DNA from: Dictyostelium discoideum
Taxonomy: Eukaryota
Length of the DNA: 64,000 nt
Direction of reading: 5' to 3'
Assembly: GCA_000004695.1 (NCBI GenBank)
Contig: CM000155.2
Coordinates: 2,848,001-2,912,000 of the forward strand
The position numbers were made by a program, and so were the translations under genes. Positions 1 to 64,000 of this stretch are shown here, in pieces; within the stretch, counting starts at the first letter, position 1, and every line of letters starts with the position of its first letter. The notes beneath the pieces are model-generated. The model did not search any database, was not told where the DNA came from, and worked only from the letters and a program-made list of their open reading frames with translations.

Positions 1-4673
<4,673 letters not shown>

Positions 4674-4832
4674 AATTTTAAATTGTTTTAAAAATAAATA
4701 GAATCATACAAATATTTTATATTTCTTAGAATTTTATTTTTTATTATTTTTTAGAAATCAAAATACAAATATTTTATATTTCTTTAGAATTTATATTATT
4801 ATTTTTTTATTTTTTATTTTGTTTTGTACTTT

Positions 4833-8482
<3,650 letters not shown>

Positions 8483-8787
8483 TATTACAAATATACATAT
8501 TATTTATTTGTAAAATATAGTTTTATTATTTTTTATTTGTTTCAAGAGGAAAGGGAAAAAAAAAGTGTATGAAAAAAAAAAAAAAAAAAAAAATAAAATT
8601 ACAATTATAATTGTAATTTCATTTTTTTTTTTTTTATTATCATATTTTTTAATTTTACAAATTTTATTTATTTTTTTTATTTTTTTGAATTTTTTGAATT
8701 TTTTTTTTTTGAATTTAGGCAATTGAATAAACATTTTTTTTATTTTTTTTTTTAAATATACACTATTTAAATATATATTAATAACAA

Positions 8788-9231
8788 ATGTCACACTATA
8801 GTGGAAGTAGTGGTGGAAGTGGCGGTGGTGGTGGTGGATATCATAAACCTCACGCAGGAGGTGGTGGCGGTGGTGGTGGAGGAGGATATTATAGCCATCA
8901 ATATAGTAATTATCATGCAGCTAAAATCGTTTATGATGGTAAACGTATGAGAAAAGCTGTAGTTAGAAAAACAGTAGATTTCAATTCTACTTTAATCAAA
9001 TATAATTTAGCAAGAGTTTATCAAAGAGATTATAGAGATTTTGCTGTTGTACAGCCTGATCAATTATATATTAGAGAAGTATGTTTTTCAAAAAAATAAA
9101 AAAAAATAAAAAAAAAAATAAAAAAAAATAATAATAACATTTTATACTTAATAAAAATAAGTAAGTATAAAATGTTATATGATATCATTTTCAAATACAA
9201 ATAGTTAGTAATAAAATCAAATACTAATAGA

Positions 9232-9263
<32 letters not shown>

Positions 9264-10708
9264 AATTAGATTTTACCTCCAATTGCATTAGAATCTAATC
9301 CAATTACAAGTGTTTGTTCAAGATTTATTCATACATCATCAAATAAAGTTAAATATCCAATTAATTGTGTATCATGGACACCAGAAGGTAGAAGATTAGT
9401 AACAGGATCAAGTAGTGGTGAATTTACATTATGGAATGGTTTAACATTTAATTTTGAGACTATTTTACAAGCACATGATTCAGCAGTTAGATCGATTATA
9501 TGGTCACATAATGAAGATTGGATGGTATCAGGTGATGATAGTGGTAACATTAAATATTGGCAACCAAATATGAACAATGTGAAAATCTTTAAAGCACATG
9601 AACAATCAAAGATTAGAGGTTTAAGTTTTTCACCAACAGATTTGAAACTTGCATCATGTGCCGATGATAAGATTATAAAGATTTGGGATTTCGCTAGATG
9701 TACAGAGGATAATCAATTGGTTGGTCATGGTTGGGATGTGAAATGCGTCTCTTGGCATCCACAGAAATCATTGATCGTTTCTGGTGGTAAAGATAATAAT
9801 ATTAAGATATGGGATGCGAAATCATCACAAAATATAACAACATTACATGGTCATAAAAGTACAGTTTCAAAAGTGGAATGGAATCAAAATGGTAATTGGA
9901 TAGTTAGTGCAAGCTCTGATCAACTATTAAAGGTATTCGATATTAGAACCATGAAAGAGATGCAAACTTTTAAAGGTCATGGTAAAGAAGTCACCGCTCT
10001 TGCTCTACATCCATACCATGAGGATCTATTTGTTTCAGGTGATAAAGATGGTAAAATCTTATATTGGATCGTTGGTAATCCTGAACCACAAGCAGAGATT
10101 CATTCCGCTCATGATGCTGATGTTTGGTCTTTATCTTGGCATCCAATTGGTCATATCCTTGCAAGTGGTTCAAATGATCATACTACTAAATTTTGGAGTA
10201 GAAATAGACCTGCCGATACTATGAAAGATAAATATAATAATCCAAATGCTTCAAAAGATATTGAAAATGAAGAGGATGCTGATGATCAAGAATCTGATCT
10301 ATCTTTACCTGGTTTATCTTTACCTGGTTTAGGTAGTTATAAACCTTCTCCACAATTATCATCACAAAATATTTTACAAAATTTAAATTATTCAATGCAA
10401 CAACAACAACCACAACAACAACCACAACAACAGCAACAACAACAACAACAACAACAATTACAACCACAACAACAGTCATCACCCCCACCAATTGATCTCA
10501 TGCAATCTATGTTACCAAATCAACAACAACAACAACCAAACCAACCACAACCAATACAACAACCACAACCAATACAACAACCACAACAAATACCTCAAAA
10601 TATCCCACCACAAATTCCACAACAACAGCAACAACCAATTCAACAACCAATGCAGCAACCACAACAACAACAAATACCTCAAAATATTCCACAACAAATG
10701 CAACAACC

Positions 10709-10754
<46 letters not shown>

Positions 10755-11253
10755 CCATTACAACCTCAACAATTTCAACCAAAACCACCTTACCAACAAA
10801 GACCACAGCAATTTAGCCAACAACAACAACAACAACAATTTAATCCAAATCAACAACAACAATTTAATCCAAATCAACAACAATTTAATCCAAATCAACA
10901 ACAGCAACAATTTAATCCTAATCAACAGCAACAATTTAATCCAAATCAATTTAATNNNNNNNNNNNNNNNNNNNNNNNNNNNNNNNNNNNNNNNNNNNNN
11001 NNNNNNNNNNNNNNNNNNNNNNNNNNNNNNNNNNNNNNNNNNNNNNNNNNNNNNNCCTATGAATAATCCTAATATTGTTCCACCACATTTTAATCAACAT
11101 CAACAACAAAATCATAACCAAAATCAACCACCTCATCATATGAATAATCCAAATATCATACCACCACCCCAAAGATTTAATAACTCAAATGTGGTGCCAC
11201 ATTTCAACCAACTATCAAATCAAAATCAACCACCCCAACGACCTCAATATTAA
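8788..11253 (+). CDS. WDR33 / Pfs2-like pre-mRNA 3'-end processing factor: WD40 propeller with long Gln/Pro-rich C-terminal tail; 2 exons, CDS interrupted by an assembly gap
   Basis: Exon 1 is 8788..9078 (Gly-rich N-terminus, then [23 protein letters not shown]...QPDQLYIRE), donor GTATGT at 9079. Exon 2 starts at 9270 after acceptor TTAATTAG ([112 protein letters not shown]...[24 protein letters not shown]). This is nearly colinear with human WDR33 ([24 protein letters not shown]...[47 protein letters not shown]...). A poly-Q/P tail follows, then N-run 10956..11055, then [10 protein letters not shown]...PQRPQY with stop at 11251-11253. The frame across the gap cannot be verified. Confidence 0.85.
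10956..11055. other. Assembly gap (100 N) inside the WDR33-like CDS
   Basis: Run of exactly 100 n within the poly-Gln-coding CAA-rich region; true size and frame are unknown. Confidence 0.95.
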
Positions 11254-11388
11254 TATTGTAAATAAAAATTTTTATATTACCAAAAGTTTGTGGTAAACCT
11301 AGTTTTTTTTTTTTTTTCCTGTGCAATAAATATTAGTTATACTTTTTTATAATTATAAAAACAATGTTGTTTAAATAATTCAATAATT

Positions 11389-11419
<31 letters not shown>

Positions 11420-11524
11420 CAACAAAACTTCCCATTTTCATTTTTTTTTTTTTTTTTTTTTAAATTTTTTTTTTTTTTTAAGTCAACTTTTCTTTAATTT
11501 TCATTTCATTTTCAAAATCATAAA

Positions 11525-12379
11525 ATGTTTCAACTTTTGACAAAAACAATAGTATCAAATGTTGGTAAAAATAGTTTAAATAACATTTTTACAAATAATT
11601 CATTTAAAAAAAAAAGATTTTTTTGTAATGTTGGGAAACCAATCGAAATTAATCAACTTAAACAATCGTTCTCAGAGTTATTGAAATTAGATTACAAGAA
11701 AACTCAAGAGGAAGGTTTACCAAAAAATTTATTAGATGTTCAAAATGATATTTTAAAATCAAATGAAAAAGAACTTGATACTCAAACTAGAATGATATCA
11801 TCCATTTTCCTTTGGAGATCATTATGTTTTTTAAATCAAACTCCAAATGTAATTAATAATAATTTTTTTTTAAAATTTATTAATAATCAACCTACTCGCA
11901 AACTAATTAATTTATTATATTAATTATATTTATATTTATTTTATTTTATTTATATTATTTTATAAATAAAATAGAGTATGAAAAAAGAAGAATTAGATAA
12001 ATTATGGAATTTATTAAATATTGATAATAAAGATATAATTAATAAACATGAATATATTTCAATATTAAATCATAGAATTGGTATAAGTTTTACAAGTAGA
12101 TATCTTTTACCAAAATTATTTGAAGATATAAAAAGGGTTGTAAAAGAAGTTAAAGATGCAAATGAAAATAATTCAACACCAATATCATCATTATTACCAT
12201 TAATTAATATAGCATTCACATCATCAGCTCATTTAAGTATGTGGAAAGAAATGAAATATTTAGGTAATGAAATAAGTTTAAATAAAAATGAAATATTTGA
12301 AAACATCAGAAATGCTTCATATGAAATTGATTATTTATTTGATTATACTTCAATTTATCATATTTTAAATTTAAATAAT

Positions 12380-12410
<31 letters not shown>

Positions 12411-13062
12411 CAACATCTCTATTACCATTAATCATTGATACAAATAAAGATAGTGAACCAATAAATTTTGAAAAGTTTAAAACTTTTAGAGTTTATGATG
12501 TTGAATCTTTTTCTTTTAAAAATTTAACAATGAAAACTGAAAATATGTCAACTGAAACAAATGAAAAAGCAATGAATGAATTTAATGAAAATAAAAATCA
12601 AATGAAAAATCAAAAAATTGATAGAAATGGTTATTTTATGACTGGTTTGTATTTTTTTTTTTTTTTTTTTTTTATATCTAATATTTACTAACTATTATTA
12701 TAAATTATTATTTAGAATTATCAAATCAACCATTTATTTTAATTTTAGGTAGCTCATTTAAATTTGATATTTGTTTTGATACAAATTTACAAATGACACA
12801 TAGTGGTGTTATTGATAAAGATTTTAAAAAAGTTCAATTATATGGTACATATGATGAATTTGATAAAACAAAAGTAGAATCAGAATATAATTTAGAAATT
12901 GATCAAAATATTGTACCAGATGATAATGAACCATTTATTCAATTAAAAGGAACTCATAGAAAAATTGAAACCAGAACAAATACTGAAAAAACAATTTATG
13001 ATATGGATGTAATAATTAATTTACAAAGAAGAAAATTATTACATGAAGTTGAAGTAAAATAA
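11525..13062 (+). CDS. Hypothetical protein, proposed 3-exon gene, about 440 aa, with possible N-terminal mitochondrial presequence
   Basis: ORFs 11525..11923, 11978..12691 and 12793..13062 can be joined with phase-consistent splice sites. Exon 1 is 11525..11848 (donor CCAAAT|GTAATT). Exon 2 is 11975..12644 (acceptor AAATAG, donor ACTG|GTTTGT, phase 1). Exon 3 is 12749..13062 (acceptor AATTTTAG). The N-terminus MFQLLTKTIVSNVGKNSLNNIFTNNSFKKKRFF is basic and hydroxylated like a presequence. No recognisable domain. Exon 1 might instead be a separate small gene. Confidence 0.4.
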
Positions 13063-13144
13063 TTTAAAAATAAATTTCTAATTTATATATATATTTAATT
13101 TAAAATTTTAAATAATTTATTTATTAATTTTATTTATTTATTTA

Positions 13145-13177
<33 letters not shown>

Positions 13178-13186
13178 TTTTTTTTT

Positions 13187-15916
13187 TTAATCATCAGAAG
13201 ATAATTGTCTTTTTACTAAATTATGATAAATTCCATCAGTATTATTTAATAATTCTTTATGAGTACCCATTTCTTCAATTTTACCTTGATTAATTACAAC
13301 TACAGTATTTGCATTTATTACAGTTGATAAACGATGAGCAATTACAATGACAGTACGATCTTTCATAATTTCATCGATTGCTTGTTTAACTAAATATTCA
13401 CTTTCAGCATCAAGAGCAGAGGTAGCTTCATCTAATAAGAGGATCATTGGATTTTGAATCATAGCACGAGCTATTGCAACACGTTGTTTTTGACCACCAG
13501 ATAAACGAACACCTCTTTCACCAACTATAGTATCATAACCATTTTCAAACTCTTCAATGAATGAATGAGCATTTGCTTTCTCTGCAGCCGAAATAATTTG
13601 ATCCATTGTTGCACTATCATTACCAAAAGTGATATTATCTTTGATTGAACCAGCGAATAATACAGGTTCTTGTGATACATAACCAATGATACCACGATAC
13701 CAAACTGGATCCAACTCTTTGATATCAATACCATCGAATGTGATTGAACCTGAATTTGGATCATAAAATCTTTCAATCATTGCAATTACAGTTGACTTAC
13801 CACCACCAGATGGACCTACCAAAGCTGTGATTGTACCTTTTGATAATTTCAAATTTAAACCCTTTAAAACACTATTATTTGGTCTAGTTGGATAAGAGAA
13901 TTCCACATCTTTCAATTCAATTTCACCCAATGGATTTTGAATTTGTTTACCACCTGAAACATTGATAGCTGGTACTCTATCGAAAATTTCAAATATACGA
14001 TCCGATGAACCGATTGCCTTTAAGAAATCAGTCATTAAACTACTAATGAAAGCCAAACTCATTGCCAATGAAAGTGTATACAAAAGGAATGAAGTTAAAT
14101 CACCAGTTGATAATGTACCATCTAAAACCTGTCTAGCACCAACATAAACGATTAATACAATTGCCAATTGTGCTACTAAAAATACAATACCACTGAATAC
14201 ACCGGTTGCAACAGCCAATGATTTACCAATTAAATAACTACCATTAATATCTTTTGAATAGAGGTCAATGAATTTTTGTTCCTTTGAAAATGAACGTACT
14301 GTTCTTATATTTGAAATTACCTCTTCACCAGTGGTTGATGATTTTGCTAATTCATCTTGAAATTGTTTACCCAATTGTTTAATTTTCTTACCATATACAA
14401 CGGTTGATATTGCAAGTACAGGTACAATACCTAACATTAATAATGTTAATCTCCAATTGGTAATGAATAATAAAATAACGGAACCAATAATTTGAATTGT
14501 ATATCTAAATAACATTGAGATATTAACAGTGACTGAATTTTGAATCACTTGTGAATCACTTGATAATCTACTTAATAGCTCACCAGTTCTACATTGATCG
14601 AAATAACCAATCTCTTGATTAACAATTGATGAGAATAAATTTCTACGAATACGTGCAACAAATTTTTGACCAGCTAAATAGAATAACCAACTTCTAACCA
14701 ATGTTGAAATTGAACCAATTACGAAAATAACGACCAATGCCAATGTACTTGAATTTAAATTATTAAAACTATGAGTGGTTGCAACGACTTGAACAATTGA
14801 ACCGAAAAAGTAAGGCATAGCCAATGATGTCAATGAACTAAATACCAAAGCAACCATTGCTGCTAAAATAATTGGTAACTCTGGTCTTGATAATTGAATT
14901 AGTCTCTTTAGATTTGAATGTTTAACCTCAACTTTTTTATTTAATCTTTTCTCTTCATTTGATTGATTATAAAATTGTTTCTCTTTATCTGATAATCTTT
15001 TATACTTTTTAAAACTTAATTGTAATGTTATTATATGTAATACTAAAAATAATACCATCAATGGTATACCAACTAAAACAATTACAATTATAATTTCTCT
15101 AACTTTTAATGAATCAAATAATGGACTTTCATTTGGTAAATAACTATCACTACCATTATAAATTTCATTAGATGATGATGATGTTGTTATAATATTATTA
15201 TTAATTGATAAAATTTGTGTAATTGTAAAATATGATTTAATAACATTATAAATTAATGCAATAATTGTTATAATATAACTAATAGTATGATAAATAAAAC
15301 TATCAGAGAATATTAATAACAACCAAAATAATGATATAAAATATGATATTAATAATATATCAAATGTTGAAAAATAAAAAAAGTATTTCATATTAAATGT
15401 ACCACCATTTAATGCTTCAATTTCTGATGAATCATATGATGTTGTTGTTGATGTTAATGTTTGTAGTAGTAGTGATGTTGGTGATGGTGTTGGTGTTGGT
15501 GTTGGGGATGGTGTTGAGGTTGGACTCACACTACCACTATCAGTAGTATTACTATTAATTGATGGATAAAAAATAATGCTTCTTGCATTTGTACTGAAAT
15601 ATAATGCATTTATTGATATTAAATAACCAGCTAATATTACTAATGATACAATTTGGATAAATAATTTAATTGAATTCCTTTGTTTACTATCCAATTTAAA
15701 TTTAAAGAAAATTGTATCTTCAATTAATTCCTCTTCATCAATCTCTTCACCATTTATTGATTTCTTATTATTTAAAGAGAATTGTTTATTTGCATTATTA
15801 ATTCCAAATTTTTGGTCACTACGATTTGTAGTTGATATTGATTGTTTTTGTTGTTGTTTATTATATGTTTCTAATAATGATTCATTTTCTTCATCATTAA
15901 AATTCTTCTTTGTCAT
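13187..15916 (-). CDS. ABC transporter, B-family half transporter (N-terminal extension + TMD + NBD)
   Basis: Single 909-aa ORF. The C-terminal NBD has Walker A GPSGGGKST, signature LSGGQKQRVAIARAM, Walker B ILLLDEATSALD and H-loop VIAHRLST. The ABCB exporter TMD lies upstream. The N-terminal extension has extra hydrophobic segments and an SPTSTPSPTPTPTPSPTS linker. Confidence 0.85.
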   Translation of the reverse strand: MTKKNFNDEENESLLETYNKQQQKQSISTTNRSDQKFGINNANKQFSLNNKKSINGEEIDEEELIEDTIFFKFKLDSKQRNSIKLFIQIVSLVILAGYLISINALYFSTNARSIIFYPSINSNTTDSGSVSPTSTPSPTPTPTPSPTSLLLQTLTSTTTSYDSSEIEALNGGTFNMKYFFYFSTFDILLISYFISLFWLLLIFSDSFIYHTISYIITIIALIYNVIKSYFTITQILSINNNIITTSSSSNEIYNGSDSYLPNESPLFDSLKVREIIIVIVLVGIPLMVLFLVLHIITLQLSFKKYKRLSDKEKQFYNQSNEEKRLNKKVEVKHSNLKRLIQLSRPELPIILAAMVALVFSSLTSLAMPYFFGSIVQVVATTHSFNNLNSSTLALVVIFVIGSISTLVRSWLFYLAGQKFVARIRRNLFSSIVNQEIGYFDQCRTGELLSRLSSDSQVIQNSVTVNISMLFRYTIQIIGSVILLFITNWRLTLLMLGIVPVLAISTVVYGKKIKQLGKQFQDELAKSSTTGEEVISNIRTVRSFSKEQKFIDLYSKDINGSYLIGKSLAVATGVFSGIVFLVAQLAIVLIVYVGARQVLDGTLSTGDLTSFLLYTLSLAMSLAFISSLMTDFLKAIGSSDRIFEIFDRVPAINVSGGKQIQNPLGEIELKDVEFSYPTRPNNSVLKGLNLKLSKGTITALVGPSGGGKSTVIAMIERFYDPNSGSITFDGIDIKELDPVWYRGIIGYVSQEPVLFAGSIKDNITFGNDSATMDQIISAAEKANAHSFIEEFENGYDTIVGERGVRLSGGQKQRVAIARAMIQNPMILLLDEATSALDAESEYLVKQAIDEIMKDRTVIVIAHRLSTVINANTVVVINQGKIEEMGTHKELLNNTDGIYHNLVKRQLSSDD

Positions 15917-16639
15917 GATTTGTGAACCTTTTTTTATGATTGAATTTATTTATTTAAAAAAAAAAAAAAAAAATTAAAAAAAAAAATAATTATAAAATGT
16001 ATTAAAAAAAAAAAAAGGGATACAAAACAAAGAAATAAAATAAATTACAATAAAAAAGATACAAAAGATAACGTTTTTTTTTTTTTTTAAATAGTTTTTT
16101 TTTTTATTTTCATTTTTATTTTTATTTTTTTTATTTAATTTTTTTTATTTTTTTTGGGGTAAGAATTTGGTGTACATCTTTGCATAAAAAAAAAAAATCC
16201 AAAAAAAAATTAAAAAAATTAAAAAAAATAAAATTAAGCTTATAGGGTTAGAATCGCAACAAATTAAATAGATTATTATTTTGTGAGTGTAAGTGGTCAA
16301 AAAATACGTGTTTTTTTTTTTTAAAATAAATAAAAAAATATTTATTAATTTAAAATGGAAAATATAATTGTGATGAATTTGGTGCATCATGATTTTAATT
16401 TATTTATTTTTTTTATTTTTTATTTTTTTTTTAAAAAATTTTTCTCAAAAATAAATAATTTATTTTCACAAATAAATAAAAAAAATAGTGTTAATTTATT
16501 TTATTTAATAGTAATAAAAGAGAAAAAAAAAAAAAATAATAAAATAAAATTAAATTTGAGATAAACACACTGTTACCATCTAGATTAAATTGTAAAATTT
16601 TTTTTTTTTTTTTTTATTTAAAATTTTTTTATTTTTTTT

Positions 16640-17464
16640 TTAAGATGATACAAATTGTTTTAAAAATGGTAACCAATTTAAAGGTATTGGTGAAGACCAA
16701 ATACCTAAACTTTTAATATTATTATTAATAATTAATTGAAATCTTTGAGTTAATTCTTCAGTTGAGAAAGGTTGATTATTTTCATCAACAGTCATAACAC
16801 CAACAGCCAATTTATTCAATGGAATTGATTGAATTGCAAATTGTAAAGCACTTTGAAAACCTTGAAAAGTTCCAGCATAGGTTGACATTGTATAAATTTT
16901 ATCAACTGAAGTTTGAGCCAACAATGATAAATTCCAAAATGGTGTCCAAGTTGCTGCACAAACCGTTAGAGTTTTATTATATTGATGTAATTGTTTAGCG
17001 AATGAATCAATGAAATTTGCATATCCAATTGAGTCTCGTTCATCACCACCAACTGGTTCAATATCAATATTCCATCCATCGAATCCTTCATCGATTGCAT
17101 GTTGAATAGCAGAGTCAATGAACGGTTGTGGATTATTAATTAATTGACGTGCATATTCTATCACTTCAGGTCTACCAAATGGACAACATGTTGATACCAT
17201 TGGTAAGGTTTTTAAACCCGCTGTTTGTAATGGATATTGAACATCTGTAAAATTATTTACAATCAATGTTGAATTTGCTCCCAAATTAAATCTTTCAAAT
17301 GCTACTGAATCTAAAATTTGAGTTAATGATAAAATTTGTTCTAAATCACTATTTATAGTTTCATTAGTTCTTTCAAGTCCCATCCACGTTAAAACACTTT
17401 GTTCTCTACATTTAACAATAACAACAATTAAATTTATTAAAAATAAAATAATTATTGATTTCAT
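16640..17464 (-). CDS. Secreted GH18-family protein, di-N-acetylchitobiase (CTBS)-like
   Basis: 274 aa with N-terminal signal peptide (MKSIIILFLINLIVVIVKC). The motif GFDGWNIDIEP matches the GH18 DxxDxDxE region, with the second Asp replaced by Asn while the catalytic Glu is retained. It resembles human chitobiase YMDGINIDIEQE, and MSTYAG / KLAVGVM resemble the MSYDE / KLVMGV blocks. Confidence 0.5.
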   Translation of the reverse strand: MKSIIILFLINLIVVIVKCREQSVLTWMGLERTNETINSDLEQILSLTQILDSVAFERFNLGANSTLIVNNFTDVQYPLQTAGLKTLPMVSTCCPFGRPEVIEYARQLINNPQPFIDSAIQHAIDEGFDGWNIDIEPVGGDERDSIGYANFIDSFAKQLHQYNKTLTVCAATWTPFWNLSLLAQTSVDKIYTMSTYAGTFQGFQSALQFAIQSIPLNKLAVGVMTVDENNQPFSTEELTQRFQLIINNNIKSLGIWSSPIPLNWLPFLKQFVSS

Positions 17465-17867
17465 TTTTTTTCTTTTTTTAAAATAAAAATAAAATAAAAA
17501 AATGAAAAAATAAAAAAATAAAAAAATAAAAATTAAAAAAAAAGATTTTTTTTTTTTTTTTTAATGCCCAAAACTCTGCAAAAAGATATTTTTTAAAAAA
17601 TTTAATGTGGTAAATCTTATTTATTTTTAGTATTTAGTTAATTTAATTGATTATTTTTTTTTTTTTCTTATTAAACAGTTTGAAATTTCATCAATACTCA
17701 AAACAAACAATTCTCAGATTATTGGCGTTCTTTCAATTAATGATTTTTTAGAAAAAATAAATAATTAACTAAACACAAAAAATAAATTAGATTTACTTTT
17801 TTTTTTTTTTTTTTTTTTTGTGTTTTTTAATTTTATAGGAAAGGAAGGATATTTTATTTTTTTAATT

Positions 17868-18077
17868 TTAACAATAATTAAAAAAAAGTGAAACAAACAA
17901 TGAATTAAAACTTTCTGGCATTTCTTTCCAATTCTTTTTTGCATCCATGAACGCATTGAAAACTTCAGAACAATCTTGGCTTTTAATTTTGCAAACTAGA
18001 CCATCAGCTTCATTAGTTTCACCCAACACAAAAGAAAGAGTAATAATGATTAAAATAAAAATAATAACTTTGTTCAT
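17868..18077 (-). CDS. Small secreted Cys-containing peptide (69 aa), signal peptide + KIKSQDCSEVFNAFMDAKKNWKEMPES
   Basis: The ORF has a hydrophobic N-terminal signal. A homologous sequence (QIKSQDCSNISNVLMDATKNWKEMPES) recurs at 61436-61560 on the + strand, suggesting a small gene family. Confidence 0.35.
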   Translation of the reverse strand: MNKVIIFILIIITLSFVLGETNEADGLVCKIKSQDCSEVFNAFMDAKKNWKEMPESFNSLFVSLFFNYC

Positions 18078-18887
18078 TTTTTAAAATTTTTATTTATAGT
18101 TTTTTTTGTTATTTTTTTAAAATATTTTAAAATAAATGATTTTTAAAAATAAAATTATCTTATTTTCCTTTTTAAATTACTATTTTTTTTTTTAATTACT
18201 TAAATTTTTTAAAAAAATATATTAAAAAATAAAATAAAATAAAATTAAAAATAATTACCATTCGTCATAACGAATAATTACTATTTCTAATTTCTAATTA
18301 AAGTATTAAATATAAACATAAATTTTTATTCTCATTTTTAAATTCAATGGGTTTAAAAAATTAAAATAGTTTTTTTTATTTTTTTTTTTTTCAAAACAAA
18401 ACCCATTTGCATAAAATTTAATATCTAAATGTTCCAATTAAAGATGAATATATTATTCTGGTAAAAATAAAAAGAGGTATATAACCTAAAACAGCACAGT
18501 TTATTTTTATTTAAAAGATTTTTTATTTTTTTTATTTTTATTTTTATTTTTATTTCTAACAAACAAAACATATTTTAAATTTTCACACCCCCTTACTTTT
18601 TTAATTTTAATTTTTTTTATATTCAGTTCTATTTTTAGTTTTATGATAATATTATTTTATTATATAGAATTAAATAAAAACAAATAGATCAATTAATAAA
18701 TTTTTTTTTTTTTTTTTATTTTTCTTAATCTTATCATGATCATCAAAAACATATATAAATTTTTAAAAAAAAAATAAAATAAACAATTTCCCAAATAAAA
18801 AAATCTTATTTTTTAAAGTTTGATTTATTTTTTTCTTCAGAAATAGAAGAGAGTGAATTATGTTTGAAGGTAATTTTGATTTTAATT

Positions 18888-18934
<47 letters not shown>

Positions 18935-19379
18935 CAAAACAACTTTTATTCTTTTTTTTTTTTTTAAAAAATCAAAGCAACTTTTAATTTTTTTTTTTTT
19001 CTATTATTTATTTAATACAAATACAATTTGTTTAATATTTTTTTTTATATTTTGAAAAAATTTTGGGAAAATGAAGGATTGGGATGTAAATTTTATTCCC
19101 TTCCATTCCTTATGATATTAAGAATATATGGTATGTAACATCCTCTCAATATTTATACTAAATATAAAATTAAAAAATATACTAATTAATTTTATATTTA
19201 GAATATCAGAATTAAATTTAATTTCTTTTTAAATAATATCACAATTAATGATTTTAAAGAAATTAAAAAGAAATTTGAAAATAATTAATTAGTTTATAAA
19301 CGAATTTTAGTTGATATTAAAACTGGCTATTATGATGGGAATCAAGATGAAATTTTATTTAAAAACATGAATATATTTT

Positions 19380-19555
19380 AAAAGAAAATTCACAACTGTT
19401 CTATCAACCACCCATCTGCACCACCAATCACTAATGGCTCACCATCTGCACCACCAACCACAACTGTTCCATCAACTACTCATCTGCACCACCAACCACT
19501 AATGGCTCACCAACTACTCATCTGCACCACCAACCACAATAATAAATTAACTTTG
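19380..19555. repeat. Short tandem repeat (about 30-45 bp units, CATCTGCACCACCAA(C/T)CAC... )
   Basis: Repeated units ccatctgcaccaccaatcactaatggctcaccatctgcaccaccaaccacaactgttccatcaactactcatctgcaccaccaaccactaatggctcaccaactactcatctgcaccaccaaccacaat are seen directly. Confidence 0.7.
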
Positions 19556-19826
19556 TTTTTAATTTTAAAAAAAAATTTAGGGTTAGTGATTTTTTTTTTT
19601 TCACTCAGTTAGTGTATACGTTACGTAGTCATTTTGAGCGTTGGCCGCGTAGTTAAATTAAATAATAAAATTCACTAAGCAGGGAAGGGAAATTTTCCTA
19701 CAACAATTACAATATAACCCACCGAAAGTTGTCAATGTAGGTTACTTTTAAATAATATCTATTTATTTATTTTTATAAAATTTTACTGGGTTTCAGAGGG
19801 TAATGTTTTTTTTATTTATTTTATTT

Positions 19827-19929
<103 letters not shown>

Positions 19930-19972
19930 CAAATTTATTTGTATTAATCAAAATTTAACAAAAAGATTATTA

Positions 19973-20285
19973 TTGTGGGACAGAACACGATTTAGAAATT
20001 TCCGAAAATCAGGTTTAATTTCAAATGAAATTTATAAATTTGAAGAAAATGAAAAAATATTAGCAGACAAAGGTTATGTTGGAGAGAGTTTATTTTTTTT
20101 ATGCCCTGAAAAAGGTGACAGAGAAAGCTTTTTAAAATATCAAAAAGAATTAAGGTATAATTTTACCATATCGTCAAATGATAGAAAACGTTTTTAGCAG
20201 AATTAAATCTTGTAATATATTAGTTAATAGTTTTCGCGGTGATATTGATATATTATCAGAATATATCAAAATTATTTTTTAATAT
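19973..20285 (+). mobile_element. Remnant of a PIF/Harbinger-type DDE transposase (DDE_Tnp_4-like), frameshifted
   Basis: ORF 19973..20197 encodes ...NEKILADKGYVGESLFFLCP...; ILADKGY matches the conserved D-x-G-Y block of the third DDE region of Harbinger/PIF transposases. The downstream segment in another frame (SRIKSCNILVNSFRGDIDILSEYIKII) resembles the C-terminal conserved block. There is no intact ORF. Flanked by a less AT-rich stretch at 19600-19800 and by tandem AT-rich repeats at 20340-20560. Confidence 0.4.
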
Positions 20286-32500: not shown

Positions 32501-35500
32501 TTTATCTGCTATAATTCAACCAGATTTTTCACCAAGATATGCTAGTGGTTTTACAGAGGTTGTTGGTAGGTTAAAGAAATTGTTGGTTGCAACTAATGGT
32601 CCTTTGGTTCCATATCAACAAACTATTGTAAATAATTTAAGGAAACAAATTAAGCTGGCTCATCCCGATTATACAAACGAATATATTGGTAATTTATTAT
32701 TATTTATTTATTAATAATATTATAATATATATTTTTAAAATATTAATTTATTTTAATTATTATTATTTATTATTATTGTTTTTTTTTTTTTTTTTTTTTT
32801 TTATAGACCAATGCTTTGAAATATTTCAAGATTTTGAATCAATGCAAGGTTATTTTCTTGATCCAGGTTAGTATTTTTATTTTTTTGTTTTTAATTTTTT
32901 AAAATTCTCAACTTATTAATTTTTTATTATTTTTTATTTTTTTTTTTTTAGAAAATTATAGAGGAGTAATGGGAGGATTATGGTTTGATGAAAATGATTA
33001 TCGTTATAATGCACCAAAAGTTTTAAAGTATAGTATTAGTGTTGATGCAGATTATACAAATGATAATAATATACAAATTTCTCCAAGATCAGATTCACAA
33101 ATTTATCTTAGACATTATTTTACACAAATTCAAACAGCAGTTGATCAAGCAATTTTTATGGCACAAAATGTTGAAATACCAATGGTTGTAACTGGACAAA
33201 GATTTCCAAACCCTTATATACATTTATGGCAAACTTGGACCGATGGTAGAAATATGATTTTAAAAGAAACTGGTGGTATTTTTATAACTGCAGCTATATT
33301 CGTTGGTTTATTTACAACAATTACAAATATGGTAATGGAAAAAGAGTCAAAGATTCTCGAAGCAATGAAAATCATGGGATTACATTCACTTCCATATTAT
33401 GTTTCAATTGCAATTTCATCATGTTATACAATTATTCCATCAACGATAATTGTAATTGTAGTATTAAAAGGTTCACAATTAATTTGGACAACACAATGGT
33501 ATATTTTAACGATAATTTTAATACTATTTTCAATTTCATTGATTTTATTGGCATTTATTTTATCAAAATTTTTCAATCGTTCAAAATTTGCAGGTCTTGT
33601 TTGTTTTTTAATTGTTTTAATTATGGCAGGAATTGGTATTGCTGTAAATCATATCAATGTTTCAACTACCGTTAAATTAATTTTTTGTTTACTTTCACCG
33701 GTTGCAATCTCTTTAGCAAATTATTCAATGTCAATGAAAGATTTAGAATTAGTAAAAATTGTTAATCCAGATTGGTCAATTATCGTCTCAGAAAATCAAG
33801 TAATTGGTATGTTAATTTTAGATGTAGTTTTATATGCTGCATTAGTTTGGTATATTGATAATATTATCTCTGGTGAATTTGGTCAATCAAAACCATTTTA
33901 TTTCTTTTTAACTAAAAGTTATTGGTGTAAGAAAAATGCCAATGAAAATGATTTGGTCGATTTATCAAAAGCAATTGAATCACCTTTATATTTAAGAAAA
34001 AAGGATTTAGATTATAATAATAGTCAAGATTTTGAATTAAATGAAATTCATTCAAGTAAAGCAACAATCCAAATTAGAAAATTAAGAAAAGAATTTAAAA
34101 CTGGTGATGGTAAAAGAGTTGCTGTTGATGATCTTTCAATTGATATGTATCAAGATAGAATTCATTGTTTTTTAGGCCCAAATGGTTCTGGTAAATCAAC
34201 TACAATTGGGTAATTTATTTTTATTATTATTATTAAAAAATTATATATAATTATTTATTTTATTAATTTTTTATTTATTTATTTATTTATTATTTTTTTA
34301 AATAGAATGTTAACTGGATTAATAACATGTACTAGAGGTAGTGCATTAATTAATGGATTGGATATTAATCAAAACATTGATTTAATTAGAAAGAATATTG
34401 GTGTTGTTTTACAACAAGATATTATTTGGGATAATTTAACAGTATTAGAACATTTAATATTTTATGCACAATTAAAAGGTTATTCAAATTTAAAAGAAGC
34501 GAAAACCGAAGCAAAGAAAATGGGTATTGAAGTTGGTTTAGAATTAAAATTACATAATAAAGCTGGAACTTTATCAGGTGGTCAAAAAAGAAAATTATGT
34601 CTTGGTATTGCATTTATTGGTCCAAATTCAAATATTCTTTTCCTTGATGAAGTTTCAAGTGGTTTAGATCCATTATCAAGATCAGAGGTTCAAGATTTTA
34701 TAATTAGTAAAAAAAAAGGTAAAACAATTATACTTTCAACTCATTATATGGATGAAGCAGATTTACTTGGTGATACAATATCAATTATTGCACATGGTAA
34801 ATTAAAATGTAATGGTTCACCATTATTTTTAAAGAATAGATTTGGTGTTGGTTATTTATTAACAATAACAAAGAAATCCACTGAATTTAATAAGGATTCT
34901 GTTATGGAAATTACAAATAAATATATAAAACAAGCACATATTTTATCAGATGCAGGTACAGAGCTTAGTATTAGATTACCAATGGAATCATTACCAATGT
35001 TTTCACAATATTTTAAACATTTAGAAGATTGTAAAAATCAACTTTTAATTGATAGTTATGGTATTTCAATTTCGACATTGGAAGAGGTATTCTTAAAGAT
35101 TGGTCAAGAAACATTAAAATCAACACCAAATTTCAATGATCCAGCAGTAAAAGAAGCATTATCAACCAAAAGTAGTGGAGTTAAAGTTGGTCAACAATTA
35201 AAAGGTTTATTAATAAAACGTATTTGTACAACTAAAAAAGATTTTAAATCATTTATGTTTTCAATAGTTGTACCATTGATCATATTGGCTTTGGGATTGG
35301 TTATGTATAAAAATATGAGAACTATTGAAACATTTAATGATGTTACAACACCATTAACATTTTCAATTGATGATTATGGTGATAATATTTATGTTCCATG
35401 GTCAATTTCTGGTCAAAATCAAGCTATTGATTTAAGAATTAAAAATTCAATTGGTAAATCAAATCATTCAAAATTATTACCAGCTGATGAGCTAGAAGAT

Positions 35501-37540
35501 TATTTAACATTAAATTATGAAGGTAATCCAGGTGCATTTGCATTTGGTAAAACCATTATAGAAGATATTGAAATGTTAAGTTTTAAAGTTTATTATAATA
35601 GAGATTATTTACATGCACTTCCAATTTATATAAATTTCGTTGATAATTTAATGCTTAGTAATTTAGGTGGAGTTGGTATTCAAACTACATCAAGACCATT
35701 TCAACATATTAAAAGTAAATTTGAATTAGCAACTGAAAAAATTAATTTTAGTGCAATTATTTTCTTTATAATTTTAACATTGGCCGCTTTTGCTTTGGTT
35801 GTTGCATCACATGCTGGTAATATCGCTCAAGAAAGAGCTGCACGTATTAAACGTTTACTTTATATATCAGGTTTAAAAAAATATGTTTATTGGTTATCAA
35901 ATTTAATTTGGGATTATGTTTTAACCTTTATAATGGTGATTTTCCTTGCAGTTGTAGTTGTAATTATTGATTCAAAATTTAGAAACCAATTCCCATTATT
36001 CATTTGTGCTTTGGTTTTATTCGTTACTGCAATTATACCTCTAAGTTATTTATTTTCTTATTGTTGGAGTTCACATGGTAAAGCAACTGGTTTTATATTT
36101 GGTATTCATTTTGGTATTGGTTTATTAATGACAGTTACATGTTTTATTCTTAGAATTTGGGTAATTAAAGATGATAATGATATTTTACAAACAATAACAG
36201 ATATTATCGATTTAGTATTCTTTTTCTTTTCACCATTTTATTGTTTCTCAAAAGTGATGGTAATTATTTCAAATTTCCCAGGTACAACTAGATTGGGTGA
36301 ATCTTATATTGCAAATTATTGGGGTATTAAATTTGGTTTACCACCAGTTTGCTTCCTCGCACTTCATACATTGGTTTGGACAATTTGGATTATGGTATTA
36401 GATTATTATCCAGAATTACGTGGTAAATATAGAAAAGGTAGAAATGAAAAATCATCACCACCACCTCCATCAGATGAAGATTCAGATGTGTCTCATGAAA
36501 GATCAAAAGTTTTATCATTTGAAACTTCAAATGATCCAATTATAATGCGTGATTTCTTTAAACTTTATAAAGGAAAAGGTAAAGCAAAAGATAATCTTGC
36601 AGTTTATAATACATCATTATCAATTCCAAAAGGTCAAACATTTGGCCTTTTAGGTTTAAATGGTGCTGGTAAATCAACCACACTTGGTTGTCTTAGTGGT
36701 GAAGTTATACCTTCTGGTGGTGAAATTTTTGTAAATGGTTTCAATATTCAAACTCAAAGATTAGATGCTCTTCGTAGTGTTGGTTTTTGTCATCAATATA
36801 ATAGTTTAATTGGTTTATTAAGTGCTCGTGAACAAATTAGACTTTATTGTAGAATTAAAGGTATTGAAGAGAGTAAAATCCAAGAAACAGTGGAAGCTTT
36901 TATAAAAATGATGGATCTAGGATCAATTGGTAATTCAAATGTCGCTGGTTATTCAGGTGGTAATAAAAGAAAAGTTGCTCTAAGTGTTGCAATCGTTGGT
37001 AATCCATCAGTTTGCTTTTTGGATGAAGTTAGTGCTGGTGTTGATCCAGTTGTTGCAAGATTCATGTGGAATGTTATCACTGAGTTGAAAAAAGATAAAG
37101 TTATCATTTTAACTACACACTCAATGTTGGAATGTTCAGCAGTATGTGATAGATTAACTATAATGAAATCAGGTAAAATGATGTGTCTTGGTTCAATTCA
37201 ACATATTAAAGATAAATTTGGTTCAGGTTATTCAATCGATGTTAAATTTAAAAAAGAATATCTTTTATCTGGTATAAATTTATTCCAAAAAGAATTACCA
37301 AATGCAAAATTAGTTGATCATCATGATTTATCCGCAAGTTTTGAATTACCAAATTCTTTAGATTCACCAATTCAATTATCAAAAATATTTTCAATTATTG
37401 AAAGAAATTTAAAACCAATTTTAAATGATTATTCTGTTGGTCAAACTTCAATTGATCATATATTTTTAAAATTAACAAATTTAAATCAACAAAAAATTAA
37501 AAATCAACAAAAAGAATCAATTGAAAATCATATAATTGAT

Positions 37541-37574
<34 letters not shown>

Positions 37575-37774
37575 GTTATTTAAAGAATCATAAAAAAACT
37601 ACAAGTAACAATAGTATATTAACCAATAATAGTACAACTAAAAATTTTGGTTCTTCAAACTTTTTAGATCTTGAATCAGATAATACATATTTAAATAATT
37701 TAAAATATTTAGAAGATGATGATTTTAACATTGAAATGCCACCATACCAAAATTCACTTAAAAAATCATTTTAA
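32255..37774 (+). CDS. ABC transporter, A-family full transporter (TMD-NBD-TMD-NBD), 5-exon model
   Basis: Exon 1 is 32255..32387 ([20 protein letters not shown]...GILFGLL, donor GTATGT, phase 1). Exon 2 is 32500..32688 ([17 protein letters not shown]...HPDYTNEYI, donor GTAATT). Exon 3 is 32807..32866 ([20 protein letters not shown]). Exon 4 is 32952..34209 ([15 protein letters not shown]...[12 protein letters not shown], donor GTAATT, phase 2). Exon 5 is 34306..37774. NBD1 signature [17 protein letters not shown]; NBD2 Walker [11 protein letters not shown] and signature [17 protein letters not shown]; these with the large extracellular loop after TM1 are ABCA hallmarks. The exon 2 acceptor lies after an unusual 38-nt poly-A run. 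Confidence 0.8.
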
Positions 37775-37889
37775 AAAAAAAAAAAAAAAAAAAGGGTTAT
37801 AAAAAATAAAAAGTTTATATTTTAAATAAAAAGCTTTATTTTATATTTTTTTTAGTTTTCAAAATTATTTATAGATATAGACCCACATC

Positions 37890-37920
<31 letters not shown>

Positions 37921-38334
37921 AAATTTAAATAACTAGATAATAAATAAATAATAAAATTAATTACTTAATTCAAAAAAAAAAAAAAAAAACCAACCAAAAA
38001 AATAAAAAAAGTGGACTAATTATTTTTTTTAATTTTTTTTAAAAGATATTTCAGGAGATATGGATAATTTTGGAAACCAATTTTTTTTTTTTTTTTTTTT
38101 ATAAAGGTGGGAATTATTTTTATTTAAATTTTTAAATTTTTTTTTATTAAGTTGGGAATTATTTTATTTTTTAAAAAAAAAAAAAAATATCTTCTTTAAA
38201 ATATCTTGATCAACTAAAAAAAAAAAAAATGCAAAACACAAAAAAAAAAAAATTCGAAAAACAAAAAAAAATCAAAAAAATCTTTTAAATATTTTTTTTT
38301 ACAAATAACCAAACAAGTCATAAAATTAGTAATT

Positions 38335-38795
38335 ATGAAAAAAGATTTTTTTCTTTTATTTATAATACATTTATTAATTTTTTTATGTAATTGTCAAACT
38401 AATATTCCTGGAGATTTTCCAAATTATTATTTAACAATTTTGGAAACAAGTTCAGAAGGAAATGGGACTTTCTCAGCATACCCTTCTGTTTCTAATCAGC
38501 AAATATGTACATTCAATTACAATGCATTGGTTCAACATCGAGTAATAGATGGTAACGTAAATACATTGGTATCATCATCGAATGAGATTAAAATAGTTCC
38601 AATGTCTAGCAGTGGTGATTGTAAACTATTTTCTTTAGTTGGTACTTTTAATACTGGTACATCTATTAGTATTAATTTGACTGCAAACTCTGAAGCAAAC
38701 TTTACAATTAATTATACTTGTAATGGTAATTTTTAATAATTTAAAATTTTAAAAGTAAATTAAATAATTTATTTTATTAATTTTATTTATTTTTA

Positions 38796-38848
<53 letters not shown>

Positions 38849-39573
38849 TTAAAATTTCGGAAATTGAAGTTGTAATTTTAAGACCATTTGTTGTTTATGA
38901 ACATCAAATGTTCCTTTCCTCATTTATGTTAAAAGGAATGGGTGGTCATATTTTTAATCAAATAGAAGTCCAAACAAAAGATTCTGGTGTAATGGGTTCT
39001 TATACAGATGTTGGAGGTTTTTTATTTATTTGGAACATATTCTATATAATTGATAATATTAATAATCCCTATTGGAATATAACAATTGCTTTAGGAAATG
39101 ATAATAAAACTATTTCATTTAAATCTCTTTATTCAGAATGTATGTATTAATTTTTAATTTTTAATTTTTTTTTTTTTTTTGAATTTATAATCTATTCTCT
39201 AATTTTAATTATTTTTTTTCAAAAAGATTCGTTTGAACAATTACCACAACAATTAAATGAGTTAATATTTTATCCAGAAAATTATAATAATCAAACTTAT
39301 TCACAATTTGGTTTTGGATCTAATCCATTTTTAACAACAAGTTTCAAAAGTGAAGTTTTTCCTCCATTTCAATTTCATTTTCAAACCTATGCTTACCCAA
39401 AACCTATTAAAGGATCAAAGAGTGAAATGGTTTTTGGTTTAGAATTTCTTGGTTCGAATGATCCATCTCATCCTTTTACCAATACCCTTATAATTCAAAA
39501 TAAAACATCGATAATTAATTCAACAATTGATTCAGTATGTAAAAGTAGGTTTATTTAATTTAATTTTCAAAAA

Positions 39574-39669
<96 letters not shown>

Positions 39670-40392
39670 TATAATTTTCTAGCTAACACTATAATATACC
39701 CAATAAGTCTTCCCACCTCCTTCTTTTCCAGAGGTTGGAAATAGAATTTTATTACAAGGAGAAGAAATTTTTAATTTTATTGTAACTAAATTAGAATATT
39801 ATTTTTCAGAATTTGAATTTAATTATAATGGAAAATCATTTATTAGAGGATTTCCTTATGGTTTTTATAGAGGTTCAAATGATAACCAAACACTTAGTTG
39901 TTCATTTAATAATCCATTATTCTTAAGTGACCCATCATTTAATTTGAAAATTATCAATGGAGACCAAATTGTTTTTAATTTTGATCCAATAGCAACAATT
40001 TGTAAGTTTTTACATTTTAAAACTACAAATCCAATTATTCCAATTATTTATTAACCATCTTATTTATTTAGGTAAAAGTATTAATACTCCACCAAGTATA
40101 ATAAGTTATAATTTTATACCAATTAATTCATTAACATGTTTATTAACTATAGAATTTAAATCTGATAATGGAGTTTATTCTATTAATGTTGGTCAAGAAA
40201 CATTTGGTTTGGAATCACTCACCAGTGGTAATTCAAGTATGGGTACTTTTGAATTTATTTTTAATATTATTTATTCACCAATTAATTTAAGAGTTACAGA
40301 TTCCTGTGGATTATTTTCATCTTTTAATCATGGTGATATTATTTCAATGTATCCTTTACTTCAATATAAAGTTCCAGACTATTTATTAAATA

Positions 40393-40429
<37 letters not shown>

Positions 40430-40885
40430 ATACAATAACTAATTTTTAAATCTTTTTTTTTTTTTTTTTAAAGAATTTTCATATGATACTTTTAATATAA
40501 CATTTGAAAAAAATGAAGTTAATTTATTAAATAAAACGGGGTATAATATTCTTTATATAGATGGAAATAATTTATCACGATATAATACATTAGGTATTTT
40601 ATTATATGATCAAGTTTCAGTCACCCTTTATGATCTAAATTTTATTGATAATGTAGTTCCTTGTGAATATAATGGTATAGAAAATAGATTTGAATGTAGA
40701 TTAATTATTCCAAAAAACAATATTTATGATTATATTAGATATGTACTTGTATTTGGATCAGGTAATAGATTAATGTATTCTGGTAATTTTCCGATATTCT
40801 CAACATTAAAAGTTAGTGATTCATGTAAGTAAATTCTGAATTACTTAAAAAAAAAATATATTGTTGTAAAAAAAATAAATATTAA

Positions 40886-40919
<34 letters not shown>

Positions 40920-43055
40920 ATTTGGATAATGATGGTCCAATTTTTAGTTTAATAGAAAAGATAGATGGTATTGATTTTGTATCAGGTATTAAACAAATTG
41001 GTTGGAATTTTACAATAACTGATGATTTAAATGGATTTGAAAAAGGATACATAAAAGTAATGGGTTCATTAGATAGTTCAACCTATGAATTTAATTTTAC
41101 ATCATTAGATTTTATTGAAGGAGATAAATGGAATGGAGTTTATTCATTATTAATAAATGTATCTTCAGCATGTTGTTCTCAAACTTTAACAATTACAAAT
41201 GTTATATTATATGATACAAATAATATCGTATCAAAATTTTCAATTTTTCCTAGAAAATCCTGGGCAGATACTCTTACAAATCCATTTAGAAATTATTATA
41301 AAAGTGGAATGAATATAACAAAGATCAATATATCTTGTGATATTGAATTATTTCCACAAGATGATTCAAATCCCGTAATATTATCAACATTTAACATTTC
41401 CACAAATATTTTAAATGTAATTGGTACAAATAGGGATGTAACAATTGATTTTTCAGTTATACCCTCAACATCAGGTTTAAAATTAGATCAATTACCAGTG
41501 GTTTATATTCATGCTAACCCAAATTCTTTAATTGATTGTAAATCAAAATTAAAAAGTCATAATCAAACATTAGTTGTTTATTCATGTACTATTGAAATTC
41601 CACTTGGATTTGGGTATCCTGGTAATTTATTATTTTCAATTTATGGATTCATTAATAATGCAGGTTTTTATAATGGAATTTTATCAGAAGATATTGAACT
41701 AATTGGAGCACTCAATTATATTTATACAACACTATCATTGGATGAACCAACAATCACTTCAACATCATACATTTATTCTGATACAACCCAATTTCAAATT
41801 TTTGGTAGAGGTTTATCTAAAAGTTTTAATGTTAATATTTATTATTCTACATATAATTTAACAGTACCTCCAAAACAAACTAATAGTTCATTTTTAACAA
41901 TAAATATTAAGCCATCAAAAGATCCATTTAAAATTCAAGTTGAAACATTAAATCATAAATCAAATATTTTTACAATTTATCCAATTTATTTTGATTTAGA
42001 TCGTAATGAAACAAATCCAACTCAATCACCAACTCCAACTCAATCACCAACTCCAACTCAATCTCAAAGTAATTTATGCAAAGGTAATCCTCAATGTGGT
42101 GGTCCAAACCAAGGAGTATGTAGTTTAAATGGTTGTATTTGTTTTTCACCTTGGATGGGTTCATCTTGTAATTCTCAAATTATAATTGTACCACAACCAA
42201 CAATTAATACAACAAGCCCATCAACTGTGATTCCAATACCTAATAATTCAACAGATTCATCAAGTTTATTATATAGTACATTAATTTCAATTGTATCATT
42301 AAGAGAATTAAATTTTAATGGTGGTCAAGAAAAAATATTTTATTTTGAAAAATGGATTTATTCAAATATTAATGATTATAAAAGTATTTATTTTACAACA
42401 ATCCCATCAGTAAATTCAAATATAACAGTAACATTAGAATGGTATAATTCAAGTTCAATTATTAAATTTGCAAATGAAACTTTTACAATGAACCCGTCAA
42501 GTATTAAATATACAATTGAAATTGATGGGTATCAATTTTCAAATAAATTAAATAGTCTTCAATTGGTTTTATCAGCATCATTAGAAACTAATAAAGAAGA
42601 TGTTTGTTCATCTAAAGAATTTTGGTCAACTGATACTACTAGTGATTATTTAAAAATTCAAATTGAAGATCATTCTCTTTACGGTAGATTTATTAAGAGG
42701 AATTGTCAATGGTAAACCAACAACTATATCAAATCAATTTTTAGATAAATTTCTTAATACAATTGATGAACCTTCATCAGTTCAATCATTCATTGGTATT
42801 ACAATTCCAAATTTTTCAAAAAATATTACCATTGACCCAGACTTTTCTGTTCTTTTTGATTATTCTAAAGATTCAAACTCAAATTGTTATTCAAATTCAA
42901 AACTATCAGGTTCTCAAATTGCCGGTATTATAATTGGTTCTGTATTGTTTGTAACAATAATAATAATATCAATTATCTATTACATTATTAAAAAAAGAAA
43001 ACAAAAAATATTTTTAAAAAATATTGGAGGTAAACTTCAAAAAATAAATAAATAA
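38335..43055 (+). CDS. Large secreted/type-I membrane glycoprotein with EGF-like Cys-rich module and C-terminal TM + short basic tail (tgr/lag-like family), multi-exon
   Basis: Coding blocks are phase-joinable. 38335..38732 has the signal peptide MKKDFFLLFIIHLLIFLCNCQ, donor AATG|GTAATT. About 38846..39139 is EVKISEIEVVILRPF..., 39226..39545 is YSFEQLPQQLNEL..., about 39690..39996 follows an (ATT)n-containing intron, then blocks 40040-40392 and 40470-40830. The long exon 40922..42683 has CKGNPQCGGPNQGVCSLNGCICFSPWMGSSCNS (EGF-like) and many N-glycosylation sites. The terminal exon 42745..43055 holds TM IAGIIIGSVLFVTIIIISIIYYII followed by KKRKQKIF. The last intron, 42684..42744 (GTAGAT...TTTTAG, 61 nt), is inferred and weak. 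Exact exon ends in the middle section are approximate. Confidence 0.5.
39574..39669. repeat. (ATT)n microsatellite inside an intron of the tgr-like gene
   Basis: Perfect ATT repeats spanning about 96 bp. Confidence 0.9.
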
Positions 43056-43270
43056 AAATAATAAAAAAATAAAAATAAAAATAAAAATTAAATTAGCTTT
43101 GAAACTAATTGGGTTTATAGGTTTATTGATTTGTAATAATATTTTTAAATTTTTTATTCTATTTTTGTTTTGTTGAATGTTTTTTTTTTTTTTTTTTTTG
43201 TTCAGTTTGTTTTTATATATATTTTTTTTTTTTTTTTTTTTTAAAAAATAAACCATAATTTAATATAATT

Positions 43271-46200
43271 TTACATTTGTCTTGAAACTAATTCAGCATA
43301 GAAACCATTTTCAGCTAATAAAGTTTCATGAGTACCTAATTCAACTACTTTACCTTCTTTTACGACTACAATTAAATCAGCATCAATAACAGTTGATAAA
43401 CGATGAGCAATTACAATTGAAGTACGACCTTTAGAGACATTATCGAGTGCAACTTGTACTACTTTTTCAGAGACAGTATCTAAAGCAGATGTAGCCTCAT
43501 CTAATAATAAAACCTTTGGATTACGAATAATAGCACGAGCAATTGCAACACGTTGTTTTTGACCACCAGATAATTGAGTGAATTTATCACCTAATTGAGT
43601 ATGATAAGCATCTGGAAGTGATTCAATAAAAGTATGAGCATTTGCAGCTTTTGCAGCTTCAACAACTTCATCCATTGTTGCATCAGGTTTACCATAGATA
43701 ATATTTTCAAAGATTGTACCACTAAATAAGAAAGGTTCTTGACCAACTAAGCCCATATTACCTCTTAACCAATTCAAATTTAAATCTTTAATATTTACAC
43801 CATCAATAGTGATTGAACCTTGAGATGGATTATAAAAACGTTCAAGTAAAGAGATAACCGATGATTTACCACCACCACTATTGCCAACCAAAGCTACTTT
43901 TTTACCATGTGGAATGACTAAATTAAAACCTTGGAATACTGCTTTATTTGGACGTGATGGATAAGAGAATTTAATATCTTTAAATTCAATATCACCTTTG
44001 AACTCTGGTAAAGTTTGACCTTTATTTTCAAATGGATCAATTTCTGAAACTCTATCGATAAGACTAAAGATTGCTACGGCAGCTAATTTAGCTTTACCTA
44101 AATCTGGCATAAATGCCATTGATTGACCAACACCCATAGCAGACATAATAATTGCAAAGAATACTCTCATCATCATTGAAAAACCTTCAGTTGTAGTGAA
44201 AGATTTAATACAAGTAGCTTCATCGGTATAGCCAATATTAGCATATTCACCATTGTAACAATAAGTTTCTAAAGTTGATTCTTTTGCTGGCCATTCACCT
44301 GAATCTACTAATTTACCACCATACCAATAGGTGAGTGTATAAATAAAGAAGAGAGTACATTGTGAGAAACCAAAAGATAAACCACTAACATTTGATTTTC
44401 TAAAACTCATTTGAATTGGTTTTTGAAGACATTGACGGAACTTTTCCAAGATTTTATTTTCACAAGTGAATGAAGAAACTGTACGAATACCACCAATTGC
44501 TTCAGATGCAACTTGACCACATTCAGCATAAGCCTCTTTACCTTTTTGAGAGAAACCTTGGAAGAAATCCATTTCAACTTTACCTGCAAAACCAATTACA
44601 GGTACACATGCTAAAACCACCAAAGTTAATTTCCAACCACTAACAAATGCAATTACTAAACCAGCAACAATTGTAACAATATTTTGAATTAATAAACCAA
44701 GACGTTGTGAAGTCATACCTTGAACTAAAGTTGCTTCAGTTGCAAGATTTGCTGTTAATCTACCAGTTGAATTCTCTGTTAAATCAAACCAACCAATATC
44801 TTGTCTCATAATTGATTCAAATGATAATCTACGAAGATTAAATGTTAATTTCTCTCCAATGAATGTGAAACAATAAATTTGAATAAAGTTTGCCAAAGCT
44901 GCAACAACTGCCAATAAAATAAACCATAATGCCATATTTCTTGAACGACGAGTCAATTCATCAGTATCTTGTTCTTGGAAAATACCCAAAATCTCTGAAA
45001 AGATAATTGAAAATACTGGCATAATTGCACCATTTAATGTTGCACCAACCAAACCAATTAAGAAATGTGGCCAATCACCTCTACTCAATTTTAAGATACG
45101 ACCAATTGGTACAGATTTTTCTTGAGGTTTTTTTTCTTTCTTCTTTTTCTTTTTATTATCATTATCATTTACTAAACCAATGGTTGAAGTTTCTAAACTA
45201 TCGGCACCAATACTTTGAATTGATTTATCAATTGAAATACTACTTGGACCAATATTATTATTACTTTCATCTTTTGATGATTCTTTTGATTTCTTTTTCT
45301 TTTTTTTATCACCATCATCACCACCTTTTTGTTGTCTATTAACCAATTGAGTGTAAACACCATTTAAAGCATATAATTCTGGATGAGTACCAATTTCAAC
45401 GATTGCACCACCTTTAACTACAGCAATTTGATCAGCATCTTGAATTGTTGATAAACGATGAGCAATTACAATTGTGGTACGACCAATCATTAATTTTTCA
45501 ATTGATTGTTGTACTAATAATTCATTTTGAGAATCTAAAGCCGATGTGGCCTCATCTAATAATAGAATCTTTGGATCTTTAATCATTGCACGAGCAATTG
45601 CAATACGTTGTTTTTGACCACCAGACATTTGAACACCTTTTTCACCAACTTGAGTATCATAACCCTCTGGTAAAGCACTAATGAAATCATGAGCATTTGC
45701 GGTTTTACAAGCTTCAATAATTTGATCCATAGTTGCATTTTCATTACCATAACGTATATTTTCAGCGATTGAATTTGCAAATAACACTGGTTCTTGTGAT
45801 ACTAAACCAATATTTCTTCTTAGTGAATGAATATTAATCTCTTTAATATTTGTACCATCTAAATAAACTTCACCTTCATCTGGATCATAGAAACGTTCTA
45901 ATAAACCAATCACTGAAGATTTACCACCACCACTATCACCAACCAATGCAACGGTTGTACCTTTTTTAATGGTTAAATTGAAATTATTGAAAATTTTAAC
46001 ATCTGGACGTGATGGATAAGAGAATCCAATATTTCTATACTCTATATTACCTTGAACAGTTTCTTCAATTGATCTACCTTCAGTAGAGAATGGGTCGATT
46101 TTAGAGTTACGATCAACAACCTCATAGATTTTAAAAGCTGCACCTCTACCATTTGCAAATGATGCAACATTTGGACTTGCTTGACCTAATGCCATAGCAC

Positions 46201-47138
46201 CCATAATCACTGAAAAGAATACAGTTAATACATCACCACCTTGCCATGGTCTATCTGGTACTGGATTCCATTTTCTATCGACAATTAATTTACCACCATA
46301 CCAAAATGATAACGAATAAGTACCAAATAATACTAAAAATACTAAACCAATACCAATACCATTCATTATACCTTTCTTTGTACCAATATCTAATGCTTCC
46401 TTTAAACGTTCAGTATAACGTTTAACTTCAAATGGTTCACCTGAAAATGTTGAAACAGTTCTAATTGATCCAATCTTTTCTTCTGCAACACCACCAGCTT
46501 TTGCATATGCATCTTGACCTTTCTTTGTTAAATCTGCCATCATTTTTGTCATAAATGCTCCTGCTGCTGCAATTAATGGTGTTAATGCAAAAATTACTAA
46601 AGTTAATTGCCAACCTATAATATATTATAATAATAATAATAAAAAAAAAAAAAAAAAAAAAAATTATTGTTAATTTAATTGAAAAAAAAAATAAGAAAAG
46701 AAAAGAAATACAAAAAAATAAATAATAATTATAATTTTTACCATTTACAAAACCAACAATAAAACCACAAATAAAAGTTGAAGTATGATGTAAGAAATTA
46801 CCAATTTTCTCACCAATTGCTTCTTGGAATAATAAAGTATCACTACTAATTCTAGTTGAAAGTTCACTAGATTTTGTAACATCATACCAACCAATCTCTT
46901 GTTTAAGAATTGCTTTTAAATAAGCTTTTCTACATCTAACTGCTTGACGTTCACCTGCTAACATCCAAAATGCTACTTCAACATATGAACATACAAAAAC
47001 ACCACAACCAATATAAATAAAATACATTGCATTTGATGTAACTGTTTCAACTAAATCAAAATTTGGATCCGCTAAATTTTCTGGTGAAAATGAATTCATT
47101 AAACGACCCTATAAAAAAAAATATATAAAAATGAAAAT

Positions 47139-47173
<35 letters not shown>

Positions 47174-47850
47174 TTAGAAATATATTTTAAAATATATATT
47201 GAAATATTTAATTGTAATTCCTATAGGAATTTGATAACTTACAAATACAATGGAAATGGCTGGCATTGAAACACTGTTTAATTTTATTTTTTTATTTTTT
47301 TTTTTTTTGGAAAATTTTGGAAAATTTTTGTAAGTAAATTTAGGAGAAAAAAAAAAATGAAAAAAATGAAAAAAATGAAAAAAAATGAAAAAATTTACCC
47401 ATTTGCCAAAGCACCAATAGTACCAATGATCATTAATAATATATCAAAAGGTTTTGCAAATCTAAATAATGAAAAAAATGGAACTTGTGGTCCAACCTCA
47501 CCTTCTTTTTTTTCACCTTCATCTAATTTTTTTGATTGAGTTGTACTAAGAGTTTTAACTGAATCACCACCATCTGATGTAATATCAATTGGTGATAAAA
47601 TACCATTATTAGTTGGTCTATCATCAATTGTATCCATTTTAATATTTCCAAAATCTTCTTTTTTATTTTTATAATCTTTTAAATTTTCTTCATTATCATC
47701 GCTATTTTTATTATTATTATTATTATTATTATTTTCGTTGTCGTCTTGATTATTTATATCATTATTATTTTCATCATCAATTGAATTTATATTAATATTA
47801 TCCATAGGAAGTGAATCGTTTTCACCGCCATCGTTTGATTTATCACTCAT
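43271..47850 (-). CDS. ABC transporter, B-family full transporter (P-glycoprotein/MDR-like, TMD-NBD-TMD-NBD), 4 exons including a 31-nt micro-exon
   Basis: Exon 1 is 47399..47850 (MSDKSNDGG...VPFFSLFRFAKPFDILLMIIGTIGALANG, donor GTAAAT, phase 2). The micro-exon is 47243..47273 (VSMPAISIVF; acceptor AACAG, donor GTAAGT). Exon 3 is 46742..47108 (GRLMNSFSPENL...FICGFIVGFVNG, acceptor TTTATAG, donor GTAAAA, phase 1). Exon 4 is 43271..46614 (WQLTLVIFALTPL...). The assembled N-terminus ALANGVSMPAISIVFGRLMNSF aligns with human ABCB1 HGAGLPLMMLVFGEMTDIF. Two NBDs carry LSGGQKQRIAIARAM and LSGGQKQRVAIARAI signatures. Confidence 0.8.
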
Positions 47851-48155
47851 ATTGTTTTTTTTTTTTTTTTTTCAAAAAATTAAAAAAAAAATAAATTAAA
47901 AACAACTATGATATACTGTTATTGTTATTATTATTTTTATATTATTATTTTTATTGGAAATAAAAAAAAAAAAAAAAAAGGTAAAAAAATTTATATTAAT
48001 ATCTATATATTATTGGATTATTATAAACAAAAATAAAAAAAATAAAAAAATAAAAATAAATAAAAAAAAAAAAAAAAAAAGCGGATCGCCTCACCAGTGT
48101 TTTGTTTTTGAAAGTTTCGTTAAAGGCAAGTGAAAAATAAAATTAAAAATAAAAA

Positions 48156-48203
<48 letters not shown>

Positions 48204-48455
48204 AAAATAAACTTTTTTTTGAAACACAAAAAAATAAAAAAAACTAAACAATTAATTAATTACATTTGAATATCTTTGAAACTTTTTTTTTTTTATATAA
48301 TATTTTTTTTTTTTTTTTTTTTTTGAACAACTTTGTTTGTTTAAGCAAAATGAAAAAATAAAAATAAAAAAAAATAAAAAACAACAAAAAAAAAAATAAA
48401 ATTAAAAAAAATAATAAAAAATGGGTTTATTTTTATAGTTAAATTCTGCGAATCT

Positions 48456-48494
<39 letters not shown>

Positions 48495-49243
48495 GGAAAA
48501 GCCCTAAATGAAAAAAATAATGGTGGCAAACTTTATCTATATATACTTTTAATTTTAAAGGAATTTTTGAATAAAAATAGAAATTTTTTTATAAATAACT
48601 TTAAATATGTAAATAAAAAAAAAAATTTTTAAAAAAAAACCAAAAAAAATTTTCAAAAAAAAAAAAAAAACCTAATACTGGGGTCAGCATTAAAAATAAT
48701 TTATGTGGGGGGGATAATATAAAACGTAATATTTAATTAAAATTATAAATAAACTCCGCCCTTGTTTGCGTTATCAAACATATGAGTGTTGACATCAGTT
48801 GTAATCCCCTTTTAAAAAAAAAAAAAAAAAAATCAAAAAAAATCAAAAAAAAAACCAAAAAAAAAAAAAAAAATCAACTTAATTTTATATTTTTTATTTT
48901 TATTTTTATTTTTTTTTAAAAATAGACCAATTTTTTTTTTTTTTTTTTTTTTTTTCAATTAATGAATCCAATAATTGTAATATCACATAACTTATGTCAT
49001 TGTGATGTGTTTAATTTATTAATTTTTTTTTTTTTTTCAAACCACAAATTAGGTGAAACACCTCTTGTGTCATTGTTAGGTGTTAATTTTATATCTTGGT
49101 TCATAGATTTTTTTTTTTCTTTTTTTAATCTTCTTGTAACATGCTAAAAAAAAAAAAAAACAAAACAAAAAAAAAAAAAATTATCAATAACTTTCTATTT
49201 TTAGATTAAAAATTAAACCCTTTTTTTATTGTTTTTTTTTTTT

Positions 49244-50392
49244 TTAATCTTTTTCTAAAATTATTGAATAATAACTAAATAGATTTTCAATATTTTTAAT
49301 TGGTGAAATTTTAATTTGATTAATAAATTTTGAAATAAATAATTGATATAATGAATCTTTAGTAGTTTGATCACCATTTATAAAATTTTTAAGTGATGTT
49401 TCACAAGCGGCATTCATATATGAGAATAAAATTTCGGATTTTTCTTGATCTGATAAAATCATACTATCATGACTATCAGAGAACTTTTGAAGATGTAATT
49501 TTATTGAAATTAACTTTAAACCATAATCATTTTCAACCATTTTAATTGAATCTAAAATCTCATCTTTTCTATAAAAATTAATTGGAATAATCATTTTGTC
49601 AACTTCATTCATTGAAATTAAATTTTCATTTGCCATTTGTTTCCAAACTGTTTTTGAAAGTTTAAATAATTCATAAAGTACATTATTTTCATTGGAGGTG
49701 GTGGTGGTAGTGGTAGTGGTGGTGGATGAGGTGGGTGTCTCATTTTCATTTTCATTTTCATTTTCATTTTCATTTTCATTCATTACAGTTAACATGAAAA
49801 TACCACCTTTTTTTAATTCTTTAGCACGAAGTGAAAAGTTTTTATATAAAATGTCAATGCAATATTGTTTGTATTCTTTTGATCTGTGTTTACAGTAAAC
49901 ACCAATCGAGTCAGGGTCGTAGTGGAATGATACGTGATAGTTACTCCAATGGGATGCGGAGAAGGAGAAGACGTAATCTATGGTGTTTGAGGGCACTAGT
50001 TGATTGTAGAATGAGTTTCCAATACCATAGAAATAGATTTGATTTGATAATTTAATATAACTATTTTTATTATCAGAGATTTCTTTAAAAAGTAATGAGA
50101 AATTATTTTCAGGTAAATCTTCATGGTATACTTCAAAACACTGATTAGGAAATTGTTTTAATACAGTTGAAATTATTAAATTAATTGGTATAATTGAGTT
50201 TCTACCATGACTAGATCCGATATCTAATATTCTAATTATATTTGGATTTAATTGATTTTGATTTTTTTCATCATGATCTCCAATTTTAAATTTAATATTT
50301 TCAATCATTATATCACATGATTTAATTACCATATCCATTGTATTATTAATTGTTTGGCTTTGAACTTTTGAAAAATCATTATAACTTGATTG

Positions 50393-50395
<3 letters not shown>
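49244..50395 (-). CDS. SAM-dependent carboxyl methyltransferase, SABATH (Methyltransf_7) family-like
   Basis: 383-aa single ORF. ILDIGSSHGRNS matches the SAM-binding D-L-G-C-S-x-G-x-N-T block of plant SAMT/JMT-type enzymes, and overall length and layout fit. Contains an internal (NE)n/Thr tract. Confidence 0.6.
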
Positions 50396-50428
<33 letters not shown>

Positions 50429-50469
50429 CTAAAAGGGAATTTAAAATAAAAAAAATGAAAATAGTAACC

Positions 50470-50500
<31 letters not shown>

Positions 50501-50546
50501 AAAATTTTTTTCCAGGAATTTTAAAATTCCAATTTTAAATTTTCCC

Positions 50547-50577
<31 letters not shown>

Positions 50578-50852
50578 GTTTTTTTTTTTTTATTTTTTAA
50601 ATAAAAAAAAAAAAAAAATTAAAAAAAAAAATTTTAAAAAAAAAAAAAAAAAAATTTTGGGGCGACCAAATTGGGGGGTAAAAGGGGGGGGGAGGTTTTT
50701 TTTTTTAAATTTTTTAAAATCCCTAGGGGAAAAGGGGGTTTTTAATTTTAAAATTTTTTTTAAATTTTTTTTTTTTTTTTAAGGATAAGGGGGGGGAAAA
50801 CTTTGGGAATTGGGTTGGATTTTTTTTTTTTTTTTTTTTAAACCCATTTGGG

Positions 50853-50883
<31 letters not shown>

Positions 50884-51454
50884 CAAATAAAAAAATATTG
50901 TCATATTTAAAAGATTATCAAATTTGACTTGTAATGAAATGGTTTTGGTTAAAAAAAAATGGGTTTTTTTTTTTTTTTTCTTTTTTTTTCACCTGATTTT
51001 TTACTTTTTTTTTTTAGTAATTATTTTATTTGATTTATAAGAAATCAAAATGGATATAGTATAGTAGATTCAAATAGATTAAACAAAATTAATATCCGTT
51101 AACTAGTAATTATATAAACAATAACCTACTTTAAATATAAATAAATTAATTACAAATTATTAAAATTATACAAGCTTTATTAATTTTTTTTTTATTATAA
51201 TAATTAAATTTTTTTTTATATTTTTTTATTTTTTATTTTTAATATTAAAACGAATTATTGATATTAGTTAATAAATTCGTTATAATATAAATTAATGATT
51301 ATTTTTATTTTTTTTAAATATCAATTTTCTTTTGACTATTTTATTGATATTTTTTTTTTTTAATAATAATAAAGATGATAAAAATAAATAAAAAAATTAT
51401 TAAATTAAAAAAATATTAATAAAATTTTATTAAATATTTTTATTAAATAATAAT

Positions 51455-52590
51455 TTATTGATTTCTAATTGTTGTTTGTTCTTGAATAAATTCAACATTA
51501 TCACCAGCCAAGTTTGAATCATTTGTCCAAGATTTACCACCATCAGTTGATTGTTTTGTAATGATTTCTTTACGATATTGTTGTTTTTTACCTTTTTTAC
51601 CTTTTCTACCTGAAGAACCACTATTGTTGCCACCACCACCACCAAATTCACTACTTGTCATTTGAACTGGAACTTGAGTAATTTCAGAATAACTTAATTG
51701 TTGATTACCAGAATCAAAAGTATCCTCTTCAATGTGTGGAACCAAAACAACTTCTTCTCTATAAATTGGAGCTTCATCCTTTTCTAATTGTGGAACAAAA
51801 GTTTCTTGTGGAGGGGCAACATTTGAGCTACCTTCAGATGATGATGATGTTGTAGTAGTGGTGGTTGTTGTAGTTGTTTGTTTCTCTAAAGTTGGTTGTT
51901 CAAATGTTTTATTTTCAGTAATGATTGTTTCTTGTGGAATTAAAATTTGTGAAGTTGAAGTAGTTGGAACTGTTTCGTAAACAATTGTATTTGTAAGCAC
52001 TGGTTCTTCAATAACCATAGTATCATTCTTGAAAATTGGTCTTTCAGGTGCAATTTGAGTTTTATTAAGTTTATCATTTCTTTCAACAGCTCTAATGAGA
52101 CCTTCTTTTTGAAGTACTGCTTTATTGGCAACGTATTCATTCTTCTTTTCAGCTTTAGCCAATTTGAAGGCTTCTTTAGCCATTTTATCTTGATATAATG
52201 GTTCTTGTTGATAATGGTATCTACCATAGTCATCCAATCTTGCGGCAAGGACATGAGAATTGTTTGGATTTCTTCTTGATAAATCTGAACGAGTGATTGT
52301 ATCATTCAATGTACATTGTTCAATGTAATATGGACGTTCAAAGTACATTGGTACAAAATATTCTCTACCTTTTAATAAGAAATGTCTTTCATGATAACCA
52401 TTCTTATGTAAAAGTGGATTAGCATATAATGAATTCTTATAACGTCTTGGATCAGTATTACCAGTATAAGAAACAAGATATCTTTCATGTTTGATTGGTA
52501 CTTTTTAATTTAGTTTTTTACCCATTAAAAAAATTAAAATAAATAATAATAAATAAAAAAATTTATATTAATATTTTACTAATTTATTAT

Positions 52591-52622
<32 letters not shown>

Positions 52623-52754
52623 AATAATAAACTTACATAAACGACCTTTTGAATCATGTTTACAAACAGCACCAGTATGATAACCACCTAAAAATTCTCT
52701 TGGATGTGGATTATGAACTCTATTAACATATTTGAAATCGACAATTTTTTCCAT
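51455..52754 (-). CDS. Hypothetical protein with Thr-rich linker, 2-exon model (about 387 aa)
   Basis: Exon 1 is 52637..52754 (MEKIVDFKYVNRVHNPHPREFLGGYHTGAVCKHDSKGRL, donor GTAAGT, phase 1). Exon 2 is 51455..52500 (acceptor TTAAAAAG; LPIKHERYLVSYTGNTDPRRYKNSLYANPLLHKNGYHERHFLLKGREYFVPMYFERPYY... ending GKSWTNDSNLAGDNVEFIQEQTTIRNQ). The ORF-track start at 52348 is internal to this exon. No domain recognised. Confidence 0.45.
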
Positions 52755-53322
52755 TTTTGTTTTGTTTTTAAAAATAATTAAAAATAATAAATAATTAAAT
52801 AAATAATTTGTATAGATAAAATAAAAAGTTTATATTATATTTGTTGAAAAATTAATTTTTTTTTGATTTGAATAGCTTTTTTAATATTTTTTTTTTTTTT
52901 TGTTTTTATCTTTAATTTTTTCTTATTCTTCAAAAAGAAAAAAAAAATAAAAAATAAAAAAAATTAATTAATTTATTAATATTATTATTAAATCTTACAT
53001 ATGGAGTTGTTTTGTATAGATTTTTTTTTTTATTTTTTTTTAATTTTACTAATTTGGTTATTTTTTTAAATTACTCATAGTATTTTTTTTTTTAAAAAAC
53101 TATTATTTTTTTTTTTTTTTTTTTTAGAAAATAGTAAAAAAATAAAAATAAAAAATAAAAATAAAAAAATAAAAATGAAAATAAAACACACCAAAAAAAG
53201 AAAATTTTAAAATATCCAAACCACACTAATTTTTTTTTTTTTTTTTTTATTTTTTTTTTTTTTATTTTTATTATTATTATTTTTATTATTTTTTTTAATT
53301 ATTATTAAATTTAAATTTAAAT

Positions 53323-55242
<1,920 letters not shown>

Positions 55243-55944
55243 TTTTTTTTTTTTTTTTTTTTTTTTCCTTTCTTTTTTTTTTTTTTTAAATTATTATTAT
55301 TATTACTATTATTACTATTATTATTTTATTTAAATCAAAAAAAAAAAAAATAAAACAGAAATTTTTATTTGGTGATAAAAAAAAAAAAAAAAAAAAGGGG
55401 GCCCCGCTGGGGTGATTTCTTTTATAAAAAAAAAATAAAAAAAAAAATTAAAAATAAAATTCAAAAGAAAAAAAAAAAAAAATTTAAAAATAAAAAAAAA
55501 AAAAAAAATTAAAAATATCTTCTTTGACATATTATTATAAAAAACTTGACAACAGAGCCTATTTTTAAAAAAAAAAAAAAAAAGTAAAAAAAAAATAAAA
55601 ATAGAAATTTTTTATTATCTCATTGCTTTTAAGAATAATAAAATCTAAAAAAAAAATATAAAAATATAATTATAGAAGAAAAAAAAAAAAAAATAAAAAA
55701 ATAAAAAATAAAAGACAGAATAAAAATTTAAGATGTAAAATTTAAAAAATAAAAATATTGAAAAAAGTTTTGATTTTAATTTATTCACTATTATTTTATA
55801 CAAAAAATAAATACAAAGAAAAAGAAAATAAAAATTAATAATAAAAATAATAAAAAAAAACAAAAAAAAAAAATAAAAAATAAAAAAAAAAAAAAGATTT
55901 TTTTTTTATTTTTTTTTTTAAAATTTTAGCGAGTGGGTTGTTTG

Positions 55945-55985
<41 letters not shown>

Positions 55986-56129
55986 ATTTAATATTAATTT
56001 ATATACACTTTATAAAGAAAATAAAAAATGTTAATCCCAAAAGATGATAAACTCGTTGCCGAGAAAATGATAAATATAGCAAAAAAACTATGGTTTATTG
56101 GTTTCTTTTTCTTACCATGGGTTTGGTTA

Positions 56130-56229
56130 NNNNNNNNNNNNNNNNNNNNNNNNNNNNNNNNNNNNNNNNNNNNNNNNNNNNNNNNNNNNNNNNNNNNNNN
56201 NNNNNNNNNNNNNNNNNNNNNNNNNNNNN
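56130..56229. other. Assembly gap (100 N)
   Basis: Run of n immediately upstream of the degenerate second copy of the duplicated segment. Confidence 0.95.
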
Positions 56230-56236
56230 TTTGTTT

Positions 56237-56950
56237 TTATATATTATGTATTCTAATTACGGACTCATCAACATACTCTTTTGTCACTAACAGATAAAGT
56301 TTCGTTTGATTATCTTNTGGTGAAAACATCAGCATCAGATTGTAATTGATCAGCTCTTTTATAACCCGTTTTGTTTTTGAGTGATTGAGATGTGATTCCA
56401 CCATTATTGGAAGTTGTGACAGCTTCATGTGTTGATCAAGCATGGGTGGTAGAGAGCTCGATAGCTTTTTCAACTAGGTCATCTGATGATTTTCATTTGG
56501 TTATTTCAATATCCCTGTGCAATTAATTTTTACTTGTCTCCGCCTCTCTAAATTCAACATTTACTTTGTACTTCAAATCATTTTTATCAATAGTAACTTC
56601 GTTAAATAATACACCAAATTCATCACTTTGATTGAATTCAACATCTTTAAATTCCAAAAAAGCGATATCTTCGGGTGGATACTTTTTATTAGATTTATTG
56701 TTTTTACTGTAGATCATTTTTTGGAACGAAAACTTTAAAAAAATAAAAAAATAAAAAAAAAATACTTTTTAATTTTTTTAATTTTTTTTTTTATATTTTT
56801 TTTTTTTATATTTTTTTTTTTTAAATTTTTTTTTTTAATTTTTTTTTATTTTATTTTTTAAAGTTTCGAACAATTATATATAAAAAAAAAAAAAGATATC
56901 CCTTCGGTTAATTATAGTAACAATACAGACAACAAGAATAATTATAAAAT
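56237..56950 (-). repeat. Second, degenerate copy of the 25447-26160 segment (ORF1 intact, ORF2 with several stops, identical 3' tail)
   Basis: 56523..56717 encodes the identical 64-aa ORF1. 56237..56500 is a diverged, stop-containing version of ORF2. 56717..56950 repeats the AT-rich tail ending gatatcccttcggttaattatagtaacaatacagacaacaagaataattataaaat. Confidence 0.7.
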
Positions 56951-57129
56951 AAAAAAAAAAAAAAAAAAATCTTTTTTTATCTTTTTATTTTTATTTCTTA
57001 TTTATTTTTATTTTTTTATTTTTTATTTTTTTTTTAATTATTTTAATCCCGTGAGTTTTTTTTTATTATTATTTTTAATTCTTTTATATTTGAGATGATT
57101 ATTATTAATTAAATGACTTTGAGTTTTTT

Positions 57130-57312
57130 TTTTTATTTTTCTATGCCCAAAATTACCATATTAATTTCGGCAGCCATATTAATTTCAGCCTAAAATAGTT
57201 GGTCTGTGCATGCCAAAATTAATATGGCTGCTGAAATTAATATGGTAATTCTAGCAGACATAAGTCCCATGCCAAAATTATCATATTAATTTCAGCAGCC
57301 ATATTAATTTTG
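57130..57312. mobile_element. Foldback-type repeat, second locus of the 45-bp unit (direct/inverted arrangement), thug-like
   Basis: cccaaaattaccatattaatttcggcagccatattaatttcagcc ... ccaaaattaatatggctgctgaaattaatatggtaatt (inverted) ... ccaaaattatcatattaatttcagcagccatattaattttggcatggg. Same unit as at 24951-25108. Confidence 0.45.
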
Positions 57313-57540
57313 GCATGGGACAAATATGAATTAAAAAGAAAACAAACTTTAGAACTAAAAGAATTAAAAAGTGAATGTGGGGAAGGCCCGGTATTATCTA
57401 AAGAAGAATCAAAAGAATTGGATGATTTAGAAAGAAAATATAAACGTGTTGGAAATTAAAAAATAAAAAAAGGTAAAAAAAAAGTAGATAAAAATAAAGA
57501 TATTAAATTATAATGTGTTTATCCACGCTCGAGGAAGGAT

Positions 57541-59243
57541 TTATAATCCAACTCTTTCTAATCTATCATATTCATTTTGTAATAAACCAATTTCTTTTTT
57601 TATTTCATATTGTCTTTCTTTTGTTGTCACTGGTTTGAAATTAATTATTTCATCAGTATCTGACAACCAATTTTTAGATTTGAATAATTCATATAAATCA
57701 GAATGTGTCATCATTAAACGCAATACACCACCCGAACCATATGGTTCAATTTTAATTCCAAAAGTTTTCAATGTGGTTTTTAATTCAGCTTCTTTAATTG
57801 TATGTTTATTATCTCTGTTCATTTCCTGATGATATTTAAATTCATTTACAAAATCAGTGAATTTAATTTTGTTCAAATCTTTACCTTGTAAAATGTAATT
57901 TTTTTTAATATATTTCATATTTGCCGGTAATTGATCACTTTTCATCCCAATAAATGTTTCAGATTGTGGTATAACATCTTCATTAAATTTAGATTTATCA
58001 CTATTTTTCAATTTCCAATAAAATGATTCAGCTACATTTGGATCGTCCATATATTTACCTAACTTTTCAAAATAATCTTTATTTCCTTTGAATTCAGATG
58101 ATAAATCAAATATAGCAAAACGTCTTTATACTGATGCGCCTATCTTTATATTATCAGAATTACAAGTGAAAATCATATTCATATAATTAGGTACATTTAC
58201 TTTATCATTTTGATTTCTTTTACGAATGGTAATTAATAGTTCAGTAATAATATATTTAATACCCTCACCAACATTATTCCAATCCTTTACAATTGGTTCA
58301 TCAACCACCATTAATAGCTTTTTCTCAATAATATCATTCCATCCACCAAAAAGTCACAATTATTTACTGATGCGGATATATTATAACCTAAAATCTTTGT
58401 AATAAAGAAATTTGTAAAAATACCTTTTCCAATACCACCCATAAATAATCTCCACATTAATGCAGTCCTAAGTTTACGTCCTTGACTACATGCTAACCAA
58501 TTAATTAGATATGAATATTGTTCTTCATTAAGAGAACAAATTGCAACCTTCAAATGGTTCATAATCACATCAACACCCTCCAGTGTCGTGGTGCTGACCC
58601 CGTTTGGTTCGCTATCATAGAACCAACCTGCAAATTCATTAACACATAAACTACAATCATCTCGTTTAAAAATTCTATCTTTATCTGGAACCCAAGTTGG
58701 TGTACAATGATTTGGTTCATACTCCATAAACCATTGGTAAACATCAAAATTTGGATAACCATCAATTTTGATTATTCTTCTTCTAAAATATGTTTTCTCT
58801 GCATCTGAATACGATAAATCTTTTATTTGTTTATCACCTGGCACCCAAAATCTAAATATTGGTGAACCACCTATTTTAATAAAGTATGTTGATATATACT
58901 TTTTTATATTCTCAACTTCGTCAAATGTTTTTGCAGTTACACACATAATATTTAATGTGTTTACATCAAATGCTTGTTTTGACGAACAAAATAAATGTGG
59001 GTATGATTGATTAAATAATGACTTGTTCACTTCTACTGGTTCTTGATTTAGCGGGCAAGTTAACTTGGCTACTAAATCTTCTTGCACTAAATCTTCTTCT
59101 TCTAAATCTTTTTGCTCCACTAAATCGTTTTCCAATTTATCAACAAGCTCTCTCCAACTCTCATCTGAATCTCTTCTATTTTTATCTGTATGTCCAAGTT
59201 CTTTTGCTCTTTCAATAAGTTGTTGTTTATTAGGTTTTACCAT
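57541..59243 (-). pseudogene. D5-type primase-helicase (superfamily 3 helicase) pseudogene: one frameshift and one in-frame stop
   Basis: Piece 1, 58311..59243: ...EEQYSYLINWLACSQGRKLRTALMWRLFMGGIGKGIFTNFFITKILGYNISASVNNCDFL matches the D5_N / Walker A neighbourhood (W..G......f...G.G.NGKS.F..l...lG.Y), with a degenerate P-loop. Piece 2, 58126..58311, in another frame: MVVDEP (Walker B hhhhDE) ...IKYIITELLITIRKRNQNDKVNVPNYMNMIFTCNSDNIKIGASV matches the SF3 K.LTGGD.I..R..y.....F.P.f.l.F.tN..P motif C. A TAA follows in frame, then RRFAIFDLSSEF (the conserved ..RR...i.F block) continuing as piece 3, 57541..58050. The order and spacing of the motifs are canonical for NCLDV/virophage/polinton-like-virus D5 helicases. 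Confidence 0.6.
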
Positions 59244-59259
59244 TTTATATAACTATATA

Positions 59260-59703
59260 TTATGTAAAGTTTAAAATAAAAAATAGAGAAAAAAATAGAA
59301 AAAAATATCTTTGTTGGTTTTTTATAACATTAATTTCAAGTCTTTCATAGTGTTTTCTATCAATAAAAACATTTTCAACTTTATATTCTGGTATCTCATC
59401 ATTGAACGCCAATAAAATATAATCATAATTATATAAATTTATTTCACTACCATCTGTCATATTATAAATTGATAGAGATTGATGTTTTTTGATTTTATCT
59501 AAATATATTTTTAATGATACTATAATTCTTACATCTCCGCTAATTATTGTATAATATTGATATGGTCTATTTTGATAATTCATTTTTATATATCGGTATA
59601 TTATGTAAAGTTTAATGTAAATGTGATGTAAAAAGTTGTGTAAAAAATTTTGATTTTTTTTTTCAAAATCTTTTGATTTTTTATTATTTTTATATTTTTT
59701 CAA
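59260..59703 (-). CDS. Hypothetical 147-aa ORF adjacent to the D5-like pseudogene
   Basis: ORF with moderate complexity (…YQNRPYQYYTIISGDVRIIVSLKIYLDKIKKHQSLSIYNMTDGSEINLYNYDYILLAFNDEIPEYKVENVFIDRKHYERLEINVIKNQQRYF). No homology recognised. Confidence 0.3.
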   Translation of the reverse strand: MKKYKNNKKSKDFEKKNQNFLHNFLHHIYIKLYIIYRYIKMNYQNRPYQYYTIISGDVRIIVSLKIYLDKIKKHQSLSIYNMTDGSEINLYNYDYILLAFNDEIPEYKVENVFIDRKHYERLEINVIKNQQRYFFLFFSLFFILNFT

Positions 59704-59781
59704 AATTTAAACTACATATACGGTAGTTTTTTTTGATTGTATATAAAATGTCAGAAAAAAGTATAACAGATTTAGTTACAA

Positions 59782-60213
59782 TTGCAAAAGAAACAAAAGT
59801 ATTATCTGTTTGTTCCAGTATCTCTAGCTGCTTTTGTAAACCAAAATATCAAAAAAGAAAGAAAATTAAAAAAATTCGAAAGTAGAGACTTTTTTGCCGA
59901 TATCAAGGATCAATTAGATGGACTGGAGTGCTCCTTATTTAACACCATCAACCTTTTTTTTAGTCCAATTGAAGGTTTTGACCAACTTTCCGACTTATTA
60001 GTAAAAGCCATGTTCAAAGATGAAATTGCTCCATTTGGAAATGCAACCAATGTTATTAAAGCTTTTTGTAAAAGAGTCTCTAACTATGGAGAATTAATTC
60101 ATAATTTTATAAGATGTTATGACAAAGATGATTCATATAATATTTTAGAAAATTATGAAGCTTTAAAAATATCCCTAAACAAACTTTTGTTGTTTGTTGA
60201 AACACAAATTTAA
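59782..60213 (+). CDS. Hypothetical 143-aa ORF, divergent from 59260..59703, abutting the GC-rich palindrome
   Basis: MQKKQKYYLFVPVSLAAFVNQNIKKERKLKKFESRDFFADIKDQLDGLECSLFNTINLFFSPIEGFDQLSDLLVKAMFKDEIAPFGNATNVIKAFCKRVSNYGELIHNFIRCYDKDDSYNILENYEALKISLNKLLLFVETQI. Normal complexity, no homology recognised. Confidence 0.3.
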   Translation: MQKKQKYYLFVPVSLAAFVNQNIKKERKLKKFESRDFFADIKDQLDGLECSLFNTINLFFSPIEGFDQLSDLLVKAMFKDEIAPFGNATNVIKAFCKRVSNYGELIHNFIRCYDKDDSYNILENYEALKISLNKLLLFVETQI

Positions 60214-60239
60214 TAACAATATAAAAATAAAAACAATCA

Positions 60240-60800
60240 CCTCCGCAAATTCGCAGTTTTTTGCGGGTTTTAATTTTATCACAACAACAATAATTATTTA
60301 TTTATTTTTTCGCGTGTAGAAAAGTAGAGAGTGTAGAGTGATTTCTGACGAACTAGTACGGATTTCACAAATACACAAAAATAGTGCACGTCATATAAAA
60401 TCAATAGAGAACCCCTATAACTCCTCTTACGTTATGCACGATATTGTGTTTGTGTAATTCTGTGCGCGTGTATTAAAATCAAGAGGGATTGTTAGTACGT
60501 TATCATTATACATGACGTACACAGTTTGCACTTTTTTTTATGTTTTCGTACTTTTTTTTACTACTCACTCTACAACTCTATTTTTCTACATATATATAAA
60601 AAATTAAAAATAATATTAATATTACATGAATATATGTATAGAGTAATATATAGATAATAAAAATATGGAATATAGTTTAGAGTGATTTTAGGTTATAGGA
60701 GCATAGCCGAAGGCTAATGCGATAGGGAAGCAGCAAAGCGTTCCCTCACACCTTCCCTCACACCTTACCATTTTATGACCTTCCAGAATATAGTAATTTT
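60240..60800. repeat. GC-enriched region containing nested inverted repeats (about 300 bp imperfect palindrome) and a small perfect hairpin
   Basis: Hairpin CCGCAAA-ttcgcagttt-TTTGCGG at 60244-60267. TAGAGAGTGTAGAGTGAT (about 60322) pairs with ACTCACTCTACAACTCTA (about 60562). GTGCACGTCATATAA (about 60387) pairs with TTATACATGACGTACAC (about 60513). A direct repeat CCTTCCCTCACACCTT x2 lies at 60745-60775. Composition is clearly less AT-rich than the surroundings. Confidence 0.5.
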
Positions 60801-61386
60801 CAAGGTACTATTGATAAAAAAAAAAAAGCTAAATTATTTTAAATTTGTTTTCTTTTCACCAATGATAAATCTAATGATGGATTCACAATCATTTCGATAT
60901 AAAACAAATAAATTATTTATTGTTTTTTTTTGTAAGGTTGTTAAATTATAATTTTTCTTTTTCTTCTTATTATTATGTTTATTATTTAATAAATTATTAA
61001 TACTAATATCTAAAAATGTTATTTATTTATTAATTAATTAATTAAGTACATACTATTGGATGTTTTATACATGCCATAAACCAACCTATCAAGAATATGT
61101 TGAAAGTTTACAATCAATAATTTAAAATTGTTATAATATATATTAATAATTAGGGAAATTGAAGAGAATAAAATTTACATCCTAATCCTCCATTTCCCCA
61201 AAAATTTTCAAAAATAAATAAATAATTTAAAATATTAATACAAATTGTATGTGTATATTAAATAATAATAGATTAAAAAAAAAAAAAAAAAAAAAAAAAT
61301 TAAATTAAATTAAATTAGAATCAAAATTTCCTTCAAACATAATTCATGCTCTTCTATTCCTGTAAAAAAAAAAATTAAAATTAAAA

Positions 61387-61566
61387 ATGTTGGGGTGTGA
61401 AATTTTAAAAATATGTTTGTTTGAAACAAAAAATAAAAAAAAAAATGGTGTAGATCGCCAAATTAAAAGCCAAGATTGTTCAAATATTTCCAATGTATTG
61501 ATGGATGCAACAAAGAATTGGAAAGAAATGCCAGAAAGTTGGAAAAATAAATTAAATTTTTATTAG
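61387..61566 (+). CDS. Paralogue (possibly degenerate) of the small peptide gene at 17868-18077
   Basis: 59-aa ORF MLGCEILKICLFETKNKKKNGVDRQIKSQDCSNISNVLMDATKNWKEMPESWKNKLNFY. Its core matches KIKSQDCSEVFNAFMDAKKNWKEMPES, but it has no signal peptide. Confidence 0.25.
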   Translation: MLGCEILKICLFETKNKKKNGVDRQIKSQDCSNISNVLMDATKNWKEMPESWKNKLNFY

Positions 61567-61835
61567 TAATTTTTTAGTTTTGTTGCAAATTTTAATAATC
61601 AACAAAATAATAATAACTAGTAATAATAAAAAAACATAAAAAAAAAAAATATTTTTTTGAATCCAAACTTTACAACTTTAAAAAAAAAAAACTAAAACTA
61701 AAAAAGGTAGAGTGCACTTGTTAGGTTTGATGCTAATTATTTATTGATTTTTAATATTATTTTTTTTTTTTTTTATTTCTGGCAAACTTAATATGGAATA
61801 TCAGTTACAACCTGTGCAATATGAAAGCACTTGGT

Positions 61836-61950
61836 CTATACATAGAATAGGAATGTTGTTTTTGTAAAACTCTTCACCTGTATTACCATGCAGGCAAAAA
61901 GTTCCCCTTCACTTAGAAAAGCGTTGAAAAGAATGGCAGCAAAGATTGCA
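61836..61950 (-). pseudogene. Isolated antisense fragment of an ABCG/PDR-type transporter TMD exon (relic)
   Basis: The minus strand encodes [34 protein letters not shown] followed by a GTAATA donor. This is the conserved PDR/ABCG TMD block (..LFSRGGALFFAILFNAFSSLLEIF..). No upstream acceptor or exons; it lies 1.3 kb from a real abcG gene on the other strand. Confidence 0.4.
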
Positions 61951-62604
61951 CCACCTCTAGTGAAAAGACCTGATAGATTGGTTTGCATATTATAAATTAT
62001 TTTTTTTTTTTTTAAATGCAACAAAATAAACAATCAATCATTTGAACAATTATATTTTTAGAGAAAATGAGTTGGGTCATTTATAGATTAAAAAAAAAAA
62101 AAAATCAAAAAAATTGATTTAATTAAATTGTTTTATTTTTTATTTTTTCATTTTTAAATTTTATAAATTTCTAATATTTGTTTATGTGTTTTATTGTTTT
62201 TTTTTTAAAAAAATTGAAAATAGATAGGTAAAATAAAAAATTAAAATTAAATGGTTATTGCTTTTATTTATTTTATTATTTTAAATCAAATAAAATAAGT
62301 AATTAAATTTTGGTTTTTATTTTTTTTTTTATTTAAAAATTCAAATTTGACAATCAAATCAAATTTTTGGTTTTTTTTTTTAATATCTATTTTTTTATTT
62401 AAAATATATTAACTTTTCTTTTGTTTCTCAAAAAAATTTATTAAAAAAAAATAAAGTAAAATAAAATAAAAATCTGAATTTAAAATAAAGACTTTTTCGA
62501 ATGGGACTATTAAAAAAAAAAAATAAAAAAATAAAACTGTTATTATTTGAAAAAAAAATGGATTTCGTAAAAAATAAAAAGACGATAAAATAGATATTTT
62601 GGAG

Positions 62605-62644
<40 letters not shown>

Positions 62645-63080
62645 AAAAGAATTTAAAAAAAATAAAATTAAAAAAAAAAAATACTATTGAGACTCTTTTA
62701 AAAAGATTATTCAAAAAAATTTTCCAAAATGTGACCGCTAACAATGCATTGATTGCGTTTGGTGGGTAGCAAAACCGTCATGACAGTTACATGAAAATAT
62801 TTAAAAATAAAAAAAAGTGAAAAAAAAATAAAAAAAAGTGAAAAAAAAATAAAAAAAAAAAATAAAAAATAAAAAAAAATAATTTGTTGTTGCAATATTG
62901 AATCTAGATGATGACAACAGTTTACTAATGACAAAACATTCAACATCAACCATCTATTTTTGTTAGGTTATTTTTAAACTAACCACAGTATTATTAATAT
63001 TTTATTTTTTATAATATTTTTTTTTTTTTTTTCCATTTTAAAAGACAATTTTTTTTTTTTTTTATTATTGTTATTATTTT

Positions 63081-63119
<39 letters not shown>

Positions 63120-63254
63120 TATAGCTATAAATAAATAATTTTTTATACAATTTATTTTCTTAATTTATTTATTTATTTTCTAATTTTTTTTTTTTATTTT
63201 TTATTTCTAAAAATATTTTTTTGTTCATAAATAAATATTTTTATTCATTTAGTA

Positions 63255-64000
63255 ATGGATAATAATGTTGAATATGAATTAAAAGAAGTCTCTATTCAAG
63301 AGGGTGGTAGTAATTTAAATATTAATACACCAAGTGGAATGAGTGATGGAGATTTCAATAGCGGCGCAAATTCACCAGATATTGTAAAAAGTGAAAATGA
63401 TTTTGATAAATTGGCAGAAAGTTTAGAAAAAGAATCAAAACAATATTTTGCGGCTCAAGATAATGAAAATAATGCTGGAGAAAGTGAGGAAGATTTTAAA
63501 TTACGTAGATATTTCGAAAATTCTCAACGTATGGCATTAAGTAATGGTTCAAAACCAAAGAAAATGGTAAATATTAAAAATTTTTTTTTATTTTTTATTT
63601 TTTTACATCCCAATTAATTTTTTAATTTTATTTTTTAAAATTTCATAGAGTATTTGTATTAGAAATTTAACAGTTGTTGGTCGTGGCGCAGATTTATCAG
63701 TTATTGCAGATTTATTAACACCATTCAATTGGTTTATAAGTTTATTTAAACCATCAACTTGGAAAATTGAAAAAACTTCAACATTTAATATTTTAAATAA
63801 TGTCACATGTTTTAATAGAGACGGTCAAATGTTATTAGTTCTTGGTCGTCCAGGTGCTGGTTGTTCTGTAAGTTTTTCAATTTTTTAATTTTTTTTTTTC
63901 CTAATTCCTTTAATTAATATAATTTTTATTGTAGACATTACTCCGTTTAATTTCAAATCAAAGAGGTTCATACATTAGTGTTGATGGTGATATTAAATAT
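63255..64000 (+). CDS. ABC transporter, G-family (PDR-type, NBD-first), 3'-partial; 3 exons visible
   Basis: Exon 1 is 63255..63566 ([18 protein letters not shown]...SKPKKM, donor GTAAAT). Exon 2 is 63649..63867 ([29 protein letters not shown]...[13 protein letters not shown], acceptor TTTCATAG, donor GTAAGT). Exon 3 is 63935..64000+ ([22 protein letters not shown]). The Walker [14 protein letters not shown] is typical of PDR/ABCG NBD1. Continues beyond the window. Confidence 0.75.

Follow-up and report, generated by a model that had tools for sequence, protein, structure and literature searches.

A probable PIF/Harbinger-type transposase relic in the genome of Dictyostelium discoideum

PIF/Harbinger elements and the DNA transposons of Dictyostelium

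Transposons of the PIF/Harbinger superfamily, such as maize PIF, rice Pong/mPing, and zebrafish Harbinger3_DR, are recognized by short TIRs, a 3-bp TSD that is typically TAA or TTA, and a second ORF of the Myb/SANT-like type. The DNA transposons of D. discoideum listed in a review are Tdd, DDT, and thug only, and their transposases, according to the same review, resemble no known transposases (PMC5633606). Tdd-4/5 carry integrase-like transposases (PMC2836005). Our literature search for Dictyostelium or Amoebozoa in combination with Harbinger or DDE_Tnp_4 found no description of such an element. Here we analyze a decayed transposase gene located in a 64-kb window of chromosome 6 of D. discoideum AX4 (the window being the whole stretch that was analyzed). 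The original prediction for this locus, that its superfamily lies outside the classic Dictyostelium DNA transposons, is consistent with the list in the review (PMC5633606).

The resemblance to PIF/Harbinger elements is best seen in the intact Dictyostelium relatives of the relic, which possess a DDE_Tnp_4 transposase with the G..HD motif, the D-D-E triad, and an N-terminal HTH region. Related copies in Dictyostelium also have a second ORF beside the transposase, in the typical two-gene layout, and a sister family coding for a 434-aa transposase has short TIRs and 3-bp A/T flanks. Unlike PIF/Harbinger elements, the 281-aa transposase of the family to which the relic belongs is very small and comes with no TIRs or TSDs that we could find, no Myb/SANT domain can be detected in the accessory ORF, the flanks of the 434-aa sister family are AAT and not the usual TAA/TTA, and the copy in the window is pseudogenized and truncated. 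HARBI1 and other domesticated Harbinger transposases have the same Pfam domain and catalytic residues, and one of the homologs (P0008) likewise stands alone among ordinary genes; in contrast to HARBI1, the window copy is frameshifted and truncated and belongs to a diverged multicopy family in transposon-rich regions, with no sign of conserved synteny. The bacterial IS5 and IS982 families have a distantly related DDE core, which is reflected in secondary DDE_Tnp_1 and weak IS5_3 and IS982 matches, but the relic differs from them in its spliceosomal intron, its eukaryotic relatives, and scores far under the IS family cutoffs. Last, Tdd-4/5, DDT-A/B/S, and thug-S/T share with the relic the host genome and a location in repeat-rich DNA. 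The relic is set apart from the Tdd, DDT, and thug elements by their descriptions only, and the relic or the noncoding sequence at its left side (module T, see below) may match a DDT or thug element.

Structure and identity of the relic

The transposase sequence predicted at 19973-20285 is indeed there, but the relic is larger and extends from an exon-1 remnant at ~19778 to a 3' flank ending at 20541 (Table 1). At the exon-1 remnant, tblastn aligns KFYWVSEGN with KIIWVSEGN in P0004 of D. citrinum, and the exon 1/intron junction, TGGGTTTCAGAGG|GTAATG, is identical in the relic and the D. citrinum copy (DNA alignment). The intron has the same position in the intact gene at L002 and also in the copies at L003, L001, and L004, and its 3' part is almost identical to that of the D. 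citrinum copy. A longer stretch, window 19829-20541, aligns with L003 8314-9041 at 86% identity (blastn). Exon 2 still contains the second catalytic Asp (in ILADKGY) and the catalytic Glu (in MIENVF), besides the G..HD motif. The unrepaired 74-aa ORF at 19973-20197 contains ..EENEKILADKGYVGES.., and the ORF at 20178-20282, in a different frame, contains MIENVFSRIKSCNILVNSFRGD... The ILADKGY block (~20058-20080) and, downstream in a shifted frame, the R..MIENVFSRIK block were found as predicted; the single frame shift that had been implied turned out to be three frame-breaking deletions in exon 2 (1 nt at ~20002, 2 nt at ~20149-20151, and 1 nt at ~20281).

The relic lacks ~150 aa at the N terminus, among them the HTH region and the first catalytic Asp, and a tblastn search found this part of the transposase nowhere in the 64-kb window. 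The D-D-E triad is therefore incomplete in the relic, the first Asp having gone with the 5' truncation, and complete in the intact relatives. Judging from the 5' truncation and the three frameshifts, the relic is unable to encode an active enzyme, to transpose itself, or to supply transposase. Its G+C content (24%) is host-like, and the same locus, relic included, is present in a second D. discoideum assembly (L005, GCA_054883475.1) with 99.6-99.7% identity. An Rfam scan of positions 19000-23450 gave nothing significant, and a tRNA scan found none.

Table 1 Coordinates of the features described in the text (window positions unless a locus is named)
Feature	Position	Strand	Remarks
Module T, left copy, ~200 bp, noncoding, immediately left of the relic	19540..19750	+	Homologous to L004 5005-5200
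Transposase exon-1 remnant, last ~7 codons (..WVSE/G)	19778..19799	+	~20 nt; homology to related copies begins here
GT..AG intron, mainly a long poly-T tract	19800..19965	+	DNA alignment with the D. citrinum copy
Transposase exon 2 pseudogene	19966..20326	+	DDE_Tnp_4 after frame repair; DNA identity to L003/L002
T-rich 3' flank with TTTGAATTTTTTT-type repeats	20327..20541	+	Common to the D. citrinum copy
ORF78, decayed virus-like capsid gene group, homologous to PPL_12645	20959-21195	-	
ORF331, MCP-like	21291-22286	-	41% identity to Heterostelium album PPL_12645
ORF114, MCP-like	22307-22651	-	Homologous to PPL_12645
ORF134, 3' part of penton-like gene, truncated at 23090	22755-23159	-	Homologous to PPL_12645
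Module T, right copy, in inverse orientation to the left copy	23035..23240	-	nhmmer and alignment
Accessory ORF	L004 5114-5554		Divergent from transposase
Accessory ORF with in-frame stop	L001 5770-6183		Divergent from transposase
Accessory ORF, ~5 kb from transposase	L002 1948-2871		Divergent from transposase
434-aa element copy	L002 12441-14364	-	
434-aa element copy	L004 1924-3727	+	
434-aa element copy	L004 7154-9050	+	

In profile searches, the unrepaired 74-aa ORF stayed under the Pfam cutoff for DDE_Tnp_4 (E=9e-4, 19.3 bits; gathering score, 24.8). After frame repair, the 107-aa translation of window 19966-20326 matched DDE_Tnp_4 (PF13359) with an E value of 8.3e-11 and 42.2 bits over profile positions 49-152 of 158, so that the similarity exceeds the gathering score and goes well beyond the short motif on which the prediction had been based. 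The repaired translation also has a weaker secondary match to Pfam DDE_Tnp_1. The NCBIfam models IS5_3 and IS982 gave only ~18 bits (E ~2e-3; cutoffs of 110-130), and the IS5 score of 17.7 bits against a cutoff of 110, together with the conserved GT..AG intron, places the relic outside the bacterial IS5 family.

An exhaustive HMMER scan of 1.84 billion representative proteins retrieved 34 relatives at E<1e-3. The best matches were P0003 of D. cf. discoideum (86% identity) and P0004 of D. citrinum (91%), as well as P0001 of D. discoideum, which is the gene model of the window itself. The nearest relatives belong to Dictyostelium and Heterostelium, including a Heterostelium album protein annotated as "DDE Tnp4 domain-containing protein," and the farther ones to a chytrid fungus and to metagenomic proteins; a search of 5.8 billion proteins gave four close relatives only, all from Dictyostelium. 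At the DNA level, exon 2 shares 95.3% identity with the D. citrinum copy (L003) and 88.7% with the D. cf. discoideum copy (L002). These protein and DNA identities are independent of the Pfam profile, and chance is excluded as the source of the homology. Across ten aligned homologs, G..HD, D195, Y198, R231, and E235 are invariant, and most of the ten also have the first Asp (D117), within a (V/I)xD(T/S) motif. The profile match after repair, the close homologs, an intact 281-aa relative, and the conserved residues thus bear out the prediction of a decayed PIF/Harbinger transposase.

P0001 (ACTFIT_008992) splices the tandem repeats at the left onto the relic and looks like a chimeric artifact, and P0003 fuses the transposase with a fragment of a gamma-glutamyltranspeptidase. 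With P0001 and P0003, newer assemblies already contain chimeric gene models, labeled "hypothetical proteins," into which such fragments are fused. The tandem repeats, at window 19387-19540 just left of module T, are built from units of 30-38 and 68 bp whose translation would be a Pro/Thr-rich peptide, and repeats similar to them (~75-81%) follow a retroelement pol gene at L004 759-1137.

Relatives, accessory ORF, and element ends

Copies of the 281-aa family are located at unrelated positions in L001 (two copies), L002, L003, and L004. The L002 copy (8003-8991, D. cf. discoideum) is an intact two-exon gene with a 281-aa product, in which exon 1 begins at 8003 and is followed by a poly-T-filled GT..AG intron and exon 2 (8626-8991). 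The 281-aa homolog covers DDE_Tnp_4 completely (positions 1-158 of 158, E=1.8e-23) and has, besides, a weak HTH_Tnp_4 match. L004, also from D. cf. discoideum, contains an intact element with a related 283-aa transposase. Other copies are damaged: the D. citrinum copy (L003) is degenerate too, with the start codon lost and one frameshift, and one of the two L001 copies is split by a retroelement-like insertion. The family consists of multiple diverged copies, including several pseudogenized ones, at nonsyntenic sites among retroelements, and the only sequence common to its loci is the gene itself and ~150-200 bp of 3' flank.

In three loci (L004, L001, and L002), a conserved accessory ORF is found on the upstream side of the transposase, in divergent orientation, with the consensus MPK.S.W.PAED..[IL]KS....RTKTA.TQRIKKIS... 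Its W..ED...RT...R pattern suggests a Myb/SANT protein by eye, yet neither Pfam nor a profile search of PDB sequences gave a Myb/SANT match. The accessory ORF is not present in the 64-kb window. The 88-aa ORF at 20585-20851 (+), here ORF88, had been proposed as the remnant of a Myb-like second ORF, but we can find no support for this: it has no match to any Pfam or PHROG family and resembles neither the accessory ORFs nor any other part of the related loci, and it lies downstream of the transposase in the same direction, while the true accessory ORF is upstream and divergent. Located between the relic and the capsid-like genes, ORF88 corresponds exactly to DDB_G0293424 of D. discoideum AX4, is an orphan and a singleton in a collection of 15 billion proteins, has a coding-like G+C content of 34%, and is identical in the second D. 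discoideum assembly.

A more distant homolog, P0008, comes from another D. discoideum assembly (L007 6001-7048, GCA_054859385.1), where its three-exon DDE_Tnp_4 gene appears to be intact, with all three catalytic residues visible in the genomic translation. Its neighbors are large ordinary genes, and neither the accessory ORF nor module T is found beside it. P0008 is a possible domesticated Harbinger-derived gene of D. discoideum, and, given an intact gene in such a setting, part of the gene family may be domesticated and not mobile.

Inverted-repeat searches found no TIRs or 3-bp TSDs flanking 19.6-20.9 kb, where they had been expected, and no TIR pair or TSD of the 281-aa family emerged at the window relic or at the L001-L004 copies, only poly-A/poly-T noise. 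A TIR candidate picked by hand in L002 was not reproduced, and GGGTYAGTGA was discarded as a terminal motif, with no inverted partner anywhere. As no TIR pair or TSD can be defined for the 281-aa family, we regard it as putatively mobile.

The 434-aa DDE_Tnp_4 family of D. cf. discoideum gives a clearer picture. Its three copies (Table 1) are 96-99% identical over 1.8 kb and have sharp ends, with an 18- to 20-bp TIR, GGACCTTTCTGTGAATAA, and AAT on both flanks in two of the three. Near-identical copies with these TIRs and AAT flanks show that transposons of the PIF/Harbinger superfamily were recently active in the lineage. The 434-aa element has a single intronless ORF and no second ORF, and appears to be young; an extra partial copy starts 30 bp past one of the full copies.

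Near the relic, the only inverted arrangement that we saw is a pair of diverged module T copies 3.3 kb apart, which bracket the relic, ORF88, the MCP-like genes, and the penton-like gene. A third copy, at L004 5005-5200, adjoins the accessory-ORF side of the intact 283-aa element, and the module is present at one of four related elements. Against dinucleotide shuffles, the Smith-Waterman score of the left copy with the L004 copy corresponds to a z of 15.9; the right copy reaches 9.3 with the L004 copy and 4.8 with the left copy, a weak direct likeness of the pair. All three copies carry repeated AGTGAA/TTCACT motifs, and a truncated gene directly adjoins each of them. In L004 this is the accessory ORF, at the left window copy the transposase (19778), and at the right window copy the penton-like gene, whose homology begins exactly at 23090. 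It is possible, and the most economical reading, that the left copy is the surviving left end of the element from which the relic derives, while it is uncertain whether the right copy belongs to that element. Because a truncated gene is abutted in all three occurrences, module T could also be part of a different element; a transposon end, a separate small element, or a recombination scar are all possible alternatives.

Origin of the relic and its virus-like neighbors

The relic is very probably a dead piece of a PIF/Harbinger-type (DDE_Tnp_4, IS5 related) cut-and-paste DNA transposon, whose ancestor would have been a mobile two-gene Harbinger-like element. When intact, this element would code for a transposase of ~281 aa, with an N-terminal helix-turn-helix and an RNase-H-like core carrying the D-D-E triad, and, as in several relatives, for a second, accessory ORF upstream, transcribed divergently. 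If it acted like those of characterized Harbinger elements, the transposase would bind to the ends of the element, cut the DNA out, and reinsert it at short A/T-rich targets. The upstream part of the relic was probably lost by an internal deletion, which would have taken away the accessory ORF along with the HTH region and the first catalytic Asp and left the last ~20 nt of exon 1, and the three frame-breaking deletions in exon 2 would have come later.

The genes to the right of ORF88 appear to be of viral type. ORF114 and ORF331 represent one protein of ~450 aa, split by a 1-nt deletion in an A-run. An AlphaFold model of the fused protein has low confidence (pLDDT 40), and Foldseek searches of viral structures (BFVD) with this model returned almost only double-jelly-roll major capsid proteins (E values of 1e-10 to 1e-5), from asfarviruses, giant viruses, virophages, adintoviruses, and tectivirus-like phages. 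Because of the pLDDT of 40, we take this result as supportive only of a putative decayed double-jelly-roll capsid-like protein.

This neighborhood bears on the question of what the relic was part of. Between the inverted module T copies lie exactly the relic, ORF88, and the MCP-like and penton-like genes, and the fold-search matches of the MCP-like protein are nearly all double-jelly-roll capsid proteins, as would be expected if all these genes had formed a composite virus-like element between T ends, with the transposase as its integration module. It is improbable, however, that they did, and equally improbable that a Polinton-like or virus-like capsid module travelled with, or was mobilized by, a Harbinger-type DDE transposase; the usual integrase of Polinton-like elements is of the retroviral type. 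No capsid genes lie close to the near-identical transposase copies of D. citrinum and D. cf. discoideum, the capsid/helicase locus of Heterostelium has no DDE_Tnp_4 gene, and the helicase of the virus-like cluster is outside the bracket. In addition, the direct likeness between the two T copies is weak (z=4.8), and both genes that touch them are truncated, suggesting breakage rather than design. As the transposase and the virus-like genes do not occur together in other genomes, we treat the juxtaposition as a putative graveyard of mobile elements and not as one element. Somewhat less far-fetched, although still unlikely, is an origin as a pseudogene copy of a domesticated, HARBI1-like host gene instead of mobile-element remains, for which the lack of detectable TIRs or TSDs in the 281-aa family and the intact three-exon P0008 between large ordinary genes in a D. 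discoideum strain would speak. P0008 is, however, only ~44% identical to the relic, whose close relatives are nonsyntenic, often broken, located in retroelement and transposon clusters, and paired with a conserved divergent accessory ORF, as in transposon families. The relic itself has neither the intact frame, nor the single copy, nor the conserved position of a domesticated gene.

That the sequence is a chance ORF in AT-rich DNA, a contaminant of the bacterial IS5 type, or a recent horizontal transfer is extremely unlikely, despite the unrepaired ORF being under the Pfam cutoff when taken alone and the weak NCBIfam matches to IS5 and IS982 (E ~2e-3). These possibilities are refuted by a DNA identity of 89-95% to copies in two other Dictyostelium species, the spliceosomal GT..AG intron at a conserved position, the host-like G+C content of 24%, and NCBIfam scores of ~18 bits against cutoffs of 110-130; moreover, the relic is also present in the second D. 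discoideum assembly. Returning to the PIF/Harbinger transposon, we consider the relic a genuine, ordinary fossil, and its superfamily does not appear in the standard list of Dictyostelium DNA transposons. Together with intact relatives from D. cf. discoideum, D. citrinum, a further D. discoideum strain, and Heterostelium, the relic shows that this widespread superfamily colonized the dictyostelids as well, leaving a fossil in the AX4 reference genome. The finding changes no concept; it can help to annotate repeats and to date the loss of transposons in the lineage of D. discoideum.

Regarding the rest of the window, it is AT rich (~22% G+C) and encodes poly-N/poly-Q proteins and ABC transporters. 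A gene for a DUF5906 protein (D5-like superfamily-3 helicase) is located at 57541-59243 (-), with counterparts at L005 18876-20918 and L006 13080-14753. In AX4 this gene is split into DDB_G0293454 and DDB_G0293464, whereas another D. discoideum assembly has it modeled as one protein of 615 aa. The helicase gene is within a few kilobases of the capsid-like genes in L005 and in Heterostelium, which suggests a putative capsid-plus-helicase virus-like element conserved in dictyostelids. For P. pallidum and D. fasciculatum, the literature reports Polintons and related elements (PMC3671162). In L005, the capsid-like and helicase genes are just ~4 kb apart, and a 30-kb block of ordinary genes (ABC transporters and others) at window 26162-56230 is absent. 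The block is flanked by a direct repeat of ~738 bp (~25425-26162 and 56230-56967), which is similar to the transposon-associated sequence at L001 6641-7341. The difference could be due to a deletion in the strain by recombination between the repeats, or to an insertion or misassembly in AX4. Two N runs mark assembly gaps in the window (~23438-23542 and ~10950-11050), the first of which is bridged in L005 by positions 15427-15685.

Follow-up and report, generated by a model that had tools for sequence, protein, structure and literature searches.

A Probable Constitutive 31-nt Micro-Exon Within Transmembrane Helix 1 of the Dictyostelium discoideum ABC Transporter AbcB2

Introduction

Micro-exons of animals are mostly 3–27 nt long, have lengths that are a multiple of three, are alternatively included in transcripts, and encode segments of surface loops. 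They require dedicated enhancers because the long introns that surround them impose exon definition, and, in genomes with short introns, splice sites pair across the intron and the length of the exon is hardly constrained. Like the neuronal, SRRM4-dependent micro-exons of animals, exon 2 of the Dictyostelium discoideum gene abcB2 is very short, internal, and coding, and has canonical splice sites. Unlike them, it is 31 nt long, would shift the reading frame if skipped, falls within a transmembrane helix, and lies between introns of 125 and 134 nt, where it is most likely constitutive. A search of the literature on micro-exons in Dictyostelium returned nothing relevant.

The protein encoded by abcB2 shares the TMD-NBD-TMD-NBD architecture of mammalian ABCB1, ABCB4, and plant ABCB19, although its overall identity to these transporters is about 44–46% and it differs from the solved ABCB chains by an Asn/Asp-rich N-terminal tail of about 110 residues that, as judged from alignment offsets, has no counterpart in them. 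In a microarray study (PMC2474670), the gene is listed as being expressed and as slightly induced on Pseudomonas. With regard to the origin of its introns, the closest described cases are the 40 putative intron gains reported for D. discoideum by Ma, Che, Porceddu & Niu 2015 (PMC4683709), which were scored by comparison with D. purpureum, P. pallidum, D. fasciculatum, and E. histolytica and mostly lack an identifiable source sequence; the same authors caution that what looks like a gain may in fact be a misinterpreted loss.

The reading favored here, to which a probability of roughly 0.95 is assigned, is that positions 47273..47243 of the minus strand constitute exon 2 of D. discoideum abcB2 and that this exon is most likely constitutively spliced. 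The micro-exon is real, and its original prediction from the DNA is correct, but it was already known and is not new; the only mildly new point concerns its apparently recent origin and the turnover of introns around it.

Structure and Identity of the abcB2 Gene

The window, that is, the whole stretch of 64,000 nt that was analyzed, has a G+C content of 23%, its genes agree exactly with proteins of D. discoideum, and abcB2 runs along its minus strand from 47850 to 43271 (Table 1). When the four exons are joined, they give a coding sequence of 4194 nt that is translated into 1397 residues with no stop. Exon 1 encodes the Asn/Asp-rich N-terminal tail and the initial part of transmembrane helix 1 (TM1; …FDILLMIIGTIGALAN-G), and its 3′ end reads ATT GGT GCT TTG GCA AAT GG/GTAAAT, where the slash marks the junction.

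Table 1. Exons and introns of abcB2 and neighboring genes, in coordinates of the window.
Feature	Position	Strand	Length	Description
abcB2 exon 1	47399..47850	-	452 nt	150 codons + 2 nt, ATG at 47850; from sequence reading, translation, and exact match to Q54BT3
abcB2 intron 1	47274..47398	-	125 nt	GTAAAT…AAACAG; 12.8% G+C
abcB2 exon 2 (micro-exon)	47243..47273	-	31 nt	T GTT TCA ATG CCA GCC ATT TCC ATT GTA TTT
abcB2 intron 2	47109..47242	-	134 nt	GTAAGT…TTATAG; 10.4% G+C
abcB2 exon 3	46742..47108	-	367 nt	Starts GGT CGT TTA ATG (GRLMNSF…); ends …GTA AAT G, phase 1
abcB2 intron 3	46615..46741	-	127 nt	GTAAAA…TTATAG; 6.3% G+C
abcB2 exon 4	43271..46614	-	3344 nt including stop	Uninterrupted; rest of TMD1, NBD1, linker, TMD2, NBD2
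ABCA-type transporter	32969..37774	+		ABC2_membrane_3, ABC_tran, R1_ABCA1
ComC-like protein	40922..42715	+		DUF7035, DUF7034, ComC_SSD
SAM-dependent carboxyl methyltransferase	49244..50395	-		Methyltransf_7

Two ABC_membrane domains (E 3.7e-128) and two ABC_tran domains (E 5.8e-69) were found by Pfam in the 1397-residue product, which thus carries the TMD-NBD-TMD-NBD layout in a single polypeptide, with transmembrane domains of the type I exporter kind. The Walker A, ABC signature, and Walker B motifs are present in both NBDs, reading GDSGGGKS, MSGGQKQR, and ILLLDEATSALD in the translation of NBD1 and GNSGGGKS, LSGGQKQR, and VLLLDEATSALD in that of NBD2. Among solved structures, TMD1 is best matched by ABCB4, ABCB19, and ABCB1 (E 1e-100 to 1e-90), and these matches, together with the names of database entries, point to subfamily B as the closest characterized relatives. 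By these features of its sequence, the abcB2 product is a full-length ABCB (MDR/P-glycoprotein-type) transporter.

An exact-sequence look-up identified the four-exon product as AbcB2 of D. discoideum AX4 (UniProt Q54BT3, XP_629136.1, EAL60721.1), named 'ABC transporter B family member 2' in UniRef100_Q54BT3; DDB_G0293438 is taken here to be the identifier of its gene. The original prediction had proposed a comparison with the annotated gene model, and the two translations agree in 1397/1397 residues; the annotated abcB2 is the same gene with the same exon, without differences, so that the public gene model already contains the micro-exon. Moreover, VSMPAISIVF, the decapeptide encoded by the micro-exon, occurs in all seven deposited models of the 90% cluster, the other six coming from three more isolates of D. 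discoideum, from D. citrinum (two models), and from the entry AAL74249.1 ('ABC transporter AbcB2'). The latter, an independent GenBank model of 2002 with 1407 residues, already includes the decapeptide, and its sole difference from the current model is the presence of ten extra residues, KNYNYYLFFC, which derive from 30 nt of intron 3 (46712..46741) and are absent from the current AbcB2 model and from all orthologues.

Intron 1 carries four copies of TCATTTTTTT at a spacing of 9–10 nt (47351..47388) and two copies of AAAATTTTCC in tandem (47309..47328), and intron 2 contains an unbroken A32 run (47141..47172), all of which is typical low-complexity intron sequence. Intron 2 also contains a perfect 16-nt palindrome, AATTCCTATAGGAATT (47216..47231), located 12 nt downstream of the donor of the micro-exon; it is not kept in D. 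citrinum and is, therefore, probably due to chance. As for the neighborhood of the gene, the methyltransferase next to abcB2 is common to D. discoideum and D. citrinum, and, in D. firmibasis, an ABCA-type gene directly adjoins abcB2. Elsewhere in the window, positions 57219..57307 match the mir-7131 microRNA precursor family of Rfam with a score of 96 bits, above the gathering score of 74, and the match appears on both strands, as is expected because the hairpin is near-palindromic.

The Micro-Exon and the Reading Frame

The original prediction held that exon 1 ends in phase 2 and that exon 3 begins on a codon boundary, and both statements are borne out by the minus-strand reading, in which exon 3 starts at 47108 with TTTTTTTTATAG/ followed by GGT CGT TTA ATG AAT TCA. 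It also held that both exons cannot be joined directly; indeed, the direct join runs into immediate stops (…ALANGVV and then two stop codons), and the protein cannot extend past residue 152 without the micro-exon. The gap between them measures exactly the 290 nt that had been given for it (47398..47109). Within it, the 31-nt exon TGTTTCAATGCCAGCCATTTCCATTGTATTT, preceded by AAAATTAAACAG with its AAACAG acceptor and followed by a GTAAGT donor, restores the frame as had been claimed: its first base completes a Gly codon and the rest encodes ten residues (GGT GTT TCA ATG CCA GCC ATT TCC ATT GTA TTT), adding G-VSMPAISIVF and ending in phase 0. Thus, the exon is internal, has AG at its acceptor and GT at its donor, and stays within the limit of ≤51 nt used for micro-exons, while lying just outside stricter limits (27–30 nt); its inclusion is required for the frame and gives homologous protein sequence. 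Its G+C content of 35.5% is far from the 12.8% and 10.4% of the flanking introns, and the neighboring exons have 25–29%. Every number and sequence in the original prediction proved correct, and the exon, its frame, and its role are all supported.

The 290-nt gap contains five AG and six GT dinucleotides, and three frame-restoring, stop-free AG..GT segments can be built from them, of 1, 25, and 31 nt, with one acceptor in common. An open frame that merely happens to be flanked by AG and GT inside an intron is not in itself rare, since a frame-restoring segment of this kind without stops turned up in 25% of 20,000 shuffled versions of the gap. Nevertheless, a 31-nt segment appeared in only 1.1% of these shuffles, and none of the 20,000 yielded a 31-nt exon as similar as the observed one to the corresponding peptide of Heterostelium album, in which the sequence is intron-less. 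Likewise, when the bases of the exon itself were shuffled 200,000 times, the observed similarity score to that peptide was never reached, and the decapeptide is identical to that of D. purpureum in all ten residues. A chance origin of the open frame is refuted by the shuffle tests and this identity, and can be considered virtually impossible.

Homology of the Encoded Segment to TM1 of ABCB Transporters

The original prediction assigned to the micro-exon the completion of TM1 in a P-glycoprotein-like ABCB transporter, and this assignment agrees with the alignments. The stretch ALANGVSMPAISIVFGRLMNSF aligns without gaps to TM1 of solved structures, namely those of ABCB4, ABCB19, and an ABCB1 chimera of human and mouse, in alignments that are unbroken across langvsmpaisivfgrlmnsf, and its counterpart in mammalian ABCB1 is HGAGLPLTMLIFGDMTDSF in the multiple alignment. 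The ten residues line up, column by column, with the pattern …G-[AS]-x-L-P-L-M-M-[LI]-[VI]-F-G… of TM1 in solved ABCB1, ABCB4, and plant ABCB19, where their equivalents are residues 62–71 of 6fn4_A (the human-mouse chimera) and 69–78 of 7niu_A, in chain numbering counted from the alignments. An internal control is provided by the C-terminal half of AbcB2 itself, where the homologous TM7 stretch reads NGAIMPVFSIIF. The multiple alignment, in which dictyostelid orthologues and a D. discoideum paralogue were set beside mammalian ABCB1, fish ABCB4, a plant ABCB, and the C-terminal half of AbcB2, has no gap at the columns of the micro-exon, with the one exception of an automated D. dimigraforme model.

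Conservation of the Micro-Exon in Related Species

Orthologous loci were retrieved and each deposited protein was mapped onto its own DNA. A protein search with the N-terminal region returned only proteins of ≤626 residues, among which there were no D. discoideum transcript fragments, and it therefore missed the full-length orthologues, which were found by a second, full-length search. In H. album PN500, the relative is represented by two adjacent models separated by 65 nt, one of 371 residues with only TMD1 (L002, 4001..5116) and another of 964 residues (5182..8076), which are probably one ABCB gene split by annotation.

Between D. discoideum and D. citrinum, 28 of the 31 nt of the micro-exon are identical and indels are absent from it; each of the three differences (GCC→GCA, TCC→TCA, and GTA→GTG) is a synonymous change at a third position, whereas intron 1 is 58% identical (19 gapped columns) and intron 2 only 44% (41 gapped columns). 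Both the AG acceptor and the GT donor of the micro-exon are retained in D. citrinum. Among D. discoideum, D. citrinum, D. dimigraforme, and D. firmibasis, variable sites are distributed as 1/1/6 over the first, second, and third codon positions. In D. firmibasis, intron 1 is present and intron 2 is absent, and VSMPAISIVFGRLM… is encoded in one continuous exon (L005, 1068..1466) in which the fused sequence reads GTT TCT ATG CCA GCA ATT TCA ATT GTA TTT GGT AGA TTA ATG. In D. purpureum, the identical decapeptide is encoded within an uninterrupted exon, and neither intron site is occupied in this species, in P. violaceum, T. lacteum, H. album, and C. fasciculata, or in the D. discoideum paralogue. 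Taken together, the fused or uninterrupted exons of the relatives, the pattern of differences from D. citrinum, and the variation by codon position leave no reasonable doubt that these 31 nt encode protein in the frame described. By the same comparison, the coding constraint on the micro-exon exceeds that on the flanking introns, and purifying selection in this reading frame is evident.

These data also bear on the way in which exon 1 and exon 3 are connected. A single long intron without any micro-exon, with exon 1 using another donor or exon 3 another acceptor, would be formally feasible, since 32 single-intron GT…AG combinations, all lying within ±150 nt, preserve the reading frame and contain no stop. 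However, all 32 were rejected, because each of them removes conserved residues and deletes most or all of TM1, which is ungapped in all homologues and in the solved structures. Moreover, they need GT or AG dinucleotides that lie within conserved coding sequence, and a single intron can explain neither an island of 90% identity with exclusively synonymous changes amid diverged intron sequence nor the exact match of the deposited AbcB2 protein to the micro-exon model. A single intron in this place is, thus, extremely improbable.

A shorter version of the exon must also be considered, of 25 nt (47273..47249), which would end at an internal GTATTT donor at 47248 and yield a protein without Val-Phe. 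This version keeps the frame and is free of stops, and the GT of its donor is also found in D. citrinum. Nevertheless, GTATTT is a much poorer match to a donor than the downstream GTAAGT, two hydrophobic residues (VF, IF, or VL) are retained at the Val-Phe columns in all homologues, Val-Phe is encoded within uninterrupted exons in D. firmibasis and D. purpureum, and the deposited AbcB2 includes both residues. As the main form, the 25-nt exon seems very unlikely and, if it exists, it can only be a minor isoform.

Proposed Splicing of the Micro-Exon

We infer both splice junctions of the 31-nt micro-exon from the DNA. The predicted spliced sequence would read …GCAAATGG-TGTTTCAATGCCAGCCATTTCCATTGTATTT-GGTCGT…. 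The introns on either side of the exon, of 125 and 134 nt, are short and extremely rich in A+T and have canonical GT…AG ends, and VSMPAISIVF forms the middle of TM1. The splice sites of both introns would be paired across each intron, through intron definition, and, given short introns and this type of pairing, the micro-exon would be expected to be included in every transcript with no need for special enhancer machinery.

Animal micro-exons are often alternative, and regulated skipping could, in principle, act as an on/off switch for the production of AbcB2, as omission of the micro-exon leads to immediate stop codons and would leave a truncated, non-productive transcript. However, nothing supports skipping of exon 2 of abcB2; both of its splice sites are strong and its introns are short and typical of this gene. 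Furthermore, in D. firmibasis the exon forms one piece with exon 3 and the protein is unchanged, which argues against a conserved regulatory role of the exon-intron arrangement. Regulated skipping is, hence, very unlikely. The two functional isoforms that characterize a regulated micro-exon of the SRRM4 type are not available to abcB2 exon 2, since skipping cannot yield a functional isoform when the frame shift leads to immediate stops. Constitutive inclusion remains the preferred reading.

Age of the Micro-Exon and Turnover of Introns

A neighbor-joining tree built from full-length AbcB2 proteins groups the closest species as (((D. discoideum, D. citrinum), D. dimigraforme), D. firmibasis), with two D. 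purpureum copies as sister to this four-species group and the other dictyostelids outside. Intron 1 occurs in D. discoideum, D. citrinum, D. dimigraforme, and D. firmibasis and is absent from all of the outgroups examined. Intron 2 occurs in D. discoideum, D. citrinum, and, shifted by 1 nt, D. dimigraforme, and is absent in D. firmibasis and the outgroups examined. Given that D. firmibasis has only intron 1, and that D. purpureum and five more distant relatives have neither, the micro-exon looks evolutionarily young, its limits having been set, as far as the distribution of introns indicates, by two introns confined to the D. discoideum species complex. On the tree, parsimony favors two gains, the second after the split of D. 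firmibasis; the alternative, a loss in D. firmibasis together with many losses in the outgroups, is less parsimonious.

Introns 1 and 2 of abcB2 resemble the gains described by Ma et al. 2015 in being present in D. discoideum, absent in the outgroups examined, and without a source sequence. The present comparison goes beyond that study by including very close species, with 92–97% protein identity, and this allows intron 2 to be placed inside the D. discoideum complex. The supplements of Ma et al. 2015, Table S1 included, contain none of the identifiers DDB_G0293438, DDB0191940, abcB2, and Q54BT3.

In D. dimigraforme, intron 2 is found one base further 3′ (TTTG/GTAAGA…TATAG/GT CGT, as compared with TTT/GTAAGT…TATAG/GGT CGT in D. 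discoideum and D. citrinum), so that the micro-exon has 32 nt (L009, 1182..1213) and the intron is a phase-1 intron (1214..1311). This shift looks like a one-base intron slide through a compensating gain and loss of G. The deposited D. dimigraforme protein (P0034) makes use of an internal acceptor, CCCAG/T (L009, 1198..1215), giving a 17-nt exon without five TM1 residues, VSMPS, and the upstream acceptor TTAAAG/ (1181/1182) would restore the full homologous stretch. Thus, the micro-exon is probably mis-annotated in this species, and the use of a different internal acceptor in its model means that gene predictors disagree on such exons.

Further differences among species affect the TM7 segment, the internal homologue of TM1, which in the window is part of exon 4 (ORF 43271..46552, reading …NGAIMPVFSIIFSEILGIFQ…). 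In D. dimigraforme, this segment has an intron after AIMPVF (L009, 3421..3530), and in D. citrinum it has one after SEIL-G (L001, 4251..4362), eight codons beyond that of D. dimigraforme and in a different phase; both introns are absent in D. discoideum and D. firmibasis.

Regarding the source of these introns, an all-against-all blastn comparison of 11 introns, directed at a shared repeat of the introner type, gave only poly(A)/poly(T) matches; the similarity between introns is homopolymeric only, and an introner-like origin is unsupported. In a comparison of intron ends with the flanking exons (Smith-Waterman against shuffles), no resemblance indicative of tandem duplication was found, and the sole nominal hit (D. 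discoideum intron 2, p ~0.008) consisted of the A32 run against the A-rich end of intron 1.

Taking the tree and the positions of the introns together, the micro-exon may have been carved from a continuous TM1 exon, with intron 1 arising after the split of D. purpureum, intron 2 arising after the split of D. firmibasis, and a one-base slide occurring in D. dimigraforme; with the two species-specific introns in TM7, abcB2 would then be a small, natural hot spot of very recent intron gain. The odds for this history as a whole appear to be even.

Implications for Annotation and Intron Evolution

The consequence for the annotation of D. discoideum is small, since the exon is already contained in the RefSeq/UniProt model of abcB2 and in the model of 2002. 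The case illustrates, however, that the arithmetic of reading frames in combination with homology can recover an exon that is invisible to an ORF track, and that automated pipelines still mis-call such exons, as the deposited D. dimigraforme protein, short of five residues in TM1, exemplifies. With respect to the evolution of introns, the presence, position, and phase of introns vary in the TM1 and TM7 segments among AbcB2 proteins that are 92–97% identical, and this variation supplies dated examples of intron turnover for the newly sequenced Dictyostelium genomes. If the proposed history of recent gains is true, abcB2 could be used for studying the origin of new introns.

Follow-up and report, generated by a model that had tools for sequence, protein, structure and literature searches.

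A stretch of about 3.5 kb on chromosome 6 of Dictyostelium discoideum (core ~57330-60800; positions are those of the 64,000-nt window, the whole piece of DNA analysed) carries the pseudogene of an SF3 helicase and is probably a fragment, decayed and no longer functional, of a virus-like element that had been integrated. The class to which this element would belong combines a protein-primed PolB (pPolB), an rve integrase and a DUF5906 helicase, i.e. it is mavirus-related and Polinton-like. A sequence-only reading of the same DNA had proposed the remnant of an undescribed endogenous virus-like element. A remnant is indeed the best reading, given that the relatives of the helicase are found in elements with pPolB and rve integrase, but the kind of element is already known: DUF5906 has been described as specific to mavirus-related group 1 elements (pMVRE group 1) that occur in 25% of surveyed Amoebozoa genomes (PMC13215967), and Polintons are known from other dictyostelids (PMC3671162). 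The locus is probably a decayed fragment of this known type.

The same reading had seen five things together in a single 4.7-kb island between ordinary host genes. Two of these do not belong to it, one being an assembly artefact and the other the end of an unrelated transposon with a mir-7131 hairpin; after their subtraction the helicase pseudogene, two orphan ORFs with a common promoter-like motif and an imperfect palindrome of ~300 bp are left. The artefact, 56130-56968, consists of a 100-N gap followed by sequence that duplicates 25425-26162 and had been taken for a degenerate copy of a duplicated ORF pair. All 37 differences between 56230-56968 and 25425-26162 are located inside 56230-56517, are densest beside the gap and include an N, and an independent D. 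discoideum assembly (L010) has this sequence only once, in a form identical to 25425-26162 and directly continued by 56969. Hence, 56230-56968 is the low-quality end of a contig overlapping with 25425-26162 and does not represent a biological copy, and the supposed left border with host genes is an assembly gap rather than a biological junction. The reference assembly around its two 100-N gaps appears to be mis-joined or redundant. This point matters to all users of the region, as does the gene model of the helicase discussed below.

A transposon-like element of 1564 bp with foldback ends has its right end at 56969-57322 and its left part at 24953-26162, and is bracketed by the 6-bp direct repeat AATATG (24947-24952 and 57323-57328). 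The foldback repeat that had been assigned to the island is present (57147-57317), but as the terminal repeat of this separate element. It includes a match on both strands to Rfam family RF03716, mir-7131 (57219-57307; 96.1 and 94 bits by covariance model at a gathering score of 74). A literature search on mir-7131 found nothing; multicopy D. discoideum miRNAs have been reported in the literature to lie in the thug-S DNA transposon. With its RF03716 match, terminal repeat and 6-bp target duplication the 1564-bp element is a candidate thug-S. It was inserted later, beside or into the relic. Upon its removal the 3' part of a small coiled-coil ORF (57329-57459, plus strand, convergent with the helicase) resumes the frame of 24733-24952; this can be a relic or a host ORF, and the relic possibly begins there, just left of the insertion point.

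The helicase pseudogene is encoded on the minus strand at 57541-59243 and forms the core of gene model DDB_G0293464, which is annotated only as a hypothetical protein and is not filed as a transposon gene, in line with the earlier supposition that no known Dictyostelium transposon accounts for it; a literature search on DDB_G0293464 found nothing. Frame 0 reads from MVKPNK to NNCDF, the coding sequence proceeds in a shifted frame with FGGWNDIIEKKLLMVVDEP up to GASV, and it resumes after a TAA from RRFAIFD to the final GL. Lesion 1 is a -1 frameshift in a T5 run (58348-58352; A5 on the plus strand), where T6 would restore CDFFGGWND and downstream of which the family-invariant Asn303 directly follows in the shifted frame. 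Lesion 2 is the in-frame TAA (58126-58128, minus strand), at a conserved D/E/Q position directly before the RR arginine finger. With both in place the ORF is not intact and, as both are identical in the independent assembly, its description as pseudogenised is confirmed. When the ORFs of relatives were mapped onto the window by tblastn, the match, from 58994 to 57643, was likewise split over two frames. The 194 codons beyond the TAA are open, which was equalled by none of 20,000 shuffles, and conserved positions are kept at 46 out of 53 sites overall and at 23 out of 29 after the first lesion. Judged by its coding sequence the helicase is dead in the sequenced laboratory lineage, owing to one nucleotide lost from a T-run and to a nonsense codon beside the arginine finger, and its inactivation appears to be recent. 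Gene model P0001 joins the small ORF at 59263-59583 to the helicase via an intron of ~75 nt. DDB_G0293464 is a stitched pseudogene in which the neighbouring small ORF is fused to the helicase and the frameshift is spliced over.

The repaired product of 567 aa hits Pfam DUF5906, the AAA+ core of D5/NrS-1 helicases (PMC9611036), at 50.7 bits with a cut-off of 27.6 (E 3.3e-13, residues 269-367); P0001 carries a precomputed PF19263 hit, and a PHROG 'DNA primase' family matches in its helicase part at 1e-9. The motifs occur in the canonical order that had been noticed before. In Walker A, G270, G272 and K273 are invariant in the family and present, with Gly at the S/T position, resulting in GIGKG where the family has GTGKS; the homologue of Synstelium polycarpum likewise has GIGKG. 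Walker B (VVDE, 315-316), motif C (N353/N362) and R374-R375 all fall on columns that are invariant, or nearly so, in the family. The alignment with relatives is collinear over residues ~88-545, which includes all SF3 motifs. Structure prediction, as well as the exhaustive HMMER search described below, was performed with gene model P0001 rather than with the repaired protein as query. A fold search with the AF2 model retrieved NrS-1 at 4e-8, followed by MPXV E5 and D5, and the predicted fold resembles the helicase modules of NrS-1 CTR, vaccinia D5 323-785, MPXV E5, ASFV C962R and SaPI5. It comprises a collar, the AAA+ core and a C-terminal domain as in NrS-1 CTR and D5 323-785, with structural alignments that span ~300-366 residues.

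The ORF is that of a D5/NrS-1-type SF3 helicase. The earlier designation as a D5-type primase-helicase holds for the helicase part only, since Pfam detected no AEP/PrimPol or other primase family in the repaired protein at E <= 1. Family proteins start directly at the collar domain, and the method is able to show a primase domain, as demonstrated by an AEP fusion detected in the wider family (P0052, AEP_C962R at 1e-35). D5_N had been expected beside the SF3 domain; no Pfam hit to it was obtained, and the region that precedes the AAA+ core aligns structurally with the NrS-1/D5 collar region. Sequence search of the PDB with the repaired protein gave no hits.

The exhaustive HMMER search yielded 213 relatives, 43 of which have an E-value below 1e-10; about 210 are metagenomic and align end to end. 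The nearest of these by sequence, helicases of 6-21-kb elements, show 28-33% identity, with E-values down to 8e-22. A profile search of a word-indexed database added two proteins only, amid many candidates that share words; the IMG/VR scan with the single protein gave no relatives; and of 30 relatives looked up none derives from a Dictyostelium plasmid record. Six relative contigs have usable context. These are compact, ~6-21 kb each and below giant-virus genome size, and in five of them the helicase is found beside an rve integrase, with or without chromodomain, and a protein-primed PolB of ~600 aa. Gene order in these elements is helicase, rve(-chromo) integrase, small ORF, pPolB. On L001 and L003, the two contigs that were rescanned, DNA_pol_B_2 exceeded its Pfam cut-off, and a packaging ATPase of the A32 type is clearly recognisable in one of the contexts and faintly in two. 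Judged by gene content and order, this is a mavirus/Polinton-like layout. The viral status of these contigs derives from pPolB, integrase and A32 ATPase, as no capsid gene was detected there: their capsid-sized ORFs gave neither Pfam nor PDB sequence hits. Since the closest relatives of the helicase are part of small virophage/Polinton-like elements, the Dictyostelium locus is probably the leftover of such an element.

The best hit, and sister in an NJ tree, is a Synstelium polycarpum protein (EP01133_P005710 in EukProt; E 2e-24, 36% identity). No helicase homologue was reported from other dictyostelid proteomes in a collection of 15 billion proteins.

Partner genes were searched for in the 64-kb window by tblastn with the ORFs of four relative contigs (L001, L003, L006 and L008). 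The helicase was the sole match: remnants of pPolB, rve integrase, capsid, ATPase or protease were not found, there was no similarity to the A32-like ATPase of L008, and ORFs neighbouring the helicase have no Pfam hits. As to the terminal inverted repeats (TIRs) or target-site duplication (TSD) that had been suggested for the flanks, inverted repeats that bracket 56230-61300 are low-complexity A/T ones only and the sole clear TIR and TSD pair nearby belongs to the 1564-bp transposon. With neither partner genes nor bracketing TIRs found, the arrival of the locus as part of a whole element is inferred from relatives that are ~30% identical. Composition is host-like, with GC3 of 0.16-0.20, where long ORFs in other parts of the window have 0.08-0.21. 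The window lacks any tRNA gene, and the context of a tRNA-targeted retrotransposon was rejected.

Two small divergent ORFs, as had been described, accompany the helicase. One of 107 aa (59263-59583, minus strand) is located directly upstream of the helicase ORF. It lacks detectable homologues, none of the 150 relatives listed for the P0001 query having its best stretch in residues 1-85, the part that corresponds to this ORF, and the AF2 model has low confidence there (pLDDT < 45 for P0001 residues 1-85). The other (59749-60213, plus strand) is either frameshifted, with MSEKS in frame 0 and then VPVSLAAF to ETQI in frame 1, or spliced by an 82-nt intron with 37% GC (59881-59962), the solution adopted in model P0181; homology is limited to this same locus in another assembly of D. 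discoideum. A stem-loop with a T-rich tail (60247-60270, plus strand) directly follows its stop codon. A 19-nt motif, TTAAACTTTACATAATATA on the coding strand, is located 10-30 nt before the helicase ATG (59256-59274, minus strand) and is repeated exactly before the ATG of the small ORF (59597-59615, minus strand), with a degenerate third copy, TTTAAACTACATATACGG, before the ATG of the plus-strand ORF (59706-59723, plus strand). It may represent a promoter or leader of the element. Since the small ORFs share the motif with the helicase, they probably were genes of the element and were controlled by one type of promoter. The motif is absent from the relatives' loci, and a scan for bacterial-type promoters and terminators gave counts equal to those of shuffles.

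The GC-enriched imperfect palindrome of ~300 bp that had been reported is well supported (60297-60608): its GC content is 0.33-0.38 versus ~0.1-0.2 in the AT-rich DNA beyond 60800, and its DNA fold has a z-score of -5.2. Outer arms TGTAGAAAAGTAGAG and TGTAGAGTGA with their complement enclose nested inner arms, and a third copy of TTTAGAGTGA is found at 60676-60685. No homologues of the palindrome were found. It may be an origin or a terminal structure of the element; adjacency and, for the small ORFs, the shared motif suggest that both belong to the element.

Other explanations were considered. A single helicase gene could have been acquired horizontally from a virus or element, have become a host gene in dictyostelids, perhaps exapted, and have turned into a pseudogene recently in the laboratory lineage, with no whole element ever integrated. 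We regard this as unlikely. It would explain that other element genes could not be traced in the window, that composition is host-like and that conserved positions are very well kept despite the lesions. The proteins of D. discoideum and Synstelium group as sisters and have the same unusual GIGKG P-loop, which could mean an older host-resident, non-replicative gene and thus counts against an element. However, the two are only ~36% identical and no other dictyostelid homologue is reported, a patchy distribution that fits repeated invasion by elements better than vertical descent, and the private upstream motif common to three neighbouring ORFs looks like a co-transferred cassette. That the gene would simply be functional, its lesions being sequencing errors or skipped by introns, as the public gene models of 443 and 615 aa have it, is hardly credible. 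Two annotation pipelines do provide coding models, and the 52-nt segment skipped in P0001 begins with GTAAAT and ends with AG, but the independent assembly has the same lesions, the skipped 'intron' holds, in shifted frame, Asn303 with conserved flanking residues, and P0001 stops at the TAA, so that the arginine finger and the C-terminal domain, both of which are conserved and follow in frame, are lost from it.

Insertion of a fragment from a giant virus (Nucleocytoviricota), rather than from a virophage/Polinton-like element, seems improbable. The best viral fold match, which does count against the preferred assignment, comes from a giant-virus metagenome bin: the 'highly derived D5-like helicase-primase' of Satyrvirus (top BFVD hit at E 4.3e-43, 35% identity to P0004). 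Helicases of iridovirus and Hyperionvirus are next in the BFVD ranking, in which the mavirus helicase has rank 50 only. Giant-virus bins can, however, hold integrated or co-binned virophage-like elements, the six nearest relatives with context are on contigs of ~6-21 kb, five of them with pPolB and integrase, and the AEP primase domain that NCLDV D5 has is missing from the helicase family. A small replicon with a helicase only (plasmid-like or papilloma/polyoma-style), in which an SF3 helicase initiator would act on a palindrome origin and which would be of a kind not yet described in dictyostelids, is very unlikely to be the source of the ~3.5-kb block. The compact arrangement of a helicase, two small ORFs with shared motif and a 300-bp palindrome, the threefold repetition of TGTAGAGTGA and the absence of polymerase and integrase would suit it, but the nearest relatives are located in other kinds of element, homologues are lacking for both the palindrome and the small ORFs, and neither a second copy nor termini were identified.

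If the locus derives from a virophage/Polinton-like element, the intact helicase would have formed a hexameric ring with N-terminal collar, AAA+ motor and C-terminal domain, and would have opened the DNA duplex of the element for the polymerase that the element itself encoded, without ever carrying a primase domain. Genes for polymerase, integrase, capsid and packaging would since have been deleted. Viruses of D. discoideum, a major model amoeba, are not known. The helicase, which appears recently inactivated, is a modest but concrete sign of past contact with virophage/Polinton-like elements. More tentatively, the locus could be the footprint of a virophage/Polinton-like virus lineage that is specific to dictyostelids and has a sister copy in Synstelium polycarpum, with the orphan ORFs, the 19-nt motif and the palindrome as the lineage's own regulatory and origin sequences. 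In that case dictyostelids would have viruses still to be discovered, perhaps a giant virus with a dependent small one, and the motif together with the GIGKG helicase clade would provide a sequence handle for finding these. Wild isolates could be searched starting from the upstream motif and from the sister gene of Synstelium.

With NrS-1, vaccinia D5, ASFV C962R and SaPI5 the locus protein has in common DUF5906, the Walker A Lys, Walker B DE, motif C Asn, the RR finger and the predicted fold. It differs from these in that it lacks AEP/PrimPol, has a charged, low-complexity extension as its first 87 residues, shows no Pfam D5_N or Pox_D5 hit, has GIGKG rather than GxGKS/T as P-loop and is encoded by a broken gene. 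The Synstelium protein shares this P-loop, yet it is a fragment of only 214 aa and far too divergent for a simple orthologue of a pseudogene. The mavirus MV01 helicase is a distant structural match to the model of the locus protein (E 3e-11). Compared with mavirus-related/Polinton-like elements (pMVRE group 1; PMC13215967), the Dictyostelium locus has kept the helicase alone, with no pPolB, integrase or capsid genes and no clear TIRs, and it is to the helicases of these elements that this helicase is nearest by sequence.

The window, from chromosome 6 of D. discoideum AX4, is very AT-rich and the helicase gene has a host-like composition (GC3 0.16-0.20). Translation from the ATG at 59243 (minus strand) gives a first frame that runs from MVKPNK to ...SASVNNCDF. 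A -1 frameshift in a T5 run (plus-strand A5, 58348-58352) is followed by a frame that reads FGGWNDIIEKKLLMVVDEP...IKIGASV up to an in-frame TAA at 58126-58128, beyond which RRFAIFD... continues up to a stop at 57541; tblastn matches to the helicase occupy two frames that switch at approximately 58353. Once one T is added and the TAA is read through, a conceptual product of 567 aa is obtained (the repaired helicase). The family alignment places the TAA exactly at the conserved D/E/Q that precedes the RR finger. None of 20000 shuffles reproduced the absence of any further stop over the 194 codons beyond the TAA; read in its two remaining frames, that stretch contains 17 and 36 stops. Of the 53 positions conserved in at least 80% of the family 46 are retained, including 23 of the 29 that lie beyond the frameshift. 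Through a plus-strand orphan ORF another assembly of D. discoideum was reached, GCA_054883475.1 (locus tag ACTFIT_); it is 100% identical to the AX4 window over 56969-61400, hence over both lesions, which are therefore not sequencing errors. The gene is thus a pseudogene, as the sequence-only reading had claimed, and judged from the retained positions and the open codons its decay is recent.

The repaired helicase matched Pfam DUF5906 (50.7 bits, cut-off 27.6), the domain that forms the AAA+ SF3 helicase core in vaccinia D5 and in the NrS-1 helicase (PMC9611036); within a PHROG 'DNA primase' family it matched the helicase part. P0001, the 443-aa gene model of this locus, served as query of an exhaustive HMMER search, which identified 213 relatives at E <= 1e-3, of which 43 at <= 1e-10, and residues ~88-545 of the repaired helicase are collinear with the 500-570-aa members of this set. 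In the alignment Walker A (G270/G272/K273), Walker B (VVDE), motif C (N353/N362) and the RR finger (R374-R375) were all found on the minus strand, just as these motifs had been read from the sequence. The predicted structure of the locus's own gene product has a pLDDT of 80-97 across the helicase part, and a fold search with this model identified NrS-1 at E 4e-8 as well as MPXV E5 / vaccinia D5. Neither AEP/PrimPol nor D5_N was found by Pfam in the repaired helicase at E <= 1. Family members open directly with the collar domain; an N-terminal charged extension of 87 residues is extra in the D. discoideum protein. Since P0052, a more distant relative, matches AEP_C962R at 1e-35, a primase domain would have been detected by the same method. 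The proposed D5-type primase-helicase is hence a D5-type helicase by domain and fold but not a primase, and the Pfam result anticipated for the repaired translation was obtained for the SF3 core but not for D5_N.

Two gaps of 100 N interrupt the window, at 26168-26267 and 56130-56229. Segment 56230-56968, directly after the latter, is 95% identical to 25425-26162, which itself ends at the former. GCA_054883475.1 has a single copy with 0 differences from 25425-26162, joined directly to 56969. The 56230-56968 copy has 37 differences, none of them more than 290 nt from the gap, and they become sparser with distance; most concern a misread T and one is an N. This clustering and the single copy in the second assembly rule out a degenerate paralogue: the segment, described earlier as a degenerate copy of a duplicated ORF pair, is a low-quality contig end. 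The contig ends that flank the 30-kb block 26268-56129 overlap one another by 739 bp, and in GCA_054883475.1 they are joined directly, the block being absent from this place. Around it the AX4 reference seems to be redundant or wrongly scaffolded. An ORF start at 56028-56129 (plus strand, MLIPKDDKLVAEKMINIAKKLWFIGFFFLPWVWL), cut by the assembly gap, may resemble the N-terminal part of PEN-2, a gamma-secretase subunit.

With the overlap corrected, the foldback at 57147-57317 becomes the right terminus of a foldback-ended transposon-like element of 1564 bp (24953-26162 plus 56969-57322) with termini TGTCCCATGCC.../...GGCATGGGACA. It has terminal inverted repeats of ~300 nt, is flanked by the 6-bp direct repeat AATATG at 24947-24952 and 57323-57328, and carries a small ORF pair (25447-25911, minus strand). 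Within the terminal repeat, Rfam RF03716 (mir-7131) matches a hairpin at 57219-57307 on either strand with 96 / 94 bits (gathering score 74), and related foldback units occur at 24954-25105. The reported foldback is therefore present but belongs to this separate element rather than to the helicase relic, and the left third of the five-feature island envisaged at 56130-60800 falls away as contig-end artefact plus transposon-like element. The element is probably thug-S, a DNA transposon reported as a site of multicopy D. discoideum miRNAs (PMC6161686, PMC4894637). Upon its removal a small coiled-coil ORF becomes continuous across the insertion site (24733-24952 plus 57329-57459, plus strand; ~116 codons with one in-frame TAA at 24889-24891), convergent with the helicase, and further left a typical Ser/Thr-rich host gene is found.

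Upstream of the helicase lie an orphan ORF of 107 aa (59583-59263, minus strand) and a divergent orphan ORF (59749-60213, plus strand), which requires either a frameshift or an 82-nt intron of 37% GC and has as sole homologue the same ORF in the other D. discoideum assembly. Both minus-strand ATGs are preceded, at a distance of 10-30 nt, by an exact 19-nt repeat (coding-strand TTAAACTTTACATAATATA; 59256-59274 and 59597-59615, minus strand), of which a third, degenerate copy (59706-59723) stands before the ATG of the plus-strand ORF. The repeat was found neither elsewhere in the window at <=2 mismatches nor in the relatives' loci. Since a copy stands ahead of each start codon, the repeat suggests that the helicase and the two orphan ORFs formerly made up one cassette that may have been co-regulated. 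An imperfect palindrome follows at 60297-60608 (fold z -5.2), with the motif TGTAGAGTGA three times. The GC-rich (0.45) stretch 60700-60790 contains a perfect tandem 12-mer (TTCCCTCACACC twice, 60741-60764) and a modest hairpin (RNA fold z -1.9) and has no Rfam match. An ABCG-transporter-like fragment at 61793-62000 (minus strand) shows ~90% similarity to two segments of the abcG gene further downstream (15256-15456 and 18680-18877 in L010, the locus in an independent assembly) and probably arose by duplication of a small piece of a gene.

The helicase finds its best match in another dictyostelid, Synstelium polycarpum, whose protein (P0002; E 2e-24, 36% identity) is also its sister in a rough neighbour-joining tree without support values. 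Both have the P-loop GIGKG, the rest of the family having GTGKS, which suggests that the ATPase may be altered or lost in a dictyostelid-specific lineage. This P-loop (residues 268-274, window ~58440-58420, minus strand) lacks a Ser/Thr after the Lys. A more distant relative comes from a fungus, Rhizophagus irregularis; the remaining relatives whose source was looked up are metagenome proteins. The genomic context was read for six close relatives. Five of them share one arrangement: after the helicase comes an rve integrase in convergent orientation, often with a chromodomain, then a small ORF and then a protein-primed family B polymerase of ~600 aa. The domain DNA_pol_B_2 exceeds the Pfam cut-off on both rescanned contigs; the match to an A32-type packaging ATPase is clear for one contig (L011) and faint for two (L008 and L012). 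The contigs are of 6-21 kb and densely packed, and their layout is mavirus/Polinton-type. An F-box protein, a D12-class DNA methyltransferase and a Bro-N protein are also encoded (L001 7218-7973, minus strand; L001 64-861, plus strand; L011 564-1529, plus strand), typical accessories of eukaryotic virus-like elements.

We regard as probable, and as best supported, that a mavirus/Polinton-like element once integrated here and has since decayed to a relic. Of this element the SF3 helicase gene and short stretches beside it would be all that remains, the helicase would have been inactivated recently and an unrelated transposon would later have inserted beside the relic. No other element gene was found in the 64-kb window, where tblastn with every ORF of four relative contigs matches the helicase alone. 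That a helicase gene was transferred or domesticated on its own we consider distinctly less likely. The best viral fold match is the 'highly derived D5-like helicase-primase' of Satyrvirus, from a giant-virus bin, whereas the mavirus helicase ranks 50th; origin as a giant-virus-derived fragment is, set against the relatives' gene layout, improbable.

The palindrome could have served as origin of a small helicase-only replicon, which is very doubtful next to relatives that carry integrase and polymerase genes. A functional spliced gene is the least credible reading. P0001 would represent it: this model, DDB_G0293464 [Dictyostelium discoideum AX4], is the only close database match and its label, 'hypothetical protein', is the only annotation of the locus so far. 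A short intron in this model links the helicase ORF with the small ORF that lies upstream; 52 nt around the frameshift are spliced out, and the model terminates at the in-frame stop. The 52-nt 'intron' holds, in the shifted frame of the alignment, the family-invariant Asn303 and is thus an annotation workaround.

The probable relic of a mavirus/Polinton-like element can be compared with mavirus itself, where helicase (MV01), integrase (MV02) and pPolB (MV03) follow one another. MV01 is described in the literature as an S3H helicase. A 2026 survey defined pPolB-based mavirus-related elements, with DUF5906 specific to its group 1, maviruses included, and reported that 14 of the 56 Amoebozoa genomes surveyed contain such elements (PMC13215967); Polintons have been described in other dictyostelids (PMC3671162). 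The element is hence far less 'undescribed' than was proposed. As a mildly informative record of past contact of D. discoideum with the mavirus/Polinton-like virus world, the locus is a new, fragmentary example, in a model organism, of endogenous mavirus-related/Polinton-like elements already known in Amoebozoa.

Follow-up and report, generated by a model that had tools for sequence, protein, structure and literature searches.

The minus-strand gene described here, on chromosome 6 of Dictyostelium discoideum, is a genuine and fairly young pseudogene within an endogenous viral relic. We consider it very probable that this gene is the dead SF3 helicase of a Polinton/Maverick-like DNA virus, which was inserted with foreign DNA and then broken by two mutations, a frameshift and an in-frame TAA. 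Pseudogenisation by two independent lesions had been proposed in an initial annotation of the window (the whole stretch of 64,000 nucleotides that was analyzed), and our analysis agrees with it: conserved motifs are cut, the lesions are present in a gap-free assembly, and the introns that would bypass them are not credible. Table 1 collects the positions of the features.

Table 1. Features of the disrupted helicase gene and of the insert that contains it, in window coordinates
Feature	Position	Strand	Remarks
Disrupted SF3 / D5-fold helicase gene, whole	57541..59243	-	567 codons + stop once one T is restored
AX4 annotation of the disrupted helicase gene	57541..59243	-	split as DDB_G0293464 + DDB_G0293454
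Piece 1, 310-aa ORF: N-terminal extension, collar-like domain, Walker A	58311..59243	-	translation, homologue alignment
Walker A GGIGKG	58439-58422	-	in piece 1, frame 0, ATG at 59243
T5 run, candidate 1-nt deletion site	58348..58352	-	homology interval and only homopolymer
Piece 2, -1 frame: conserved G-x-(F/W)-N segment, Walker B, motif C	58126..58353	-	ended by in-frame TAA
GGWND (conserved G-x-(F/W)-N segment)	58347-58333	-	piece 2
Walker B MVVDEP	58311-58294	-	piece 2
Motif C FTCNS	58170-58156	-	piece 2
In-frame TAA	58126..58128	-	same frame as the RR directly after
Piece 3, 194 codons: arginine finger RR, VAESFYW motif, C-terminal domain	57541..58125	-	fully open, conserved
Arginine finger RR (AGA CGT)	58125-58120	-	first codons of piece 3
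DDB_G0293454, part of piece 3 annotated separately	starts ATG 58050	-	public annotation
50-nt 'intron' GTAAAT...AAAAAG, bridging the frameshift	58318..58367	-	both public gene models; GC 28%
69-nt 'intron' GTATAA...GAAAAG, skipping the TAA	58063..58131	-	ACTFIT_008969 model; GC 23%
Promoter-like motif TTAAACTTTACATAATATA	59256..59274	-	directly upstream of helicase ATG
108-aa ORF MNYQNRPYQ...	59260..59584	-	upstream of helicase, own TTAAACTTTACATAATATA copy
Candidate capsid gene, homologue of H. album PPL_12645	21291..22651	-	114-aa + 331-aa ORFs
Left part of laboratory (NC4-derived) lineage-specific DNA, holds helicase	56230..60948	.	approximate boundaries
Right part of lineage-specific DNA, holds candidate capsid gene + 'gene X'	19699..25424	.	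approximate boundaries

The helicase reading frame (59243-57541) contains exactly two interruptions, and the three pieces that they leave are collinear with single intact homologues (residues 6-207, 211-283 and 288-444 of the relative P0007); the disrupted gene is therefore not a chance resemblance. The repaired protein matched Pfam DUF5906 (PF19263) at 50.7 bits, the curated threshold being 27.6 (E=3.3e-13), over residues 269-367 and thus across the frameshift junction. GGIGKG, MVVDE, FTCNS and RR follow one another in the correct order and fall on the invariant columns G270, G272, K273, E316, N362, R374 and R375, and the Gly after the Walker A Lys is seen also in NrS-1 and other DUF5906 members. 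One uninterrupted frame through all SF3 motifs was absent from the gene in the two assemblies. Residue mismatches at conserved columns amounted to 9 of 60 in the repaired helicase and to 1-13 of 59-62 in the aligned homologues. A search among representatives with P0001 as the query gave 213 remote homologues, and most among those listed are helicase-only proteins of about 450-620 aa. The gene is a member of this helicase-only, D5-fold family. It had initially been labeled D5-like, which is correct at the level of the fold, as judged from the AlphaFold model of P0007, itself a DUF5906 member (pLDDT 92.8), rather than from the broken window protein: Foldseek aligned this model with the helicases of NrS-1, SaPI5, MPXV E5, vaccinia D5 (323-785) and ASFV PrimPol at a probability of 1.0. 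The label does not extend to a primase domain, and a Pfam scan of the repaired helicase at E<=0.1 gave no primase, D5_N or Pox_D5 match.

Frame 0 runs from the ATG through Walker A to ISASVNNCDFLVDGMILLRKSY and the stop at 58311; this piece can be aligned to homologues as far as NNCDF, and its tail consists of 12 out-of-frame residues followed by TAA. The -1 frame is open after a TGA at about 58356-58354 and begins with LFGGWNDIIEKKLLMVVDEP. Homology confines the change of frame to 58355-58346, where the T5 run is the only homopolymer, and on this evidence the missing base is most likely one T of that run. Putting a sixth T back gives a reading that continues into NNCDFFGGWNDIIEKKLLMVVDEP, and in the alignment the segment after the shift falls on the conserved G-x-F-N..L.GK.LL block, invariant Asn included. 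The initial annotation had placed a frameshift between Walker A and Walker B, and GGIGKG is indeed in frame 0 and MVVDEP in the -1 frame; the site it gave, around 58311, is where the first ORF ends, whereas the shift lies ~40 nt upstream, just outside the interval it had noted.

In an alignment with 19 intact relatives the second lesion, like the first, falls within conserved coding sequence. The column of the TAA holds mostly D or E in the homologues and the next column begins the invariant RR; one base change suffices for either GAA>TAA or CAA>TAA. Downstream of the stop, the 194 codons retain invariant or near-invariant residues. The description of this stop as immediately before RR with both sides in the same frame was exact (TAA 58128-58126, AGA CGT 58125-58120), while its placement inside motif C was loose, the in-frame TAA being present but 9 codons past the motif C Asn.

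If the two lesions were sequencing or assembly errors of the 2005 Sanger reference, the helicase would be intact in the organism. The reference does have N gaps and low-quality contig ends near the helicase, and one lesion falls in a homopolymer, but we regard this possibility as negligible after comparison with the independent gap-free assembly GCA_054883475.1, the kind of check that the initial annotation had asked for. Over window positions 57300-60300 the two are identical at 3001 of 3001 bases, both lesions are present and the same three ORFs appear. The local structure of the gap-free assembly differs, so it was apparently built de novo, and its gene model likewise splices out both lesions. 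All differences between the reference and the new assembly at the helicase locus lie in long homopolymers or beside gaps, and none is in the gene. At the two loci compared, GCA_054883475.1 and the window differ only in homopolymer runs, beside gaps and in two intergenic stretches, and for this reason the assembly is of the same laboratory lineage; it excludes sequencing error, but the lesions may be an allele specific to that lineage.

The public gene models treat the interruptions as genuine short spliceosomal introns, which would yield a spliced protein of 615 aa. Each candidate is bounded by GT and AG and its removal repairs the reading frame, and the 50-nt candidate is used in two annotations of different assemblies. 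The four real introns in the window, however, are 97-134 nt long with 2-13% GC, and the candidates differ in both length and A+T content (50 and 69 nt, 28% and 23% GC) and lack a pyrimidine tract. Moreover, their letters encode invariant residues of the family in frame. The 50-nt 'intron' removes a conserved segment with the invariant Asn, while the 69-nt 'intron' removes V, the stop and RRFAIFDLSSEFKGNKDYFEK, including the invariant RR of the arginine finger; RRFAIFDLSSEFKGNKDYFE, also encoded within an 'intron', resembles RRYAILDVSNIFKNNKDYFE of H. album. A spliced product would lack the arginine finger and hence would still be no helicase. Splicing is accordingly a very improbable explanation, and we judge both introns to be annotation artefacts, which feed spurious proteins into UniProt and RefSeq. 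DDB_G0293464, DDB_G0293454 and ACTFIT_008969 should become one pseudogene in the annotation. No publication was found in a literature search for the locus tags, the UniProt IDs or mir-7131.

Expression of the helicase by recoding would combine a -1 ribosomal frameshift at C UUU UUG with readthrough of the UAA. The shift needed is indeed -1 and on a U-rich run, and the remaining ORF is conspicuously intact, but C UUU UUG departs from the canonical X XXY YYZ heptamer, the 97 nt on its downstream side are no better folded than shuffled sequences (z=-1.0; 34 of 200 reached an equally good fold), two separate events would be required, and none of the 19 aligned homologues needs repair at either site. 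We find this hardly believable. Somewhat less remote, though still improbable, is that the 310-aa N-terminal product (collar-like domain and Walker A) or the 169-aa C-terminal ORF has been kept for a function other than that of a helicase. Both ORFs are long for DNA of 72% A+T, each has an ATG, the first is preceded by the promoter-like motif, and conserved residues are still present. Recent inactivation explains this openness equally well, given that stop-creating changes make up 6.2% of all possible point changes and only one of them has occurred; two other D. discoideum assemblies lack the insert at the orthologous site, which makes it dispensable, and no orthologue was found in any other annotated dictyostelid proteome of the database. 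Under the pseudogene interpretation, which we prefer, the open and conserved state of the rest of the frame means that inactivation was recent relative to the neutral substitution rate. The 10-nt repeat CGCATCAGTA adjoins both lesions (58374-58365 and 58138-58129); in a post hoc codon-shuffle test, a pair so close to the two lesions has P about 0.018. Templated mutation or micro-conversion through this repeat was considered and set aside as a probable coincidence, because the test was post hoc and the bases that follow differ (TAAATA vs TATAAA).

The helicase is part of a segment of about 10.5 kb that is lacking between abcG and GH18 in three other assemblies. The insert was not found at this orthologous interval in the wild D. 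discoideum assemblies GCA_054859385.1 and GCA_054859355.1 or in D. citrinum GCA_054859145.1, and tblastn with the helicase and the candidate capsid gene gave no match in any of the three, where the comparison covered the 10-kb flanks of one host gene. This absence, together with the breakage of a second gene of the same insert, agrees with the decay after insertion proposed initially. In the gap-free assembly the right part of the insert directly adjoins window position 56230. Long inverted repeats near the insert ends were limited to 8197-8448 and 19743-20054 of L006, the gap-free locus; these were rejected as terminal repeats because they are present in strains without the insert and are thus host repeats; neither terminal inverted repeats nor a target-site duplication was found at the ends. 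A tRNA-targeted retroelement context was likewise dismissed, the window having no tRNA genes. Codon usage of the helicase gene matches that of the host (RSCU, r=0.94); newly arrived DNA would not be expected to do so unless it came from a donor already adapted to an AT-rich dictyostelid.

An identical copy of the promoter-like motif is found at 59597-59615, upstream of the neighboring 108-aa ORF, and because this ORF has its own copy it is probably a separate gene of the insert; in both annotations it serves as exon 1 of the helicase, joined by a GTTATA...TAG 'intron'. The candidate capsid gene, which the gap-free assembly places ~4.2 kb from the helicase, is divided into its two ORFs at 22307-22286, where a TAA and a change of frame occur. 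Its only homologue, PPL_12645 (41% identity), sits inside a Polinton-like element of Heterostelium album and adjoins a C48-protease gene. It had no Pfam match, and an AlphaFold model of the ORF from an alignment of 4 sequences was unusable (pLDDT 31), so that the gene is a capsid candidate by synteny only. In the H. album locus (L008), homologues of the two insert genes stand beside a chromo-integrase, a pPolB-like gene and a C48 protease, and the helicase there is intact, with 557 aa. The integrase gene of this locus has a Pfam Chromo match and resembles the rve/chromo integrase genes of loci L001 and L003; the 691-aa gene has no Pfam match and is called pPolB-like only because of its likeness to an L001 gene with a weak DNA_pol_B_2 match. 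The tblastx matches between the gap-free locus and the H. album element were confined to three genes: the helicase, gene X and the capsid candidate. Window ORFs gave no match to the pPolB and integrase of L001/L003, and the insert yielded no pPolB-like, integrase or protease gene. We infer the Polinton-like nature of the D. discoideum insert from its relatives, which include metagenomic contigs of 17-20 kb bearing a helicase, an rve/chromo integrase and pPolB.

The closest known proteins include the SF3 helicases of Polinton/Maverick elements and Mavirus-type virophages, the helicase-only 'S3H' (Yutin, Raoult and Koonin 2013, PMC3671162, where dictyostelid polintons were noted; Yutin et al. 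2015, PMC4642659). The window gene belongs with these helicases in DUF5906. It is collinear over 488 residues with the intact helicase of the H. album element, whose helicase-integrase-pPolB block recurs on the 17-20 kb metagenomic contigs. Unlike these relatives, the D. discoideum copy is at most 27-36% identical to them and is broken twice, and unlike Polinton/Maverick elements its insert has no detected pPolB-like, integrase or protease gene and no recognizable terminal repeats. With poxvirus D5/MPXV E5 and ASFV C962R the family shares, in the P0007 model, the collar, the SF3 AAA+ core and the C-terminal fold (E about 1e-8 against vaccinia D5 323-785, MPXV E5 and ASFV PrimPol). Walker A, Walker B, the motif C Asn and the RR finger are common to NCLDV D5-like helicase-primases and the window gene, which in contrast to D5-type primase-helicases lacks an AEP primase domain at its N terminus; the family profile had no sequence-level match among the D5 chains of the PDB. 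The nearest solved relative is a phage helicase rather than one of the NCLDV. The SF3 helicase of phage NrS-1 is the best match both in sequence (family profile E=3e-22) and, with the P0007 model, in structure (PDB 6K9C, 6K9E, 6LRB; E=1.6e-16, TM 0.5-0.66); a single-sequence search of PDB sequences gave no match, while the profile search did. NrS-1 and DUF5906 share the GTGKG variant of Walker A, an FN..L..K motif and DRR, but the NrS-1 helicase is fused to a primase-polymerase and the window helicase is preceded by a ~170-aa domain without detectable primase similarity. Protist genomes contain endogenous viral elements and virophage/PLV integrations (Bellas et al. 2023, cited by PMC11702301). 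Like these, the window insert is lineage-specific, polymorphic viral DNA in a nuclear genome that later decayed; unlike the sets of multiple near-intact copies, it is a single, short and degraded copy.

The intact progenitor that the initial annotation expected was not found in the databases searched, where the nearest relatives are 27-36% identical, nor did a search of other strains and species recover an intact orthologue, the insert being absent from the two wild D. discoideum and from D. citrinum. Scans of IMG/VR and JGI metagenomes gave no close relatives of the helicase. The contig index had no exact match to any of the three window ORFs or to P0001 (GCA_054883475.1 was reached via cluster members), and a profile search of a word-indexed protein database returned almost nothing besides P0001. 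One 33-aa 'cluster member', P0164, is on a bacterial contig and is irrelevant.

We conclude that ~10.5 kb of foreign DNA entered the laboratory-strain lineage of D. discoideum between the host genes abcG and GH18. Loss of one T from the T-run would then have parted the ATP-binding loop from the catalytic Asp-Glu, and a point mutation would have placed a TAA one codon ahead of the arginine finger. From the established mechanism of SF3 helicases, either lesion alone should block assembly of an active hexameric ATPase; a full-length helicase protein would be impossible, and a second gene of the insert is broken likewise. Decaying endogenous viral genes are common in protists, and the helicase relic is ordinary in kind and leaves concepts unchanged. 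A lightly decayed, lineage-specific insert of Polinton-like viral DNA does give direct evidence that such a virus reached the D. discoideum nucleus recently, on the timescale of strain divergence. It is conceivable, though we think it unlikely, that a Polinton-like virus invaded the laboratory-strain lineage after its split from the other sequenced isolates and that intact, possibly active copies or virions still circulate in wild D. discoideum. To our knowledge D. discoideum has no described DNA virus, and a circulating one would be the first tractable DNA virus or endogenous-virus system of this species. Presence or absence of the insert is polymorphic and can be followed through wild isolates. 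The comparison of assemblies also reveals a probable mis-ordered contig of 30 kb in the AX4 chromosome 6 reference (window 26268-56129).

The helicase gene, which carries both an in-frame TAA and a frameshift as the initial annotation described, is best read as a young pseudogene within the lineage-specific remains of a Polinton-like virus, and its pseudogene state is masked in both public annotations. From 59243, frame 0 passes Walker A and terminates at 58311 with '...ISASVNNCDFLVDGMILLRKSY*'. In the -1 frame, TAA and TGA codons block reading until ~58354, beyond which this frame reads 'LFGGWNDIIEKKLLMVVDEP...FTCNSDNIKIGASV' as far as the TAA at 58128-58126, and 'RRFAIFDLSSEFKGNKDYFEKLGKYMDDPNVAESFYW...' then follows for 194 more codons until the natural stop. 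Two positions had to be corrected: 58311, formerly given as the site of the frame change, is the end of the first ORF, the shift itself lying within 58355-58346, and the TAA stands directly before the arginine-finger RR as stated but 9 codons past the motif C Asn, not inside motif C. The T5 run at 58352-58348 is the only homopolymer inside the frame-change interval, and adding one T to it gives a 567-codon ORF in which the TAA is the only remaining defect. The G+C content of the window is 13-34% per 1-kb window, with a mean of ~23%.

The sole close protein match to the gene is DDB_G0293464 of Dictyostelium discoideum AX4. With the annotated protein as query, HMMER run over all 1.84 billion representatives gave 213 relatives, the best being 36% identical and most of the listed matches having 23-39% identity and ~450-620 aa. 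The repaired protein matches only DUF5906 in Pfam (E=3.3e-13, across the repaired junction), with no match to a primase domain, D5_N or Pox_D5, and its PHROG matches are to the helicase portion of 'DNA primase' families. Against PDB, the family profile finds the phage NrS-1 SF3 helicase (E=3e-22) and, weakly, papillomavirus E1. An AlphaFold model was built for the intact family member P0007 rather than for the broken window protein (85 sequences, pLDDT 92.8), and it matches the NrS-1 C-terminal region, the SaPI5 primase-helicase, MPXV E5, vaccinia D5 residues 323-785 and the ASFV PrimPol, all at probability 1.0. Since these include D5-type helicases, the label 'D5-like' is right at the level of fold, but the D5_N / Pox_D5 sequence signature and the primase domain are absent.

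Both lesions cut conserved sequence. In an alignment of the helicase with 19 of the 213 relatives, the stretch that the frameshift removes, GGWNDIIEKKLLMVVDE, pairs with a conserved 'G-xFNxxLxGKxLLxLEE' block that includes an invariant Asn, and the column at the TAA is mostly D or E, preceding the invariant RR. Past the TAA, Y391 and E406 are invariant and F408, P426, K447, L492, L517 and D531 nearly so. The best eukaryotic match, from the dictyostelid Synstelium polycarpum, aligns uninterrupted over the frameshift. Of 60 highly conserved columns, 9 are mismatched in the window protein, which falls inside the spread among the aligned homologues (1-13 of 59-62), so that apart from the two lesions the gene bears no sign of long neutral drift.

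Errors of the 2005 reference were considered as a source of the lesions and excluded, given the identical sequence in an independent, gap-free D. discoideum assembly, GCA_054883475.1 (contig JBTAPE010000034.1, reached by cluster look-ups), of the same laboratory lineage. Window 57300-60300 is identical there at 3001/3001 positions, and the ORF list of that assembly has the helicase in the same three pieces. Over 22 kb of the locus the two assemblies differ only by length changes in long homopolymers or by mismatch clusters beside reference N gaps, and the neighbouring GH18 protein shows no difference; these observations indicate that GCA_054883475.1 comes from the same laboratory lineage as the window, and the comparison has no bearing on other natural strains. 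The strain is probably AX2-214, as sequenced with Nanopore and Illumina by Holland et al. 2025 (PMC12745789). Elsewhere, window 48100-48900 and 50300-50900 show as many as 24 differences per 100 nt from locus L007 of the second assembly; these stretches are AT-rich and intergenic, the genes being identical, and represent either low-quality reference or hypervariable repeats.

The AX4 model protein P0001 (443 aa) joins ...ISAS to LLMVVDEP over a 50-nt 'intron' and ends at the TAA, and the sequence past it has its own AX4 gene model, DDB_G0293454. ACTFIT_008969 (product P0162, 615 aa), from the second assembly, shares this intron and adds one of 69 nt. The G+C content of the two candidates (28% and 23%, respectively) is the same as that of the gene body (28%), they have no pyrimidine tract, and invariant family residues are encoded inside both; four real host-gene introns in the window, taken for comparison, have 97-134 nt and 2-13% G+C. 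Because of these mismatches and the residues encoded, we conclude that both 'introns' are most plausibly gene-predictor devices. Recoding, by a -1 frameshift on C UUU UUG, is very unlikely, as this heptamer is not of the canonical slippery type, the 97 nt that follow the shift site show no folding advantage over shuffled sequences (z=-1.0), and UAA readthrough would be needed in addition. With the bypass introns not credible, the case for two independent inactivating lesions holds.

Coordinates of the helicase gene, its annotated introns and the associated element genes
Feature	Position	Strand	Remarks
Helicase gene	ATG 59243 to TAA 57543-57541	-	
Walker A GGIGKG	58439-58422	-	frame 0
50-nt 'intron'	58367-58318	-	AX4 P0001 and P0162 models
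69-nt 'intron'	58131-58063	-	P0162 model only; takes out 'V*RRFAIFDLSSEFKGNKDYFEK'
Gene X, 134-aa ORF	23159-22755	-	tblastx to H. album
Candidate capsid gene, 445 codons	22651-21291	-	split by TAA and frame change 22307-22286 into 114-aa and 331-aa ORFs
H. album L008, gene X			
H. album L008, candidate capsid gene			
H. album L008, Ulp1/C48 protease-domain gene			
H. album L008, 691-aa gene			resembles pPolB-like genes of metagenomic contigs
H. album L008, chromodomain integrase			
H. album L008, DUF5906 helicase			intact, 557 aa

In GCA_054883475.1, window 56230 is directly joined to ~25424, which places the helicase only ~4.2 kb from gene X and the 445-codon gene, both of foreign appearance and on the same strand. 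The reference contigs overlap here by 747 bp (56230-56976 versus 25425-26167, 95% identical), nearly all mismatches falling in the low-quality end 56233-56517. The 30-kb block of host genes at 26268-56129, between N runs 26168-26267 and 56130-56229, does not lie between the helicase and candidate capsid genes in the second assembly, where one of its genes sits ~47 kb off on the same contig. Either this contig was probably placed in the wrong order in the AX4 chromosome 6 reference, or AX4 itself is rearranged here.

The candidate capsid gene, spliced differently by DDB_G0293426 (AX4) and ACTFIT_008973, has one homologue outside D. discoideum, Heterostelium album PPL_12645 (41% identity). Gene X is ~52% identical over 79 residues (tblastx) to part of a 275-aa ORF preceding the H. 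album candidate capsid gene, and possibly represents a minor capsid gene that has been truncated. Alignment of the H. album helicase to the repaired window protein covers 488 residues, with 27% identity. The same block of helicase, rve/chromo integrase and pPolB genes occurs on two metagenomic contigs (17-20 kb) that code for close family members; together with the H. album locus, these contigs present the gene set of a Polinton/Maverick or Mavirus-like element. Published work describes Polintons in other dictyostelids (PMC3671162, PMC4642659). Beyond the helicase, gene X and the candidate capsid gene, no element genes were detectable in the D. discoideum insert.

The adjacent host GH18 gene (16640-17464) was used as anchor for the orthologous locus in two wild D. 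discoideum assemblies, GCA_054859385.1 and GCA_054859355.1, and in D. citrinum GCA_054859145.1. Neither the helicase nor the candidate capsid gene has a tblastn match at this locus in any of the three, with flank identities of 84-93% (wild D. discoideum) and 78-90% (D. citrinum), and abcG and GH18 are ~1.1 kb apart in D. citrinum versus 15 kb in the laboratory lineage. The lineage-specific DNA amounts to ~10.5 kb (8636-19173 of the second-assembly locus L006, or window 60948-56230 plus 25424-19699). Its absence from the three loci indicates that it entered after the laboratory lineage split from the other sequenced D. discoideum isolates, and supports the earlier view that the lesions arose after insertion. 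The light damage fits such a late entry, with one stop so far by point change in the helicase, where ~6.2% of possible point changes would be stop-creating. The codon usage of the helicase is like that of the host (RSCU r=0.94, GC3 18%), which suggests a donor already adapted to an AT-rich dictyostelid. The intact progenitor that had been predicted is so far unsampled: there is no relative >36% identical in the two protein databases searched (one of 5.8 billion sequence clusters, the other of representatives of ~15 billion proteins), no close relative in IMG/VR or JGI metagenomes, and no orthologue among the other annotated Dictyostelium proteomes in the database. As a fresh example of a well-known feature type the broken helicase is of modest importance, raised slightly by the major model-organism host, the presence/absence polymorphism and the resulting annotation and scaffold corrections.

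Several minor features were observed in and around the insert. Only two exact copies of the 19-nt motif TTAAACTTTACATAATATA exist in the 64 kb, at 59274-59256 and 59615-59597 (-); they precede the start codons of two tandem genes, the helicase and a 108-aa ORF, by 15-35 nt. A looser copy at 59707-59723 (+) stands ahead of a divergent ORF that starts at 59733. The motif resembles a common, possibly viral, promoter. Both public models use the 108-aa ORF (within 59260-59703, -) as helicase exon 1 via a GTTATA...TAG intron, and this fusion is probably a further annotation artefact because the helicase and the 108-aa ORF are each preceded by a promoter-like motif and start with an ATG of their own. 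The divergent ORF (59733-60213, +) begins MSEKSITD... and appears to shift frame into a 143-aa ORF at 59782-60213; it has no Pfam match and may be a third damaged insert gene. An Rfam mir-7131 precursor hairpin (57219-57307, both strands, 96 bits versus a gathering threshold of 74) lies within the insert ~235 nt downstream of the helicase stop, with more copies of the 'ccatattaatttcagcagccatattaatt' repeat on the flanks. The G+C-richer, non-coding-looking block at the left insert end (60330-60760, containing e.g. ggtgtgagggaaggtgtgagggaacgctttgctgcttccc) matches no Rfam family at threshold. Near the right end, a 74-aa ORF (19973-20197, +) has a weak similarity, below the Pfam threshold, to DDE_Tnp_4 (PIF/Harbinger-type transposase, E=9e-4). 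The 10-mer CGCATCAGTA (...ASV at both places) lies at most 25 nt upstream of each lesion, at 58374-58365 and 58138-58129 (-), probably by coincidence (P ~0.018, post hoc codon-shuffle test). Finally, inverted repeats of ~250 bp on the insert flanks (L006 8197-8448 and 19743-20054) are found also in insert-free strains, and the interval between them has the opposite orientation in wild strains (L010, L011) relative to the laboratory lineage, with extra abcG-fragment duplications in the wild strains.

Follow-up and report, generated by a model that had tools for sequence, protein, structure and literature searches.

On chromosome 6 of Dictyostelium discoideum AX4, an imperfect palindrome of 276 bp lies at the outer edge of a decayed endogenous virus of the Maverick/polinton (mavirus-like) type, and we regard it, at middling confidence, as a relic sub-terminal cis element of that virus, that is, either an initiator or helicase loading site or an end-recognition site. 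The palindrome is most likely a leftover viral replication or terminal site and not a transposon of its own, because two related elements, one in Heterostelium album and one on a viral contig, have repeat-studded palindromes at the matching place. The DNA analyzed (hereafter the window) comprises 64 kb at 23% GC and contains four 100-N gaps. In a first-pass annotation of the window, a GC-enriched imperfect palindrome of about 300 bp had been described next to a D5-like island and interpreted as an origin or terminal element of an invading replicon. The palindrome and its immediate surroundings are composed as follows (window coordinates):

60243 to 60266, no strand assigned: small hairpin with a perfect 7-bp stem, CCGCAAA (60243-60249)/TTTGCGG (60260-60266), and a loop of 10 nt; T-rich sequence comes next
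60315 to 60590, no strand assigned: imperfect palindrome, 276 bp, centre 60452.5, GC 33.5%, CpG observed/expected (o/e) 1.3
60316 to 60341, plus strand: outer left arm, 26 nt, GTAGAAAAGTAGAGAGTGTAGAGTGA, with GTAGA at 60316, 60324 and 60333 (8-9-bp spacing)
60379 to 60401, plus strand: inner left arm, 23 nt, core ACGTCAT
60505 to 60527, minus strand: inner right arm, 23 nt, core ATGACGT
60565 to 60589, minus strand: outer right arm, 25 nt, inverted copy of the outer left arm
60591 to 60696, no strand assigned: AT-rich spacer in which the arm motif recurs twice in direct orientation, as GTATAGAGTAAT (60636-60647) and AGTTTAGAGTGATTT (60674-60688)
60697 to 60790, plus strand: GC-rich block, ~44% GC, with the mini-hairpin motif AGCCGAAGGCT and the tandem repeat TTCCCTCACACC

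The GC-enriched palindrome was borne out, at 276 bp and 33.5% GC, with both the alignment of its arms and its predicted fold above the level of shuffled sequences. The two nested pairs of inverted 15-18-mers that had been placed near 60450 are both present and share one common centre at 60452.5, the arms being longer than first described (23-26 nt). Two substitutions and a 1-nt gap separate the 26-nt and 25-nt copies of the outer arm, and the inner arms are 78% complementary over 23 nt. Alignment of one half of the palindrome to the reverse complement of the other extended over the full length at ~60% identity, with a score of 44 compared to -5 ± 9.6 for shuffles. Secondary-structure prediction, which had been proposed as a check, yielded an ssDNA fold of -39.8 kcal/mol (z = -4.5), a stability that none of 200 shuffles reached. 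Among 5532 centres with GC-matched arms in the window the palindrome ranks second, surpassed only by the thug-S/mir-7131 hairpin at 57263. Its GC content compares to 15-21% in the AT-rich stretches flanking the module (60500-60699: 0.205; 60800-61099: 0.15-0.16), and its CpG o/e to 0.57 in the helicase ORF and 0.55 in the whole window, the CpG density being among the highest in the window.

Short repeats occurring in both orientations make up much of this structure. The left arm carries three copies of GTAGA and the right arm two inverted ones, and seven TAGAG sites fall within 60300-60700, where 0.45 would be expected. The same 400-bp interval holds a large share of all sites in the window for several other motifs (TAGAGTGA, 3 of 4; GTACG, 4 of 12; ACGTCAT, 2 of 2; CGCGTGTA, 2 of 2), the two CGCGTGTA sites being in direct orientation. 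Approximate 14-mer pairs are likewise enriched, both direct (16, compared to 2.9 ± 3.2 expected) and inverted (19, compared to 5.2 ± 4.0 expected). Together with the AT-rich stretch at 60591-60696, the inverted GTAGA/TAGAG iterons about the dyad form a layout of the origin type.

Two smaller features named in the first-pass annotation were recovered on either side of the palindrome. The hairpin with the perfect 7-bp stem lies to its left, starts 30 nt past the stop codon of the neighbouring small gene and has a DNA fold of -6.5 kcal/mol (z = -3.0). The tandem repeat lies to its right, within the GC block, as 2.2 copies (100% identical) of the 12-bp unit TTCCCTCACACC at 60741-60766. The GC block also contains the heptamer CCGAAGG (60707-60713), set in the mini-hairpin AGCC-GAA-GGCT.

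By its position, the palindrome belongs to a larger element, of which the following parts were identified in the window:

22307 to 22651 and 21291 to 22286, minus strand: capsid-like gene DDB_G0293426, contiguous with the helicase part in the long-read assembly
22755 to 23159, minus strand: penton-like ORF, contiguous with the helicase part in the long-read assembly
56230 to 57320, no strand assigned: thug-S-type repeat with the mir-7131 hairpin at 57219-57305, in or beside the element, marking the break in the reference assembly
57541 to 59583, minus strand: pseudogene of a superfamily-3 helicase (S3H; D5-like, DUF5906), DDB_G0293464 and DDB_G0293454
59748 to 60213, plus strand: small orphan gene, DDB_G0293456/ACTFIT_008991, between the helicase gene and the palindrome

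The continuity of these parts is seen in the long-read assembly GCA_054883475.1 (loci L001 and L010), in which window positions 62957..56230 continue directly into 26162..11058. In the reference, an N gap flanks a 30-kb block (26268-56129) on either side (26168-26267 and 56130-56229), both gaps bordering copies of the same repeat, and the order without this block is GC block, palindrome, small gene, S3H gene, thug-S, penton-like ORF and capsid-like gene. From 56518 on, this second D. discoideum assembly is essentially identical to the reference, with only two homopolymer-length variants, and therefore carries no evolutionary information. The D5-like island of the first-pass annotation represents the right-hand portion of an endogenous virus of the Maverick/polinton (mavirus-like) type, now decayed, and the placement of the palindrome at its edge was correct: the palindrome is at the outer edge, on the outer side of the S3H gene, 0.7-1.1 kb outside the S3H start, with the small, oppositely oriented gene between. 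The mir-7131 hairpin in the thug-S-type repeat was recognized by its Rfam match (96 bits). thug-S is described as a DNA transposon present in many copies and giving rise to microRNAs (PMC6161686, PMC4894637); the thug papers do not give the element sequences, and no literature match was obtained for 'thug-T'. Elsewhere in the window, a DDE_Tnp_4 fragment was observed at 19973-20197, and the window holds no tRNAs.

The helicase gene, which belongs to the DUF5906/VapE-type superfamily-3 helicases, is full-length yet disrupted twice, by a stop codon at ~58126 and by a shift of the reading frame near 58311. Both lesions are present in both assemblies, and the stop replaces the first D of a nearly invariant DDRR motif. 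The family comprises 213 relatives at E ≤ 1e-3, the closest being from the dictyostelid Synstelium, and nine further top matches that were looked up are mostly metagenomic proteins of 500-580 aa; the 310-aa helicase ORF has no record in the gene index. The ORFs at 21291-22651 and 22755-23159 (both minus strand) are 40-52% identical to H. album ORFs that adjoin an A32-like ATPase gene. Neither the capsid-like nor the penton-like ORF has a Pfam, PHROG or PDB match, and the capsid-like protein has a single homologue among 5.8 billion proteins, H. album PPL_12645 (41% identity). Comparison of the capsid-like protein to virophage major capsid protein (MCP) by hhalign was negative, its AlphaFold model has a pLDDT of 35, and its alignment scanned against viral contigs gave no match; the designation capsid-like accordingly refers to synteny and size. 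Genes for a polymerase, an integrase, a protease or an ATPase were not observed in the D. discoideum copy, which is therefore a remnant and not a full member of the polintons.

A more complete relative is found in H. album (locus L011, in GL290992.1), where an S3H gene occurs together with penton-like and capsid-like ORFs and with genes for a Pox_A32-like ATPase and a Ulp1-type protease; with the two ORFs described next, this is the gene set of a Maverick/polinton. The ATPase match (Pox_A32, E = 1.7e-4) is below the cut-off, and the protease matches Peptidase_C48 at E = 1e-6. A chromodomain ORF is consistent with an integrase C-terminus and gave no rve match, and a 691-aa ORF has polymerase-like motifs as judged by eye only. 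The H. album S3H aligns to that of D. discoideum over the full length at 24% identity (E = 7e-29). Polintons are on record for P. pallidum, D. fasciculatum and A. subglobosum (PMC3671162, PMC4642659).

The strongest palindrome in the 16.5 kb of the H. album locus is situated 490 bp outside the S3H start, past a 48-codon ORF (15244-15529, 286 bp). Its arms are 65% identical and its DNA fold has a z of -8.4. All seven sites of TTTCCATA in the locus are inside this palindrome, in alternating strand groups around an AT-rich centre, the adjacent sites of a pair being 11 bp apart, and a GC-rich block ending in (CA)9 follows the palindrome. Terminal repeats or a target-site duplication of the element were looked for in the locus and not found. 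A second iteron cluster, TATGACATA, was observed at 2130-2360 of the same locus.

The third case is the IMG/VR contig L002 (IMGVR_UViG_3300023245_001250), with the order S3H, rve plus chromo integrase, 586-aa ORF and, further along, the virophage capsid gene MCP_V20_C. Two copies of a 105-bp palindrome occupy the 315 bp between the contig end and the S3H gene, 160-470 bp outside the S3H start, and carry GTAGACATA iterons at 9-bp spacing; the iteron 18-mer is present at one contig end only. The first-pass annotation had proposed a search for the same sequence at the ends of homologous islands. What was found outside the S3H gene in H. album and L002 is an analogous iteron palindrome and not a shared sequence, the three palindromes having no primary sequence in common. 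Of the GC-rich 7-mers, CCGAAGG alone occurs in each of the three modules, and in every case it lies beyond the palindrome, in identical order and orientation relative to the S3H gene. Random window triples share such a 7-mer in 0.15-4.6% of trials, according to a GC threshold that was chosen after the fact. Compared over their whole length, the GC blocks of D. discoideum and H. album are no more alike than random GC-rich windows.

Searches of viral and metagenome contigs with the L002 helicase and with broader S3H alignments returned nine more distant loci only. In seven of these nine a strong palindrome outside the S3H gene is absent, and two (L009 and L003) have weak ones just upstream; CCGAAGG is absent at the corresponding position in all nine. 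The positional coincidence of palindrome and S3H gene over all loci is weak (about 0.1). Since the distant loci have no consistent palindrome or CCGAAGG, the parallel extends no further than the relatives of the polinton/mavirus-like type; at three loci, it carries moderate statistical weight.

That the palindrome bound a protein, and served any origin or terminal function, we infer from the architecture at these three loci. The data suggest a model in which the palindrome, the AT-rich spacer and the GC block would have formed a non-coding, sub-terminal control region in a Maverick/polinton-type (mavirus-like) virus, which became integrated in an ancestor of D. discoideum and then decayed. In the live virus, the inverted short repeats around the central spacer, beside an AT-rich tract, would be candidate binding sites for a virus-encoded initiator. 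The adjacent superfamily-3 helicase, loading head-to-head in the way of such helicases at palindromic origins of small DNA viruses, would be the most likely initiator, with the integrase, or a protein-priming machinery that recognizes the genome end, as less likely ones. Almost as good a fit would be a site at which the integrase or the priming machinery recognizes the end. Differing repeats with a kept layout are what a pair of initiator and site would show. Points against the model are the absence of common primary sequence among the three palindromes, the oppositely oriented gene between palindrome and helicase gene in D. discoideum, the arm identity of only ~60% and a CpG o/e unlike that of the helicase ORF. 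In a wider and only tentative form, the module of palindrome, spacer and CCGAAGG might be the origin or helicase-loading site of S3H-encoding mavirus-like polintons in general, with an architecture conserved from dictyostelids to free virophage-like viruses and iterons co-evolving with the helicase; we would put this below an even chance. As the helicase gene is a pseudogene and polymerase, integrase, protease and ATPase genes are lacking in the D. discoideum copy, the palindrome is a relic without a current replicative role. The mismatches between its arms are original and not the outcome of decay from identical repeats, given that most of the reading frame in the neighbouring ORFs is still open.

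Several other origins of the palindrome have to be weighed against a relic viral control element. The main rival is an independent foldback or MITE-type non-autonomous DNA transposon, for example an unrecognised relative of thug or of the DDT class, which could have landed beside the island. Like MITEs and foldback elements including thug-S, the palindrome is small (276 bp), has 26-nt terminal inverted arms and the potential to fold into a hairpin, carries no ORF and lies in transposon-rich surroundings (thug-S at 56230-57320; the DDE_Tnp_4 fragment at 19973-20197), and D. discoideum elements reportedly insert near one another, as Glockner is said to have described in 2001. However, no target-site duplication of at least 3 bp is present within ±4 nt of the palindrome ends, where only trivial TA matches occur, with the boundaries inside the arms, and a second copy was found neither in the 64-kb window (pattern with up to 3 mismatches; blastn) nor in the 31 kb of the second assembly's loci L001 and L010; both results argue against an independent transposon. 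Moreover, the palindrome is single in the ~85 kb covered and differs from MITEs in keeping its position with a viral gene in another genus: H. album and L002 have analogues at the corresponding site, followed by CCGAAGG. Its arm repeats extend past its own boundary at 60636 and 60674, and it has no sequence similarity to the thug-S copy of the window. An insertion of this type is in our assessment rather improbable. Nor is the palindrome one member of a pair of terminal inverted repeats: the window, the 31 kb of the second assembly and the far side of the H. album element contain no second copy, and no inverted partner of either the palindrome or the GC block was found in the window, L001, L010 or L011. 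No match was obtained with the arm consensus in viral and metagenome contigs or with the palindrome in plasmids and phages (blastn).

Alternatively, the endogenous virus could have used the region as a promoter or regulatory sequence, with the motifs as transcription-factor sites for expression of the small gene and the S3H gene, in the manner of the giant-virus-type promoters of virophage genes. The palindrome is 5' of the S3H gene in H. album and L002; the CACACC-type repeats of the GC block resemble the CA-rich/G-box elements of Dictyostelium, and ACGTCAT/ATGACGT is similar to a bZIP half-site. In D. discoideum, by contrast, the palindrome is 3' of the small gene and separated by it from the S3H gene, 0.7-1.1 kb away, and a strict two-fold symmetry over ~280 bp with seven to eight phased iterons would be unusual for a promoter, which makes this reading unlikely. 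A fossil junction of genome ends, formed by head-to-head terminal repeats in a circle or concatemer or by an unfolded imperfect hairpin telomere, would account for an imperfect palindrome of ~2 x 138 bp at the edge of an element; concatemer junctions of hairpin-ended viruses such as poxviruses are imperfect palindromes, and the L002 palindromes are at a contig end. The arms are, however, only 60% identical in D. discoideum and 65% in H. album, and known hairpin telomeres are paired far more completely, so that the hairpin telomere considered in the first-pass annotation is not indicated; the L002 iteron 18-mer is confined to one contig end, and the ends of polintons and virophages are ordinary terminal inverted repeats with ~96% mean identity (PMC13215967). 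A junction is hence very unlikely. Equally remote in our estimate is that the palindrome is a locus of the hairpin-RNA or microRNA type, or else a functionless inverted duplication that is neutral or due to chance. D. discoideum small RNAs do come from the nearby thug-S hairpins, and the DNA fold of the palindrome is significantly stable. On the other hand, pairing of 60% would make a poor Dicer substrate, and Rfam yields no match to the palindrome even at E ≤ 5, the only match in 60240-60800 (gathering score or E ≤ 5) being a chance-level one to Arrc14 (E = 0.69) at 60207-60284, covering the left flank and the small hairpin. The palindrome is also absent, as compared by eye, from the 12 DrnB-dependent candidates in Table S1 of PMC6161686. 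The enrichment of motifs and the parallels in relatives speak against chance.

Mavericks/polintons are marked by a double-jelly-roll MCP and a penton protein, a protein-primed family B polymerase, an rve integrase, an FtsK/A32 ATPase, an adenain/Ulp1 protease and a 5-6-bp target-site duplication. Like these elements and the mavirus-type virophages, the element that carries the palindrome has an S3H (DUF5906) gene together with penton-like and capsid-like genes. Its relative in H. album has, in addition, genes for an A32-like ATPase and a Ulp1 protease, an ORF whose chromodomain is consistent with the C-terminus of an integrase, and what is probably a protein-primed polymerase gene. In both H. 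album and L002 the genes follow one another from the end as S3H, integrase and polymerase, which is the mavirus order. The module occupies the stretch from the S3H gene to the element end, which is the site of the terminal repeats in Mavericks/polintons. In contrast to polintons and virophages, which have paired and highly identical terminal inverted repeats, there is a single iteron palindrome with no partner on the far side, and, unlike an inverted terminal repeat or LTR, it is self-complementary. The earlier reading as an origin or terminal element of an invading replicon therefore holds in so far as the palindrome is at the edge of a polinton-type remnant and has analogues in two relatives, and fails in that no paired terminal repeat exists.

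The origins of SV40 and papillomaviruses consist of inverted short repeats about a dyad and an AT-rich tract, and are bound by an SF3-helicase initiator via a defined origin-binding domain. The palindrome resembles the SV40/polyomavirus pentanucleotide palindrome and the papillomavirus E1 site in its inverted repeats about a dyad, the AT-rich tract alongside and the nearby SF3 helicase gene, and it shares with origins of SF3 initiators a repeat sequence that varies between relatives while the architecture is kept. It differs from them in length (276 bp compared to 60-100 bp), and its binding by an initiator is predicted, compared to the proven binding at SV40 and papillomavirus origins. We know of no origin for the D5-type helicases of polintons. 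Among Dictyostelium replicons and elements, Ddp2-family plasmids and DIRS-1 also have inverted repeats of a few hundred bp. The genes next to the palindrome had no relative when a collection with NCBI nr among its contents was searched by word index, and proteins of Ddp plasmids and DIRS-1, if deposited, would be expected in that collection.

Protein priming at the terminal repeats is the presumed mode of replication of Polintons/Mavericks and mavirus-type virophages, and, to our knowledge, no DNA target of their superfamily-3 helicases has been described. A repeat-studded palindrome beside the helicase gene in three divergent elements represents a concrete candidate for such a target. If the module is indeed an origin, it would be the first defined replication element of this virus class besides the terminal repeats, and would point to helicase-driven internal or sub-terminal initiation beyond protein priming at the ends alone. 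If the palindrome were an ordinary MITE, the finding would be routine. Within the parts of the polinton/virophage literature that were available to the search, the palindrome would be a non-coding control region of a type not described there. The same parts hold no report of a D. discoideum polinton, some of the texts being without the string 'Dictyostel', and their only mention of D. discoideum is in the species key of another tree. The D. discoideum reference genome carries an unannotated, decayed polinton-type virus, split across assembly gaps, whose genes DDB_G0293426, DDB_G0293454, DDB_G0293456 and DDB_G0293464 are all annotated as hypothetical. The remainder of the window is ordinary host DNA, with genes for BRCA2, a WD40 protein, ABC transporters and a methyltransferase.

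Mini-hairpin motifs with a GAA loop adjoin the palindromes in the 16.5-kb Heterostelium album polinton locus (L011), in the D. discoideum window and in a mavirus-like viral contig (L002); they are given here together with a further hairpin of the window.

Hairpins beside the palindromes
L011 15546-15570 (H. album): GCGAAGC and ACCGAAGGT
Window 60703-60717 (D. discoideum): AGCCGAAGGCT
L002 112-125: CCGAAGG, on the other strand
Window 60243-60275: GC-rich hairpin followed by a T-run, starting 30 nt past the stop codon of the small orphan gene DDB_G0293456

The GAA-loop motifs of H. album, D. discoideum and L002 are akin to the d(GCGAAGC) hairpin, which is very stable and has been reported at some phage origins. 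The GC-rich hairpin and T-run of D. discoideum recall the hairpins found at the 3' ends of giant-virus and virophage transcripts.

On the side of the H. album element away from its palindrome, we observed a second iteron cluster (L011 2130-2360), in which TATGTCATA / TATGACATA occur in inverted and tandem arrangement. Throughout L011, the four TATGAC[AG] sites are all located either within 2130-2360 or beside the GC block at 15600, and the cluster and the 15600 site may mark both ends of the H. album element. A similar sequence, TATATGACG, is present in the inner arms of the D. discoideum palindrome.

Several further features were identified in the window.

Further features of the window
19973-20197 (+): DDE_Tnp_4 (Harbinger/PIF-type) transposase fragment, 74 codons (Pfam E=9e-4)
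21291-23159 (-): penton-like and capsid-like ORFs (DDB_G0293426)
57140-57320: near-perfect hairpin, both strands matching Rfam mir-7131 (96 and 94 bits)
57541-59583 (-): superfamily-3 (D5-like) helicase pseudogene, disrupted in both assemblies
61793-61999: inverted copy of an ABCG-type transporter exon, ~207 bp (89-91% identity)

The penton-like and capsid-like ORFs, within which a stop separates 22307-22651 from 21291-22286, share 40-52% identity with ORFs of an H. album polinton and appear to represent the remains of a polinton left unannotated in the reference genome of D. discoideum. The transposase fragment sits just past the capsid-like gene.

In the reference and in the second, long-read assembly (GCA_054883475.1), the helicase gene is disrupted by a frameshift near 58311 and, at ~58126, by a stop codon where the DDRR motif should have its first D; the annotation either spans these defects by introns or divides the gene into DDB_G0293464 and DDB_G0293454. 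Directly 3' of this pseudogene, the mir-7131 hairpin lies inside a thug-S-type repeat.

A 30-kb block of the window (26268-56129) is flanked by N gaps (26168-26267 and 56130-56229), each with one ~740-bp thug-S-type repeat copy beside it (25425-26162 and 56230-56967). Comparison of the assemblies indicated that GCA_054883475.1 joins 62957..56230 directly to 26162..11058, with 31 substitutions over 56233-56517 and, from 56518 onward, two homopolymer-length variants as the only differences. The assemblies differ here because of a structural variant or an error in scaffolding.

The exon copy derives from the neighbouring ABCG-type transporter gene and is located in the 3-kb intergenic stretch right of the palindrome. 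At ~4800-5100, and nowhere else in the window, CpG density is as high as in the palindrome (13-15 CpG per 275 bp). This stretch lies at the 3' end of a 994-codon ORF without a Pfam match, 4833-7817(-).
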